Of a stretch of 59,925 bases of DNA, positions 1 to 59,925 are shown in pieces; the first letter of the stretch is position 1; every line of letters starts with the position of its first letter. A model generated the notes under the pieces. It was given only the letters and a program-made list of their open reading frames with translations, had not been told where the DNA came from and did no database searches. Source of the DNA: a virus (lineage: Duplodnaviria; Caudoviricetes); the IMG/VR virus record IMGVR_UViG_3300030333_004437, positions 1 through 59,925 of that record; one strand, written 5' to 3'. A program made the position numbers and the translations under genes.

Positions 1-549
1 GGTGACCCAATCGGTAGACATTCAGGCGCATCTATATCTACTGAGATACCAAGAGAGAATGTATATGAGTTAGTAAGGTTATTTGTACACGATGGTTATG
101 GTGGTAATATAGAATCGTATCTTATAGGAAAAGGATTTAAATGGTTGAAAGAAAACAAACCACATATAAAAGGATTAATATCTTACGCTGACCCACAAGA
201 GGGACACGTGGGTACAATATATCAGGCTACAAATTGGATTTATCAAGGTAACAAGATTAGACCTAATGATAGTTGGTTATTTAAGTGGAATGAGGGTGGT
301 GAGTGGCAACACGGCAGAACTATATTTCCATACTATGGAACTAACGATGTTGAGAAACTTCGTAACTTAGTTCCTAAAGATTTTTGGATTAAAAAAGAAT
401 TAAGAAAGCATAGGTATGTTTACTTGTTAGGAAGTAAAACAGATATACGAAAAGCAAAAAAAGGATTAAAGTATCCTGCATTACCATATCCAAAAGTAAA
501 GGGTATAGAGGATGTAGAGATAAAAAAGATAAAGGTTAATAATGGCTGA
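1..549 (+). CDS. Mom-like (GNAT-fold) DNA adenine modification protein, 5'-truncated by the window edge
   Basis: The frame is open from base 1 (GDPIGRHSG...VYELVRLFVHDG...ESYLIG) into ORF 145..549. Motifs ELxRL, ISYADPxxGHxGTIYQATNW and a C-terminal KHRYVY match Mom-family proteins and the paralog at 19608. Confidence 0.7.
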   Translation, partial: GDPIGRHSGASISTEIPRENVYELVRLFVHDGYGGNIESYLIGKGFKWLKENKPHIKGLISYADPQEGHVGTIYQATNWIYQGNKIRPNDSWLFKWNEGGEWQHGRTIFPYYGTNDVEKLRNLVPKDFWIKKELRKHRYVYLLGSKTDIRKAKKGLKYPALPYPKVKGIEDVEIKKIKVNNG

Positions 550-1027
550 AAGAAATAAACCAACATACGTAGATTTTGACTATGACAATTACAAGTGGAA
601 ATCAAACATAGACTATCGTAAGAATCCGCACCTATATGAAATAGGTAGAGGACAACAAGGTGTGTTAACTTGTGAACCTTACAAATCAGAACTACATCCA
701 TTGTGGAGATTTAAAACACCAGAAGAAGCACAACTATCTTGTAATCTAATTTATATAAAGTTCTTAGAATATATAGAACAAGGTGATTTTGTAGGTGCTG
801 ATATGGCTAAGAAATATCTACATATGGGATTCACACGTAGTCGTAGATATTGGAATCATAGTTCAGGTAAAAAATGGATTAATGATGGTGAGTGGAGAGT
901 ATTAACTTATGATAGGAATGAACAAAGATTTATGGATAGTAGTCTAATATTTCAAAAATATTGGAAGATGGCTAGAGAAGATACTGAGTATTTAGATATG
1001 AAAAAAAACTTTAAAAGAAATAAATGA
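542..1027 (+). CDS. DUF4385-family protein
   Basis: Characteristic GRGQQGVLxCEPYKSELxPxWRFKTP and DFVGADMAKKYLHMGFTRSRRY motifs. Confidence 0.75.
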   Translation: MAERNKPTYVDFDYDNYKWKSNIDYRKNPHLYEIGRGQQGVLTCEPYKSELHPLWRFKTPEEAQLSCNLIYIKFLEYIEQGDFVGADMAKKYLHMGFTRSRRYWNHSSGKKWINDGEWRVLTYDRNEQRFMDSSLIFQKYWKMAREDTEYLDMKKNFKRNK

Positions 1028-1263
1028 ATACAGCTATGTCAAGAGATAAGTTGTTAGCACGTGGTTATTGCTGTGGTTTGAGTTGTCTAAATTGCCCGTA
1101 CGACCCACCACATCGAAAAGGTAATAAGACTGTAAGACCAATGGAAAAAAGAATCAGATTAGGTCCTCATTCCAAAGGTGCTAAATCAACCCATTGGGAT
1201 TTAGATTATATGCCTAAAAAAGAGGTTGAAAAATTATTTAAAAAAAGTGAAAAAAAAGCTTGA
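1024..1263 (+). CDS. Small Cys-rich protein (DUF5522-like)
   Basis: RGYCCGxxCxxCPY motif; start overlaps the upstream stop. Confidence 0.55.
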   Translation: MNTAMSRDKLLARGYCCGLSCLNCPYDPPHRKGNKTVRPMEKRIRLGPHSKGAKSTHWDLDYMPKKEVEKLFKKSEKKA

Positions 1264-1289
1264 CTTGTATGGTCAAAATGTATTAAGAT
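1260..1289 (+). promoter_or_regulatory. Sigma70-type early promoter
   Basis: A-tract, TTGACT, 18-bp spacer, TAAGAT; same architecture as the sites at 9704 and 17803. Confidence 0.65.
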
Positions 1290-1299
1290 CTAGAGTAAA

Positions 1300-2487
1300 A
1301 TGAAAAGGAAAAAAACCGAAATGAATAAAACAGTTGTAAAAATCGAAATGTCTGGTAACAGATATAATGCTTGGGATAAGGATGGTAACAAATATACCTC
1401 TGATATCTCAAATGGTACTCGTAAGAGTGCTTTTAAACAAGGTATGGCTCTTGAAAAGAGAGAGGGTAAGAATGGTAGGACTTATTGGTGGAAAGTTCCA
1501 ATGAGTGTTTTTGAAGCAACATCTGCTCCTGTATTTGATGTATCTTCAGTTGATATACCTACCGATCACGCAGAAGTTCTTAACTTTATTCACTCTTCTT
1601 ATAATCTAAAGCCTGAAGGTTTGGTTATGAAAGAACTAAAGTGGAAGTATCTTGTTCGTTCTGCTGTTCGTGGTAAGAATATTTTGATGACAGGTCCTGC
1701 TGGTTGTGGTAAAACTCTGGCTGCTAAATCACTTGTTAACTCACTTGACAGACCTGACTTCTACTTTAATTTGGGAGCTACTCAGGATCCTCGCTCTACC
1801 TTGATTGGTAATACTCACTTCGATAAGAAGAAGGGTACTTACTTTTCTGAATCACTTTTTGTAAAGGCTCTTAGGACTCCTAACGCTGTGATTCTACTTG
1901 ACGAGTTGTCAAGGGCTCATCCTGATGCTTGGAATATCTTGATGACTGTTCTTGATTCAGGTCAGAGATATCTAAGGTTAGATGAGGCAGATGGTGCTGA
2001 GACTGTCAATGTTGCAGAGGGTGTTACTTTCGTAGCTACGGCTAACATTGGTAATGAGTATACTTCTACAAGAGTTATGGATAAGGCTTTGATGGACAGA
2101 TTCATTATTGTTGAGATGGATGTTCTGAATGATGAAGAAGAGTTTGGATTACTTCAGTATATGTATCCTCACGTTGATGGTGATTTACTAAAAGCTATTA
2201 GTGAGATATCTCATATGTCTCGTGTGGAATCTAAATCAGAGGCTGGTAAGTTATCGACTGGTATCTCAACAAGAACTTCAGTTGAGATGGCTGCTCTTGT
2301 TTTTGATGGCTTCGGACTTGATGAGGCTGCTGAGGTTACGGTTTACCCTCAGTTTGCTGATGATGGTGTTGATTCAGAGAGAACCTTTATTAAGCAGTTA
2401 GTACAGAAGTACGTTAATGATGGTTCTGATGAAAACATCTTCAATGAAGAAGTAGAAGAAGAAGCAGAAGTTGAGGGTGCTATATAG
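1300..2487 (+). CDS. MoxR/CbbQ/CobS-type AAA+ ATPase
   Basis: Walker A GPAGCGKT, Walker B ILLDELSR, sensor ATAN and DxALMDRF arginine finger. Confidence 0.85.
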   Translation: MKRKKTEMNKTVVKIEMSGNRYNAWDKDGNKYTSDISNGTRKSAFKQGMALEKREGKNGRTYWWKVPMSVFEATSAPVFDVSSVDIPTDHAEVLNFIHSSYNLKPEGLVMKELKWKYLVRSAVRGKNILMTGPAGCGKTLAAKSLVNSLDRPDFYFNLGATQDPRSTLIGNTHFDKKKGTYFSESLFVKALRTPNAVILLDELSRAHPDAWNILMTVLDSGQRYLRLDEADGAETVNVAEGVTFVATANIGNEYTSTRVMDKALMDRFIIVEMDVLNDEEEFGLLQYMYPHVDGDLLKAISEISHMSRVESKSEAGKLSTGISTRTSVEMAALVFDGFGLDEAAEVTVYPQFADDGVDSERTFIKQLVQKYVNDGSDENIFNEEVEEEAEVEGAI

Positions 2488-2525
2488 CGCCCTCGGCTTA
2501 TGCCGAAAAATTTTAGGAGTTTATT

Positions 2526-2732
2526 ATGAAAAAAGTATATGAGAAACATTGGGCAAGTCCTACACGAATCATTACTACAAAAAAATATAAACTTACAATG
2601 AAAGATTTTTTCAATGTGGGTGAATTTGTTTTGATTTTGTTAGCAGGTTTTTTCTTGTTAAGGATAATGTTTGGTTTTGTTAATGGTATGGAAGCTTGGT
2701 CTGAAATGGATAAATTATTAAGGGGTTACTAA
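2526..2732 (+). CDS. Hypothetical small membrane protein
   Basis: AGGAG RBS; one hydrophobic stretch (FVLILLAGFFLLRIMFGFV). Confidence 0.6.
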   Translation: MKKVYEKHWASPTRIITTKKYKLTMKDFFNVGEFVLILLAGFFLLRIMFGFVNGMEAWSEMDKLLRGY

Positions 2733-2733
2733 A

Positions 2734-3312
2734 TTGAAAAAATTAAATGTTACTGTAGGAATTGATGTAGATGGTGTACTTAGAGATTTTTGTCAAGGGT
2801 TAGAGAGAGTAGTAAAAGAAAATTATCCACAATATTTGCCTGAAGATTATACAGGTATAAATAATTGGAAGTTATCAGAGAACTTTAGAGCAAGTAAACC
2901 TGATTTACAAAAGATATATTGGGATGATTATGCTAAAGAGATTATGGGTGAATCTCCAGCTTTTGAAGAGAATGTTAAACAGATGAAAGATATGATTTTA
3001 TGGGGTGAAGATATCGGTGTTAGATTTGTTTGTGTTACTTCACAAAAGCCACACGCTAGACACTTTACAGCTTATTGGTTAGGTAAACACGAACTTAACT
3101 TTGATACAATATACTTTAGAAGAGGTTTTGAAAAAGCTAAAACACCTGTAGATTATTTAATAGATGATTCGCCAAATAACTGGCGATATTGGAAAGAGCA
3201 AAGAGGTTTTGAGGATGGTTTTATTTTGATGAATGCACCATACAATCAAGATATCGATGCTAAGAATAGAATATTTCAGTTAGATGATGCGGTTGATTTA
3301 ATAGCAAAATAG
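2734..3312 (+). CDS. HAD-family 5'(3')-deoxyribonucleotidase-like protein
   Basis: DVDGVLRD motif I, VTS motif II, YLIDDSPxN motif IV and APYN tail. Confidence 0.8.
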   Translation: MKKLNVTVGIDVDGVLRDFCQGLERVVKENYPQYLPEDYTGINNWKLSENFRASKPDLQKIYWDDYAKEIMGESPAFEENVKQMKDMILWGEDIGVRFVCVTSQKPHARHFTAYWLGKHELNFDTIYFRRGFEKAKTPVDYLIDDSPNNWRYWKEQRGFEDGFILMNAPYNQDIDAKNRIFQLDDAVDLIAK

Positions 3313-3323
3313 GAGATTGATAA

Positions 3324-3479
3324 ATGTTATCAACAAAAGAAAAAAAGAAGTTTAAGTTAGTCTTTGATGTTTATACAAAACATATAATGGGCTCTATCGA
3401 AAAAGGTAATGACCCTACTTACGCTCTAAAAAGAGTTGTTAAGTTAGTTAAAGATTACAGAAAAAAGATAGAAATTTAA
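3324..3479 (+). CDS. Hypothetical 51-aa protein (not in the ORF track)
   Basis: AGGAG RBS, ATG at 3324, MLSTKEKKKFKLVFDVY...KKIEI-stop; fills the intergenic gap. Confidence 0.55.
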   Translation: MLSTKEKKKFKLVFDVYTKHIMGSIEKGNDPTYALKRVVKLVKDYRKKIEI

Positions 3480-3528
3480 AAGTCATTTCAAACTCTATTT
3501 ATAGGTGTAACCTTAATGGAGATTTGTT

Positions 3529-4023
3529 ATGGCAAAAAAACTTGATGCTCGTGAGTATGAAGCAGAACTAATAAAAGTTTTAGATGGAGATACAATCGAT
3601 TGTTATATCGACTTGGGATTTGATATTAAGATTAAGAAGAGAGTTCGATATATGGGTATCGATACTTGGGAATCAAGAACAAGAGATTTAGCTGAAAAAG
3701 AAAAAGGTTTAGCAGCTAAAGCTCGTAATAAAGAATTATTAGAAGGTGGAGTTTTTAAACTTAAATCATTCGGAACAGGTAAATTTGGTAGAGTTCTTGG
3801 AGAGATATTTGTAGATCCAGATAATGTAGGTCCTTACATCAGCGAATGTATATTAGATGAGAATCATAGTATAGATTGTACAGCTGATGGTTGGGTAAGT
3901 GTGAATGATATCTTAATAGAAGAAGGACACGCTTATGATTACCACGGTGGTAAGAAAAAAGAGTTTAAGAAAGAAATTAAAGAAGAAAAAGAAAACCAAG
4001 AAAAATCAGTAAAAGATATATAG
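3529..4023 (+). CDS. Thermonuclease (SNase-like) family nuclease
   Basis: KVLDGDTID, RVRYMGIDTWESRT and GKFGRVLG motifs; GGAG RBS. Confidence 0.8.
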   Translation: MAKKLDAREYEAELIKVLDGDTIDCYIDLGFDIKIKKRVRYMGIDTWESRTRDLAEKEKGLAAKARNKELLEGGVFKLKSFGTGKFGRVLGEIFVDPDNVGPYISECILDENHSIDCTADGWVSVNDILIEEGHAYDYHGGKKKEFKKEIKEEKENQEKSVKDI

Positions 4024-4032
4024 AGGTATTGT

Positions 4033-4920
4033 ATTAAATTAAAAGTACATAGGTTACACAATCAAAGTTGCAGAATAGAAAAGGCATCACCGACACTTGG
4101 ATTAGATAAAGTATCTAATCAGTTTAGAGATGCTTTAAAATATTGTGGTCCTTTTAATCACGCTAACAAAGCAGGTTACTACATCTACCCACCTGTAGAT
4201 ATTACTATAAAGTATGAACAACATCCTGATGAAGTAGGGCATATACAAAAGATGCCTGAACAATCTAAGAGTTTTGAATTATTAGAAATGGGAGCTTGGG
4301 ATGCTGATAGTTCTTACCTAAAAGATAAAGTATTATCATTCGATGATAGGTACAAAGATACTTTTGAAAAGAATGAAGAGTTATCAAAGATTCTAACTAA
4401 GAGAAGTGATTTACTATCATTTGGTAAAGTAGAACAAAACATTATGACAATTTGGACTGGTTGTATATTCGAAACACCACCAGGTTGGGGATTACTAATT
4501 ACAGACCCAATTAACGATTACTACAGATATAGTAAATCAAAACCATATACAATTCAAGCTGGTATATTAGAAACTGATTGGATGGTATATGATATATGGA
4601 TTAATATAGCTTTTAAAGAAAACTGCACAGTTAAAATAGAAAAAGATAAACCTGTAGCAGCTCTGATTCCAATACGTAGAGATACGTATGAAGAAAAATG
4701 GGAGTTAGAAAACGAAGATTTAAATAAATTTCAATATAAGCGTTGGTTAGATTATAATTATAGAAAGTACGGCGCTTACAGACATAGTAAAGAAACTAAT
4801 TCTAAAACGGAACACGATTTAGGACAGATGATGAAAAACCAAAAAGTATATCATCAACAGAGGAAACGTAATGCAAAGCCAAAAGAAGAATTTAAGGGAA
4901 ATGACTATAATAAAAGTTAA
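4033..4920 (+). CDS. DUF6065-like protein, probably starting at a non-canonical ATT codon
   Basis: The frame is open from 4024 and carries a CGPFNHANKAGYYIYPP motif upstream of the track's ATG at 4252; GAGGT RBS 5 nt before ATT at 4033; downstream TPPGWGLLITDP and GILETDW motifs. Confidence 0.6.
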   Translation: MKLKVHRLHNQSCRIEKASPTLGLDKVSNQFRDALKYCGPFNHANKAGYYIYPPVDITIKYEQHPDEVGHIQKMPEQSKSFELLEMGAWDADSSYLKDKVLSFDDRYKDTFEKNEELSKILTKRSDLLSFGKVEQNIMTIWTGCIFETPPGWGLLITDPINDYYRYSKSKPYTIQAGILETDWMVYDIWINIAFKENCTVKIEKDKPVAALIPIRRDTYEEKWELENEDLNKFQYKRWLDYNYRKYGAYRHSKETNSKTEHDLGQMMKNQKVYHQQRKRNAKPKEEFKGNDYNKS

Positions 4921-4980
4921 TGTACCTTACGCAAATAAGAATACAACTATATCACAAAAATATTTTACTTGGAGAAAATG

Positions 4981-5226
4981 ATGAAAACGACTAAGTACTT
5001 TAGTGCCACTTGGTGTGGTCCTTGTCAACAATTTAAACCAATTATGAAAGAATTAGCTAATGAAGGAAATAACATTCAGTTTATTGATGTAGATAAGGAT
5101 AGTGAATTAGCAAGTAAATACGGAGTCCGTTCAGTACCAACGGTGGTTATAGAAGATGGTGGTGTTGAAGTGGATAGATTTGTTGGAGTATTACCGAAAA
5201 ATAAAGTTATGGAGAGAATATCATAA
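4981..5226 (+). CDS. Thioredoxin
   Basis: WCGPC active site and VRSVPT cis-Pro loop; GGAG RBS at 4971. Confidence 0.9.
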   Translation: MKTTKYFSATWCGPCQQFKPIMKELANEGNNIQFIDVDKDSELASKYGVRSVPTVVIEDGGVEVDRFVGVLPKNKVMERIS

Positions 5227-5364
5227 ATGGCAAGAACACTTGATGGAACAAAAGTAAGAAAACCAGTAAAGAAAAAAACCAGACAAGGTGCTGGTAGAGG
5301 AACTAAAAAAACTGCGATAAAACCTTATCGTGGACAAGGTGGTAAAAAAAGACGTGCAAAGTAA
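5227..5364 (+). CDS. Small basic 45-aa protein (not in the ORF track)
   Basis: MARTLDGTKVRKPVKKKTRQGAGRGTKKTAIKPYRGQGGKKRRAK; starts right after the thioredoxin stop; I recall the YRGQG motif from small proteins of T4-like aquatic phages. Confidence 0.6.
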   Translation: MARTLDGTKVRKPVKKKTRQGAGRGTKKTAIKPYRGQGGKKRRAK

Positions 5365-5998
5365 TTTTCTTAGATACGATGATAATTGGATTCACAATTA
5401 CTTGAATCCAATATTATCATCTGGCGCACCATCTGAATTAGTTTCTGAAGAAATAGAAAAAAATACAGTAGGTACAGATATACATCTAATGCCAATTTTT
5501 TCACAAAGGTTTTGTGATACTATTACAAAAATGGCTTCAGAAATGCCTGAACAAAATTGGACTAAAGGTAGACACGAACATTACCCAACCAACGATATAT
5601 TACTAAAAGATTTTGATGCTAGATTGTATGAAGTATTTCAGTCAGTTTTACAAAATTGGTTACTACCACACGCTTTAAACATATATCAGATAGCTGGTAA
5701 AAAAGCAGAAGATTTTGCTGATGAAACTTTTTTGGTTAGGTACACGATTGAGAATCAATCCTACTTAGATACACATATGGATAGTTCGTACTTTACATTT
5801 AATACATCATTGAATAATAATTTTATTGGTGGCGGAACTTATTTTAAAAAATACAACCTAACTTTACAACCTCAGCCAGGTTGGAGTGTTTTAGCACCAA
5901 GTTTAGTTACACACAAACACGGTGCAAGACCTATATCAGAGGGTGTACGATATATGTTGATATCATTTATACATCCTATTGTGCAACCAGCGTATTAG
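5330..5998 (+). CDS. 2OG-Fe(II) oxygenase, lysyl-hydroxylase(PLOD)-like
   Basis: FLVRY...HxDSS...GGGTYF...THKHGARPISEGVRY with HxD...H triad; the start may be the GTG at 5354. Confidence 0.8.
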   Translation: MDKVVKKDVQSNFLRYDDNWIHNYLNPILSSGAPSELVSEEIEKNTVGTDIHLMPIFSQRFCDTITKMASEMPEQNWTKGRHEHYPTNDILLKDFDARLYEVFQSVLQNWLLPHALNIYQIAGKKAEDFADETFLVRYTIENQSYLDTHMDSSYFTFNTSLNNNFIGGGTYFKKYNLTLQPQPGWSVLAPSLVTHKHGARPISEGVRYMLISFIHPIVQPAY

Positions 5999-6040
5999 AA
6001 AAAAAAATTGTATTTTAGAAAATAAGTTTATACTTATATT

Positions 6041-6500
6041 ATGTGTCTCGAATGACACAAAAGTTTTTTGACAATTTGAAATTTTGAGAAGTACGGAGAG
6101 TAATTAACTCTGTATGGGATTGGCTGAATAATGGGTAACCATAGGAAGCCCATAAGGCAATCCGCTTCAAGACTTGTGGTGAGTTGGTATTCGGCTAAAC
6201 GTTGACAATACCCTACGATAGTAGTTGGAGAAGGTACTTTCAGAATAAAATAAGAAGCGATTCTTATGACCTTGTTATGGGTAAGGGTAAAACTGAAATC
6301 CCATCTTAGTGGCTGAATCAATCTAAACTCAGAGAGATAAAGCAATACTACAGAGGTTATACTCACTCTGACGTAGACTAACCATCTATGAAGAGAATCA
6401 TCGTAACTGATGGGTAGTAGGTACAAGGGCAAATAAATCTGAGCGAGAAAGTTGTTGGTAATCGCTAATCCAACATCCCCATAAATTTCAAAATTTAAAA
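6041..6500 (+). ncRNA. Putative large structured non-coding RNA (class unassigned)
   Basis: No credible + strand ORF; GC-richer than the flanks; 10-bp closing stem 6075-6084/6483-6492, many internal stems, GNRA tetraloops (GUAA, GCGA), apparent pseudoknots; promoter-like motif upstream and long hairpin downstream. Confidence 0.7.
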
Positions 6501-6560
6501 AGTAGGGCACTAAATTTTTAGTTCTCACTATTTTAAAAACTTAAAAATTGGTGTCCTACT
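6501..6560 (+). terminator. Long imperfect hairpin; probable terminator or 3' processing stem
   Basis: AGTAGGGCACTAAATTTTTAGTT ... AACTTAAAAATTGGTGTCCTACT inverted repeat directly after the ncRNA candidate. Confidence 0.55.
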
Positions 6561-6578
6561 ATTTATTAACAGAAGAAT

Positions 6579-6670
6579 TCAGCGCTCAAATGAGGCTGAT
6601 ATAGTAAATGAGATATGATGTCGAAAGAATCAATCTCAAGTTTAGCGAAAGTAAACAACAGGAGAATACA
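6579..6670 (+). promoter_or_regulatory. Structured 5' leader of hsp20
   Basis: Three consecutive hairpins: TCAGCGCTC-AAAT-GAGGCTGA, TGAGAT..TC-GAAA-GA..ATCTCA and GTTTAGC-GAAA-GTAAAC, just before the AGGAG RBS. Confidence 0.5.
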
Positions 6671-7147
6671 ATGACTAAAGTAGTCTTTAAAAATCGCACA
6701 CTCCCTATGTTAGATAGGGATTCTTTTTTAACCCCCTTTGATAAAATGTTTGACCAGATAGTATCAGCTCAATTTCCTGAGATGACTAAAAGTGTTGGTG
6801 TCAATCCAATGCAAGGAACAGCATACCCAAAAGTCAACGTATATGAATACGATGATAAAGTTGGTGTTGTCGCTGAGATTCCTGGCTTAGATAAGAAAGA
6901 CTTATCTATTGATGTAGAGGATGGTATACTAACTATCGCTGGAAACAAACACGGATTGTTTGATGATGCAGGTGCAAAAGTAATTCGTAGAGAATTAAAA
7001 CAATCTTCATTCAAGAGACAATTTGAACTTGGTGAACTTCTCGATGGTAAGAAAATCAAGGCTTCATTCAAAGATGGATTATTATCCATTCAGATTCCGA
7101 AAGTGGAGCCAGCAAAGCCAGAGAAGCACTCAGTTAAAATCTCTTAA
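6671..7147 (+). CDS. hsp20: Small heat shock protein (Hsp20/alpha-crystallin)
   Basis: PKVNVYE...AEIPGLDKKD...GILTI...FKRQFEL...ASFKDGLLSIQIPK and C-terminal VKI motif; AGGAG RBS favours the ATG at 6671. Confidence 0.9.
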   Translation: MTKVVFKNRTLPMLDRDSFLTPFDKMFDQIVSAQFPEMTKSVGVNPMQGTAYPKVNVYEYDDKVGVVAEIPGLDKKDLSIDVEDGILTIAGNKHGLFDDAGAKVIRRELKQSSFKRQFELGELLDGKKIKASFKDGLLSIQIPKVEPAKPEKHSVKIS

Positions 7148-7149
7148 AG

Positions 7150-7338
7150 GTGCAGCTAATCACCGTTAATAACGAGAGATATCTCGTTCTTAGTACGGTA
7201 TCAGCGCACAAAATCGCTCCCGAGGTTACAACTACAGACTTGAAAGAACGAGTCTACTTAGCTGATACCGTACTAAAGAACGGTGATACCTACTATTTAT
7301 GTATGAAGTGTATTGATGTAGAATTTGAAGAGATATAA
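7150..7338 (+). CDS. Hypothetical protein
   Basis: 62-aa ORF in a tightly packed + strand operon. Confidence 0.55.
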   Translation: MQLITVNNERYLVLSTVSAHKIAPEVTTTDLKERVYLADTVLKNGDTYYLCMKCIDVEFEEI

Positions 7339-7340
7339 TT

Positions 7341-7532
7341 ATGGGAAATATAGATAAATTTGATGAGTATGTACTAAAGCGACTCTTAGAAAAAAGAGAT
7401 AAAAGTATCTTAGAGGAAGATACTGAGGAGTTTATGTATCTTATGTCAGAATTTATCAAACACTTTAGACTAAATGAAGAAGTAGAAAAGAAACTCTTAT
7501 TTGATATTAGAGATAGGTTACCACAGGCATAA
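7341..7532 (+). CDS. Hypothetical protein
   Basis: 63-aa ORF in a tightly packed operon. Confidence 0.55.
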   Translation: MGNIDKFDEYVLKRLLEKRDKSILEEDTEEFMYLMSEFIKHFRLNEEVEKKLLFDIRDRLPQA

Positions 7533-7535
7533 TGA

Positions 7536-8045
7536 TTGAAACGCTCCACTAAAAAATTAAAATATAAATTACAATGGTTACAATTAGAATTAGAAGAAGT
7601 ATTAGAAATTAATGCTGAAGCTAATGCTCAATTCTTAGTTGATTTTGCGTATTGTTTAGATGAACAACAAAGTAAAACAGTTGAACATCAAGATACAGAA
7701 AGTTTTGAAAACACCGAAGAAGTATCAAAAAAATTATTTAAAGAGATAGCGGTTAAAACGCATCCTGATAAATTAAAAGAAGATAGTAATGAAGTTTTTG
7801 TTAAGGCAAACAAAGCAAACAAATCAAAAAACTTTTCAGAACTACTAAGTATAGCTGAAGATTTAAACATAGATACTACAAAGTATTTGGAAGATGAGAG
7901 GTTATTACAATCACATTGTGCAGATATAACACATAAGATACGTGAGATAAAAGAACGTATAGCGTGGATATGGTATCACACACCGAGAGAAGAATTAGTA
8001 TTAATGAAAAATAAAATTGAACAACTTCTAAAGTCTACACAATAA
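7536..8045 (+). CDS. J-domain-like co-chaperone
   Basis: KKLFKEIAVKTHPDK helix-HPD motif followed by FVKANKA. Confidence 0.6.
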   Translation: MKRSTKKLKYKLQWLQLELEEVLEINAEANAQFLVDFAYCLDEQQSKTVEHQDTESFENTEEVSKKLFKEIAVKTHPDKLKEDSNEVFVKANKANKSKNFSELLSIAEDLNIDTTKYLEDERLLQSHCADITHKIREIKERIAWIWYHTPREELVLMKNKIEQLLKSTQ

Positions 8046-8077
8046 TTATTACTACGTAACATAATAGGGAGAATTTC

Positions 8078-9007
8078 GTGCTTGAAAACTTTAAAATATT
8101 TCCAAAGCTAGTAGGGTTATCAGCATTATTAGTGGCAGGAAGCGCAGCTTTCTTTTCTGTATTTGGTTTATCCAAACTATTTGCAGGTGCTACTTTATCT
8201 GTTATTATTATGGCAGGAAGTTTAGAATTTGCTAAACTAATAGCTGCCTCGTTTTTATATAGGTATTGGACTCAAGTAAATAATTTCTTAAAATACTACT
8301 TGATGATAGGTACTATAGTTTTAGTATTGATTACATCCGCAGGTATCTTCGGATATCTGTCTAATGCTTATCAAGGTGCTACTGTAGCGTTTGAAAAACA
8401 AACAACTGCTTTGTTAGCATATGAAGATAGGTTAGAACAACTTGAAGAAGATAAGGTGTTTTTAAAAGAGGAGCTTGATGCTCAGATTGCAAGTTTACCT
8501 GAAAACTATATCACGGCTAAACGTAAACTACGTGAGGATTTTAATCCACAAATACAAAACGTAAATGCTGAGATGTTAGATATAAAAGGTAAGATAGGTG
8601 ATTTAAAGATTGAGTTAGTTGAAACAGGTGTTGATGTAGGACCTGCAATATATCTTGCAAGAACTTTTGAAACTGATGTGGATACAGTTGTAAAGTTTTT
8701 CATATTCATATTGATATTTGTTTTTGACCCAATGGCTATAGCTTTAGTTATAGCATTCAATATGGCTATGGGATATAAGGAATTAGAAATATACCAAAAA
8801 GAAGAGCAGGTAAATACTCTTTTTAAAAAGTATAAAAAAGAAAAACCTAAAACTTTTACAAGAGATGAAAAGAAAAAGATTGTGGATGTAGAAGAAGAGA
8901 AACCAAAACCTAAAACAAAAAAAATAGAATACGTAGAAGAAAAACCTATTGATAAAAGAGTATTTGGCAAAGATGCAGCAATACCACCAAGAGGAAATAA
9001 GAAGTAA
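8078..9007 (+). CDS. Multi-pass membrane protein with coiled coil
   Basis: Three N-terminal TM segments, a coiled coil, a fourth TM (FIFILIFVFDPMAIALVIAF) and a Lys/Glu-rich tail. Confidence 0.7.
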   Translation: MLENFKIFPKLVGLSALLVAGSAAFFSVFGLSKLFAGATLSVIIMAGSLEFAKLIAASFLYRYWTQVNNFLKYYLMIGTIVLVLITSAGIFGYLSNAYQGATVAFEKQTTALLAYEDRLEQLEEDKVFLKEELDAQIASLPENYITAKRKLREDFNPQIQNVNAEMLDIKGKIGDLKIELVETGVDVGPAIYLARTFETDVDTVVKFFIFILIFVFDPMAIALVIAFNMAMGYKELEIYQKEEQVNTLFKKYKKEKPKTFTRDEKKKIVDVEEEKPKPKTKKIEYVEEKPIDKRVFGKDAAIPPRGNKK

Positions 9008-9707
9008 ACTTGATAAAGTAAATCGAGATTTACAACTACATTGTAGTAAGACAAACTTACAACCTTACTACAAACCTAACATTAGTTTAGATACTGTAAG
9101 TTACGATGTTAACTTAGGTAGCTTTTCTAATCAGATAAGAACTAAAGGTTATTTTGTAGTTGATGATTTTTTCAATCACTCTGTCCTGTATGAGATGAAT
9201 AATTTCTTACTAACACATCCATACTCTTCAGCTAGTGATTCAGGCGTACATCATTTAAACGTTCCGTTTTGTAAAATTATAGTTGAGGATGTTAAAGCTG
9301 TTTACAGAGATTTAGAAAATTATGAGCTTGATAAATCATTTTTTACTTTACATTGGTATGATGAACCAACTGCATTATTTTACAATAGATACGATGGTAT
9401 AAAGTTAGAAGTATTTTTAACACCTACAGAACATAATTTAATAGAATCTCTTGGTGGAATCTCTTTACATAAACCTGACAACTCTTTTGTATCAAGCACT
9501 ACACCATTTTATACACACGTAGATTACAAAGAAATGAAAACTAATATAGAAGGCGCACCTTTTTATGATAAATACATAGGTTATAAATTCAATAGAGCTG
9601 TATTCACAGATTACAGCTTAGTAACATCATCTCCTGATATAAGATTTGAGAATGAAGTTCACAAAGCTAAAAAATCTATTAATATTTTTTTGAAAAAAAA
9701 GACTTGA
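8949..9707 (+). CDS. Hypothetical protein, possibly degenerate 2OG-Fe(II) oxygenase fold
   Basis: YFVVDDFF N-terminal and YKFNRAVF C-terminal motifs resemble the oxygenases, but no HxD...H triad is evident. Confidence 0.45.
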   Translation: MIKEYLAKMQQYHQEEIRSKLDKVNRDLQLHCSKTNLQPYYKPNISLDTVSYDVNLGSFSNQIRTKGYFVVDDFFNHSVLYEMNNFLLTHPYSSASDSGVHHLNVPFCKIIVEDVKAVYRDLENYELDKSFFTLHWYDEPTALFYNRYDGIKLEVFLTPTEHNLIESLGGISLHKPDNSFVSSTTPFYTHVDYKEMKTNIEGAPFYDKYIGYKFNRAVFTDYSLVTSSPDIRFENEVHKAKKSINIFLKKKT

Positions 9708-9733
9708 CATATATATTTAAAAGTTTGTAAGAT
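9704..9733 (+). promoter_or_regulatory. Sigma70-type early promoter
   Basis: A-tract, TTGACA, 18-bp spacer, TAAGAT. Confidence 0.7.
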
Positions 9734-9759
9734 CCATTATGTTACAAGAGGAATGTATT

Positions 9760-10095
9760 ATGAAATCACTAGAGTGTAAAAAATGTGGACGTTTAGTTAC
9801 TAACGTTGGTGAAGATACGAGTACTGTAACGTGTTCATATTGTACCCTAAAAGCTGTTGGATTGCCTGAAGATAAAACAAGAACTTCTTCAGGCAAACCG
9901 CCTGGTTGGCACTTTATGAATGAATTTGTTGATAAAGATGGTAACGTATTTCATAGAGGTAAAGAGCAACCAAAGCTAAAAGGTACATTATCACCCACAA
10001 AAATCAGTAAGAAAAAAATTAAACGACGTACACAAAAAGAAATAGAAGCTGAAAAAATAGCAAAGTATCGAAAAGAAAAAGCAAAAGTAAAATAA
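9760..10095 (+). CDS. Zn-ribbon-containing hypothetical protein
   Basis: CKKC...CSYC, then PPGWHFMNEFVDKDGNVFHRG; GAGGA RBS before the ATG at 9760. Confidence 0.65.
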   Translation: MKSLECKKCGRLVTNVGEDTSTVTCSYCTLKAVGLPEDKTRTSSGKPPGWHFMNEFVDKDGNVFHRGKEQPKLKGTLSPTKISKKKIKRRTQKEIEAEKIAKYRKEKAKVK

Positions 10096-10098
10096 TAA

Positions 10099-10320
10099 AT
10101 GTGGCAACGTGAGCAACTAAGTTTAAAAAGACACTTATCTGATATAAGTTTTAATATACAAGAATTAAGAGTTATGTTAGATGAGTTATATATGAATGAA
10201 GAATTTGAGAATGACAACAAATGGGCTTACGAGAGGGTTACTAATTCACTTGATAAACTTTTTGTGATAAGAAAAGATTTTGAAAAGTTAACAGAAAAGG
10301 TTGAGGAAAACGATGTTTGA
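10099..10320 (+). CDS. Hypothetical protein
   Basis: 73-aa helical ORF within the operon. Confidence 0.55.
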   Translation: MWQREQLSLKRHLSDISFNIQELRVMLDELYMNEEFENDNKWAYERVTNSLDKLFVIRKDFEKLTEKVEENDV

Positions 10321-10393
10321 ATTTATCGTAGTTCTACTATTATTTTATATTGCAGTAAATATGAATAACAACACTAGACCACCGAGGTTTTAA
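10313..10393 (+). CDS. 26-aa hydrophobic peptide (not in the ORF track)
   Basis: GAGG RBS, MFEFIVVLLLFYIAVNMNNNTRPPRF; the stop overlaps the uvsE start (TAATG). Confidence 0.45.
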   Translation: MFEFIVVLLLFYIAVNMNNNTRPPRF

Positions 10394-11337
10394 TGAGAAT
10401 TGGTTATGCTTGTATAAATATGCAACTATCATACCCACAAAAGTGGGGTGGACAAGAAAGAGGTGTAAAACCTATTACTACAGGTCGTAGTATGATTCGT
10501 AGAACCTTTGATACTAAAGGTTTAGATTACGCTTCAGAGGTTACACTAAACAATGTAAGAGATTTAGATAAGATTATCGATTGGAATATTCTCAATGGAT
10601 ATGATTTTTTTCGTATCACAAGTGGATTGGCTCCGTGGAAATCTGAGTATAAGTGGGATGATTTGAAAGATATTGACGATATTAGAATGTGGTTACATTC
10701 AGCAGGTGTGAAAGCTAAGACACATAACATCCGTATCACATCACATCCAGGTCCATTCAATGTTCTTACATCACCTCACGAACACGTTGTCAAAAATTGT
10801 ATTGGTGATTTGACAGACCACGGTGATGTTTTTGATATGATGAATCTTAGCAGAACACCATACAACAAAATCAACATCCACTTGGGTGGTGCATATGGTG
10901 ATAAAAAAGCTGCTATGGATAGATTTTGTAAAAATTTTGAAAAACTGCCTGAGTCAGTTCAGACACGATTAACAGTGGAGAATGATGACAAGGCTTCAAT
11001 GTACTCAGTTAAGGAGTTATACAATGGAATATATAAACGAATTGGCGTGCCCATCGTGTTTGACTACCATCACCATCGCTTCTGTAGCGGTAGCCTCACA
11101 GAGCAAGAGGCTTTGGAATTGGCTATGTCAACTTGGCCCCAAGAGATAATACCTGTAGTTCACTATTCAGAATCACGTTCTATAGAACAAGAGGATGATA
11201 AGATTAAACCACAGGCACATTCTGATTATGTCTACGATTATATTGATACCTATGGTAATGTCGTAGACATAATGATTGAGGCTAAACATAAGGAATTAGC
11301 AGTTCAAAAATACAGAGAACTACATTATGCCAGCTAA
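10393..11337 (+). CDS. uvsE: UV damage endonuclease
   Basis: MRIGYACIN, FFRITS, HPGPFNVL, NIHLGG, LTVENDD, PIVFDYHHH, HYSES, AHSDY and EAKHKE motifs. Confidence 0.92.
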   Translation: MRIGYACINMQLSYPQKWGGQERGVKPITTGRSMIRRTFDTKGLDYASEVTLNNVRDLDKIIDWNILNGYDFFRITSGLAPWKSEYKWDDLKDIDDIRMWLHSAGVKAKTHNIRITSHPGPFNVLTSPHEHVVKNCIGDLTDHGDVFDMMNLSRTPYNKINIHLGGAYGDKKAAMDRFCKNFEKLPESVQTRLTVENDDKASMYSVKELYNGIYKRIGVPIVFDYHHHRFCSGSLTEQEALELAMSTWPQEIIPVVHYSESRSIEQEDDKIKPQAHSDYVYDYIDTYGNVVDIMIEAKHKELAVQKYRELHYAS

Positions 11338-11449
11338 AAATAAAAAACCATCAAATGGTAAAGGTGATAGAAATCGTGTAGCTGATAAAAAAAGATACGA
11401 TAAAAATTGGGAAAAAATATTTGGAAAGAAAAATGCTAAACGTAATTAA
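11327..11449 (+). CDS. Small basic 40-aa protein (not in the ORF track)
   Basis: MPAKNKKPSNGKGDRNRVADKKRYDKNWEKIFGKKNAKRN; bridges uvsE and def; GKG...NWxxIF resembles small phage proteins. Confidence 0.55.
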   Translation: MPAKNKKPSNGKGDRNRVADKKRYDKNWEKIFGKKNAKRN

Positions 11450-12020
11450 TTGTTTAAAAGAATTTAATCCAGTAATCCAAAGAAAGTTAAAAGAGGTAAG
11501 TATAGATGAAGGATTGGATATTGCGAAAGATTTATTTAATGTCCTCAACAAGCGGAAAGATGGCATTGGGTTGGCAGCTAATCAGGTTGGTATTGATGCT
11601 AGCGTTGCTGTGGTTAATGTTAAGGAACCTTTGATACTTATAAATCCTAAGATTGTAAAGGTTTGGGATGAGATACCTTACTATGAGGGTTGTTTATCTT
11701 ACCCAAAAAAAGGTATTCAAACAAAACGATATAAGAATATTATTGTAAAAACTGCACAAGAGGATTCAGATTGGTATTTTAGTGGAGCACCTAATCCAAG
11801 TGATGGTAAAGGTAGTTGGGAAGAAACTCACAATAAAAAACACGATGAAGAACAAAGATTATTAGAAGCAATATGTGTTCAACACGAAATAGACCACTTA
11901 AATGGTATGACTATACACGATAGACAAATGATTACCACCATAACTACTCAAGATAAAGTTGGAAGAAACGATCCTTGTGTTTGTGGTAGTGGTAAGAAAT
12001 TTAAAAAATGTTGTATGTAA
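11433..12020 (+). CDS. def: Peptide deformylase with C-terminal SEC-C metal-binding motif
   Basis: GIGLAANQVG, EGCLS and QHEIDHLNG motifs; ends KVGRNDPCVCGSGKKFKKCC. Confidence 0.92.
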   Translation: MLNVINCLKEFNPVIQRKLKEVSIDEGLDIAKDLFNVLNKRKDGIGLAANQVGIDASVAVVNVKEPLILINPKIVKVWDEIPYYEGCLSYPKKGIQTKRYKNIIVKTAQEDSDWYFSGAPNPSDGKGSWEETHNKKHDEEQRLLEAICVQHEIDHLNGMTIHDRQMITTITTQDKVGRNDPCVCGSGKKFKKCCM

Positions 12021-12022
12021 CC

Positions 12023-12030
12023 TATTTATA
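12023..12030 (+). promoter_or_regulatory. Putative phage late-promoter motif TATTTATA
   Basis: The same word recurs in short intergenic gaps ahead of operon starts (3496, 12023, 17849, 23655, 35622, 58557). Confidence 0.5.
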
Positions 12031-12063
12031 GATGACACTTTAAATCCAATTTAGGAGAATACT

Positions 12064-13323
12064 ATGGCGTGTGGTTGTGGTGGAGAATGCTGCATTAGCG
12101 AATCAAAAACAATAAAATCGATTCAGAATCTAGCGGATAAAAATAAGTACGGTACTGTATCAGGCACTAGGATGAATGGTAAGACTGCTAAAGAAATTAT
12201 AGCTATTTATAATCATCCAAAAATGAAAAGTTTTCGTGGTAAAATGGATAAAATGAAATCACACGAACTAATGGATTTGACTATTAGGTTACCAAAAATG
12301 TTAGGTATTAAAGTTGAATCCGTAAATGAAGTTAGTTCATATGGTGAGTATGTTGAAGATAATGCTAGAATGTTAGCACAAGATTATAGACGACAAGATA
12401 AAAAATTAGCAAAAGCACTAGACCATATAGCCGATAGAATAAACCAAAGTTATCCAGGTAGAAATAGAATCACAAAAAACGATGTAAAAGATATTATTAA
12501 ACAACCCTATAACCGTAAACTTATGAGACCTATGATGAGATTTAATTTAGATGATTTATTTGAATCAGTAAATGAAAAAGTAGGTAAAGTTGGTGCAATC
12601 AAAAAAGCATTTCCGTGGGCAAAGGGTAAGATGATGAATGTTATACAAATGGCTATTGAGATGGATGTGGATGGATTGGCAGGTGTAATGAAAAACTATA
12701 AGAAAAACCCATCAGCTTACAAACAATTTGTTAGAGATATGTCAAAGATGAAAGGGTTACCCTCTTTAGAAGAAATGAAAGATGCGATGAAAAATGCAAT
12801 TCATCAGGTAAAAACTTTTGATAAACCATCAAATGCAAAACTTATGACAATTAAGGTAATCAATAAACTCAAACAAAAAAGAAATAGTTCAAAATCAGCA
12901 TCAAATAAAAAAGAATTACAAAAGATGATTGATAAAGTTGAGGGTGATTATAAAAAAGGTAAGTACTTAAAAGAATCAGTAGATGAAGCTACATCTTTAG
13001 GAGCTGATATGCTTTTAGGTGGTATAGCTACCGTTATTAAAAAGGCAGGTATGAGACCTATGACGGCTAAAATGATGGGTGGTGGATTCAAAGTCAGTAA
13101 AAGAGATAAGGTTGGATTCAAAATTGAAGTTGAGATTCGTGGTATGGATAAAAAGAAAACATTCCCACTACAATTTGAAACTGAAAGAGGTATGTTGTAC
13201 GTAGTGATTAAAAACAAACCAATCAAATTAGGTAAATACACAATGGTTGCACAAGCAGCTCAAAACTTAAAAAAAGTTGGAATGGCTTTGATTGGCGATA
13301 AAGACGTTAAGAGGATAGCATAA
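12064..13323 (+). CDS. Modular basic protein, putative internal head (packaged) polyprotein
   Basis: Lys/Met-rich segments separated by ESVNE/ESVNE/ESVDE; N-terminal MACGCGGECC; AGGAG RBS. Confidence 0.55.
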   Translation: MACGCGGECCISESKTIKSIQNLADKNKYGTVSGTRMNGKTAKEIIAIYNHPKMKSFRGKMDKMKSHELMDLTIRLPKMLGIKVESVNEVSSYGEYVEDNARMLAQDYRRQDKKLAKALDHIADRINQSYPGRNRITKNDVKDIIKQPYNRKLMRPMMRFNLDDLFESVNEKVGKVGAIKKAFPWAKGKMMNVIQMAIEMDVDGLAGVMKNYKKNPSAYKQFVRDMSKMKGLPSLEEMKDAMKNAIHQVKTFDKPSNAKLMTIKVINKLKQKRNSSKSASNKKELQKMIDKVEGDYKKGKYLKESVDEATSLGADMLLGGIATVIKKAGMRPMTAKMMGGGFKVSKRDKVGFKIEVEIRGMDKKKTFPLQFETERGMLYVVIKNKPIKLGKYTMVAQAAQNLKKVGMALIGDKDVKRIA

Positions 13324-14342
13324 TGATTAAGTTAAAAGATATTATAAGAGAATCCAAATCTTCAGGTGTATTATCAGAAGCATTTAGAAGTTCCATTCTT
13401 AGAAAAATGGTGAATAACTTTCAAGGTTTAGATAGAGACTTCTTCACCTATGGTGCAAAACTTGGTGTTCAATGGGATAAGGTTACAGATAGCCAAATCG
13501 AAAAGAATCCAAAACCTAAGAAAAAAGGTATAGAGTTTGCAGTCGCAACAAAAAAGATTACATTACCATCTAAAAAAAGATATGGTGATTACAATTCGAT
13601 TTCAGAAGTAGAAAAGGGTACTGCACTTATTGTACTAAAAGATGGTAAACCACTTTGGTATACAAAATCTTGGAGAAATGTAGACAGAAAACGTAAAGGG
13701 GCTACAGGAAAAGGTATGGGGATGCAAGCTGGTATAAGAAGTTCACTATATGGTGATGATAAGATGTCTTTTGGTATCGATAAGTTTGGATACCAAAGTT
13801 TATCTGCTGTTCAATCACTACCTGGCATTGTTTACTATCAAGTTACTTTAGATGAAAATATGCCTTATATGGGTGGTAAAGAAAAAAGAGAAATGAGATA
13901 CGCAGTTGGTCAGGGTTCTTGGAGGTGGAAAACCGATGGTGAGTTCAGAGATGAAAACGAAAGAAAATATAGAAATTTACTTCGCCAGACATACAAAGAT
14001 AAAAATAAAGTGAATGCTAAAGTAAAAGCAGCAAAAGATTTTACCAATGGATTGATAGCCGCTGCTATCGGTGGTAAACCATCAGCTAAGTTTGATAGGT
14101 TACTAAAGCAGTATAATAGTTGGACTACAAATGAAGAGAAAAAGGTATACGAGTATATGTCTCAAATAACACGTGCTATGGAAGATTTATATGGTGCTTT
14201 CGGAAGATATATTGAATCATCAAAATATGATGAGGAACAAGAAAAGAAAAAGGGTGGAAAACTAGCCTACTATCGTGCAGAGGATGATGCTAGAGATGTT
14301 GGAGCCAAAGCTGGCAGAATACTACAAGGAAAGTTCCGATGA
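13323..14342 (+). CDS. Hypothetical basic protein with MIKLKDIIRE N-terminal tag
   Basis: 339-aa ORF; N-terminal motif shared with 14339, 38333 and 57783. Confidence 0.65.
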   Translation: MIKLKDIIRESKSSGVLSEAFRSSILRKMVNNFQGLDRDFFTYGAKLGVQWDKVTDSQIEKNPKPKKKGIEFAVATKKITLPSKKRYGDYNSISEVEKGTALIVLKDGKPLWYTKSWRNVDRKRKGATGKGMGMQAGIRSSLYGDDKMSFGIDKFGYQSLSAVQSLPGIVYYQVTLDENMPYMGGKEKREMRYAVGQGSWRWKTDGEFRDENERKYRNLLRQTYKDKNKVNAKVKAAKDFTNGLIAAAIGGKPSAKFDRLLKQYNSWTTNEEKKVYEYMSQITRAMEDLYGAFGRYIESSKYDEEQEKKKGGKLAYYRAEDDARDVGAKAGRILQGKFR

Positions 14343-14701
14343 TAAAACTCAAAGATTTATTGACAGAGCAAAAAACAGATACAGGCTTTGCATATAAAGA
14401 AAAAGATAATAAAGGTGAGGAGATAACTTTGGTAACAGATAATTTTCCCGCCGCCCGAGATGCTTCATCTAAAATTGTTAGTTTCGTAACCAAACCAAAA
14501 TTTGCTCATCAAGACCCTTACTATTCAGGTGGTGGTGTAGAACGAGAGGCATCGTTACAAAAACAAAAACCATATAAGATGACAGCAACTGAGAAAAATA
14601 TCATCAAAAAAATCTTGAAGAATCGTGAGGATAAATATTATATCGAAAAGGATAATTTTAGAGTTTCTGATATTTTAGATGCTTTAAATAGAAATAAATA
14701 A
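14339..14701 (+). CDS. Hypothetical protein with MIKLKDLLTE N-terminal tag
   Basis: 120-aa ORF; shared N-terminal motif. Confidence 0.65.
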   Translation: MIKLKDLLTEQKTDTGFAYKEKDNKGEEITLVTDNFPAARDASSKIVSFVTKPKFAHQDPYYSGGGVEREASLQKQKPYKMTATEKNIIKKILKNREDKYYIEKDNFRVSDILDALNRNK

Positions 14702-14702
14702 T

Positions 14703-15503
14703 ATGCCATCAGTAAGTAAAGCACAACAAAGATTTATGGGATTAGTTCACGCTTATAAAAAGGGTGAGATTCCAGCGAGTAAAGTTAGTAAGGCTGTAAA
14801 AGATGCAGCTAAATCAATGAAAAAGAAATCAACTAAAAAAATGGCTTCAACAAAACACAAGGGATTACCTAACAAGGTAAGACAAGAAACCTTAGATAAG
14901 TTAAGAGAATTAATTAGATTAGAACTTGAGGGTTGTGGTTATGTTATGTCAGCTGAAGACCCAACTTATAAATTAAAATCACCAGGTGGTACAGGTGAAG
15001 AAGATGAGAAATTAAAAGAGGGTAAACAATGTTTGTGTGAAAAGTGTTGGAAAGGATATAAGATACATCCTACTCGTAAAACAAAAGTATTGTTTGGTAA
15101 AAGATATCCTAATTGTATAAAGAACGAATCAGCTGAAACTATGAAGTTTAGAAGATTACCAAAGATATATAAAAATTTAAAAGATGCTCAAAGTGCAGTA
15201 CATAAACAATCTATGAAAAATTTAAGAAAAAGTACCATAACTAAAAATATGGTTGTTTTAAAAAGTTCTAAAGGTGGATTCCAAGTGGCTATACAAGAAT
15301 CAATAACTGAAGATGGACACACGGATGTAGCTAGTGCTAAAAGAAGTATGAAGTTAGTTGCAGAGGATGCACAAGAAGTATTACAAATGTTAACTATGTT
15401 AAATGATGAAGATTCACTACCAAGCTGGTGGATGAATAAAATTGCAGTTGTTCGTAATGATATAAATAAAGCAAGGGACTACTTAAAAAATCCTAATCAA
15501 TAA
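14703..15503 (+). CDS. Modular protein with DUF3008-like N-terminus
   Basis: MPSVSKAQQRFMG...ASTKHKGLP N-terminus, CWKGY...PNCIK module and ESITE-DGHTDV...LPSWW module. Confidence 0.6.
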   Translation: MPSVSKAQQRFMGLVHAYKKGEIPASKVSKAVKDAAKSMKKKSTKKMASTKHKGLPNKVRQETLDKLRELIRLELEGCGYVMSAEDPTYKLKSPGGTGEEDEKLKEGKQCLCEKCWKGYKIHPTRKTKVLFGKRYPNCIKNESAETMKFRRLPKIYKNLKDAQSAVHKQSMKNLRKSTITKNMVVLKSSKGGFQVAIQESITEDGHTDVASAKRSMKLVAEDAQEVLQMLTMLNDEDSLPSWWMNKIAVVRNDINKARDYLKNPNQ

Positions 15504-15511
15504 AAAAATAA

Positions 15512-16249
15512 ATGGTTTCAGTAACAAAAAATCTATTATCTGAAATAGACTTTCAAAATGTTCAATGGTTTTGTTATAATAAATTTATCGATGTAACAGA
15601 TACTATGAAGCATACTCACGAGAGAGCTATATGGGATAGAAATCTTGTATCAGATTATAATAAAACTACTATAATGCAAGTTGGTATATTTGGTGAAAAT
15701 GGGTTTGTGCATAAACAATACAATCCATACTCACATAAAAAACTTGATACTAATCAAAAAGTATATGATGAGATACCATATTCTATAGAAGAATTGAATG
15801 TTTATTTTCAACCACTTGTTAGGCGTATATTTGAAATGAAACAAGAGTTTGTAACAACATTTGATTCAGATTTTGATTACTTAGATATACATTGTTACAA
15901 ATGGAATTCACCAGGTGGTGGTATTGATTGGCATAACGATCCTGCTCGTGCTTATGATTTAGATGAAAACGAGCAAGAGGTTTTCAATGCAAAACAAATG
16001 CAAAGAGTTGGTGCAGGTAGCTTTTACGTACATAGTACTTGGATGGATAGGTGGCACGGAGAGTTACTAATTGAAGCAGGTGAAGATGCACCTCAAGGTG
16101 AGGTTATAGATGGTTGGTGGATAAAGCCAACACCAAACAAACTTGTAACTTTGAGAACAGGTGTAAATCATAGGGTAGCCAAAACATCAAATATGGCTAT
16201 GGATAGATTATCACTACAGATTTGGTTTAGTAAAGCAATAAGGAGTTAA
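15512..16249 (+). CDS. 2OG-Fe(II) oxygenase (prolyl-hydroxylase-like)
   Basis: IDWHND...W.DRWHGEL...PTPNKLV...HRV...RLSLQ. Confidence 0.8.
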   Translation: MVSVTKNLLSEIDFQNVQWFCYNKFIDVTDTMKHTHERAIWDRNLVSDYNKTTIMQVGIFGENGFVHKQYNPYSHKKLDTNQKVYDEIPYSIEELNVYFQPLVRRIFEMKQEFVTTFDSDFDYLDIHCYKWNSPGGGIDWHNDPARAYDLDENEQEVFNAKQMQRVGAGSFYVHSTWMDRWHGELLIEAGEDAPQGEVIDGWWIKPTPNKLVTLRTGVNHRVAKTSNMAMDRLSLQIWFSKAIRS

Positions 16250-16250
16250 A

Positions 16251-16562
16251 ATGATATATTTTTTATTAGGTGTTCTAGCACCCATAATCTTAAACCTTTT
16301 ACATATGGCTGTTAACGTGTACGTTTGTGTAGCACGAGGTAGTGTAATGAGTTTAGCATTTAGTGGAGCTAGTTTCGTAACCAAGAGTATTGGTATGGTT
16401 TTCTTAGCTTGGTTAGGTATAGCTGTTTTACAGCTAAACTTTAGAATTTATATACCTTTACTTTCTTTCTTTTGGTTCTTTACTCATCTTGTAGAAGCAT
16501 TCGTGATACAACATTATATACAACAAAACGTTCCAAAACATTTGAAGGAGATACAAATATGA
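16251..16562 (+). CDS. Small three-TM membrane protein
   Basis: AGGAG RBS; three hydrophobic helices; loose AtpI-like appearance, unverified. Confidence 0.6.
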   Translation: MIYFLLGVLAPIILNLLHMAVNVYVCVARGSVMSLAFSGASFVTKSIGMVFLAWLGIAVLQLNFRIYIPLLSFFWFFTHLVEAFVIQHYIQQNVPKHLKEIQI

Positions 16563-16771
16563 ACTTAACCTGGTTTTATTTTCATTGTGTTCTAGCACTT
16601 GTTATCATAGTGAAAGATTACAATGGTACATTAGAAGAGGACTTAAATAAATTTGAAGAGAGGTTAGGTATAAGAACAGAATTACCATCTGATTCAATAG
16701 AAAATGTTCCACCACCTTATTACATTAATCCACGAGAGGAGACAGAGAATGATTCTACAAGGATTTTTTAG
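16559..16771 (+). CDS. Hypothetical protein with N-terminal hydrophobic segment
   Basis: AGGAG RBS before the ATG at 16559 (MNLTWFYFHCVLALVIIV). Confidence 0.55.
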   Translation: MNLTWFYFHCVLALVIIVKDYNGTLEEDLNKFEERLGIRTELPSDSIENVPPPYYINPREETENDSTRIF

Positions 16772-17330
16772 CGGATTAGTTTTGTTCAGTAGCTTTGCTA
16801 TGAGAACACCTAATGATGAATCAATCACAAAAGATGATTATGAGTTATCATTAGGATTTAAATCTAAAACTATGTATCTCAAACGAGATTGGGAACGTGA
16901 GTTAGGTCAAAACTATATTGATGATGAAATATGGTTTGAGTGGAAACCTGGCTTACTTTACATCAAACCACAATATGTTAATAAGACATCTCGTAACTTA
17001 AAATATGGTAAAGCTGATATTCGTTATCGCCAAGGTGATTACTCATTTGGATATACTGGTTTATACTCAGATGAGAAATTTGAAAGTGGAGTATCCATAG
17101 GTGTTGTGAAGAAAAAAGAAATAAATCACACATTATCTTTACAGGCTAAGTGGGATGGGTATTTATTTAGAAATGAACTTACAGGTGATAGTAGATTTGA
17201 TATGGAAGAGAATGTAAGTTTAAATTGGAAAATCACGGATAAGATAGTATTTAGTAATATATTCGATTATAACGATATTAAAGATAAAAAGTACTACAAG
17301 TTCAAAGTAGGAATCGAATTTAGTCTTTGA
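16749..17330 (+). CDS. Putative outer-membrane beta-barrel protein
   Basis: Signal-peptide-like MILQGFFSGLVLFSSFA, alternating aromatic beta-strands and C-terminal YKFKVGIEFSL resembling a beta-signal; GAGGAG RBS. Confidence 0.55.
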   Translation: MILQGFFSGLVLFSSFAMRTPNDESITKDDYELSLGFKSKTMYLKRDWERELGQNYIDDEIWFEWKPGLLYIKPQYVNKTSRNLKYGKADIRYRQGDYSFGYTGLYSDEKFESGVSIGVVKKKEINHTLSLQAKWDGYLFRNELTGDSRFDMEENVSLNWKITDKIVFSNIFDYNDIKDKKYYKFKVGIEFSL

Positions 17331-17357
17331 TTGATATTTATTTTTGGAGAATAAATT

Positions 17358-17762
17358 ATGGGATACAGATACACAGCAATTATATATTATAAGCCAACGT
17401 GGCATAAACAGCAACGTATTGAGGCTAACTCTGGCTCTATTAATATGGAAGAACGAGAAGTAAGATTCTTAACAGAAGCTACTCACTCTTGCTCTGCATA
17501 TTACTACAGCACCAAATCGTTACACGATAACAACTATGCAGCATCAGGTTCAGAACTAGAAACGGCGTTTAGAAGTTGGAATGGATTTGGAACTGCATTA
17601 GTCTTATCAGGCTCAACATTACCATTTGGTAATGATTGGGAATACATAGCTACATCTTCAGCAGGAGTTTCAATGAGTGTGGCTGATGGTTGGGGTTGGA
17701 ATAATGGTGATGACCCACTACCTGACAATTTTCCTGAAAGCTCACCACCTACTTGGTACTGA
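17358..17762 (+). CDS. Hypothetical protein, possibly virion-associated
   Basis: GGAG RBS; TATTTAT upstream; several SGS tripeptides like the structural proteins. Confidence 0.6.
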   Translation: MGYRYTAIIYYKPTWHKQQRIEANSGSINMEEREVRFLTEATHSCSAYYYSTKSLHDNNYAASGSELETAFRSWNGFGTALVLSGSTLPFGNDWEYIATSSAGVSMSVADGWGWNNGDDPLPDNFPESSPPTWY

Positions 17763-17802
17763 GAAATCAAACATTAATAAAAACTTTTTTGAAAAAAAAA
17801 GC

Positions 17803-17832
17803 TTGACATTAATATCAAAAAAGTATTAAATT
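17803..17832 (+). promoter_or_regulatory. Sigma70-type early promoter
   Basis: A-tract, TTGACA, 18-bp spacer, TAAATT. Confidence 0.6.
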
Positions 17833-17877
17833 TAGAAAAATATGAACATATTTATAAGTAACAATAGAGGTAATACT

Positions 17878-18396
17878 ATGCGAAAGCTATTAGTAAGTGT
17901 TATGATGGTAATGCTAGTTATTATTAATGGTTTAGTTAGTGTGAAGTTTATTGAGAAAAACAAACACACTATGAAAGAAATGCTCGATGTGGTGGAAAAA
18001 GAACGAGATGAGTTGAAGTTACAACTTAGAAAATACGAGCAAAATGGAATAGAAGTGGATGTTACAATGTATCATCCAGTTACGCAACAGACAGATGCTA
18101 CACCGGACATTCTGGCGGATGGAACGCGAATAAAAATCACTAAAGCTAGTGAATATAAGTTTATAGCGGTTAGTAGGAATCTTCTGAAGCGTTGGGGGGG
18201 TGCATTAAACTTTGGCGACTTTGTGCTTCTACGTGGAACAAAAGACGGTGCAAAAGATGGCGTCTATCAAGTACGTGATGTTATGAATGCCCGTTTTGTG
18301 AATCGAATAGATGTATTAGAATCACCAGGTGCTCCACCATATAAATTTACGGATGCTAATATCGTAAAGTTAGATTGGGTTAGCACTAATAATTAA
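17878..18396 (+). CDS. Membrane-anchored 3D-domain (MltA-like) cell-wall protein
   Basis: N-terminal TM, VTMYHP..QTDATP.ILADG, IAVSRNL, VRDVMNARF..RIDVL (three-Asp pattern). Confidence 0.7.
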   Translation: MRKLLVSVMMVMLVIINGLVSVKFIEKNKHTMKEMLDVVEKERDELKLQLRKYEQNGIEVDVTMYHPVTQQTDATPDILADGTRIKITKASEYKFIAVSRNLLKRWGGALNFGDFVLLRGTKDGAKDGVYQVRDVMNARFVNRIDVLESPGAPPYKFTDANIVKLDWVSTNN

Positions 18397-18418
18397 AAAC
18401 AAAAATGTAAGGTTATAA

Positions 18419-19618
18419 ATGGAGTTATTCGAAAACTTTTTCGAGGATCCAGATAAGTTCATCTACGAAGATGAAAAGCAAAAATTCATAGAACATATGG
18501 ATTTTCTTAAAACTATGAGTGTCCAAGAATCTACACTTTATAAAAAGTGGAAAGAGTTTAATCATAATGATTATGAAATTAGACAAAAAGCTAGCAAGAT
18601 TCATACGATTAAACCTAAGTTATGGAAACCAACAAATTTATTAGATAGAGAAACAACACTAGCAGAGATACAATCAATAAAACCAAAAATCATTCCAATC
18701 AAACAAGGTGATTCAAGACAAAATGAATATTGGACTCTTATTCGTAGACTTATTCATACGATGGAGTTTACAGCTAATCCAGGTAGAAACGTAAAGTTTA
18801 TTGTTATGGATGAGACAAGTAATAAGATACTTGGTGTAATATGTCTTGGTTCCGATGTTATAGCTATTAGTGCTAGAGATTCTTATATTGGTTGGAGTAA
18901 AGATAATAAATTAACCGATGGTAAATTAAAAAACTCTACTATAGCTACAACCATATGTTCTACACAACCATTTGGATTTAACTTCTTAGGTGGTAAATTA
19001 ATCGCAGCATTGATATCTACTAAAACGTTTAGAGAACAATGGGAAGAGTTATATGGAGAGAAGTTAGCTGGAGTTACTACCACATCACTATATGGTATAC
19101 ACTCTATGTATAATGGTATTCCTTATTGGAAAACACTTGGTGAATCTGCTGGTAGAATTTCATTAAAACCTGATGATGATTTTTTTCAGAAGTGGCACGA
19201 TTGGTACAAAGATAATAAATCAGAAAAGTATGCAAAACACATACAAAGTAAAGATAGGGATTCAGGTCCTGTTACGGGTGTAAAACAAAGAATATTAAAT
19301 CTTATATTTCAAGAGTTAGGGATAAAGACAACTGCATATGAACACGGATTTAAACGTGGCGTATTCTACCTAACTTACTATGAAAATAGTAGGGAATACC
19401 TAAGAGGTGAAATATCTGAAAGTGAGTTAAGATTAAAACCAAGATTTGAACAAGATGTAGATGGTGTTATGGATTGGTGGAAAAAAAAGGCTTGTAAAAG
19501 ATATGAAAAATTGTTAACTTCCAACAAGTTAAAAGATGACATTTTATTCTATGGAGATATCATAGGATTAGATTGGGAACAAACAAGAGAAAAATATATA
19601 GGCGAAGTTGGAAGATAA
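18419..19618 (+). CDS. DUF4338 (DruA-like) domain protein
   Basis: PGRNVKFIV.D...LGVICLGS....ARDSYIGW, QPFGFNFLGGKLIA and TTTSLYG..SMYN motifs. Confidence 0.65.
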   Translation: MELFENFFEDPDKFIYEDEKQKFIEHMDFLKTMSVQESTLYKKWKEFNHNDYEIRQKASKIHTIKPKLWKPTNLLDRETTLAEIQSIKPKIIPIKQGDSRQNEYWTLIRRLIHTMEFTANPGRNVKFIVMDETSNKILGVICLGSDVIAISARDSYIGWSKDNKLTDGKLKNSTIATTICSTQPFGFNFLGGKLIAALISTKTFREQWEELYGEKLAGVTTTSLYGIHSMYNGIPYWKTLGESAGRISLKPDDDFFQKWHDWYKDNKSEKYAKHIQSKDRDSGPVTGVKQRILNLIFQELGIKTTAYEHGFKRGVFYLTYYENSREYLRGEISESELRLKPRFEQDVDGVMDWWKKKACKRYEKLLTSNKLKDDILFYGDIIGLDWEQTREKYIGEVGR

Positions 19619-20228
19619 AGTTACAGATTATTTTGTAGAAAAAGTACCTACAAATGCAATAGAAGATTTTGTTAGAAAAAATCATTACTCAAAAAGTGTA
19701 AGAGGTTTACATATTAGTTATTGTTTCGGATTATTTTCACCAAGTGGAAAGTTTGGGATACCAAAATTAATTGGTGCTATGATGTTTGGAATACCAGCTA
19801 TGGCTGGTGTTGCAGAAAGTTATATGCCAGAAACACCTGATAGGGTTATCGAGTTAAACAGACTTTGTTGTATTGATGATACAGTCAAGAATACAGAAAG
19901 TTACTTTATTGGTAAAGCCATTAGTTGGTTAAAAAAGCATACAAATTACAAGCTTATTCTGTCCTATGCGGATACTTTTCAAGGACACGAGGGTGTTATA
20001 TACAAAGCAACTAACTTTATACATTTAGGGATGACAAAACCGAGTAGGATGTTGATAGCTGATGGTGAGAAATATCACGCCAGAATGTTAACTAAGAAAA
20101 GTCCTAAGTTTGAAAATATTAGACAACGTATGAAAAAAGGTGATGAGAATATTTGGACTGAACCACTACCACCAAAACACATCTACATTTTACCATTAGA
20201 TAAAAAGACAAGAAAGATATTTTCGTGA
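19608..20228 (+). CDS. Mom-like DNA modification protein
   Basis: HYSK, IELNRLCCID...NTESYFIG, LSYADTFQGHEGVIYKATNF and KHIY motifs. Confidence 0.75.
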   Translation: MEDKVTDYFVEKVPTNAIEDFVRKNHYSKSVRGLHISYCFGLFSPSGKFGIPKLIGAMMFGIPAMAGVAESYMPETPDRVIELNRLCCIDDTVKNTESYFIGKAISWLKKHTNYKLILSYADTFQGHEGVIYKATNFIHLGMTKPSRMLIADGEKYHARMLTKKSPKFENIRQRMKKGDENIWTEPLPPKHIYILPLDKKTRKIFS

Positions 20229-21568
20229 ATATATTAAATTTTACAAAAGATAAGACAAGCGATAAAGAGTATAAGTACAATATACTCGTATATCCGAACA
20301 TAACATATCAACAAGATTTAGAAAAAGATTCTTATGTCGTAGTATTATGTAATATTATCAGAGAGCTAAATAAGATACGTGATGATATACATTTTACAAT
20401 ATTTTCACCACATCATATTAATAGTTTAGATTTTCCTAATACAGAACAATTAGTATTACCATTACCATCATACCCAAATGCTATGAGAACTCATTTTGAT
20501 TATGATACAATAGTAAAAGCATTACAATGGAAAAAAAGAGATTATGATATTGTGTATTCTCATTTGCCTGAACATACTTTACAACTAAAAAATGCAATCA
20601 TAAATAATACAAATATGGAACCAAGATTTATTGGGTACACCCATTGGACTGAGTTTCCTGAGATTACAAACTATAGTATGACTATGATGGATGTAAACTT
20701 CTTAGGTATTTTAGAGATGGATAAGTGTGGTATAAATACACAAGGACAGAAGAAGTTAATTCTAAAAAATGCTAGAAACCATTTTAATAATAGTGTAGTT
20801 AAAAGATTAGATGAGATTCTTGAACCACAATATCTTGGTTGGGAGATTCCAAAATACGAGAACCAAACTACAGATAAAAAAATTATCGTATTCAATCATC
20901 GCCCTCACACATACAAAAACTATCCGTGGTTTTTAGAACAAATGGATAAACTTTGGGAACAAAGACAAGACTTTGAGGTATGGGTTCCACTTGCAGATTC
21001 TACTGAGGGTAGAGAATATTTAACAAATGATAAATACGATAGATTCGGATATTTTTCTAAGTTATCTTCTTGTTACATTGGTGTATGTGCAAAACAGAAA
21101 TACAGTGGATGGGCTGTATCAGCTACGGATGGTATGAGTGTAGGTGTTCCTTACTTATTTTTAAATGCTGATTACTATTGTGAACTTGCAAGTTCTGCAG
21201 GTATCTACTACGATAGTAATGACTTTTTAGAAAAGTTAGAAGAGGTTTTAGATGATGTATCAATTAGAGAGGAATATTCTAAACGTTCATTAGATAGATT
21301 TAAAGAGTGTAAGTGGGAATCTGCGATAACTCAGTTTAATAATATGCTTGATGAAACAATATTAAATTTAAAAACAATAAAACAAAAAACAGATAGCTAC
21401 AAAAAAATAGTTGATTTTATTCATACGAAAAAATCAGTTACTAAGAAAGACATTATCGAACACTTAGGTTGGGGTGTTAGAATAGGTTTTAGTGGTTATA
21501 GAAATAAACTTAGACAAGAACCAACTATTAAATTCACAAAGGATAGATATGAAACAACTAACAGCTGA
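20225..21568 (+). CDS. GT-B fold glycosyltransferase
   Basis: DIVYSHLPE, VFNHR...KN, W.VSATDGMSVGVP donor-binding motif, C-terminal KWESAI. Confidence 0.7.
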   Translation: MNILNFTKDKTSDKEYKYNILVYPNITYQQDLEKDSYVVVLCNIIRELNKIRDDIHFTIFSPHHINSLDFPNTEQLVLPLPSYPNAMRTHFDYDTIVKALQWKKRDYDIVYSHLPEHTLQLKNAIINNTNMEPRFIGYTHWTEFPEITNYSMTMMDVNFLGILEMDKCGINTQGQKKLILKNARNHFNNSVVKRLDEILEPQYLGWEIPKYENQTTDKKIIVFNHRPHTYKNYPWFLEQMDKLWEQRQDFEVWVPLADSTEGREYLTNDKYDRFGYFSKLSSCYIGVCAKQKYSGWAVSATDGMSVGVPYLFLNADYYCELASSAGIYYDSNDFLEKLEEVLDDVSIREEYSKRSLDRFKECKWESAITQFNNMLDETILNLKTIKQKTDSYKKIVDFIHTKKSVTKKDIIEHLGWGVRIGFSGYRNKLRQEPTIKFTKDRYETTNS

Positions 21569-22340
21569 ACAAATCCAAAAGAATTGGGAACAACTTCGTA
21601 ACTTGATTTCCAATACATTTGAGGGTGAACGTTTAGATAAACTGAATAAGATGTACGATCATTTCGAAGATAGAATGTGTATGGCTCCAGCGAGTGGTAA
21701 AGAACAATTTCACTACGCACACATTGGTGGTTACGTAGAACACGTTTTACACGTTATAGATTGTGCATTAAAAGTTATGAATCTTTGGGCAGCAGAGGGT
21801 GCTAGAATTAACTTCACTACAGAAGAGGTTATCTTTGCAGCTATGCATCACGACTTAGGTAAGGTTGGTGATTTGGATAAAGATTACTATGTACCACAAG
21901 AATCAGAGTGGCATAGAAAGAATCGTGGTGAGATATTCACACACAATGGTGCATTACAATATATGTCGGTTACTGATAGAGCTATATTCTTACTTGGACA
22001 TTTTCAAATACCAATGAGTGAGAATGAGTATATTGGTTTACGATTAGCAGATGGATTGTATGAAGAGGCTAATAAATCTTACTATATGTCTTACAATCCT
22101 GATTGGGCTTTGAAATCTAACATCGCTTATGTTATACATCAAGCTGATATGATGGCTACTAAGATTGAGTATGATGAGTGGAAACGTAGTATGGAAGTGG
22201 AAGAAGAAGAGCATAAGCAGAAGTATCAGAAAATGGTAGGTGTTCTAAAAACTGATGGTAATCAGAAAGAGAAAAAAGAAGATAAGTTACAATCTAAATC
22301 TAAAGACTTGTTTAAAGAGTTATTTGGAGATGATGTATGA
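21549..22340 (+). CDS. HD-domain phosphohydrolase (YhaM-like HD)
   Basis: APAS...HYAHIGGYVEHVLHV...HHDLGKVG...HQAD. Confidence 0.8.
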   Translation: MKQLTAEQIQKNWEQLRNLISNTFEGERLDKLNKMYDHFEDRMCMAPASGKEQFHYAHIGGYVEHVLHVIDCALKVMNLWAAEGARINFTTEEVIFAAMHHDLGKVGDLDKDYYVPQESEWHRKNRGEIFTHNGALQYMSVTDRAIFLLGHFQIPMSENEYIGLRLADGLYEEANKSYYMSYNPDWALKSNIAYVIHQADMMATKIEYDEWKRSMEVEEEEHKQKYQKMVGVLKTDGNQKEKKEDKLQSKSKDLFKELFGDDV

Positions 22341-22585
22341 TATTCGAAATTATATTAGGTATCTTACTTGTTATCGAGGGTTATATTATATGGAACTTAA
22401 TGCGTAAAGCTGAAACCTTAGAAACGTGGATTGATACTTTATCTGTTAAAATAATGAATACCCAAAGAATTATAAAGGAAATAGATTCTACAGGTCACTT
22501 CGAAGCAGATGATGAAGTAGGAACAATCTTTGAAGGAATCAAAGATACAGTAAACGAATTAAATAAAGCAATAGAAAGAGAGTAA
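22337..22585 (+). CDS. Hypothetical membrane-anchored protein
   Basis: N-terminal TM; FEADDEVG motif; GGAG RBS. Confidence 0.6.
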   Translation: MIFEIILGILLVIEGYIIWNLMRKAETLETWIDTLSVKIMNTQRIIKEIDSTGHFEADDEVGTIFEGIKDTVNELNKAIERE

Positions 22586-22588
22586 CAA

Positions 22589-23296
22589 ATGGCAAGAGGT
22601 AAAATATATTTTGGACAACCAACTGAAGATGCTATCATTGAATACAATGCTGAAGAAAGTCCAATAGTTAGAAATCAAATCTACAATGAGAGAATTAGAA
22701 AACCATTGGAGAAGTTGGTTGAAAATATCATTCACACATTTAAGTTTTATTACTTTGATGTTCCAAGTGAAGATGTTAAACACGAAGTGGTTTCTAACCT
22801 TATTATCAATATGCATAAGTACAAGCAAGAAAAGGGTAGAGCTTTTTCATACTTTAGTATAGTTGCAAAAAATTATTTGATTCTTCATAATAATAACAAC
22901 TATAAAAAGATGAAACAACAAAATGATATTCAAGTTGCTGATTTTGAAAGAAACATTCAAAACGAAATAGGTGATGAAAAATATCAAGAGGGTAATTCAG
23001 AACTACTAGACTTTTATTGTGAGTACTTAGAAAACAATATCTCAAATATCTTTACAAGAAAGAAAGATATTGATGTTGCTTATTCGGTATTATATCTTTT
23101 ACAAAATCTACACAATATAGAAAACTTTAATAAAAAGTATTTGTATTTGCAGATAAGAGAGATGACAAGTTCTAATACTCAACATATCACACGAGTTATA
23201 ACTCAGTTAAAAAAATATTTTGAAGAAATAAAACTTGAGTTTTACACTAAAGGTGAAGTAGATACATCGTTTACAGGTTCATTTTTTGATGCATAA
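22589..23296 (+). CDS. Phage sigma factor, T4 gp55-like late transcription factor
   Basis: Region-2-like KYKQEKGRAFSYFSIVAKNYLI resembles the gp55 AYFT motif; lies just before the structural module. Confidence 0.6.
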   Translation: MARGKIYFGQPTEDAIIEYNAEESPIVRNQIYNERIRKPLEKLVENIIHTFKFYYFDVPSEDVKHEVVSNLIINMHKYKQEKGRAFSYFSIVAKNYLILHNNNNYKKMKQQNDIQVADFERNIQNEIGDEKYQEGNSELLDFYCEYLENNISNIFTRKKDIDVAYSVLYLLQNLHNIENFNKKYLYLQIREMTSSNTQHITRVITQLKKYFEEIKLEFYTKGEVDTSFTGSFFDA

Positions 23297-23324
23297 AAAA
23301 AGGGGGGAATAAATCCCCCCTTTT
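23296..23324. terminator. Bidirectional intrinsic terminator
   Basis: AAAAAAGGGGGGA-ATAAA-TCCCCCCTTTT between convergent genes. Confidence 0.8.
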
Positions 23325-23343
23325 ACACTCACTGGAGTTGAAC

Positions 23344-23568
23344 CTACGATTTTCGGAATAAACCTACTAACACTAGTAATGCAACTAATCCTGCAAATCC
23401 TGATTCACCGAATTGGTTGATTAATCCTGTTAGGTTTCCTACAACATTTACGCCAAAGACGCCAGTTCCAAATATTACTTCAGAAACAGCACCGATAGCT
23501 ACAAAGGATAGTAGAAGATGGGTAACATCATCCATCCATCCTCTGACCATTGCTACGACTTCCTTCAT
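23344..23568 (-). CDS. Small two-TM membrane protein
   Basis: AGGAG RBS on the minus strand; hydrophobic; ends at the bidirectional terminator. Confidence 0.7.
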   Translation of the reverse strand: MKEVVAMVRGWMDDVTHLLLSFVAIGAVSEVIFGTGVFGVNVVGNLTGLINQFGESGFAGLVALLVLVGLFRKS

Positions 23569-23707
23569 CGAGTATCTCCTGTTGGTTATTAAAAAGGGAT
23601 TATAGTCCCGTACTTAATAACTATTAATTTAAATTTATAAAGTTAACTTATATTTATTTATATACATAGGTTATTTGAGTTCAACATATTTATCAATAGG
23701 ACATATT

Positions 23708-24112
23708 ATGAGCAACGATTACGAAATTTTTAAAGGAAAAACCCTATCTTCCCTTTTTGAAGATATCTACGAAAATACAGACAAAAACAGAAAACAACTT
23801 GATGTATTAACAAGAGAGCTTGTTACATTCATAAAAGATGGTGATACTGCTGTACAAATCGTACCTATGTTAAAAGAGTATCTTGAAATAAACGTTAAGA
23901 ACGATGACCAACTTGTTAAGATAGCTTCTATCGTACAACGTATTATGGCTGCAGAAAACAAAGGTGGTTCAGAGGATGAATTCGGATTAAGTGAAGCAGA
24001 AAAAGAACAATTAATGGGAAGTATACAAGAGGTAGTAGAAGATACTCAGAATATTGTAGATGAAGTAGTAGAAAAATCAGAACATTCATTTAGTAGTTCT
24101 AAAGGAAATTAA
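23708..24112 (+). CDS. Conserved hypothetical phage protein
   Basis: First gene after the TATTTATA motif; AGGA RBS; VPMLKEYLEINVKNDDQLVK motif. Confidence 0.6.
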   Translation: MSNDYEIFKGKTLSSLFEDIYENTDKNRKQLDVLTRELVTFIKDGDTAVQIVPMLKEYLEINVKNDDQLVKIASIVQRIMAAENKGGSEDEFGLSEAEKEQLMGSIQEVVEDTQNIVDEVVEKSEHSFSSSKGN

Positions 24113-25413
24113 TGTCATATTTTGATAAATCATTAGATAACAAATCAAGACTACCAAAAATAAACTCTTCATTAGTTACTGAAGAATCTTTAAGTAGTAT
24201 TATAAAAACTGAATTTGGTTACTTAGCTAATCAAAAGTTTTATGAGATAGAAGCCGCTGAAGTTTTGAGAGTAATAACAAGTGAAGAAGATTTAGAAAAA
24301 GCCAAAAGACTTATACCAGATACTACAAATCCTGATATTTCTTACTATGGTGCAATAAAAGCAAGACAATTTACAAGTGAACAAGGAGTAGATGAAGAAA
24401 AATTACCGTGGAGATTTCCTCTTAATTCAAACTTTGTAAAACTACCAATAAAGGGAGAAACAGTTTTATGTGTTGATTATCGAGATGAACCTTTTTATGT
24501 AGATGTTGTAAATAGAAAACGAAATTTAAGTTTAAATGTTAGAGATACTGGTTTAAGCGATTTAACAAAGAAAGAGGAAAGCGAGTTAAAAGTAAACAGA
24601 TATCAAGATATCTTTAATACAGATGGAAACTCATCTATACCCGATGAAAGCCAAATTGATGATTTAGGATATGATGATAATGGTACTTTTAAACCTTTAG
24701 TAATAGGACAAACTAAACTAAATCCAGGCGATACTGTATTACAAGGTAGATTTGGTAATGTAATTCGTTTAAGCAGTGAACAAGATGAACAACCAAATTC
24801 ATCTAATATAAAAATGTCTACAGGACAATTACACACTAATGGAACTTCAGTTGAAGATGATGCTAGGTTTAAAAAAGAAGCGCTTAATTTACAAGAAAGT
24901 GGAATAGGATTAGTAGAACAAGCTATAAATACTGATGCAAGTTCTTTATATCTTACTGAAAATGAAACTATTGATTTAACAGTTGATTTGATATCGAAAG
25001 TTGCACCAGGCAGAATATTATCTAATAGAGATTCTTTTAGTGGTGCACAATTAATGGGAAATTCTGATAATATAGTTTTTAATGCTAGATTAAATGATGT
25101 ACATTTATTTGCTAACCAAAATATTAACTTAACTGCTCGTGATAGAATTAATTTTGAAGCTCCTATTATTAATTTAGGTGATAGAACCGCAGCTCAACGT
25201 TTAGTTAAAGGTGATATTTTTATAGAAGTTTTTAAAACCTTACTAATATCTTTAAAAGTATTTGCAAATAGACTAACAGACGTAACAGCACCTAATCCAA
25301 ATAATAGTATTTTAGAATTAGAAATGGCAGCTACTAAATTAAGAGAACAAATAGATAGTGGTGTGTTACCATTTTTGGAAGATACATTATCTAATAGAAA
25401 CTTTACGAGTTAA
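24112..25413 (+). CDS. Putative baseplate hub/central spike (gp5/Vgr-like)
   Basis: OB-fold-like PIKGETVLCV, GDTVLQGRFGNVIRL, beta-repeat C-terminal half; upstream of gp25/gp6-like genes. Confidence 0.5.
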   Translation: MSYFDKSLDNKSRLPKINSSLVTEESLSSIIKTEFGYLANQKFYEIEAAEVLRVITSEEDLEKAKRLIPDTTNPDISYYGAIKARQFTSEQGVDEEKLPWRFPLNSNFVKLPIKGETVLCVDYRDEPFYVDVVNRKRNLSLNVRDTGLSDLTKKEESELKVNRYQDIFNTDGNSSIPDESQIDDLGYDDNGTFKPLVIGQTKLNPGDTVLQGRFGNVIRLSSEQDEQPNSSNIKMSTGQLHTNGTSVEDDARFKKEALNLQESGIGLVEQAINTDASSLYLTENETIDLTVDLISKVAPGRILSNRDSFSGAQLMGNSDNIVFNARLNDVHLFANQNINLTARDRINFEAPIINLGDRTAAQRLVKGDIFIEVFKTLLISLKVFANRLTDVTAPNPNNSILELEMAATKLREQIDSGVLPFLEDTLSNRNFTS

Positions 25414-25415
25414 TT

Positions 25416-26069
25416 ATGGCTAGTAGAAATCCATTTGTTTACCTAATTGAACTATTTAGTAAAAAGATACAAACATCTATTACTCAAGAGACTGCAGATT
25501 TAAAAAGAAAACAATTAGAGTTAAGAGAAGATAATTTAAGAAGAATATATGAGGGTGATAAAAATAGAGAACGTATACAAAACGCTAGAGAAAGATTAGC
25601 TAAGCTATCTGAAAAAAAAGAGAAGTTACAAAAAAATGAAGATAGTGTTAGTGTAATTGATAGAATAATAAGTGCTCTTAAAAAAATAAAAGCAGGATTT
25701 ACAGCATCAGAAGCTGCAGCTAATGCTTCAGCAGCTGGTCCTGGCTTTAATGCTTTTCTCGCAGCTAAAACACAAGCATTTATTGAAAAATCAAAGGATG
25801 AAGCTGAGTATGTAGAAAAGGTAGCTAAAAAACAAAAAGAATTAATTAGTGAGGATATACAAGAGTATAAAGAACAACTCAATAAACTAATAGATGAAGT
25901 AAATAAGGGTAGAGATGAATATAGAGATGAAATCTTAAATCAACTACCAATATGGGCACAAACAGACCCATTCATAGCTGACGCTCCAACTGATAGCATA
26001 CTGAAGAGATATACTCTTCGTAGGCAAGCTAGAGAGATTAAAGCTAGAAAAGAACAAAAAGCAAACTAA
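25416..26069 (+). CDS. Hypothetical coiled-coil protein
   Basis: 217-aa ORF in the structural operon. Confidence 0.6.
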   Translation: MASRNPFVYLIELFSKKIQTSITQETADLKRKQLELREDNLRRIYEGDKNRERIQNARERLAKLSEKKEKLQKNEDSVSVIDRIISALKKIKAGFTASEAAANASAAGPGFNAFLAAKTQAFIEKSKDEAEYVEKVAKKQKELISEDIQEYKEQLNKLIDEVNKGRDEYRDEILNQLPIWAQTDPFIADAPTDSILKRYTLRRQAREIKARKEQKAN

Positions 26070-26080
26070 GAGGTATTATT

Positions 26081-26536
26081 ATGACTGCTAAGAGATTAAA
26101 AGCTGTAATAAGAAAAATCGTATCAGAAGAAATCAAAAACCAACTAAACGAAATATTTATTAACGATAAAGAAAAAGTAAATTTAGTTGAATTATCAAAA
26201 GAAGTTAAACCCAAAAAACAGGTAAAACAAGTAGAGAAGAAGCAGTACACTAAGAATAAATCTCTAAATGAAGTTTTAAATGAAACAGTTGGGTTAAGCT
26301 CAAAATCTTCGGAAACGGATGAATATCCAACAATGGGTGGTAAACCTTTCGATAGTAGTAGAATGGCTGAGATGCTTGGATATGGTAGTAGTAAAGAAGT
26401 CAAACGAGATATGGTTGGTATAGATACTGCTAAAAAAGCTGGTGTAGATCCTAATTCTGTTCCTGATGGTGTTATGAACGCACTAACGAGAGATTACAGC
26501 GATTTAATGAAACATATTAACAAGAAAAAACAATGA
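26081..26536 (+). CDS. Conserved hypothetical phage protein
   Basis: GAGG RBS; N-terminal LKAVIRKIVSEEI and C-terminal ALTRDYSDLMK. Confidence 0.6.
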   Translation: MTAKRLKAVIRKIVSEEIKNQLNEIFINDKEKVNLVELSKEVKPKKQVKQVEKKQYTKNKSLNEVLNETVGLSSKSSETDEYPTMGGKPFDSSRMAEMLGYGSSKEVKRDMVGIDTAKKAGVDPNSVPDGVMNALTRDYSDLMKHINKKKQ

Positions 26537-27009
26537 GTGTATTAAGAAATCAACAATTAGGTATACCGTTTGGGATGGCTTATCCACTAACATTTGGTGG
26601 TAAAACGTTTCAAGAAAATTTTGACTATGGTAGAGAAATAAAAGATAACCTAAGAAATTTGTTACTCACACAAAAAGGTGAAAGACGTAACTTAAATTTT
26701 GGTACAGATTTAATATCAATATGTTTTCAGTACCAAGCTGGTACGATAGAATTAGAAAATGCTATCGTTCAATCAATAAATGAAGCTGTAGAAACATTTA
26801 TGTCAGGTGTAACAGTAGATTCTGTTACTGTAGTAGCAGATGAATCTAATGAGAATATTGTAAGAGTTAGTGTTGATTTTTCTGCAGACTTTACCGACCC
26901 ATCTAACTTTACATTTGATATAGATCCTGGCGGTTTCTTTACAGAAGTACCAACGGCTGCTGAGGTAGAAGCAGAAAGTATTGAACGAGTTAATCAATAT
27001 GGAGTTTAG
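26533..27009 (+). CDS. Baseplate wedge protein gp25-like
   Basis: IKDNLRNLLLTQKGER...FGTDL motif. Confidence 0.8.
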   Translation: MSVLRNQQLGIPFGMAYPLTFGGKTFQENFDYGREIKDNLRNLLLTQKGERRNLNFGTDLISICFQYQAGTIELENAIVQSINEAVETFMSGVTVDSVTVVADESNENIVRVSVDFSADFTDPSNFTFDIDPGGFFTEVPTAAEVEAESIERVNQYGV

Positions 27010-27011
27010 TA

Positions 27012-28478
27012 ATGGCTGAATCAACAAATCTAAAAAAAGATGTTAAAAAAGAGGTTCAATATTTGAACAAAGATTTTTCTCAATTTAGAGATAGTCTTGT
27101 AGAATTTGCCAAAACATATTTTCCAAATAATTATACAGATTTTAGTGATAGTTCTTTAGGTATGATGTTTGTTGAGATGGCATCATATGTAGGTGATGTA
27201 TTGTCTTACTATGTGGATAACACTTTTAAAGAAACTATACTAGCTTACGCTGAAGAAACTAAGGCGGTATATGATATTGCACAATCATTAGGATACACAC
27301 CAAAAACAGGAACACCAGCTTCGGTTAAATTAGATGTATATGTAACTGTACCATCACAAGGTGTTGGTGGTTCGGCAAGACCTAATTTTAATTACTCACC
27401 TATAATTGATGCTGGTATGAGAGTTAGTGATAATGGACGTTCCACAACATTTAGAACTACAGACCCAATTAACTTTGCGGCTTCAAGTTCACTAGACCCA
27501 ACTTACTTTGAAGTTTATGAGGAAGATTCAAGTGGAACACCAACAAAATTTTTATTAAAGAAAAGAGTAGATGCTGTAAGTGGTGATATAAAAGAAGAAG
27601 TAATAAATTTTGGAACTTCAAGACAATTTGATTCAACTGTATTAGCAGAACCAAATGTAAATGAGGTTATTTCGTGTACAGATAGTGATGGTAACGATTG
27701 GTATGAAGTTATGTCTTTAGGACAGGATACGATCGTAGACCAAATGGAAAACAATTCTACTAACTCACCTGATTTACAATCATACTCAGGTGATACACCT
27801 TATCTAATGAAATTGAAAAGAACGCCAAGAAGATTTGCAACATATCTAAGAGATGATAACAGAATGGAAATAAGATTTGGCTCAGGTATATCAGATAATC
27901 CAGATGAAGAAATTATACCTAATCCAGATAATGTTGGTTCAAGTTTATCAACTGGTGTTAGTAAATTAGATACTACATTTGACCCAACTAACTTTCTTAA
28001 AACACGTACATATGGATTAGCACCAGCCAACACCAACCTAACTTTTACTTATGCATATGGTGCTAGTCAAAATGATAATATAGGTTCAAATCAATTAACA
28101 GTAGTTACATCTAAATCAGATTCAATTCCAAATTCATCTACTTTATCATCTGCATTAGTAAATGATACTTTAAATTCACTACGAGTTAACAATACGGAAG
28201 CTGCTGTTGGTGGAAAGAACGCTGAAACATTGAGAGAAATAAAGAGTAATGCAGCTGCTAACTTCCAAACACAAAACAGAGCTGTAACTAAAAATGACTA
28301 TATGGTTAGAGCATTATCAATGCCATCAAGATTTGGAAGTATTTCAAAAGTATATGTTGTTCAAGATGATTACTTGAATGATGTAGCTGAACTTGGTGTT
28401 GATGATACAGGTACCGATAGTGAAGGAACATCAGGTACAACTACAGGTGGAACTGCTGAAACACAAACTTACGGTTAA
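27012..28478 (+). CDS. Baseplate wedge protein gp6-like, N-terminal part
   Basis: DFSQFRDSL...DFSDSSLG...SYVGDVLSYY, FGSG and QNRAVTKNDY motifs typical of gp6/baseplate J. Confidence 0.8.
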   Translation: MAESTNLKKDVKKEVQYLNKDFSQFRDSLVEFAKTYFPNNYTDFSDSSLGMMFVEMASYVGDVLSYYVDNTFKETILAYAEETKAVYDIAQSLGYTPKTGTPASVKLDVYVTVPSQGVGGSARPNFNYSPIIDAGMRVSDNGRSTTFRTTDPINFAASSSLDPTYFEVYEEDSSGTPTKFLLKKRVDAVSGDIKEEVINFGTSRQFDSTVLAEPNVNEVISCTDSDGNDWYEVMSLGQDTIVDQMENNSTNSPDLQSYSGDTPYLMKLKRTPRRFATYLRDDNRMEIRFGSGISDNPDEEIIPNPDNVGSSLSTGVSKLDTTFDPTNFLKTRTYGLAPANTNLTFTYAYGASQNDNIGSNQLTVVTSKSDSIPNSSTLSSALVNDTLNSLRVNNTEAAVGGKNAETLREIKSNAAANFQTQNRAVTKNDYMVRALSMPSRFGSISKVYVVQDDYLNDVAELGVDDTGTDSEGTSGTTTGGTAETQTYG

Positions 28479-28487
28479 GGAAAAATT

Positions 28488-29072
28488 ATGGCTGAAAGCG
28501 CAAATAACAGAAACCCATTATCACTAAACTTATATGTTCTTAGTTATGATGGTGATAAAAAACTAACATCACCAAATCAAGCAACTAAAGAAAATTTACA
28601 AACTTACTTAGGGCAGTATAGGATGGTAACAGATGCTATCAATATAAAACCAGCTTATGTTATTAACATAGGAGTTAAATTTTCAATAATGGTTCTACCA
28701 CAATTTAATAAAAACGAAGTATTGGTTAGATGTATAGATAAAGTAAAAGACTTTTTCAATATAGATAGATGGCAAATAAATCAACCCATAATTGTTTCTG
28801 ATTTAGTTTATCAGTTATCAGTTATAAATGGTGTAGCCGCTGTGGTAACACCTGATGATGCAGTTCCAGCAACTGCTAATCCAGCTGATAAGCCACAAAT
28901 TATTATAAGTAATAAGTACAGAAGTGCAGATGGTTACTCAGGTAATTTTTACGATATGGATAATGCTTACTACAACGGAGTGTATCATCCATCATTAGAC
29001 CCAGCAATCTTCGAACTGAAATATCCTGATACAGATATTCAAGGAAAAGTAGTTGGTACGGTAGGAGGTTAG
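28488..29072 (+). CDS. Baseplate wedge protein gp6-like, C-terminal part
   Basis: NLQTYLGQYRMVTDAINI...PSLDPAIFELKYPDTDI; own AGGA RBS and ATG. Confidence 0.7.
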   Translation: MAESANNRNPLSLNLYVLSYDGDKKLTSPNQATKENLQTYLGQYRMVTDAINIKPAYVINIGVKFSIMVLPQFNKNEVLVRCIDKVKDFFNIDRWQINQPIIVSDLVYQLSVINGVAAVVTPDDAVPATANPADKPQIIISNKYRSADGYSGNFYDMDNAYYNGVYHPSLDPAIFELKYPDTDIQGKVVGTVGG

Positions 29073-29073
29073 A

Positions 29074-30225
29074 ATGCATTATTTTGAATATCCATCAGTA
29101 GATACAACACTATATCAAGCTAGTCAATCTTTAAATACTGGCTTAGATGCAGTATTAGAAGTTAGAAAGGATGTAAGTCCTACGGGTGATACTGTAAACG
29201 TATCTCGTATTTTAATAAAGTTTGATTTAACTTACATTAGTTCTTCTATTGTCAACGGAACAATGCCTAATCCATCAAGTAGTATGAAGTTTTACCTTAA
29301 TATGTATGATGCTAATCCTACGGAACTAACTACTTCAGATACTTTATATGCTTATCCTGTAAGTGGTAGTTTTACAGGTGGAACTGGTGAATTTAATTCC
29401 GACCCACAAATAAAAGATGGTGCTAGTTGGAAGTATAGAAATGGTGAGAGCACAGATGAGTATTGGTTATCTGGTAGTTTAAGTAGTTCAGGCGCACCTT
29501 GGTCTAGTGGTAGTTTTACTGATGAAGAGGGTGGTACAAGATTTTTAGTAGCATCACATTCATTTGACCATACAAGTGAAGATATGAGAATGGATGTAAC
29601 TGATATTATGAACGCTTTATTAACAAGTGGTTCGTTATACCCTAACAACGGATTTCTTATAAAAAGAAGTGGAAGTTTAGGTAATAAAAACACAACCGAT
29701 GATGAGGGTAGTTCAACTCAATTAGGTAACTTCAGTTTCTTCTCACGTGATACAAATACTATTTACTCACCAAGATTAGAAGTAGAGTGGGATGATACAT
29801 CTTGGGAGACAGGAAGTTTACAACCAATAACAGGCTCTGATTTTGATGATATGGTATTTTACACAAAAAATTTAAGACCTGAATATAAAGAGAATTCAAA
29901 AACAAAAATTAGAGTGGTAGGTAGAGAAAGATATCCTATTAAATCTTTTGCAACGACACCAACACAATTAGGTGTAAAGTATTTACCAAGTGGTAGCTCA
30001 TACTATTCAGTAAGAGATGCTGATACTGAAGAAGTATTAGTTCCTTTTGGTAGTGGTTCAAAATTAAGTTGTGATGTAGATGGAAACTTCTTTAATCTAA
30101 ATCTTAACGCTTTTCAACCAGAGAGAGTATATAAATTACAATTTAAAGCTACTGTAAGTCAGAGTACTTCTGATGAACACGATGTTATATCTGATAAAGA
30201 CTTTACGTTTAAAGTGAGTAGATAA
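29074..30225 (+). CDS. Structural protein (DNRLRE-like beta-sandwich)
   Basis: DTTLY...NTG...SRILIKFD...NNGFLIK...FFSRDT..IYSPRLEV pattern. Confidence 0.55.
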   Translation: MHYFEYPSVDTTLYQASQSLNTGLDAVLEVRKDVSPTGDTVNVSRILIKFDLTYISSSIVNGTMPNPSSSMKFYLNMYDANPTELTTSDTLYAYPVSGSFTGGTGEFNSDPQIKDGASWKYRNGESTDEYWLSGSLSSSGAPWSSGSFTDEEGGTRFLVASHSFDHTSEDMRMDVTDIMNALLTSGSLYPNNGFLIKRSGSLGNKNTTDDEGSSTQLGNFSFFSRDTNTIYSPRLEVEWDDTSWETGSLQPITGSDFDDMVFYTKNLRPEYKENSKTKIRVVGRERYPIKSFATTPTQLGVKYLPSGSSYYSVRDADTEEVLVPFGSGSKLSCDVDGNFFNLNLNAFQPERVYKLQFKATVSQSTSDEHDVISDKDFTFKVSR

Positions 30226-31247
30226 TGCCTTTAAAATATCAAGACGTAGTTAATAATCCTGAATACAAGGATAAACTCGATAAGTTAAATCAAAAAAGAA
30301 TCGATAGATTACAAAGTGAATATGATAAATTTGCTTTAACAGGTTCAAGGGATTCGGGTGATAAAACACTAAGAACTTCGAATGGAACTGTTTTATCTGT
30401 CGATACAGATTTAGATATATTCGGTGTTGATTCTGTAGACCAAATAGTTCCTGTAAAATTAGAAAAAAAATCTGTTAATACGGATAAAGTTGCAGAGCTA
30501 ATAGATACGGAATTTTCTGAATTGATAGGAACTCCTGGTTTAGGAATAACAGTTCAAGAATTTTTTAATGAGTATGAAAGATTAAAAACTTCTATAGATG
30601 CAGAGGGTAGTATAAACTCACATCGTTACTTAGTAGAAGAAAGTGTAAAGTTTATTGGTGGACAAGATGAGTTGGATAGGATTAGACAAAAGTTAGAAAG
30701 AGAGTTACAAGAGTTAGAAGAGTTACTAGCAGCTCAAGCTGAAGTTGAAGCTGAATGGGCTACTTACTTGGCTGATATGTTAAACTTCTCAGATACAACC
30801 CGTCCATATGATAGAGCTACTTGGGAATCAAAAGGAAGACCTGTTGCATCAATAGATGCAGGAAATCAAACACTTAGGTTTTCAAAGAATGAACCATATG
30901 TTGTTGCACCAACAAAGTTTAAAGGTAGGGTAGGTGAGGTAAAACTTCCATATAGAGTTGGAAGTAGATTTCAAAGAAGAGGACAGGGTACATTAAGCGG
31001 TCCTAATAAACCAATACAAATAAAAGTTGATGCGGCTGGAGATTCAAACATACGTTATCGTTGGTTTGTAAATAATGAAGAGGTATCTAATGGTAATAGA
31101 TTTCAAGGTACTGATACAGATACAATACTTTTTAATCCAGAGTATAGAAGAAAAGATATGGATAAAAGAACATTTAAATGTGTAATATCAGATTCATCAG
31201 GACAAGGAGAACTTTCTTCAGGTCCTATAGTAGTAAAAGCAGATTAG
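30225..31247 (+). CDS. Structural protein with C-terminal Ig-like domain
   Basis: Coiled coil then YRWFVN...FKCVISDS Ig-like strands. Confidence 0.5.
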   Translation: MPLKYQDVVNNPEYKDKLDKLNQKRIDRLQSEYDKFALTGSRDSGDKTLRTSNGTVLSVDTDLDIFGVDSVDQIVPVKLEKKSVNTDKVAELIDTEFSELIGTPGLGITVQEFFNEYERLKTSIDAEGSINSHRYLVEESVKFIGGQDELDRIRQKLERELQELEELLAAQAEVEAEWATYLADMLNFSDTTRPYDRATWESKGRPVASIDAGNQTLRFSKNEPYVVAPTKFKGRVGEVKLPYRVGSRFQRRGQGTLSGPNKPIQIKVDAAGDSNIRYRWFVNNEEVSNGNRFQGTDTDTILFNPEYRRKDMDKRTFKCVISDSSGQGELSSGPIVVKAD

Positions 31248-31254
31248 GAAAGAG

Positions 31255-32145
31255 ATGCCTTTAAATTCATCAGATAGTAAACAAATATATGGTTCCAATT
31301 TAAGTGAGTATGCAAATTTCGGAAATAATGATAACGATTTTGTTTTAGTTACTGTATTAGATGATGATGGTGATATTATTGAAACAGCAACTAAGAGTGT
31401 AAACGAATTTAAAACAGGTGAATTATTTACATTTAATCCTGGCAGAGTGTTAAGAAGTTTAGGTTATGTAGCTGGTAAGTATAGAGTAAAACTTAATTTT
31501 TTACGAAGAAGAGCTGGTGAAAGAAGAACTGTATTTTTAAATAGTGATCGTGAAATCTATGAGGGTGATACACATCAAGGTAGTGATGGAAGAACGTATA
31601 CTGGTGCAAATCCTCAAGCGAATAATATTAGATTACTAAGTGAAGATGTGTTAGGTTATGATGTAACTAAAATCAGCCCATCTAAAAAAGAAATAAAACT
31701 TACACTTAAAGATTTAGATCCTGATGGATTAACTAACTACTCTTCATCGTTCAACTCGTTTGATACACCAGTTTACACATACATACCAAATAGTAATGAT
31801 GGAAATGCAGATGAGGGAACTATAAAAGTTGATTCATCTGACCCATACAAGTTAAAAGCTACAATACAAGATTCAGATATAGGATTTTCAGAGGGTATGG
31901 TTGGTGGTACATTAACTATAGATAATGCTTTTGTTACAAGTTACACAACACAAACACTAGGTGTTGCAACTAATACAAATACAGTTAATACTCAAACCAA
32001 TGTAACCACAGATATAAAACCTGAATCTGATAATATAAAAGAAGATGATGTATTAAATCCTTTAGGTAATACTAATCAAGAAGAAGAAAATACAGGTGGT
32101 GGTACACCAATCCAACAACAACAAGCAGATGAGGAATATTTCTAA
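31255..32145 (+). CDS. Putative baseplate/tail structural protein
   Basis: In the structural operon; ISPSKKEIKL motif; translationally coupled to the next gene. Confidence 0.5.
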   Translation: MPLNSSDSKQIYGSNLSEYANFGNNDNDFVLVTVLDDDGDIIETATKSVNEFKTGELFTFNPGRVLRSLGYVAGKYRVKLNFLRRRAGERRTVFLNSDREIYEGDTHQGSDGRTYTGANPQANNIRLLSEDVLGYDVTKISPSKKEIKLTLKDLDPDGLTNYSSSFNSFDTPVYTYIPNSNDGNADEGTIKVDSSDPYKLKATIQDSDIGFSEGMVGGTLTIDNAFVTSYTTQTLGVATNTNTVNTQTNVTTDIKPESDNIKEDDVLNPLGNTNQEEENTGGGTPIQQQQADEEYF

Positions 32146-35100
32146 TGGCACTATTTGATGGAAAAGCACCAGAACCAGAAATAGATGAGAGACCTGCTAA
32201 CCAAACAGGTGTTGGTGGACAAACTACAACTGTAATACCTAGCTATTCACCATTTAGTTCAAGGATAGTAGAGGTACTTGATAGAGAGACTATAGTTGTA
32301 GAGGATAGCTTCGAGCAAGCTGGTATAGATTTAGAAGCACAAGATGGTGATTATAAAGGAACTAATCCAAGAAAACCACTAACTTTTAATGTAGAATTTG
32401 AAAATGCTAGATTAGATTTACTATCACATTATCTTTTAACAGAAAATGATAATCTATATTTGATTACTAATACCTTATCTGTTAATGACCAAAATAAGTT
32501 AATAAAATTATATAGTGAATTTACAGCGGATGAAAGTAAAGAAAATGTTATCGTAGTTGAAGAGATGATTGATTCTATTGAGGAAGAAGTTTTACTTGTA
32601 CCTGAAGATGAATTAGATACAGATATAACATTTTTACTTGAACCTCAATTTGACTTAGAAGATACGCAAGGTTCTTTCTTTGATAATAAAGGAACAGAAT
32701 ATAAAAATTTAAATGAGTTAATAACTACGGATACGAATGTATCTAATCAACTCAGAACTGATATATTAAGTGCAAGTTTAGATTCAGCTGATTTAAATAT
32801 TGATTTTGAACATTACGATAACTTTACAGTGTTTGGTTCCGCTAGAACAAAATTAGAAAATGCAAAGTATAAATTTGATAAAATAGAATCACTAAGTACT
32901 TTATCAGCTTCTTTGGCTACGAACTCAAGTACAGGCTCAAGAGCTAAAGAATTAAATTCGTATCATAGACAAATAAGAGAATTTAAGTTAGGGTTTTCAC
33001 CATACGAAAAATATCTTTACAATGAAAGTTCATCTATACAAAGTGGTTCTGAATTTTTAGGTACATCGAGATATGATGCATCGTGGCCTAAGACTGGTGC
33101 AGGTACATTTGCTAGTCCTTATGTTCCTATAACATCATCAAACTCTGCATTTACAACTTGGTACGGTAGTGTTTCAGATAGAACAGGACAAATATATAGT
33201 GCATCTACCTATGATGATGGTAATGAAAATAGACTTGTAAGTAGACTTCCAAAGTATATTAGAGAAGATGATTCTAATGGAGACTTTTTAAAATTTGTAG
33301 ATATGGTTGGTGAGATGTATGATGAGATTTACACATATATAGAAAGCATTCCCAAACTATACGAAACATTTGATGATTCTAAAAAAGGATATTCAAATGA
33401 TTTACTTCAAGATATTGGAAAAAGTTTTGGTTATGATTTATTTAATGGAAAAGATTTAGACGATTTACCTAAATACAAATACGGACAATATCAATCAGGC
33501 TCAGATAGTGCATACACTACATACTCAGTTGATTCTACTGAGGATATGAGTAAGAAGATACAAAGAAGATTATTAAATAATATACCATACTTTTTAAAGA
33601 CAAAGGGTACTGTAAAATCATTACGTAGTTTGGTTAATATTTTTGGTATACCATCTACTATACTTGATATTAGAGAGTATGGAGGACCTACATTACCAGG
33701 ACAAGTTCAAACCTTTAATATAAAAAGAAAGTTTACAAAATCCTTAGACTTTAGAGGTGGGCAACATATAGAGACACTCTTTGATAACAATACTTTAACA
33801 GGTAGAAAGCCAGATACAGTTGAATTTAGATTTAATTCTGTATCGGCTTCTAATCAAAACTTAGTACAAGCTCTAAGTGGTAGTGATGAAAAATGGGGTA
33901 TTAGTATAAGAGATGATGATACAACTACAGACAACGTTGCATTTATAGATTTTAAATTATCAGGCTCAAATGGATTTGTATCAATGTCTACAAGTACAAT
34001 GCCTTTCTATGATGGTGAATTTTATTCTGTAATGTTATCAAGAGAATCTGGTAGTGGTGGTTCTCTTGCAACCGATAGTGGTTCTAAAGCACACGTTACT
34101 AAGTTTACTTTGGCTGCTAAAAAATATGATGCTGGTAGAAGTGTTATAAATTATTCCTCAGAAGTAACTATGTCTATAAGTGGTAGTGCATCATCATCTT
34201 ATAATGATTCTTACTCAAGTGCAGATACTGTCAGAATAGGTAACAGAACTACTAATTTTGGTGATTACTTATCAGGTTCTATGATGGAGTTTAGATATTG
34301 GGCTACACCACTTACGATGTCAGCATTTAACAACCACGTTAGTTCACCAAAATCATATAATGGAAATCATCCATCAGCTTCGTACACCGATTTACTATTC
34401 AGATTAAGTTTTGATGATAATAAAGATTTAAGTAATGCTGCTAATGCACAATTACAAGATAAGAGCGCTGACATATATCTAACAAATGTAACAGGTAGTG
34501 CTAAAGGGTTTACAGGTAACTTCTACGCATCTGTAGAAGATGAGGATAAGATGTTAGTTCCAAATGTAGGACCTAAGAAAGAATCAAATGTAAAAGTAAG
34601 GGTGATAAGTAGTAGTTTAGAAGATGGTGGTTTATCACCACACATACCTGGCTTTCCAGCTAAGAGAGCAGAGAAAAGTTTGTTAGACACTTCACCAACT
34701 GATTCACAAAAGGTTGGTATATTCTTTTCACCTACGGATGTTATAGATGATGATATTATTCGTTCTGTAGCTGATTTAGATTTCAACCAATACATAGGTG
34801 ACCCAAGAGATATAAACGATGTAAGATATAGAAAACTACACGAGATAAGAAATGCTTACTTTCAAAAGTATTCATCACCAAATAGTTTTTGGGATTATAT
34901 GAGGTTGATAAAGTATTTTGACCAGATAATTTTTAAACAAATAGATAAGTTGATGCCAGCCAGAGCTAAAGCTGAGTATGGGCTTGTAATAAAACAGAAT
35001 ATACTCGAAAGAAGTAAACAAAAACTTACTACTTCAATGAGTTTTGAAGAACCTAACTTTAATGGACATATTGACGCATCACAATATGCAAAAGATGCTA

Positions 35101-35606
35101 CATTAATTTTAACAGGTAGTGTAAGTGATAACGAGGGTATTATATCAGGCTCTACGGAGATATTCAATGTACCATCGGTTGTTAAATTAAACTATACTGG
35201 TTCACATAAAGGATATTGGGGTAATACTTATGGTACAGCTTCAATAACTAAAGGTGGTCCTGAATATGTATTTGAAGAAGTATTACAACCGCAGTTAACA
35301 GGTTCAAGATTATCAGCTCATAATTTAGAAGCTAAGTACTTTTATAGTAGTTCATTAAGTGCTTCATTAGGGGTTCATAATAAGTATTACGCATATTCTT
35401 CATCATTTAACAGAAGTACTTTTGATACAAAATATGACCAGTTTAGCGCATTAGCTAACTTGATGTTTGAGGGATGTAAACAAACAAATAAAACAACTGT
35501 TTTAAACTCATATTCAAGTGATTTTAATCCCGTAGAAACGAATGATACAACACCATTACGTATAGTATCACAAGAACCTGGTAAATCGAAACTTAGAATT
35601 GAATAA
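32145..35606 (+). CDS. Large baseplate wedge-like protein with LamG/ConA-like domain
   Basis: LPKYIRED..FLKFVDMVG and KTKGTVKSLRSLVNIFGIP (gp7/P2-I-like) motifs; LSGSMMEFRYW LamG-like motif. Confidence 0.55.
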   Translation: MALFDGKAPEPEIDERPANQTGVGGQTTTVIPSYSPFSSRIVEVLDRETIVVEDSFEQAGIDLEAQDGDYKGTNPRKPLTFNVEFENARLDLLSHYLLTENDNLYLITNTLSVNDQNKLIKLYSEFTADESKENVIVVEEMIDSIEEEVLLVPEDELDTDITFLLEPQFDLEDTQGSFFDNKGTEYKNLNELITTDTNVSNQLRTDILSASLDSADLNIDFEHYDNFTVFGSARTKLENAKYKFDKIESLSTLSASLATNSSTGSRAKELNSYHRQIREFKLGFSPYEKYLYNESSSIQSGSEFLGTSRYDASWPKTGAGTFASPYVPITSSNSAFTTWYGSVSDRTGQIYSASTYDDGNENRLVSRLPKYIREDDSNGDFLKFVDMVGEMYDEIYTYIESIPKLYETFDDSKKGYSNDLLQDIGKSFGYDLFNGKDLDDLPKYKYGQYQSGSDSAYTTYSVDSTEDMSKKIQRRLLNNIPYFLKTKGTVKSLRSLVNIFGIPSTILDIREYGGPTLPGQVQTFNIKRKFTKSLDFRGGQHIETLFDNNTLTGRKPDTVEFRFNSVSASNQNLVQALSGSDEKWGISIRDDDTTTDNVAFIDFKLSGSNGFVSMSTSTMPFYDGEFYSVMLSRESGSGGSLATDSGSKAHVTKFTLAAKKYDAGRSVINYSSEVTMSISGSASSSYNDSYSSADTVRIGNRTTNFGDYLSGSMMEFRYWATPLTMSAFNNHVSSPKSYNGNHPSASYTDLLFRLSFDDNKDLSNAANAQLQDKSADIYLTNVTGSAKGFTGNFYASVEDEDKMLVPNVGPKKESNVKVRVISSSLEDGGLSPHIPGFPAKRAEKSLLDTSPTDSQKVGIFFSPTDVIDDDIIRSVADLDFNQYIGDPRDINDVRYRKLHEIRNAYFQKYSSPNSFWDYMRLIKYFDQIIFKQIDKLMPARAKAEYGLVIKQNILERSKQKLTTSMSFEEPNFNGHIDASQYAKDATLILTGSVSDNEGIISGSTEIFNVPSVVKLNYTGSHKGYWGNTYGTASITKGGPEYVFEEVLQPQLTGSRLSAHNLEAKYFYSSSLSASLGVHNKYYAYSSSFNRSTFDTKYDQFSALANLMFEGCKQTNKTTVLNSYSSDFNPVETNDTTPLRIVSQEPGKSKLRIE

Positions 35607-35674
35607 TTTAATGATAAAGTATATTTATAGTAGAGAAATAGTTATATTACCGAATATTATTTTAGGAGCAAAAA

Positions 35675-36307
35675 ATGGGATTTCTTGATAACACATCGCA
35701 GACGATAGATGCTATCCTAACCAAAAAGGGTAGGGAGTTACTAGCGAGAGGAAATAATGAATTTAAAATTACTAAGTTTGCACTTGGTGATGATGAGATT
35801 GATTACGCATTGTATGATGTATCTCATCCAGATGGTACTAACTCATATGGTGCGGCGATAGAAAATATGCCGTTGATAGAAGCTATACCTGATGAGAATC
35901 AGATTATGAGGTATAAGTTAGTAACCTTACCAAAGAATACTGTTAAATTACCAGTTATTACTTTGGCAAGTTCTGCACTTTCTTTTTCAACTGCAAACGA
36001 ACAACAAACTATATCACCATCAACAACAAATGGTAACGATGGAAAGAATGGATACACCTTTATATTACACAACGCAGATGCAGCAGATTTATTTGTCGCA
36101 GCTGGTGGTGGTGTTGAACAAAGAGGTGGTACGGTACCAGTATTCTTGAGTGATGCAGATAGAAAGAGAAGCACTACAGTTGTTGGTAAAACTGTTAACG
36201 TGATTTCAAGAGCTACTACATCTACTATAACAACTCAAATGACAATATTCGGTAATGATTCAGGCGCTTCTAAAACAATCACAGTTACCGTAACGGCAAA
36301 TAGTTAG
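35675..36307 (+). CDS. Virion structural protein (tail/baseplate)
   Basis: DAILTKKGRELLA...ITKFALGDDEIDY; TATTTATA motif and AGGAG RBS upstream. Confidence 0.6.
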   Translation: MGFLDNTSQTIDAILTKKGRELLARGNNEFKITKFALGDDEIDYALYDVSHPDGTNSYGAAIENMPLIEAIPDENQIMRYKLVTLPKNTVKLPVITLASSALSFSTANEQQTISPSTTNGNDGKNGYTFILHNADAADLFVAAGGGVEQRGGTVPVFLSDADRKRSTTVVGKTVNVISRATTSTITTQMTIFGNDSGASKTITVTVTANS

Positions 36308-36316
36308 GAGTAAAAA

Positions 36317-37345
36317 ATGGCTGAAGTATACACCGGATTTAATAATGAAGAAGATGTTGTAACAGAAGTTCAACAAACTTTAAGTTCAGGAATGTTTAGT
36401 GGTGGAGTCGGAACACTTTCTACATTCTTTACATCTTCTGCTCAAAGTAGTAGTAATGGTAAATATTTTTACGATGTTTACAAAACAAGTCCTGCAACTG
36501 ATAGTGAAGCTGAAGTTCAGTTTTCAATAGCATTTGGACACTACGATGGAAGTGGTAGTATTGGAGTTTTAGGTTCTTCTTATACAGATAGACCTTCAGC
36601 TGCTGTCTACTCTCAGTTTAGAAACTTATTGTTGGCACCAAATGATGATAAGTTTACTTTTACACCATCTAAAGATAGAAAACACATTTACGTTATATCG
36701 ATGGCTAGAGCTCGTATGAGAGAAAAGATGGATCCAGGTAATTGGGAACTTCATCTAAGTGGTAGTGCTGCTAAAAAGATAAGTTTGATTGATGATAGTG
36801 GAGCAACCACAAATCCAACTGTCAATCAAGGTGGTAGAGTGTTTAATGTTGTTAGTGGTACTATAGCAAGTGGTGATGCTGTAACAAATACAGCGGCTGC
36901 TAGTGAGACAACCGATGGTGCTTACGGATTATTTTATCCTGATATGGGTATTATTGTTCTTAATGGACAGAAATTAGACCAAGGATATCTTGCATTAGGT
37001 ACTAATACTGGTTCAAACGCTGCTCATAACAACTCACAAAAACTTTTTGCAGCTGTATCACGCTCTGCAAACTTTGTAGCTAGAAGAGAAGAACAATTAA
37101 GTACTACACATTACTTCTGTAGAGTAACTAATAAGAAGTATAACTTTAGTACTAATCCAACTTTCTTTACTCAGTCAGATGGTAGTTTAACTGTTAGTTC
37201 TATGCAAAACGATCCAAAGGTTTATGTAACTACAGTTGGATTGTATAATGATAACAACGAACTATTGGCTGTAGCTAAATTAAGTAAACCGCTTTTAAAA
37301 TCATTTAGTAGAGAAGCTATAATCAAAGTTAAGTTAGACTTCTAA
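36317..37345 (+). CDS. Virion structural protein
   Basis: C-terminal YVTTVGLYNDNNELLAVAKLSKP, paralogous to the next gene. Confidence 0.6.
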   Translation: MAEVYTGFNNEEDVVTEVQQTLSSGMFSGGVGTLSTFFTSSAQSSSNGKYFYDVYKTSPATDSEAEVQFSIAFGHYDGSGSIGVLGSSYTDRPSAAVYSQFRNLLLAPNDDKFTFTPSKDRKHIYVISMARARMREKMDPGNWELHLSGSAAKKISLIDDSGATTNPTVNQGGRVFNVVSGTIASGDAVTNTAAASETTDGAYGLFYPDMGIIVLNGQKLDQGYLALGTNTGSNAAHNNSQKLFAAVSRSANFVARREEQLSTTHYFCRVTNKKYNFSTNPTFFTQSDGSLTVSSMQNDPKVYVTTVGLYNDNNELLAVAKLSKPLLKSFSREAIIKVKLDF

Positions 37346-37355
37346 AAGGAGTCAT

Positions 37356-38336
37356 ATGTTTAAGACTTTCAAAGACGGTGATACCTCAGTAGAATCGTTT
37401 AAGACCCATAAACAATTCACTGTTACTGATATGGATAGTGGTAGTGGTGTCTTTGGGTTTTCTGTAGAGAGTGGTTCAGCCCATATATTTTCATCGGGCT
37501 CAGCAGATTCTGCTAGTTTTTTTGAAGGAACTCCATCACCAGATAACAAACCATTCGCAACATATTATGCTTTACCAAGTTGGTTTACCATAAATCAATT
37601 ATACTATGCTAGAAAAGATGAACCTTACAATTCTTATGGTATTGGTAATGTAGCTGATAAGAAAATGACTTTACACGGTACAGCTCAAGTCATAACAATT
37701 CCACAACAATTATTTGGTGAAGAAATAAAGCCAGGCTCTGTAACAATTACAGACAATGGTGGTGCTACAACATATACTTTAAAAGATGATGGTAAAGGAA
37801 ATATTTACGATAACGCTAACTCATCATCATTCGCCTCGGGAGCGACAGGTTCTGTTGGTAACATATTCTACTCACACGGTGTAATGGTAATAACAGATAC
37901 AGGTTCTTATTCTGTAGTAGGTTCTGACGTAGGTAGTGATGGTTTTGAAGTAGACTTTAGAGCTACTCAAACACATTATGAATATGAGTATAATTGTTAC
38001 GTAGATAGAAATGAATTTAATGGTACAACTAATATTAGTATAGCTAAAAATAGAGGTGGTAGACACGAAATACCATCAGGCTTACCAACTTCTTTTGTAC
38101 AGAGATTTTTTCCACCAGGTGATAACCCAACAAATGGTACAGGTTCTTTTAGTGGTAGTTACAGTGCTGCCTCTGAATCTATTAACTTGGCTACAAGTAG
38201 TTTATTTGAACCCTACATAAGTACAATAGGATTGTATAACGATAAAAACGAATTGATGGCTATTGGTAAATTAGCTCATCCAATTAAAAATGATAAAGAT
38301 TTGATGTTGAATTTTGTAGTGAGGTTCGATGTATGA
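37356..38336 (+). CDS. Virion structural protein
   Basis: GEEIKPGS, GNIFYSHG and C-terminal YISTIGLYNDKNELMAIGKLAHP. Confidence 0.6.
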   Translation: MFKTFKDGDTSVESFKTHKQFTVTDMDSGSGVFGFSVESGSAHIFSSGSADSASFFEGTPSPDNKPFATYYALPSWFTINQLYYARKDEPYNSYGIGNVADKKMTLHGTAQVITIPQQLFGEEIKPGSVTITDNGGATTYTLKDDGKGNIYDNANSSSFASGATGSVGNIFYSHGVMVITDTGSYSVVGSDVGSDGFEVDFRATQTHYEYEYNCYVDRNEFNGTTNISIAKNRGGRHEIPSGLPTSFVQRFFPPGDNPTNGTGSFSGSYSAASESINLATSSLFEPYISTIGLYNDKNELMAIGKLAHPIKNDKDLMLNFVVRFDV

Positions 38337-38719
38337 TAAAATTAAAATCACTACTTCTTGAGAGAATTGATTACTTAGAAACTGCAAAGAGTTTAGTAAA
38401 AGCATATAAACTAAAATCAAAGGTAAGATTTGGTAAGATGCGTGGTAATAATAAAGCAGATTATGATTGGATATCAGATACGATAAATCTAAAACCATCA
38501 TATCCAACAATGAAAGATTTTTTAGTAACAGTTCTACACGAAATCAAACACGCATTAGATAGAAAAAAATTAGGTAAGGCTAGATATCAAAGAGAATATG
38601 AGATAGCTGGTGAATTAGCTATACAAAAAGGTGGTGATTTTCACGATGATAATAAGTTCGAAGAACAGGCAGAGGCGTGGGGATTAAAAGAATATCGTAG
38701 GTGGAAAAATAAAATTTAA
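38333..38719 (+). CDS. HEXXH metallopeptidase-like protein with MIKLKSLLLE tag
   Basis: TVLHEIKHAL zincin motif and downstream FEEQAE. Confidence 0.6.
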   Translation: MIKLKSLLLERIDYLETAKSLVKAYKLKSKVRFGKMRGNNKADYDWISDTINLKPSYPTMKDFLVTVLHEIKHALDRKKLGKARYQREYEIAGELAIQKGGDFHDDNKFEEQAEAWGLKEYRRWKNKI

Positions 38720-38786
38720 TATCAGGTTTTTAAACCCTATTTACTGGAAAAAGTTTTAAAGATTTAAGAAGAAAATAATACCATTA

Positions 38787-39122
38787 TTGAAAACTCAATC
38801 AGCAAAAGCAAAAGGTCGTAGACTACAAAAAGAAATAAAAGAGCTTATACTTGAAAAATTTTCTTCGTTAGAAGAAGATGATGTTCGTTCAACAAGTATG
38901 GGTGCTAGTGGTGAAGATATATTATTATCACCAGCTGCTAGAAAGTTATTTCCTTTCTCTGTAGAGTGTAAAGCTCACGAGAAACTTAACATATGGTCAG
39001 CGATTGAACAAGCAGAAGAAAATGCAAATGAACATACACCTTTAGTGGTATTTAAAAGAAACAGAAGTAAACGTTACGCAGTTTTAGAATTTAAAGACCT
39101 ACTAAAGTTATTAGATGGATAA
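38787..39122 (+). CDS. Holliday junction resolvase-like PD-(D/E)XK nuclease
   Basis: KAKGRRLQ...GEDI...SVECKA...PLVVFKRNR. Confidence 0.7.
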   Translation: MKTQSAKAKGRRLQKEIKELILEKFSSLEEDDVRSTSMGASGEDILLSPAARKLFPFSVECKAHEKLNIWSAIEQAEENANEHTPLVVFKRNRSKRYAVLEFKDLLKLLDG

Positions 39123-40071
39123 TACAATACTCAATATTTTATCTCGAGCGATTGGTTCAACATATACTAAATTAAAAAAGACAGATGAGTATATGTTCTG
39201 GTCACCATTCATAACTCATCATAAACCTAAATTACAGATAAACATCAAAAGTCAAAAGTGGCATTGTTGGGTATCAAATCAAGGTGGACATAACTTTTAT
39301 CAGTTATTTAAAGCAGTTGGTGTATCTCAATCTGATTGGAGTGATTTAAAAGAATATCTAAACGAACAAGATGATTACTATGTTGTAAAGACATCTAAAA
39401 ATCAAAAGATAAAGGTAAGCCTACCAAAAGAATTTAAAAGATTAAACTACGATACATTTAACACACCATTAGAAAAAAGATGTATAAACTTTCTAAAAGA
39501 AAGAGGATTTGACAATAATGATATAATCAGATATGGTGTTGGTTACTGTGAGAGTGGAGAATATTCAGATAGAATTATTATACCATCCTATGATAAAAAT
39601 GGTAGATTAAATTATTTTATAGCTAGAGATTTATACGATCGTGGTATGAAGTACAAGAACCCACCTGTAAGTAAGAATATCATTTGTTTTGAAATGTATA
39701 TTAATTGGGAAGAACCAATTATCTTATGTGAGGGTGTATTTGATGCTATGACAATAAAAAGAAATGCTATACCATTGTTAGGTAAGGTTATATCAAAAGA
39801 ATTGATGTTAGCTTTACTTGATAAAAAAGTAAAAGAAGCTTACATTGTTTTAGATGGTGATGCTAAGGTAGATTCTCTAAGACTTAGTAGAGACTTAGAA
39901 TCTTATGGTATACAAACTAAAATGGTAAAGATGGATAAAGATGATCCTAATGAATTAGGTTACAACAAAATATCCGAGAAAATAGATAATACAAATAAAC
40001 TAACTTTTAATGATATCATTAAATCAAAGTTAGAAGGAAGCGGTTTTGAAAAACGAAACAAGAGTTATTGA
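39115..40071 (+). CDS. DNA primase (TOPRIM)
   Basis: RIIIPSYD..G.LNYFIAR, KYKNP, CEGVFDA, LDGDA and DPNE motifs. Confidence 0.85.
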   Translation: MDNTILNILSRAIGSTYTKLKKTDEYMFWSPFITHHKPKLQINIKSQKWHCWVSNQGGHNFYQLFKAVGVSQSDWSDLKEYLNEQDDYYVVKTSKNQKIKVSLPKEFKRLNYDTFNTPLEKRCINFLKERGFDNNDIIRYGVGYCESGEYSDRIIIPSYDKNGRLNYFIARDLYDRGMKYKNPPVSKNIICFEMYINWEEPIILCEGVFDAMTIKRNAIPLLGKVISKELMLALLDKKVKEAYIVLDGDAKVDSLRLSRDLESYGIQTKMVKMDKDDPNELGYNKISEKIDNTNKLTFNDIIKSKLEGSGFEKRNKSY

Positions 40072-43000
40072 TACTTCAATAGATAAGTTAAAAAGAATAT
40101 ATCATATATCAGATATACAAATAAGAAATCTTAAAAGACATAAAGAATTTGAATTAGTATTCAATAAACTTTATGAAGAGATAAAAAAACAACCTGAAGA
40201 TAGTGTTGTTTATATTGGTGGTGATATAGCACATAGTAAAACAGAGATGTCGCCTGAGTTAGTAGACCAGTTGTCGAGGTTATTTAAAAACTTATCTGAT
40301 ATAGTTCCAACAATAATAATCGCAGGTAATCACGATTGTAATCTAAATAATCAGCATAGATTAGATGTATTGACACCGATTGTAGAGAATCTAAATCATC
40401 CAAATCTATATTACTTTAAAGATAGTGGTGTCTACAAGTTTGCTGATGTATCATTTGTTGTATGGGATGTTTGGGATAAAGAAGAAGATTATCTTAGAGC
40501 TGAGAATGTAGAGGGTGATACCAAAGTATTGTTGTATCACGGAACAGTAGACCAATCACTAACAGATTTAGGTTTTAAACTACCAAGTAAAGTTAAGATG
40601 GAAAGTATGGATGGGTTTGATATGGTTTTACTTGGCGATATTCATAAGATGCAAACATTACAAGAGTATGATAAATCAAGTGGTAAACCTATTATAAGAT
40701 ATTGTGGTTCCTTAGTACAACAAAACTATGGAGAAGCATTATTAGGACACGGAATATCTGTTTGGGACGTTGAATCACGTACATTTACACATAAAGAACT
40801 TCCTAATGATTATGGGCATATAACTATTGATGTAGTAGATGGAAAGATTGTTACTGAAGATTGGGCGACTTTGGTTCCAAAAAATGGTAGGTTAAGATTA
40901 CGTTCTAAAAATACAACTGATACAGAATTAAAAAAGGTATTATCAATTATAAAAAATGATAATCCTAAATTATCAGAAAGTAAAATATATAAAGTAGATA
41001 GTATTATAACAGATAATTCTACAGGCAATAAAATAAGCATTGGTGATGTATCTAATGTGGATTACCAAAACGAATTAATTTTAAACTACGTAAAAGATGA
41101 ATACTTTGTAGATGATAATACTGAACTAAAGATAAAAGAAATCAATGATGAATTAAATCAAGTATTACCAGAAGAAGATGTACAACGAAATATAAATTGG
41201 AAGATAAAGAAATTTGAGTTTGATAATATGTTTAGTTATGGAGAAAACAATGTAGTTGACTTTACTAAACTAAATGGAATTATTGGAGTATTTGCACCTA
41301 ATGCTAGTGGTAAATCTGCTATGTTAGATGCACTATCGTTTTGTTTATTTGATAATTGTAGTAGAGCTTACAAAGCAGAGATGGTTTTAAATAATAAAAA
41401 AGATAGGTTTAGATGTAAGCTAAATATAGAAATTGATGGTGTAGATTACTACATTGAAAGAAAAGGTAAAAAACAACGTAATGGACACGTAAAAGTAGAT
41501 GTTAATTTTACTAGGTGGGATGAATCACTAAATCAAATGATATCTATGAATGGTGACCAAAGAAGAACAACTAACAACAACATTAAAAATGTTATTGGTA
41601 ACTACGATGATTTTCTTTTAACAACATTATCATCTCAGAATAACTCAGGTATATTTCTTGATAAAACACAAAAAGAAAAGAAAGAATTATTAGCTCAATT
41701 TATGGGTATTGGTGTGTTTGATAAGTTATGGCAGTTAGCATCTGAGAAAGTAAAAGAAGAATCAGCTATATTAAAAAGTTTTCAAAAATCTAACTTTGAA
41801 GATGAGCTAACTACAACAATGTCATTAATAGATTCAGAGAAAATAAAACTAAAAGATTTTACAAATCAATTACAAAAGATTGAGGAAGAAAAGAGTGATG
41901 AAGAAAGTAAAAGATTTAAGTTAGTATCAGAATTAAAACCTATTGATAATGTAAAAGATATTGAAGAACTAAATGAAAACTTAGAAGATGTAAAATTAAA
42001 AACTAAAAGTTTAGCTGATGAGTTTTCTAATACAGAAGAAAGAATAGAAGAAGTAGAAAACGAAATAAAAAAGAATAAAGTTAATATTACAAAGCCAGAT
42101 TTATCTGAACTTGAAAATGAGAAAAGAAATTTACTTAATTACGAAAAGTTAATACTAACCTTAGAATCAGAAATACAAGTTGAACAAGGCGCTATTGATA
42201 AATTACAAAGTTGGAAATGGAATGAAGATTGTGATGCTTGTACAACTAATCCATTTGTAAAAGATGCTAAAAACGCTATTGAATCTATTCAATTACATAA
42301 AGAGCAGAGAACAGAATATTTGTCGGATATAGAAAAGATAAAAAATAAAGTGAATAGTTTAGAATTAAAAGAAGATGAGTATAACGCATTAACAAAGATA
42401 GTAGAAAACTTAAATATAAAATTACAAAAACTATCAAATAACAAAGAAGTAATCATAGAAAAAGCTAAATCCTTAAAACAAAACAAAAAGTATATCTTAG
42501 AAGATATAGATAAGTTTGAAAGACAAAAAAAATCTATTATACACAATAGAATTGTAGAGAAAAAAATAGAGGAATGTGATACAGAGATTAGTATACTAGA
42601 ATCTGGTATTAAGGAATATGCTGGTAAAAAATATGATGCTGATAAAAATATAGCAGTATTAGATAGTAAAAGAAAAGGTTTGTTAAAGAGTATTAGTGAA
42701 ATGGAAGAGTTAGAAGATAAGGTAGGTGCTTATCAATACTACTTAAGCGCTGTTAGTAGGGATGGTGTTCCATATAAACTAATACAAGATGCTTTACCAA
42801 CTATAGAGGGCGAGGTGAACAATATCCTATCTCAAATCGTAGATTTTGGTATTATTTTCGAAATGGATGGGAAAACCATCAACAATCATATTGTTTATGA
42901 TGATGATAATATCTGGCCTCTTGAGTTATCAAGTGGTATGGAAAGATTCATATCATCACTCGCTCTCCGAGTTGGTTTAATAAATGTATGTAATCTACCA

Positions 43001-43210
43001 AGAGGTAACTTCCTCGCTATAGATGAGGGATTTGGCTCTATGGATAGTGATAACCTAAACTCTATATACAACTTCTTTCAGTATCTAAAAACACAATTCC
43101 AATTTGTTGTTATTGTATCTCATATCGAACAAATGAGAGATACTGTAGATACACTATTAGAAATCAAAAAACAATCAGGCTATAGTAATATTAACTTTGG
43201 ATTCTCTTAG
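40046..43210 (+). CDS. Fused Mre11/SbcD nuclease - Rad50/SbcC ATPase
   Basis: HISDIQ, GGDIAH, AGNHD, LGDIHK phosphoesterase motifs; Walker A PNASGKS, coiled coil with CDAC hook, SSGME signature and IDEGFG Walker B. Confidence 0.9.
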   Translation: MKNETRVIDTSIDKLKRIYHISDIQIRNLKRHKEFELVFNKLYEEIKKQPEDSVVYIGGDIAHSKTEMSPELVDQLSRLFKNLSDIVPTIIIAGNHDCNLNNQHRLDVLTPIVENLNHPNLYYFKDSGVYKFADVSFVVWDVWDKEEDYLRAENVEGDTKVLLYHGTVDQSLTDLGFKLPSKVKMESMDGFDMVLLGDIHKMQTLQEYDKSSGKPIIRYCGSLVQQNYGEALLGHGISVWDVESRTFTHKELPNDYGHITIDVVDGKIVTEDWATLVPKNGRLRLRSKNTTDTELKKVLSIIKNDNPKLSESKIYKVDSIITDNSTGNKISIGDVSNVDYQNELILNYVKDEYFVDDNTELKIKEINDELNQVLPEEDVQRNINWKIKKFEFDNMFSYGENNVVDFTKLNGIIGVFAPNASGKSAMLDALSFCLFDNCSRAYKAEMVLNNKKDRFRCKLNIEIDGVDYYIERKGKKQRNGHVKVDVNFTRWDESLNQMISMNGDQRRTTNNNIKNVIGNYDDFLLTTLSSQNNSGIFLDKTQKEKKELLAQFMGIGVFDKLWQLASEKVKEESAILKSFQKSNFEDELTTTMSLIDSEKIKLKDFTNQLQKIEEEKSDEESKRFKLVSELKPIDNVKDIEELNENLEDVKLKTKSLADEFSNTEERIEEVENEIKKNKVNITKPDLSELENEKRNLLNYEKLILTLESEIQVEQGAIDKLQSWKWNEDCDACTTNPFVKDAKNAIESIQLHKEQRTEYLSDIEKIKNKVNSLELKEDEYNALTKIVENLNIKLQKLSNNKEVIIEKAKSLKQNKKYILEDIDKFERQKKSIIHNRIVEKKIEECDTEISILESGIKEYAGKKYDADKNIAVLDSKRKGLLKSISEMEELEDKVGAYQYYLSAVSRDGVPYKLIQDALPTIEGEVNNILSQIVDFGIIFEMDGKTINNHIVYDDDNIWPLELSSGMERFISSLALRVGLINVCNLPRGNFLAIDEGFGSMDSDNLNSIYNFFQYLKTQFQFVVIVSHIEQMRDTVDTLLEIKKQSGYSNINFGFS

Positions 43211-43361
43211 CAGGTAATTTTACAGTACCTGTCGGTTTCTTATCTAAACTTAGTATTAAACGAGTTAATACTGCAGACATTGTAGTATAGTTATCCTTAG
43301 AGTATTCCTCTAATTTCTGTTTTACTTTTTTATCTAAAGTAAAATTATATCTTTTTTTCAT
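43191..43361 (-). CDS. Ribbon-helix-helix (CopG-like) DNA-binding protein
   Basis: MKKRYNFTLDKKVKQKLEEYSKDNYTTMSAVLTRLI, a beta-strand/helix/helix pattern. Confidence 0.65.
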   Translation of the reverse strand: MKKRYNFTLDKKVKQKLEEYSKDNYTTMSAVLTRLILSLDKKPTGTVKLPAKRIQS

Positions 43362-43425
43362 ATATACACACCCAATACACACTTTTATAATAATTATATG
43401 TAAGTAGTGATATTTATTTACAACT

Positions 43426-46400
43426 ATGGCTTTAATTCGCAAAACAGTAAAAAAACAAAATCTAAATCAAGTACAAGTTTTTGTAGAGGATACTAATAAT
43501 ACCTACTTTAATTTACTTGATTTACCACCCGTAATTCCTACTGGTCGTTCTTCTATATTAATAGATGGTTCTGATACTCTTAAAAAAGAAACGGATATTC
43601 TATATGAATTAGTAGATGCTAATGGAGAACCGATTTACGTAAATCCTATTAGAAATTACTTAGAGGGTACATCAAGAAGATTAACTATAGAGGTTTACGA
43701 AAACGCACCAGCTGGTTTAGCTACACTTACATTATTAGGTGAGATTAATCCTGACCCAAATTTAAATGGTGGAATAGAAATACCACCAGAATTTCAAGGT
43801 GTTTACAATGTAAGATATCAAGCACAAATTTTATTAGACCCAGCAGCTCCTAACAATGAAAAGATTATATTTTTAAGAGCACCAAAAATATCTGTATCTG
43901 AAACATTAGTAAAAGAGGTAATTCCAAGAGTAGGTGAACGAGAAGTAAACATACAAATAAGTGGAAGTTTATCAGGTAAAAGAGTTCCGTTTGGTGTACA
44001 ACAATTTTTAAATCCGTGGTTGATTCAACCAGGTAATATTGAGTTAGATTTTCTTGATGATACAAAACCAACGGGTGTTTTAAGAAATAGAAAATATGAA
44101 GTTAAGTTAAAAGCTAGTGTAGATGGTGCAGTAAAAAATGTAAACTTCGATTGGGGTGATGGTACTACAGATACATTTAATCCACAAAATATAAATGGAA
44201 CTCATACATATACAAAGGCTGGAACTTATACAGTAAGAGCAGTTGGTAATTCACCATTTGGTTTTGGTGGTAAAGATGATGTAACAATCACAGTAAACCC
44301 ACCAGCAACACCAAGTGCTAGTATGATTATATCGGATGGTACTATTAATGAAGCCTCTGCTAATGAAACTGAATACCTAACTGGTAGTTTAGACCCAATC
44401 AAAGATACTAACTTTACACGAGCTAGATTTAGATTTAGTGATAGAAGTATTATTTCTGCTAGTAGTGATGTATCAAATAATCCAGATGATAATTTAGATG
44501 ATACAACATTTGTTTGGGAGTTCGGTGATGGTAGAGTTCTTGAGGTAACAGGTTCTGCAGGTAGAAAGGTAATACACGAGTATACAGGTAGTGGAACATA
44601 TACTGTAAAACACACTGTTAAAAATAATTACGATGCACAAAGTGATGTTGTAAGTAGAACTATATTAGTTGCACCTAATCCACCTGTCGCAGATTTTACA
44701 ATATCTAATTCAGTAGTTACTTCTAGCACTAACTTTAATGTTACTTCTTCTGCAACAGTTGGTAGTGGTGCAGAAATTGATAATTTTTATTGGTATTTTG
44801 ATAGAGCCCGTCCAACTGGTAGCCAGTTTTTAAATTATGCACCTAATGGTATATTTGGTAGTGCTTTAAGTGGATTTTGGGATGGGTATAGTGTAGGTAA
44901 CTCAAGTGTAACAAGACAATCAAGTGTTAAGTATAGTGGTTCACACGCTTTAGCACAAGCACCAAATGCTGATGAGGCTTACTACGGACACTATCGTGGT
45001 AGTAGTACTGCTAATCTAGCACCAGCTACTCAATCGGATGGATTTACGATAGATGCTTATGCTAGATGTGATAGTGGTAATGCTTTTGTTAGCCTAATGT
45101 TATTTGGTTTAGATGAGAATTTTGAAACTATAGGTTCTTTAGATGACCAATTTGGTAACATTGTTGAATCACCATTAACACAAGTAAACTCAAGTGGTTG
45201 GACGAGATTGCAAGTTCATAGTAGATTTTTACATCCATCTACAAAGTATGCAAGTTTTAGGATAAATGCTAAACAGAGTTCTGGTAAAACAGTATATTGG
45301 GATGGGTTTGAATTATACAAAACTACTGTAACAGGCTCTGCAGTTTCAGCATCGTATCAAGCAGCTGGTAATTATAATATTGAACATTGGGCTATAGATT
45401 CTCTTGGTAGAAAATCAAATGTAGCTATTAAACAAGTTGTTAATACTCATACAATACCTCGTCCACATTTTTCTGTTAATAACTCTGAGGGAGTTGCACC
45501 TCTTACTGTTAGATTTACAGAGGATGGAGATGGAAGTCCTACTTCAAGAATTTTAAAAACTGGCATATCTGATATAGAGATGTCAGCATCTTCACAAACT
45601 TCCGATATAACTTATACTGAACCAGGAACTTACACACCAAGAATAGAGGCTTCATTTACAGGTGGTACAAAAACATTTATAGGCGCACCCATACGAGTAG
45701 GACAACCTGTTCCAAATATAGATGTTGTATCAGGTTCTTCTACAGTAGAAACAGGACAAGAATTTACTCTTGTAGTTAGTGGTAGTTCTAATCAAGTTTC
45801 ATCTACGCCTGGTCAGCTTAAACAGATATCAGTAGCTTGGGGAGATGGTTCAAGTGATTTACTTACGTATCCAAATGGTATAACATTAAAAGGTACTAAT
45901 TCATCTAGCGCAGATTTTACTCACACATATACTACTGCTGGTAGTTACAAAGCTAGTATTGTTGCAACTGATGCAGCTGATATAGCATCAGTAAGTAGTA
46001 GTTTAGCAGTTACAGTTAACGCTTCTACTGCAGTAGTATTGAATGATACCGATATAATAATAGATGATGATACGGTTAGTAATACACCTACTGCATCACT
46101 ATCATTTGGAAATCATACAGCAATAACAAGAGCTAATGCATCACATAGTGCTGCTTACGCAACTGAGATTACTGCTTACACTTGGAGTTTAAATGATTCG
46201 GATGGTGCTGAACTAACTCGACTTGGACACGGAAAAAATGTAGATTTTATAGTTGATGATAGTGATATAAAATCTGTTGGCTTACAAGTTGGTGTACACG
46301 GAGTGCAAAGTAATAAAGTTTATTACCAACTTAATGCTGTAGACACGAGTGGTGATGCTAAAGAAAATGCAGTTACTCAAGATGATGATAACAATTATGA

Positions 46401-49400
46401 TGATGGACAATCACAAGATTCTAACTCAGATAGAAACGCATCTAACTCAGGACAAAATAGTGATAATGATGGTACGTATGATACAAGTGGGGATGATAGA
46501 TACGATGAACAACAAAATGCTGGTAGTCCTATTGTACAAGATTATGAAATTACTTTAGATAGTTTATCAGGTAATAGAAAAGTAGGTAACTCAATTTATG
46601 GTGCTAAAGTAAAAGTAGATAGATATGAACTCTTAGATTTTGCTAAAGGTGCAGGATATACTGTTACTGATTTAATAAGTCAAAACTTACCTTATGAGTT
46701 TGATATAGCTGATATACAAAATGGTAAGATAATACCATCTGCCAAACCCTTAGTTTTCAACAATACAGTAGCTGATTTATCTAAAAAGTTAATTGAAATT
46801 CCTGATTTAGCAAGTTCACCATATACTATGAGTTTTAACGAGACTCAAGAGTATGATTTTAACGAAGTTAATTTTATATCGAAAACAAATATTAGATTAT
46901 CTAATCTAAGAACTGTATCAGGTGATGTTTACAGAGCAAAAGTTTACTATAAAACAAGAAATGATTCTGAATATAAGTTTTTAACAGAAAGAGTTTTAGA
47001 AGCTAGAGAAGAACTCGTAGATAAGTTACATCTAAAAGGTAGATTGATGAAAGGTTTCTTCCCAACATCATCTATATTCACATCGTATTGGTCGGGTTCA
47101 CAAGGTACAGAAGCTGGATATATAGGTGGGAATGAAAGAGGGCTTCTTATAGAAATGACAGGTTCAACTGCTAGTGTATCTGACATAACAGATTCAATTC
47201 TAATATCAGGTTCTAACTATTCAGAAAAAGATAATGTAGCACTTTGGTTAAAAGATACATCTACAAGAAATGTGGCTACCAAAGGTAATGTATCAGCTGA
47301 AAATCGTCCTTTAATATTTGGAGGACAAGAATATAGTTTAAGATTTAATGCTAAACCTATAAAAGCTCCTAAACAAGTTAGGGAAAATGATAGTTTAGTT
47401 GAAAGACAAAAGGCAGAATTAAAAGTTTACGTATCTGGTTCTGGTTTGAATCTAACCAATAAAGGTGCTGATTTCAAATCTACACCGTGGGGTTACTTAA
47501 TAGGTATAGTAAATCCTGATGATAAAGGTCCTGATGCTAATATTACATTTCCAAAGAGTGTATACCAAAACTTTATCTTAGAGGATACAGCTAGAGCCAC
47601 TTTACAATTTGTAGCTACCGCTGGTAGATGGTACATTAATAATGTTTCATTAAGACAAGCTAGAGAATCAGGCTTTAATCCAAACAATATGGATATAATA
47701 ACTGATACGCCAGAATTAACACAACGTCCTCAAAAGATAACTTATAAAGTAGAGTACTTTACAAAAGATGGTAAGCAAGCTGACTTAGTAACTTACACAC
47801 CAAACTCTACTGATATACAAGGAAGTAATACGGTATTTTCTGGTGATGACAATGTTATGCCTGGCACCCTTACAATTAATAATGGATTAGGTGAGGGGCA
47901 AGGGTTTGAATTAAGTGGACAGAGTTCAGCTTACTTTAGAACTAAATCATACAAAGGATTTGAAAAAGCTACTACAGGTGAAGGTCCGCCTGGTATTATT
48001 ATGTTTAGTGGTAGTGTTGGTGAATCTATAGATTCAGCTGAAACTTACGATGGATTGGGATTAGAATTACACGCTGGTGGAGATGAGGGTTCACTTAAAT
48101 TTAGAAGTAATCCAAGTGTCTTTGAAGTAAAAGCTAAATCATTTTTCTTAGGTAGTGATTCTCAATTTGTAAGTGGTAGTGGTGGTAATATAGAAATAAG
48201 TTCTTCAAACTTTCATTTATCATCAAGTGGAGATGTTGCAGTAAAAGGTAATATAAAAGCTGAAACAGGTGAGATTGGTGGATTCACGATAGGTAGAGAA
48301 AAGTTATCTGGTGAAACCTTTTACTTGAGAGGTAATGCAGATGAGACATCTACAACTGATACCGGTATATTTATAAGTTCATCTAACTTTCAAGTTAGAG
48401 CTAGTGGTGAATTAAGTGCTAGTGCTGGTAATATTGCAGGATGGAATATAGGTGGTGCAACATTAGAATCAGATAATATAATATTCAGTAGTACAGGTTC
48501 AATTAGAACAAAAGATTATGTTCCAAAACAAAAAGGTTGGGCTATAGATGATATAGGTTTTGCTGAGTTCTCAAATGTATTTGTAAGGGGAACGTTAGCT
48601 ACAACAACCTTTGAGAAACAAACTGTTAATGCAGTTGGTGGTAGATTACTTGTAAGTAATGCTACTACTATAAGTGGTAGTGTTGGTGCTAGTGCTACAG
48701 CGATTCCAGTTCAAAACGCTGCAGGATTTAGACCTGGTGAATTACTATTTTGTAAGAAAGTAGATGATACAGGCTTTAACTCTGAGTTCTTAAAGTTAAC
48801 AGCTGCTTTCTCTGCATCAGACCAAACAGGTAACTCTACTGGATTTGACCACGCTCTATCAGCCTCAAGAGCAGCTGCTGGTAGTGTTACAGGCTCTATA
48901 GGTAACTTTAGTGGAGAAACTTCTGCAGCTACCACATATGAGGATGGACAAGTTATTATTAGTTTTGGAAGACCAGGTACAGGATTCATAGATATAAATG
49001 CTAATCCTACTGATACCGATACACCATACATAGATATTGTAGAATCAGGTAGTGGTGGATTTTCAAGAAAAGCTAGGTTAGGAGATTTAGGTGGATTAGC
49101 TGGAACAGGTGCTGTATTCGGTGCAGCAAATCCTGGCTTTGGTTTAATGTCAGAAAATGTTTTCTTATCAGGTAGAGTTAGTGCAACAGAGGGTAATATA
49201 GGTTCTTGGAATATTACAAATACAGGTTTAATTACAGGTAGTAACATAACACTTGATGCAAATAGTTCAAGGATATTTAAAACAGATGAAAATGGTGAAT
49301 TGGATGGATACTACATTGATTTTACACCAACTGGTTCAAATTTTTATGTAAGGTTTGGAACGGATTTTGCAGTATCTTCAAGTGGACAATTATTTGCTAG

Positions 49401-51732
49401 TGGTGCAAAAATAGAGGGTGTACTAACCTCATCATTAGGTTTGATTGGTGGTTGGACTATTGGTTCATCTACATTGACAGGTGGAGATGTTACTCTAAGT
49501 TCTGATGGTTCTGTAAAAGCTGGAACTTTAGCTAATGCTAGTACAGTAGCAACTACTAACAAAGGATTTTTTGCAAGTGGAAGTGGTGATGTATTAATTA
49601 AAGGAGATGATAATAATACAAATTATATTAAGTTTGATGCTGATGGTGGTAATGGTGCTTTAGAAATAAAAACAGGCAACTTCTCAGTAGATAGTAGTGG
49701 AGATGTTTCGATATCAGGAGAGATAACGGCACAAACTGGAACTATTGGTGGATTCAATATCGGTACTGATTTAGATGCTTCATCAGGCACATTGAAATTA
49801 AAAGGAGCTAGTGGACAACTTACAGCTTCAGCTGCTCAGATTACAGGTAATATAACTGCTACAAGTGGTCAGATAGGCGGCTTTACAATAGATTCCACAA
49901 CCATATCAGGAAGTGATTTAGTAGTTTCTTCTTCTAGAGGTGGTGCTATAAAGTTAGGGGCTGCCGTTGTTTCAGGAAGTTCTACAAGCGTTACTGGCTC
50001 AGATGGTATCTATCTAAGTGGTAGTGGTGATTTTAGTTTCCAAAGAGGAGACTCATTTCTTAAAGGAACATCTGCTGGTTTAGCTATGAACTTTCCATCA
50101 TTTAGTATTAATACTGCTGGTGATATAAACGCTCAGTCAGCTCAAATAGCAGGAGACATAGCTGCTACATCAGGTTTCTTTGGTTCGAGTGAAACTAATG
50201 GTTGGCTTATCGATGGTAATAAGATTCGTAATGTGGGAAATGTATCTGGTTCGATAGAAATAGATGCTACATCCGATTCACCAAATATCACAATCACGAG
50301 TGGAAGCTTTATTGGTGAATTAGTTCCTAACTTTACACCAGCTGCTACCATATTACAAGCTGGTGGTAAATCATCTAGTCATACAGGTATGTCAGATAAT
50401 ACACCATCAGGAAATAGAACTCAGGCTACAAGTTTAACTATAAACAATGGACAGACATCTTCACCTATATTTCTATACGCTGGTGATTCAGGTTCGGGTG
50501 ATAATACAATATTTTCAGCTGAGATAGCCTCATCTTCTGGAAGTGTTGATTTAAAAACACTATCAGCTGGTTCAAAATATAAAAGTACTGCAACACTAAA
50601 GATTGAGGTAACTATAGCTACACCAAATCACGATAGTGGTGAATACAATATTGGTTTATCTGGAACCCATACCATATCTGGTAGCTTAAAGTTAATGAGA
50701 AAGCAAAGTTCTACATATACTGAGGTGGATAATATATCTATAGGTCAGACTGTGTTTCCATCTGGTGGTGGAAGTAGTGATAGTACAACGTTTACCACAA
50801 CAAAAAATGTATCAGTTGACCACACTGGTGCTGCTGAGGGTTACTATTTTGAATTACATCAATTAAAAGTTACTAATAATGCTTTACAAGAAAATTGGTC
50901 TATTTTAAGTCCATTTAAAGAATTTACACAAGCAACGAGTATAGAATCTATTAAGGCTTACTTTACTTCAGTTAAACACGAACCAAGTAACAAAAAGACA
51001 GAATTAGCACCATCTGGATTTCAAACTATAGCATTAACAGATACTACACTTGCTAATGAGGCTAATGCTTATTTCCGCGCAGCACCCGAAGAAGATAAAA
51101 CCGTAGAAATATTAGGTTCAACTCACCTAACAGGTTCATTGATTGTTAGTGATTTCGCTGATGCAAAGGGATTCATAAGACTTGCAGATAATGGTAGTAC
51201 AGGCACAGGTGTATCATTACAATTTGGTTCTACTCCAACAATCGCTAGAGCAAATGGTTTCTTTTTACAAGAAAGTACTGGCGTAAGTCAACAACCACAA
51301 GGTTTAATACTAAATGGACACGGTAGTTCAACTCAAACTGAACTATTTGCATTTGGACGTGATGGACATCTTCACGTTAAGGATGACGTAACTGCATTCT
51401 CAACATCGGTAGGCTCTGATAGGAGATTAAAAGAAAATATAAAACCATTAGAAAATAATTTAGAAAAAATATTAGAATTAAAACCATCATCATTTAGATG
51501 GAAGATAAATCAAAAGAAAGATGATGTGGGTTTAATTGCTCAAGAGGTTGAACCTATTTTACCTGAAGTTGTTAAGGAAGTACATTCGATAGGAAATGAG
51601 GTTGTGGATTTAACTGGTGAGATACATCATAAAACTATTGATTACTCTAAGTTAACAACTTTCTTAATTGGTGCAATTCAAGAACAACAAAAGCAGATTG
51701 ATGAACTAAAGAAAAAACTTGAGGAGTTGTAA
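43426..51732 (+). CDS. Giant tail fibre/adhesin (2768 aa) with PKD repeats and C-terminal S74 intramolecular chaperone
   Basis: Repeated (W)xFGDG...HxYxxxGxYTV PKD motifs, a CBM-like insert, GxIGGFxI repeats and terminal SDRRLKENI...GLIAQEV...DYSKL...AIQEQQKQI. Confidence 0.85.
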   Translation: MALIRKTVKKQNLNQVQVFVEDTNNTYFNLLDLPPVIPTGRSSILIDGSDTLKKETDILYELVDANGEPIYVNPIRNYLEGTSRRLTIEVYENAPAGLATLTLLGEINPDPNLNGGIEIPPEFQGVYNVRYQAQILLDPAAPNNEKIIFLRAPKISVSETLVKEVIPRVGEREVNIQISGSLSGKRVPFGVQQFLNPWLIQPGNIELDFLDDTKPTGVLRNRKYEVKLKASVDGAVKNVNFDWGDGTTDTFNPQNINGTHTYTKAGTYTVRAVGNSPFGFGGKDDVTITVNPPATPSASMIISDGTINEASANETEYLTGSLDPIKDTNFTRARFRFSDRSIISASSDVSNNPDDNLDDTTFVWEFGDGRVLEVTGSAGRKVIHEYTGSGTYTVKHTVKNNYDAQSDVVSRTILVAPNPPVADFTISNSVVTSSTNFNVTSSATVGSGAEIDNFYWYFDRARPTGSQFLNYAPNGIFGSALSGFWDGYSVGNSSVTRQSSVKYSGSHALAQAPNADEAYYGHYRGSSTANLAPATQSDGFTIDAYARCDSGNAFVSLMLFGLDENFETIGSLDDQFGNIVESPLTQVNSSGWTRLQVHSRFLHPSTKYASFRINAKQSSGKTVYWDGFELYKTTVTGSAVSASYQAAGNYNIEHWAIDSLGRKSNVAIKQVVNTHTIPRPHFSVNNSEGVAPLTVRFTEDGDGSPTSRILKTGISDIEMSASSQTSDITYTEPGTYTPRIEASFTGGTKTFIGAPIRVGQPVPNIDVVSGSSTVETGQEFTLVVSGSSNQVSSTPGQLKQISVAWGDGSSDLLTYPNGITLKGTNSSSADFTHTYTTAGSYKASIVATDAADIASVSSSLAVTVNASTAVVLNDTDIIIDDDTVSNTPTASLSFGNHTAITRANASHSAAYATEITAYTWSLNDSDGAELTRLGHGKNVDFIVDDSDIKSVGLQVGVHGVQSNKVYYQLNAVDTSGDAKENAVTQDDDNNYDDGQSQDSNSDRNASNSGQNSDNDGTYDTSGDDRYDEQQNAGSPIVQDYEITLDSLSGNRKVGNSIYGAKVKVDRYELLDFAKGAGYTVTDLISQNLPYEFDIADIQNGKIIPSAKPLVFNNTVADLSKKLIEIPDLASSPYTMSFNETQEYDFNEVNFISKTNIRLSNLRTVSGDVYRAKVYYKTRNDSEYKFLTERVLEAREELVDKLHLKGRLMKGFFPTSSIFTSYWSGSQGTEAGYIGGNERGLLIEMTGSTASVSDITDSILISGSNYSEKDNVALWLKDTSTRNVATKGNVSAENRPLIFGGQEYSLRFNAKPIKAPKQVRENDSLVERQKAELKVYVSGSGLNLTNKGADFKSTPWGYLIGIVNPDDKGPDANITFPKSVYQNFILEDTARATLQFVATAGRWYINNVSLRQARESGFNPNNMDIITDTPELTQRPQKITYKVEYFTKDGKQADLVTYTPNSTDIQGSNTVFSGDDNVMPGTLTINNGLGEGQGFELSGQSSAYFRTKSYKGFEKATTGEGPPGIIMFSGSVGESIDSAETYDGLGLELHAGGDEGSLKFRSNPSVFEVKAKSFFLGSDSQFVSGSGGNIEISSSNFHLSSSGDVAVKGNIKAETGEIGGFTIGREKLSGETFYLRGNADETSTTDTGIFISSSNFQVRASGELSASAGNIAGWNIGGATLESDNIIFSSTGSIRTKDYVPKQKGWAIDDIGFAEFSNVFVRGTLATTTFEKQTVNAVGGRLLVSNATTISGSVGASATAIPVQNAAGFRPGELLFCKKVDDTGFNSEFLKLTAAFSASDQTGNSTGFDHALSASRAAAGSVTGSIGNFSGETSAATTYEDGQVIISFGRPGTGFIDINANPTDTDTPYIDIVESGSGGFSRKARLGDLGGLAGTGAVFGAANPGFGLMSENVFLSGRVSATEGNIGSWNITNTGLITGSNITLDANSSRIFKTDENGELDGYYIDFTPTGSNFYVRFGTDFAVSSSGQLFASGAKIEGVLTSSLGLIGGWTIGSSTLTGGDVTLSSDGSVKAGTLANASTVATTNKGFFASGSGDVLIKGDDNNTNYIKFDADGGNGALEIKTGNFSVDSSGDVSISGEITAQTGTIGGFNIGTDLDASSGTLKLKGASGQLTASAAQITGNITATSGQIGGFTIDSTTISGSDLVVSSSRGGAIKLGAAVVSGSSTSVTGSDGIYLSGSGDFSFQRGDSFLKGTSAGLAMNFPSFSINTAGDINAQSAQIAGDIAATSGFFGSSETNGWLIDGNKIRNVGNVSGSIEIDATSDSPNITITSGSFIGELVPNFTPAATILQAGGKSSSHTGMSDNTPSGNRTQATSLTINNGQTSSPIFLYAGDSGSGDNTIFSAEIASSSGSVDLKTLSAGSKYKSTATLKIEVTIATPNHDSGEYNIGLSGTHTISGSLKLMRKQSSTYTEVDNISIGQTVFPSGGGSSDSTTFTTTKNVSVDHTGAAEGYYFELHQLKVTNNALQENWSILSPFKEFTQATSIESIKAYFTSVKHEPSNKKTELAPSGFQTIALTDTTLANEANAYFRAAPEEDKTVEILGSTHLTGSLIVSDFADAKGFIRLADNGSTGTGVSLQFGSTPTIARANGFFLQESTGVSQQPQGLILNGHGSSTQTELFAFGRDGHLHVKDDVTAFSTSVGSDRRLKENIKPLENNLEKILELKPSSFRWKINQKKDDVGLIAQEVEPILPEVVKEVHSIGNEVVDLTGEIHHKTIDYSKLTTFLIGAIQEQQKQIDELKKKLEEL

Positions 51733-54700
51733 TGGCTTTACCCACTTCAGGTCCGATACATATGGGAGCATTGGCTGATAATAACAGCTCTGCTAGTAGA
51801 CAAGATTTAGTTTTGTCCACATTGGCAAACCAATTCGCATCAGGTTCTCAAGTTGGTGATGTGGATGGAAATAGTACTGCTAATCAAACTGCTGATAGAG
51901 ATGCTCTAAAAGCATCACCATTTGGATTATCTGAATTTCGTGGTTCTAATATACCTAATGCTTCTTTTGATAGTGTCGAACCTCAATTAGCAGATGGTAC
52001 TGATGTAACAAGTAATGGTTATGTTGATGGTGAAAGTGCTCAAATAGAATTTGTAAGAAATAATACTGATTTAGGTCCAAGTTTTACTGTTGGTGTGAAA
52101 GCTGTATCAAACAATGCAATTTTAGCATCTAACACGGTAAACGTTGGAACCGATACTGGCACATTAGACATTCCCTTTACTGCACCCACAACTGCTGAAG
52201 CTGATGATAAATACTATGCTTTTGTTTCAACTGGTACTTTTGAAAATGCAACTGGTGCTACCATAAACCATTTTACTGCAATAGATAATGGAGTAACACG
52301 AGTAAAGAATGCAGGTGGTAGTATCGTTGAAACAGTCTTCGTCTCATCATCAGGTGCCAGTATTAGTAATCCAGTAGTATCTACTTCAGTAAATACAGGA
52401 ACTCAAGTTAGTAAATCTATAACAGGTAAATCAGCGGTAATCAATGGAGATGGTGGTACTATAGCTGCTACACTTGTTAGTGAAAGTAATTCTGGTAATA
52501 CAACATACTCTATATCTAATACACCAGGTATTTTAAGATTTCAAACCTCACACGTTGGTAATCCATCAAAAGCAAGAAACGAAACAACTTCACAAAGAGA
52601 TTTTGAGGTTAAGTATGCACAACAAATAGTTTCTTTACAAGCTAGTGATACAACAGTAAATGTTTCTGCAGTCGATGGTTCAAATAACGTTACCATAACC
52701 TGTACTTCAAGAGGTAGAAGTGGAACTGTAACTATAGGACACGATACCAACAATACTCCATCAGATAAAACTTTTACATCAGTTGATGAAGCAGTTTCTA
52801 CAGTTTATGTTCAAGAAGCTATATCAAAAAATTTTACAATTAGTTCAGCTGGAACATATCATCCAAAAGCTTTTCACGATGGTGATAGTGTAGCTTATGT
52901 AGGAAGTTCTATTACAGTAGCACCACAACTTTCTTTTAGTAAATCAGGCAATCAAACTATTAATGTAAATACCACTCAAGCATTTACTATTTCGAGTTTG
53001 GTAGGAAATAATGCGAGTGTTGATATATCAAGTGAAGATAATATAGGTAGTGCAAATAACTTAACAAGTGATGGTAGTGGTGCTACAATGACGCCAGGTG
53101 CTAACAATAAAGTTTACACAATTACATTCGCTGGTACAGCTGATTACAGTCAAACAAATAACCAAACATCAACTTTAACAGTAAACCCCACAGTAAGTGT
53201 TAGTGTGAGTCCTGGTTCAGGTACACACTATCCAACTACAGATACACACGGTGATTCGATAGCAAGTAGCACTCACGGTATAACAGCAACAGAGTTTACA
53301 TTTGCACCTAGTGTTGTAGGTAATAATATTACATCATTTAGTTACTCTATAACAAATTTTTCTTTTACAAGTGGTAATAGTTCTACACAAGGTACAGTAA
53401 AAGGTAAGTATACTTCAGGTGGTTCTAAGAGTTCAGATTTGACTGTAAGTGGTCAGGATAGTACAAGTGGTACAACAAGTTTTGACCAAACCATAACTGC
53501 AGTTACAAAAGCATTTACAGGAGGTGCTCTTGATGGAGTATTGAGAGAAGGTAGTGATATCACATTATCTGGTGTTAGTGCAAATTTTGTACAAAATATG
53601 AGAGTACAAAGATACAATGGTAGTAGTTTTGTAAATATCTCAGCTATTACATCAGATATATCAGGTGCTGTTACAGTAGCTGATACAGCTGATTTAGAAC
53701 GTGATACCAATAGTAGTAGAGAAGTAAGAATAATTGATACGGATTCAAGTGCTACTATTGTTAGAAGTTTAGGAAACGCTGCTATTCTTGGACCACTACC
53801 AGTGATAGACACTTTCTCTGCTGCAACAGGTAACATACTTGGTGAAATAGATTTGACTATTAGAACAACTAATGCTAGTGCAGCTAGTGTAAATCAAAGT
53901 GTAGGCTCAGTATCAGTTGATGATGATGTAGCTCAAACAGGTATTGGTAATAACACAAGTAGAACATATACTTTGACTGCAACTAATGCTGATAGTGAAT
54001 CTGTTACTGCAACTGCATCTGCTACAACAATCAACCCATCTTTAAGTTTAGGCACCCCATCTCTAACATCTTGGACAAAAGGTGATACAGGTAATTTTAC
54101 AATAACATATACTAAAAACTTTGATGATGCTGTAGATATACAAATGGGTGAAGGTTTAGATACAGGCACTGGTGGAACTGTTTATCAAAGTATTAGTGTA
54201 AGTGTTCAAAGTGCCACCGTTACATTTGATAGAAATCAAATGCACGGTACGACCTTTGGTACAATAGTTGATTTCAGAATTGGTAGTAGTGCTTCGGGTA
54301 AAGTAGTAAATAATAATGCTGCAACATTCTCTGACTTCTCAGCACCAGGTCAAGCAAGTAACAATAGTTCAGTAGGTACGAGTGGTACAGCTATAAATAT
54401 TAATTTTAACGCAGGTAGTAATGCAACTAGACATATTGTATATAATATAACATCAGGTACAAACTCTGGAAATATTAGTATGCCAACCACTTCACATACA
54501 TTTACTGGATTATCAACCGGCACAACATTTACATTCAGAGTAGATGCTATTAGAGATGTAACTACAACACCAAATGGTAGCTCAACAACAACTACAAAAA
54601 CAACAACTGGTGCTACTTTTACAGTTGCAACATTTACTTGGGATTCATTTATTGTCAAAGGTGATAGTATGTCATCAACTAGTGGTGTTGGTTTTAGTAC

Positions 54701-55922
54701 GAATCAAGAAGATGCAGTACTTGCAGGTGCTGATGAAGAAAAAGAACTTTTCTATCGTTCCGATATCCACACACCTGGTTCAAATACAGTCAGATTTTAT
54801 AATGCTGTAGATGGTAGTGTTTGGTCTGGTGGCACTTCAGGTAAGTTTTTCCAATTTGAAAATACTCACATTGGTATTATCGATAATAGTGGTGATATGA
54901 CGGCGGGTAATTATATAGCTGTGGGTCAAGCAATACCAAAATCACCAACAAGTTGGTCAGCTACATCTACAGGTGCTTCTAATATAGAGATGAGTTGGAC
55001 AGATAATTCTGGTATTGAAGATGAATTTGCAATATACAGAAATGCAAGTGGTGCTGCTGATAGTGGTGATACACTAGCAGGTACTGTACCACAAAACAAT
55101 ACAGCATTTGATGATGATAATAGTGGTTCTGGTTTAAGTAACAATAGTGCTCCATCAATTAGTGCATTTGGTGGTGGTACAAGTGATAGTGTAATAATAA
55201 GTGGTCAGAGTGTAAATCGAATATTGTTTACAGCAAGTGGTATAGATAGCTATACTCTAAAATTCAACACATCAAATCATAGTAGTGCTTATAGTTCTAC
55301 TGCAATCGCAAACACAACAAGTGGTATAAGTGGTGGTTCAATAAATCAACTACTTTTACATAGTGGTGTAACAGGTGGAACTACATATTATTATCAGATA
55401 CAAGCAATAAAAAATGGTAAAACATATTACTACGCAGTATATGCTAAAAATGGTAATACACTAAGTACGAGTGCAGCTACAGGTAATGCATCTTTGAGTA
55501 ATGTTACAAGTACATCAACAGCAACACAATTAGCAATATCCAATACTCAATTATCATCACCATCCAATTTTGATGACCTTACAACTAGCAGTGAACAAGC
55601 TACTGATACATCTCAAGTAAGAAGTTGGAGTTTAACTGGTGGTTCAGGTGATACCACTGTTACGTTTACCAAAGTATCAGGTGATAATATTGGTACACCA
55701 AAATTTGCTGCTTCTAAAACTGATAGTACACCAGATAGTTATGTAAATAGTGGCACGACAACTAACTTAGGTACAATGTCAGGTTCTGGTAACATATATG
55801 TTAGATGTCAATCATACTATAGTGGTGTTTTAGCTGGTAATTCAGCAGTATACAGAGTTACAGTTACAAATAATGGTGTGAGTGATTCAGCTGACATAAA
55901 TATTGAAGTTTCATTTGTATAA
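51732..55922 (+). CDS. Ser/Thr-rich tail fibre/adhesin with Ig/FN3-like domains
   Basis: MALPTSGPI N-terminus, FN3-like TGLSTGTTFTFRV, SWTDNS and YYYQIQA motifs; coupled to the upstream fibre gene. Confidence 0.7.
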   Translation: MALPTSGPIHMGALADNNSSASRQDLVLSTLANQFASGSQVGDVDGNSTANQTADRDALKASPFGLSEFRGSNIPNASFDSVEPQLADGTDVTSNGYVDGESAQIEFVRNNTDLGPSFTVGVKAVSNNAILASNTVNVGTDTGTLDIPFTAPTTAEADDKYYAFVSTGTFENATGATINHFTAIDNGVTRVKNAGGSIVETVFVSSSGASISNPVVSTSVNTGTQVSKSITGKSAVINGDGGTIAATLVSESNSGNTTYSISNTPGILRFQTSHVGNPSKARNETTSQRDFEVKYAQQIVSLQASDTTVNVSAVDGSNNVTITCTSRGRSGTVTIGHDTNNTPSDKTFTSVDEAVSTVYVQEAISKNFTISSAGTYHPKAFHDGDSVAYVGSSITVAPQLSFSKSGNQTINVNTTQAFTISSLVGNNASVDISSEDNIGSANNLTSDGSGATMTPGANNKVYTITFAGTADYSQTNNQTSTLTVNPTVSVSVSPGSGTHYPTTDTHGDSIASSTHGITATEFTFAPSVVGNNITSFSYSITNFSFTSGNSSTQGTVKGKYTSGGSKSSDLTVSGQDSTSGTTSFDQTITAVTKAFTGGALDGVLREGSDITLSGVSANFVQNMRVQRYNGSSFVNISAITSDISGAVTVADTADLERDTNSSREVRIIDTDSSATIVRSLGNAAILGPLPVIDTFSAATGNILGEIDLTIRTTNASAASVNQSVGSVSVDDDVAQTGIGNNTSRTYTLTATNADSESVTATASATTINPSLSLGTPSLTSWTKGDTGNFTITYTKNFDDAVDIQMGEGLDTGTGGTVYQSISVSVQSATVTFDRNQMHGTTFGTIVDFRIGSSASGKVVNNNAATFSDFSAPGQASNNSSVGTSGTAININFNAGSNATRHIVYNITSGTNSGNISMPTTSHTFTGLSTGTTFTFRVDAIRDVTTTPNGSSTTTTKTTTGATFTVATFTWDSFIVKGDSMSSTSGVGFSTNQEDAVLAGADEEKELFYRSDIHTPGSNTVRFYNAVDGSVWSGGTSGKFFQFENTHIGIIDNSGDMTAGNYIAVGQAIPKSPTSWSATSTGASNIEMSWTDNSGIEDEFAIYRNASGAADSGDTLAGTVPQNNTAFDDDNSGSGLSNNSAPSISAFGGGTSDSVIISGQSVNRILFTASGIDSYTLKFNTSNHSSAYSSTAIANTTSGISGGSINQLLLHSGVTGGTTYYYQIQAIKNGKTYYYAVYAKNGNTLSTSAATGNASLSNVTSTSTATQLAISNTQLSSPSNFDDLTTSSEQATDTSQVRSWSLTGGSGDTTVTFTKVSGDNIGTPKFAASKTDSTPDSYVNSGTTTNLGTMSGSGNIYVRCQSYYSGVLAGNSAVYRVTVTNNGVSDSADINIEVSFV

Positions 55923-55945
55923 TATATACTTATTAGAGAGGTTAT

Positions 55946-56677
55946 ATGGATTTACCAGACATAAGTTACAATAAAAGAGATTTATTTTCAATTCCTTTTT
56001 TTGAATGGACTTGCCCCTATCACGACCAAATGGGAAATGAGTTAATTGATATATTTTATCAGTATTCACAAGACAATACACCTAGTGATGTAACACCACA
56101 TTTAAAAGACAATTTGTATGAATCAAAGTTTAGCTTTATGGATGATATGTGGGAGAATCCAACTGTACAATTCTTTAATCAATATATTAAAGAAAGTGTT
56201 GGTAGAATAACACAAGATATAAATAAAGAACAATGGGATGCATTTAAATTAAGATTTGGTGTAGATAAAATACATTGGAAAACTTACATACAAGAGAGTT
56301 GGTTTCATATAACTCAAAAAGGTGGTTCACATCAGTTTCATAATCATCCAAATTGTGATTGGGGTTTTATATATTACTTTACTTCTCATACACCAGAGGA
56401 GAGAGGTTCTAATAGATTTTATGATATAAGAACGCCTGGCTTAGTTAGATATCAGCTTGGTAACTTATGGAATATAAATGATTCACATTATCCTGTACAA
56501 CCAGAAGCAGGAAAATGTGTTCTCTTTCCAGCTTGGGTATTTCACGATGCTGACACCTATTTTGGAGAAACAGATAGAATTGTTTTTTCTGCAAACATAT
56601 CGATATACACACCCAATGGATTTGATTACATACCTCAGGAGATAATAGATGAATGGACAAGAAACCGAAAAGGTTAA
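55946..56677 (+). CDS. 2OG-Fe(II) oxygenase (TIGR02466-like)
   Basis: ESWFHI...HQFHNHPNC.W..IYY...LFPAWVFH...RIVFSAN. Confidence 0.8.
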   Translation: MDLPDISYNKRDLFSIPFFEWTCPYHDQMGNELIDIFYQYSQDNTPSDVTPHLKDNLYESKFSFMDDMWENPTVQFFNQYIKESVGRITQDINKEQWDAFKLRFGVDKIHWKTYIQESWFHITQKGGSHQFHNHPNCDWGFIYYFTSHTPEERGSNRFYDIRTPGLVRYQLGNLWNINDSHYPVQPEAGKCVLFPAWVFHDADTYFGETDRIVFSANISIYTPNGFDYIPQEIIDEWTRNRKG

Positions 56678-57257
56678 ATTAGAAGATTTAGTAATCCTAA
56701 ATTTAGATGGTCCTAAACCAAATTTTGTTGGCGATTACATAGCTTGGATAAATCATAGAGATAGAAACTGGCAAATGCAAGGAGCTGGGGTTCCTTTAAA
56801 AGAAGCCAAGTTTTGGTATAAAGAACTATCAAATTGTGAAAGAACCACTAATATATGGAATGATTTTATACTACCATCTTTAAGTGAAAAAATAATTAAT
56901 ATGGATGAGTTTAAGGTTGATAGACAATATGCTAATGCTCAAACAGAGGGACAACGGAGTTCTATACATAAAGATGCGAATACGGAAAGAACATATACGT
57001 GTTTATTATATGCTACAGAGAGTTGGGCATTAGGTGAAGAGGGTGAAACATTATTTTACAACGATGTAAACGAAATAGTTGCTGGAGTGAATCCATTACC
57101 TGGTAGAATAACTGTTTTTAAAGGTAGTATAGCTCACGTTGGAAGACCATTGTACAGAGAATCTAAATTACCTCGTATAACTGTAGCTTTTAAATTATTA
57201 CCTAAAAATCCTTCTGAAGATAAAAGAGTAATTTATGATAATTGGAATATTTATTGA
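56649..57257 (+). CDS. 2OG-Fe(II) oxygenase
   Basis: YANAQ...IHKD...GETLFY...PGRITVF.G.IAHVG...RITVAFK. Confidence 0.8.
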   Translation: MNGQETEKVKLEDLVILNLDGPKPNFVGDYIAWINHRDRNWQMQGAGVPLKEAKFWYKELSNCERTTNIWNDFILPSLSEKIINMDEFKVDRQYANAQTEGQRSSIHKDANTERTYTCLLYATESWALGEEGETLFYNDVNEIVAGVNPLPGRITVFKGSIAHVGRPLYRESKLPRITVAFKLLPKNPSEDKRVIYDNWNIY

Positions 57258-57288
57258 TATAATCAAAAACCTTTTTAGGAGTAAACCT

Positions 57289-57786
57289 ATGAAAACAGAT
57301 AAAGTTTTAACAACGTTTGATGAAATAATTGAAATAACATTACATCACGAGGGTGGGTATGTACACGACCCAAAAGATTTAGGCGGTGAAACTAATTTTG
57401 GAATCGCTAAAAGATTTTATCCAGATGTAGATATAAAAAACCTTACTAAAGAGGGTGCTAAAGAAATCTATAAGAAAGATTATTGGGATAAAAATAAGGT
57501 GGATGATTTACCTGAAGATTTAAAACATATCTTTTTTGATATGTGTGTGAATCAAGGTAGAGGAACAGCTGTAAAAATACTACAAAGAGCTATCAATGGT
57601 AAGGGAGGTGATTTGACTGTTGATGGTGGATTCGGACCTGGTACAAAAGCAGCCTTAGATAAACACACACCTGAGTTAGATAGAGTTCGTTGTTACAGAC
57701 TAAAACACTATTACGATTTAGTTAATAGAAAACCTGAACAAGAACGATTCATATTTGGTTGGTATAAACGAGCTCTTTCTGTATGA
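57289..57786 (+). CDS. Endolysin, glycoside hydrolase family 108
   Basis: HEGGYVHDPKDLGGETNFGI, YW, FDMCVNQG, DGGFGPGT and FIFGW motifs; AGGAG RBS. Confidence 0.9.
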   Translation: MKTDKVLTTFDEIIEITLHHEGGYVHDPKDLGGETNFGIAKRFYPDVDIKNLTKEGAKEIYKKDYWDKNKVDDLPEDLKHIFFDMCVNQGRGTAVKILQRAINGKGGDLTVDGGFGPGTKAALDKHTPELDRVRCYRLKHYYDLVNRKPEQERFIFGWYKRALSV

Positions 57787-58511
57787 TTAAATTAAAAGAT
57801 TTATTATCAGAGGGTATAAACGATCCTGGCATATTCAAAGCAGTATTTCTTGCTGGTGGTCCAGGTAGTGGAAAAACCTATGTTGTAAAACAACTATTTG
57901 GTATACCTGATAGATACAATATTTCTATGACCGGATTGAAAATGGTAAACTCTGATAAAGAGTTGAAATTTCTTTTAAACAAATACGGATTCGGTACAGA
58001 GTTAGATAAGATGCCTGCTGAAGTATTCAAAGACTTAACAGGTAAAGGTGGTAGTGGTTTAAGAGATTTTGGTAAATCACTTACCAAACAAAGAATGAAA
58101 TTATATCAACAAGGTAAGTTAGGTATGATTATTGACGGTACAGGTCACGACTTTGGTAAGATACAAAGAATGAAAAAAGAATTAGAGGATGATGGATACG
58201 ATACCTATATGGTATTTGTAAACACATCATTAGAGGTGGCACAGAAAAGAAATCAAGAAAGAGATAGAGTCTTACCAGCTAATATTGTAAAAGATTCTTG
58301 GACTGATGTGCAAAAAAACTTAGGTGCATTTCAAGCACTATTCCGAGGTAACTTTATGATTGTAGATAATTCCAAATTTTTAAAGCCAAAACAAGCGGAA
58401 CAAAAGTTCGCTAGTTTAGTTAAAAAAGGAATTAACCAATTTGTAAAAAAACCTATCAAAAACAAAATCGCAAAGATGTGGATTGAGAAGCAAAAACTTC
58501 TGAAAAAATAA
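57783..58511 (+). CDS. P-loop kinase (zeta-toxin/AAA_33-like) with MIKLKDLLSE tag
   Basis: AVFLAGGPGSGKT, NSD, IIDGTG and MVFVNTSLEVAQKRNQERDR motifs. Confidence 0.75.
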   Translation: MIKLKDLLSEGINDPGIFKAVFLAGGPGSGKTYVVKQLFGIPDRYNISMTGLKMVNSDKELKFLLNKYGFGTELDKMPAEVFKDLTGKGGSGLRDFGKSLTKQRMKLYQQGKLGMIIDGTGHDFGKIQRMKKELEDDGYDTYMVFVNTSLEVAQKRNQERDRVLPANIVKDSWTDVQKNLGAFQALFRGNFMIVDNSKFLKPKQAEQKFASLVKKGINQFVKKPIKNKIAKMWIEKQKLLKK

Positions 58512-58636
58512 TAACTTATTGTGAACTCAATCACCTATTAATCGTAATATATATAATATTTATATTGTGAAATAAAGTCTATACCTTTTAGTTCCAAAAG
58601 GGTTTCCTATTTTTAATATTTTAACGAGGGATTTTA

Positions 58637-59925
58637 ATGAGAAAATTCTTAGTTGGGTTGATATTGGCACTTAGTTTTGGTTATAGTCAGACACCTATAA
58701 TCAGACTACTTCAGTCAAAAACCTACGATACACCAATGTTTTGGTGGAGAGATACGGTAACTCATAACTTGAGAACGTACCTAGCAGATGATGCGTCTGC
58801 ACCAGCTTATAAGAATAACAACTTTGATGCTTGGAGAGATTCGGTAATGACAATGGCTGTTACACTTGATGATAACGGAGCAAGTGTTACTGCATTTCGT
58901 TTAGACATTGTATTTGATAATGATATTTTTACTTGGGGACACGATTCAACACGTGTAGAGAAAGGTGCGTATATTAATGGTTGGACTGAGGGTGATAGTT
59001 CAGCGGGTGCACATTATTCTTATGAAGTTGTTCATTACGCAAACGTTGGATATACAGATAGTTTGGATGCAGCAAATAATGAAATATCAGCTACAAACAA
59101 TCGTTATGATTGGTTGAGAATAACTATGGTATCTCACAATGGTAATGTCAAAACATTTGGTAATGGTAACGGAAACCAAACAGAATTATTAAAACTACAT
59201 TTCAAAGTAGATGATGTAGTTGATAACTTTGCACCCAAATCATTTAGAGTGGCTACAAAGTATGAAGGTAGCGCAGGATATTATACCTACCTAACCAATG
59301 GTAACTATGCTGTAAATTATAAAGTATATGTAGACGGTAATGTTGGAACCGAAACCGATGGTATAGGAAACACAAGAGGTGATATAACACTACATCCAAA
59401 ACTATTAGATGTTGAGGGTTATTTTAGATATGTTCAAGGTAAGGGTAGAGAAGCGGGTGCAGCATTTTCAACTGCAACAGAGAATACGTACCCATATTGG
59501 AAAGTAAAATTTGAGTTACACGAAAGAGCCAATGGTAAATCTAATTGGTTGAACTTACAGAATACAGGTAATGAATCAAGTGTAACTGATGAATCTACAA
59601 CCGATGATGTTATAGGAGATAACTCAACAACATTTACTTATGACTTGAAAGGAACGACAGGACAAGCTAATGTAACAGGTAACGGATTCTTAGGTATAAG
59701 TTACTATGATTCAACTTACACCGATGATAAAGGATACTTTAATATTCAGTTACCAAGAAACAACGATTATCGTGTTTCATTTTGGCCGCCTGATGATGAT
59801 GACGATATAGAAACACATACACCTAAAAAGTTTGATAGGTATGCTATTACAAATATCAATGACGCTATAGCATCATTCAACTTTCAATCAAATAAGTTCA
59901 AGAGTATTACAGGTGTGGATACACT
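58637..59925 (+). CDS. Secreted protein with cohesin-like domain, 3'-truncated by the window edge
   Basis: GAGGG RBS, signal peptide MRKFLVGLILALSFGYSQ, VTAFRLDIVFDN...ELLKLHFKV cohesin-like strands; frame appears open to the window end, so absent from the ORF track. Confidence 0.65.
   Translation, partial: MRKFLVGLILALSFGYSQTPIIRLLQSKTYDTPMFWWRDTVTHNLRTYLADDASAPAYKNNNFDAWRDSVMTMAVTLDDNGASVTAFRLDIVFDNDIFTWGHDSTRVEKGAYINGWTEGDSSAGAHYSYEVVHYANVGYTDSLDAANNEISATNNRYDWLRITMVSHNGNVKTFGNGNGNQTELLKLHFKVDDVVDNFAPKSFRVATKYEGSAGYYTYLTNGNYAVNYKVYVDGNVGTETDGIGNTRGDITLHPKLLDVEGYFRYVQGKGREAGAAFSTATENTYPYWKVKFELHERANGKSNWLNLQNTGNESSVTDESTTDDVIGDNSTTFTYDLKGTTGQANVTGNGFLGISYYDSTYTDDKGYFNIQLPRNNDYRVSFWPPDDDDDIETHTPKKFDRYAITNINDAIASFNFQSNKFKSITGVDT

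What the first reader, a model, noticed from the sequence alone, without database searches (positions are those of the whole stretch)
6041..6500. Candidate large ornate non-coding RNA with multiple pseudoknots
Seen: the largest non-coding gap in an otherwise wall-to-wall coding window, GC-richer than its flanks. Pairings readable by eye: 5' hairpin TGTGTC/GACACA (6042-6059); closing stem TTTGAAATTT 6075-6084 with AAATTTCAAA 6483-6492; TACGGAG/CTCTGTA; GGATTG 6117/CAATCC 6158; ATGG-GTAA-CCAT; ATAAGAA-GCGA-TTCTTAT (6250-6267); long-range CCTTGT 6270/ACAAGG 6423; ATGGG 6277/CCCAT 6300; CAGAG/CTCTG; TGTTGG 6453/CCAACA 6470. Two loop pairings would form pseudoknots: CTCAGA 6328/TCTGAG 6438 and AGCGA 6442/TCGCT 6462. 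It is bracketed by a TACTTATA promoter-like word (6031) and a long hairpin (6501-6560), so it looks like an independent transcript. Known: phages carry large ornate RNAs such as GOLLD and ROOL whose function is unresolved. Inference: this is a compact relative or a new class. It lacks tmRNA ends and the RNase P GAGGAAAGUCC motif.
Basis: partly seen in the sequence, partly recalled or inferred. Interest (0 to 1): 0.85.

Follow-up and report, generated by a model that had tools for sequence, protein, structure and literature searches.

The report
Nested double manA RNA in phage
The gap holds a real, intricately folded non-coding RNA of about 400 bases that belongs to the known but still unexplained manA family, here in an undescribed doubled form carried by uncultured marine phages.

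Summary
Window 5999-6607 is the largest non-coding gap. Positions 6075-6492 (+) fold into a conserved RNA of 22 core helices plus two pseudoknots. Across 21 homologues 96.1% of pair cells are paired, against 33-45% when partners are slid, and 68 of 111 pairs show compensatory changes. A set of 77 gives the same picture.

It is not a new class. Rfam's manA model (RF01745) matches 6282-6479 at 57.3 bits (cut-off 55.2) and 6092-6307 at 29.9 bits.

Covariation shows the two manA-like cores are nested, not side by side. One outer helix (6116-6120/6475-6479) spans both, and the second core sits inside the P4 stem of the first. I found no description of this doubled form in print, but supplements were closed.

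The minus-strand ORF is not conserved.

The RNA lies between a promoter-like block and a conserved hairpin. It sits upstream of a gp32-like SSB gene in 68 of 77 relatives and upstream of hsp20 here.

Function is unproven. I favour a separately made, folded RNA particle (a 2026 preprint shows manA RNAs forming cages in vitro) over a riboswitch.

The parts
6014..6042 (+). promoter-like block (TTTAGA-17-TATTAT; TATATT at 6035-6040)
   Evidence: The consensus scan found it, but the region has no more such sites than shuffles do. An alternating TA block sits at the same place in relatives. Of 73 relatives with upstream sequence, 66 have a (TA)3+ run, 42 a sigma70 -10-like hexamer and 18 TATAAATA. 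TTGACT-N18-TATATT is clear in L197 and L199. Function not shown.
6042..6069 (+). 5' hairpin TGTGTC/GACACA (6042-6059), then AAAG and a U run (6063-6069)
   Evidence: Terminator-like by the scan. Relatives have a hairpin of different sequence (GTATC/GATAC, ACGC/GCGT, ATTACTTA/TAAGTAAT). It is absent in L002, L193, L195 and L192. AGTTTTTTGACAA is at least 90% conserved.
6075..6492 (+). the whole conserved fold (double-core manA-family RNA), closed by P0 6075-6084/6483-6492
   Evidence: 111 pairs, 96.1% of cells paired against 33-45% when slid, 68 pairs with compensatory change. In the 77-member set, 94.8% against 42-45%. P0 forms a 7-11 bp duplex in 18 of 18 testable relatives, mean z -2.5.
6091..6115 (+). 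P1 hairpin; its loop holds the self-complementary hexamer TAATTA 6101-6106
   Evidence: 99.4% paired, 3 covarying pairs. The loop has a palindrome of 6 nt or more in 53 of 77 (TAATTA or TTATAA), against 11.7% of shuffled loops. 12 of 77 have none.
6116..6120 (+). 5' strand of outer helix A (GGGAU); pairs with AUCCC 6475-6479
   Evidence: 100% paired: GGGAU/AUCCC 61, GGAAU/AUUCC 15, GGGAU/AUCCU 1. The tandem-type partner 6298-6302 shows no compensation and mismatches in those 15.
6123..6158 (+). outer P2 with CUGAAUAA (6124-) and UAAGGCAAU (6153-)
   Evidence: Matches the manA consensus GaCUGAAUAA...UAAgG. Stems 6123-6125/6156-6158 and 6131-6136/6148-6153 are 98-100% paired with 6 covarying pairs.
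6165..6230 (+). outer P3 multi-hairpin junction (P3a loop GUGGUG at 6176; variable middle hairpin; P3c 6212-6225)
   Evidence: Helices 7-9: 96-99% paired, 13 of 14 pairs covary. GUGGUG is the manA consensus loop.
6236..6243 (+). 5' strand of helix B (the manA P4 stem); pairs with 6444-6452
   Evidence: 97.5% paired, 4 covarying pairs. GGUAC before it and UU+P5 after it match the manA consensus around P4.
6250..6267 (+). hairpin h (ATAAGA/TCTTAT); its loop GCGA 6257-6260 kisses the P5 loop UCGC 6462-6465 (pseudoknot 2)
   Evidence: 98.7% paired against 19-47% when slid; 3 of 4 pairs compensatory. 7 combinations in 77 members, 100% paired.
6270..6428 (+). inner core closed by helix C (CCUUGU 6270-6275/ACAAGG 6423-6428): hairpin 6277-6304, P2' with CUGAAU (6313-), P3' 6346-6419
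   Evidence: Helix C is 99.2% paired with 3 covarying pairs, and shows 16 combinations in 77 members. Inner helices are 93-100% paired. The Rfam manA match 6282-6479 scores 57.3 bits.
6328..6333 (+). pseudoknot 1: P2' loop CUCAGA pairs with UCUGAG 6438-6443
   Evidence: 100% paired with 3 covarying pairs. 8 combinations in 77 members.
6454..6479 (+). P5 hairpin 6454-6458/6470-6474 and 3' strand of helix A (6475-6479)
   Evidence: 100% paired; 3 covarying pairs and 4 of 5 in the 77-member set.
6502..6559 (+). long conserved hairpin (GTAGGGCAC/GTGTCCTAC base; interior TTTTTAGTTCTCAC...ACTTAAAAA)
   Evidence: The base covaries. The interior occurs once in the window. Of 54 relatives with the interior, 51 have at least 7 T in 8 after it. 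The window has only 6 of 8. It is also present without the RNA in L018, and lies 8 nt before a tRNA gene in L199.
6671..7147 (+). downstream gene: small heat-shock protein (HSP20/IbpA type), RBS AGGAG 6660-6664
   Evidence: Pfam HSP20 E 3.8e-20. Relatives align from residue 1 at 6671. Positions.
6034..6528 (-). 164-codon minus-strand ORF: not a gene
   Evidence: No Pfam family. The longest stop-free run on that strand is 71 codons in the 90%-identical L002 and 42-102 in the other 19.

Best explanation
Shown: 6075-6492 (+) encodes one folded RNA of about 418 nt that is a doubled member of the manA family. The outer unit has every manA element: P1, closing helix GGGAU/AUCCC, P2 with CUGAAUAA, a three-hairpin P3, the P4 stem, a P4-loop/P5-loop kissing contact, and P5. 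A second P2-P3 core with its own hairpin and closing helix is inserted into the 3' side of P4. That inner core is tied to the outer unit by a further pseudoknot.

Inferred (about 0.5): the RNA is made as its own transcript. It would start at the AT-rich promoter-like block near 6035, begin with the small 5' hairpin, and end or be processed at the conserved hairpin 6502-6559. It would then act through its three-dimensional shape, probably as a self-associating RNA particle of the kind manA RNAs form in vitro, rather than as a ligand-sensing leader of hsp20. In this window the hairpin has a weak U run, so some read-through into hsp20 is likely.

What the particle would do in infection is not known.
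For: Identity:
- manA is the only Rfam family over its cut-off in the window (57.3 against 55.2 bits).
- There is a second full-length match at 29.9 bits, E 1.8e-7.
- Relatives score 56.7-70.8 bits.

Structure:
- RNAalifold gives 93 pairs, 58 of them compensatory.
- My model gives 111 pairs, 96.1% paired against 33-45% when slid, and 0 of 500 shuffles reach it.
- The 77 unique members give 94.8% against 42-45%, with 84 of 115 pairs compensatory against 31-37 when slid.

Nesting:
- Helix A pairs 6116-6120 with 6475-6479, with 15 compensated sequences. The tandem-type partner 6298-6302 is mismatched in those 15.
- Helices B and C enclose the inner core.
- Pseudoknot 2 matches the complementary CUGU/ACAG loops in the Rfam consensus line.

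Separate transcript:
- 51 of 54 relatives with the conserved hairpin interior have at least 7 T in 8 after it.
- A second promoter-like block and an RBS precede the downstream gene.
- The same RNA stands before gp32-like SSB (68 of 77), hsp20 (2), a 673-aa protein (2) and tRNA genes in divergent relatives.
- L018 has the same hsp20 leader without the RNA.
- Contigs from 4 of 4 RNA-library runs laid (2 studies) cover about 6089-6437.

Particle idea:
- The preprint 10.64898/2026.07.01.735769 (abstract, sections 7-8 and other passages read) reports manA 60-mers, decamers and octamers held by kissing loops.
- The P1 loop is self-complementary in 53 of 77, and the TAATTA to TTATAA swap keeps the palindrome.
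Against: - The Rfam score is only 2 bits over the cut-off, and the outer half alone is below it.
- No transcript end is shown. The RNA runs are contigs, which cannot show starts, ends, strand or level, and DNA may be present in such libraries.
- The promoter-like block is heterogeneous, and the region has no more sigma70-like sites than shuffles.
- In the window the U run after the hairpin is degenerate (6 of 8).
- In L199 the hairpin lies 8 nt before a tRNA with no U run, so it is not always a terminator.
- The RNA is always co-oriented with, and in 63 of 68 SSB cases within 60-277 nt of, the next gene. A cis-acting leader would look the same.
- Cage formation is in vitro only, shown for single-core RNAs under 200 nt, and comes from a preprint.
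- 12 of 77 P1 loops have no palindrome, some being GACG tetraloops, and the 77 sequences are related rather than independent.
Confidence: 0.5

Rival explanations
1. Cis-acting riboswitch or attenuator. The double manA fold senses a metabolite or physical signal and sets how often transcription passes the conserved hairpin 6502-6559 into hsp20 (SSB in most relatives). Two cores would give a sharper or two-input response.
For: Rfam and Weinberg 2010 (PMC2864571, section 12 read) class manA as a cis-regulatory riboswitch candidate found before ibpA chaperone and nucleotide-synthesis genes. Here it lies 171 nt before hsp20 and is co-oriented. It is within 60-277 nt of SSB in 63 of 68. A hairpin with a U run follows the fold. 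GGGAUUG can pair with either CAAUCC 6158-6163 or AUCCC 6475-6479, a possible switch.
Against: No ligand is known for manA. I found no conserved pairing that competes with the hairpin. The hairpin also occurs without the RNA (L018) and directly before a tRNA. A second promoter-like block lies between the hairpin and the gene. Downstream genes are unrelated in function. The preprint shows cage-forming behaviour not expected of an aptamer.
Confidence: 0.33
2. A DNA-level mobile intergenic cassette (promoter plus stem-loop module that shuffles by recombination), with the RNA fold incidental.
For: Presence/absence at one site: L018 joins GACAAT directly to TTAAATTTCC. The same module stands before four kinds of downstream genes. 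Promoter-like and hairpin blocks repeat on both sides.
Against: 84 of 115 base pairs keep pairing through compensatory changes, which only selection on the RNA explains. The hairpin interior occurs once in 60 kb, so it is not a dispersed repeat.
Confidence: 0.05
3. The minus-strand ORF 6034-6528 (164 aa) is a real gene, and the pairings are chance in AT-rich DNA.
For: The frame is open in the window.
Against: It is broken in all 20 relatives: 71 codons at most in L002 at 90% identity, 42-102 in the others. There is no Pfam family. Substitutions follow base-pairing, not codons.
Confidence: 0.01

Closest known systems
manA RNA motif (Rfam RF01745; Weinberg et al. 2010, PMC2864571)
   Same: The covariance model matches over its cut-off. 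Shared features are CUGAAUAA...UAAGG in P2, the GUGGUG loop, the three-hairpin junction, the GGUAC linker, the P4/P5 loop contact, the closing GGGAx/xUCCC helix, a marine phage origin, and a position before an ibpA/hsp20 gene.
   Different: The length is about 418 nt against 192. A second P2-P3 core is nested inside P4, with an extra closing helix, an extra pseudoknot and an outer stem P0. Scores are 57 and 30 bits, against 100.6 reported for cyanophage S-CREM1. The nearest isolates of the carrier phages are Microcystis phage Mel-JY01 and Flavobacterium Immutovirus, which lack manA. The usual neighbour is a gp32-like SSB gene.
Two-domain riboswitches (glycine, NAD+-I; review PMC9481103)
   Same: Two homologous folded domains in one RNA upstream of a gene.
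   Different: Those domains lie side by side and bind known ligands. Here one domain is inside a helix of the other and no ligand is known. The review's main text has no occurrence of 'manA'.
Multimer-forming ornate RNAs: manA cages (preprint 10.64898/2026.07.01.735769); ROOL, GOLLD, OLE (recalled)
   Same: Phage-borne, highly structured, with invariant loops, kissing-loop contacts and no known function.
   Different: No Rfam match to ROOL, GOLLD or OLE. Assembly of this doubled form has not been tested. The preprint's RNAs are single-core and under 200 nt.
Promoter-early stem-loop (PeSL) cassettes of T4-type phages (Arbiol et al. 2010; recalled, not read here)
   Same: The unit is flanked by promoter-like and stem-loop blocks and is present or absent at one site.
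   Different: It carries an RNA gene rather than an ORF. The similarity is by recall only and was not tested.

Membership tests
manA RNA (RF01745) | Covariance-model score at or above the gathering score of 55.2 bits | tested here: met
   6282-6479 scores 57.3 bits. 6092-6307 scores 29.9 bits and is below the cut-off on its own.
manA RNA (RF01745) | P2 with conserved CUGAAUAA bulge and UAAgG | tested here: met
   Present twice: 6124-/6153- and 6313-/6338-. The stems covary.
manA RNA (RF01745) | Multi-hairpin junction P3 with GUGGUG-type first loop | tested here: met
   The outer loop is GUGGUG at 6176 and the inner is GUUAUA. All junction helices are 93-100% paired with covariation.
manA RNA (RF01745) | Closing helix GGGaG/CuCCC around P2-P5 | tested here: met
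   GGGAU 6116-6120 pairs with AUCCC 6475-6479, 100% paired with 15 compensated sequences. It spans both cores.
manA RNA (RF01745) | P4 hairpin whose loop can pair with the P5 loop (CUGU/ACAG in the consensus line) | tested here: met
   GCGA 6257-6260 pairs with UCGC 6462-6465, 98.7-100% paired with 7 combinations. The reading of the consensus loops is mine.
manA RNA (RF01745) | Single domain of about 190 nt | tested here: not met
   The fold is about 418 nt with a second core nested in P4.
manA RNA (RF01745) | Lies in the 5' UTR of the downstream gene (cis-regulatory) | tested here: inconclusive
   It is upstream and co-oriented, but followed by a terminator-like hairpin and a second promoter-like block. 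No transcript ends are available.
manA RNA (RF01745) | Forms closed homo-oligomers (preprint) | not testable with these tools
   The only hint is the self-complementary P1 loop in 53 of 77.
GOLLD / ROOL / OLE / HEARO large RNAs | Match to the family's covariance model | tested here: not met
   None is among the matches at gathering score or at E up to 10 on 5950-6700.
tmRNA, RNase P, group I/II introns, tRNA | Match to the family model or ARAGORN | tested here: not met
Metabolite riboswitch (generic) | Ligand binding, and an expression platform with mutually exclusive pairing | not testable with these tools
   An alternative pairing of GGGAUUG is possible, but I found no pairing that competes with the hairpin.

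The most novel reading that the evidence does not exclude
The doubled manA RNA is a stand-alone, abundantly made phage RNA whose two covalently nested cores form one building block of an RNA-only assembly (cage or ring) in infected cells. The inner core would take the place of a second subunit. The invariant loops, namely the self-complementary P1 loop and the 18-nt loop of hairpin 6277-6304, would be the contact points. The assembly would act beside the phage's SSB/RecA replication-recombination module.
Probability: 0.2. Interest if true: 0.8.

Novelty: new variant of a known kind. Interest (0 to 1): 0.55.

Why it matters
manA has been an orphan RNA since 2010. A 2026 preprint now suggests it builds RNA cages.

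A natural form in which two cores are fused one inside the other offers three things:
- a second, richly covarying alignment (77 or more members) for modelling the fold;
- a test of which contacts are within and which between molecules;
- evidence that the family extends beyond T4-like cyanophages, to a group of uncultured low-GC marine myoviruses where it usually precedes the SSB-RecA module.

It also shows that Rfam's 192-nt model splits such RNAs into two overlapping partial hits. One of those hits is below the cut-off, so doubled forms are easily misread as a single weak manA.

Tried and rejected
- blastn of 5900-6700 against 50,697 phage records found nothing.
- Of the 80 hsp20 loci, only L002 holds the RNA full-length; L001 and L022 are cut by contig ends. 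Rfam on 20 of the 80 found manA only in L002. The hsp20 route therefore gave too few homologues, and DNA patterns were used instead.
- The first pattern was too loose: most of its 114 stretches were chance matches.
- My regex extraction of helices and two hairpin anchors failed or misled and were replaced by alignment-based counts. Hand-indexed coordinates were off by one and were corrected from the alignment.
- RNAalifold did not return P0, hairpin h or the two pseudoknots. I added these and tested them.
- Further column runs flagged (64-68/316-320, 73-78/232-237, 92-95/246-249, 303-307/416-420) compete with well-supported helices and were not adopted.
- A self-kissing P1 loop is only a hint.
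- The AAA ATPase, hsp20 and SSB searches gave no close isolate.
- Mel-JY01 and immuto have about 110-nt gaps before SSB and no manA.
- RNA runs: no contig covered 5800-6081 or 6458-6598, and none of the listed pieces bridged the RNA to hsp20. The two joints in X17 (6134>6231, 6303>6395) join equivalent places of the two cores and are probably relatives or mis-joins.
- Literature: searches, plus passages, gave no mention of a tandem, nested or doubled manA. The supplements of Weinberg 2010, the S-CREM1 paper and the preprint could not be seen and may bear on this.

Full report
**What is at the site.**
- The stretch 5999-6607 is the largest part of the 59.9-kb window without a + strand ORF of 60 aa or more. 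It is 609 nt, and the next largest is 228 nt.
- It lies between a weakly 2OG-Fe(II)-oxygenase-like ORF (5330-5998) and a small heat-shock protein gene. That gene gives Pfam HSP20 at E 3.8e-20, and its start is at 6671 behind AGGAG 6660.
- GC is 0.375-0.395 over 6100-6499, against 0.30-0.345 beside it.
- The + strand folds to -116.3 kcal/mol, z -2.51. The minus strand gives z -1.89.
- The window holds no tRNA or tmRNA.

**Family.**
- A scan of both strands of the whole window against 4227 Rfam families gave one match at gathering score: manA (RF01745) at 6282-6479 +, 57.3 bits against a cut-off of 55.2.
- At E up to 10 on 5950-6700, nothing else of note appeared. There were only chance-level hairpin matches to 6490-6565.
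- A search of the record with the same model found a second full-length match at 6092-6307, 29.9 bits, E 1.8e-7.
- manA was described in 2010 as a riboswitch candidate of marine metagenomes, two gamma-proteobacteria and T4-like cyanophages. [quoted passage not shown]
- An hsp20/ibpA neighbour is therefore a known context.

**Homologues.**
- Searching through Hsp20 gave 80 loci, of which only L002 holds the RNA whole. L018 has the same flanks joined without it.
- A motif pattern, then blastn, found full-length homologues at 70-90% identity over about 440 nt in 33 viral-contig loci. Twenty of these are unique.
- A more specific pattern raised the set to 77 unique members, the window included.
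- One copy lies on a 16-kb phage-like contig binned into a Candidatus Pelagibacter MAG. It has the same RNA-SSB-RecA order.

**Structure.**
- RNAalifold on 21 sequences predicted 93 pairs, 58 of them with compensatory changes.
- I added the closing stem P0, hairpin h and one pseudoknot, giving 111 pairs in 23 helices.
  - 96.1% of cells are paired, against 33.5-45.3% when the 3' partners are slid by 1-3 columns.
  - 68 pairs change on both sides, against 15-20 when slid.
  - 0 of 500 shuffles reach the observed values.
- A scan for further covarying column runs found a second pseudoknot. The loop GCGA 6257-6260 of hairpin h pairs with UCGC 6462-6465 in the P5 loop, 98.7% paired against 19-47% when slid, with 3 of 4 pairs compensatory.
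- On the 77-member alignment, 115 pairs are 94.8% paired against 42-45% slid, and 84 pairs are compensatory against 31-37.
- P0 forms a 7-11 bp duplex in 18 of 18 testable relatives.

**Nested, not tandem.**
- The model's own alignment of the first half pairs GGGAU 6116-6120 with AUCCC 6298-6302.
- Fifteen sequences have GGAAU there. In those, the 6298-6302 equivalent stays AUCC(C/U), which is a mismatch, while the distal 6475-6479 becomes AUUCC.
- So one closing helix spans both cores.
- After the outer P3 and the linker GGUAC, ACUUUCAG 6236-6243 pairs with 6444-6452, which is followed by UU and P5. This is the place of the P4 stem in the manA consensus.
- Inside that stem lie:
  - hairpin h, the P4 tip, whose loop kisses P5 as the consensus loops CUGU/ACAG could;
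  - then, closed by CCUUGU 6270/ACAAGG 6423, a hairpin with an almost invariant 18-nt loop, a second CUGAAU-type P2 and a second three-hairpin P3.
- The loop of that inner P2 (CUCAGA 6328) pairs with UCUGAG 6438, between helices C and B.
- The two cores share 80 identical positions of 147 aligned columns, with an alignment score about 3 sd above shuffles.
- Double matches also occur in more distant relatives: G001 at 44.7 + 19.3 bits, and G002 at 40.2 + 26.4 to 28.6 bits. The single 70.8-bit hit in G003 is, on inspection, the same double form.

- Eight of twelve are supported and four are not.
- The minus-strand ORF of 164 codons is open only in the window: 71 codons in L002 and 42-102 elsewhere.

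**Surroundings.**
- Upstream of the fold, relatives share an A run and an alternating TA block.
  - 66 of 73 have (TA)3 or more.
  - 42 have a sigma70 -10-like hexamer, such as the window's TATATT 6035.
  - 18 have TATAAATA.
- After that block come, usually, a small hairpin of varying sequence and AGUUUUUUGACAA.
- L197 and L199 show a plain TTGACT-N18-TATATT.
- Downstream lies a hairpin of about 58 nt. Its base covaries and its interior (UUUUUAGUUYYCAC...ACUUAAAAA) is nearly invariant.
  - 51 of the 54 relatives with that interior have at least 7 T in 8 after it. The window has 6 of 8.
  - The interior occurs only once in the window.
  - It is also found without the RNA (L018), and 8 nt before a tRNA gene with no U run (L199).
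- Between the hairpin and the next gene lies a second, similar promoter-like block with its own small hairpin and an RBS.
- The next gene, by count over the 77:
  - a gp32-like SSB followed by RecA in 68;
  - hsp20 in 2 (the window and L002's contig);
  - a 673-aa protein without a Pfam family in 2;
  - not found in 5.

**The phage.**
- The window has a baseplate wedge protein, an SbcCD-like fusion and an AAA ATPase.
- The nearest isolates by SSB and ATPase are Microcystis phage Mel-JY01 (53-56% aa identity) and Flavobacterium phage immuto (43%).
- Neither has manA, nor a large gap before SSB.
- The carriers are therefore an uncultured low-GC marine myovirus group, not the T4-like cyanophages named for manA.

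**RNA libraries.**
- Near-identical DNA stands in 14 marine metagenome runs of 8 studies, one of which may be the source.
- Contigs of four metatranscriptome runs from two studies cover about 6089-6437. Many of them are from relatives of the family.
- In run X16, contigs carry letters that I recall as sequencing adapter directly before 6096 and 6100. That is a weak hint of frequent fragment ends there.
- One X17 contig runs on upstream through a relative's P0 strand.
- These are contigs, so they show presence in RNA libraries and nothing about ends, strand or level.

**How it may work.**
[quoted passage not shown] These are built from pentamers held by kissing loops and a GNRA-receptor contact.
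- Four observations fit a separately made RNA particle better than a leader that senses a ligand:
  - the unit's own terminator-like hairpin;
  - the second promoter-like block;
  - the variety of downstream genes, tRNA included;
  - the presence/absence at one site.
- I put the stand-alone particle reading at about 0.5 and the riboswitch/attenuator reading at about 0.33.
- The self-complementary P1 loop fits intermolecular kissing. It is TAATTA or TTATAA in 53 of 77, and the swap of positions 2 and 5 keeps the palindrome. However, 12 of 77 loops have no palindrome.
- The alternative local pairing GGAUUG/CAAUCC remains possible in most sequences and could be part of a switch.

**Verdict.** This is a real, well-supported structured RNA. 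It is a member of a known orphan family in a doubled, nested form that I did not find described, though supplements were closed. Its function is open.

Noticed in passing
window 6502-6559; L018, L199, L198: The 58-nt hairpin after the RNA has a nearly invariant interior (TTTTTAGTTYYCAC...ACTTAAAAA) and a covarying base. It occurs once in the window. It is present upstream of hsp20 even where the manA RNA is absent (L018), and lies 8 nt before a tRNA gene in L199. It may be an element in its own right, such as a processing or binding site, rather than a plain terminator.
   Followed up: partly
window 6575-6670: The hsp20 leader has two further small hairpins (about 6583-6604 TCAGC/GCTGA and about 6617-6646 GAGAT/ATCTC) just before the RBS. 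They are kept, with changed letters, in L002, L018 and L001. For a heat-shock gene these could be a thermometer-like leader.
   Followed up: no
L001:103-190: One relative carries an extra GC-rich insert of about 85 nt between the 3' end of the manA fold and the conserved hairpin. Its nature is unknown.
   Followed up: no
L197 (G003) and L199 (G002): In two divergent relatives the double manA RNA is followed within about 100-200 nt by a tRNA gene on the same strand. There the RNA sits among RNA genes rather than before a protein gene.
   Followed up: partly
L299 (NHJA01000041.1): A 16-kb contig binned in a Candidatus Pelagibacter MAG carries the same RNA-SSB-RecA block, with SSB and RecA about 90% aa-identical to those of locus L193 and GC of 0.32. 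It is probably a phage contig binned by composition, and at most a faint hint at a SAR11 host.
   Followed up: partly
window 5227-5364: A 45-aa ORF is extremely rich in Lys/Arg (MARTLDGTKVRKPVKKKTRQGAGRGTKK...) between the thioredoxin-like gene and the 2OG-oxygenase-like ORF.
   Followed up: no
window 40046-55922: An SbcD-SbcC-like fusion of 1054 aa is followed by two very large ORFs of 2768 and 1396 aa. The large ORFs were not examined.
   Followed up: no
window 6608-6670: The mechanical ORF list starts hsp20 at ATG 6608. Relatives and the RBS place the start at 6671.
   Followed up: yes
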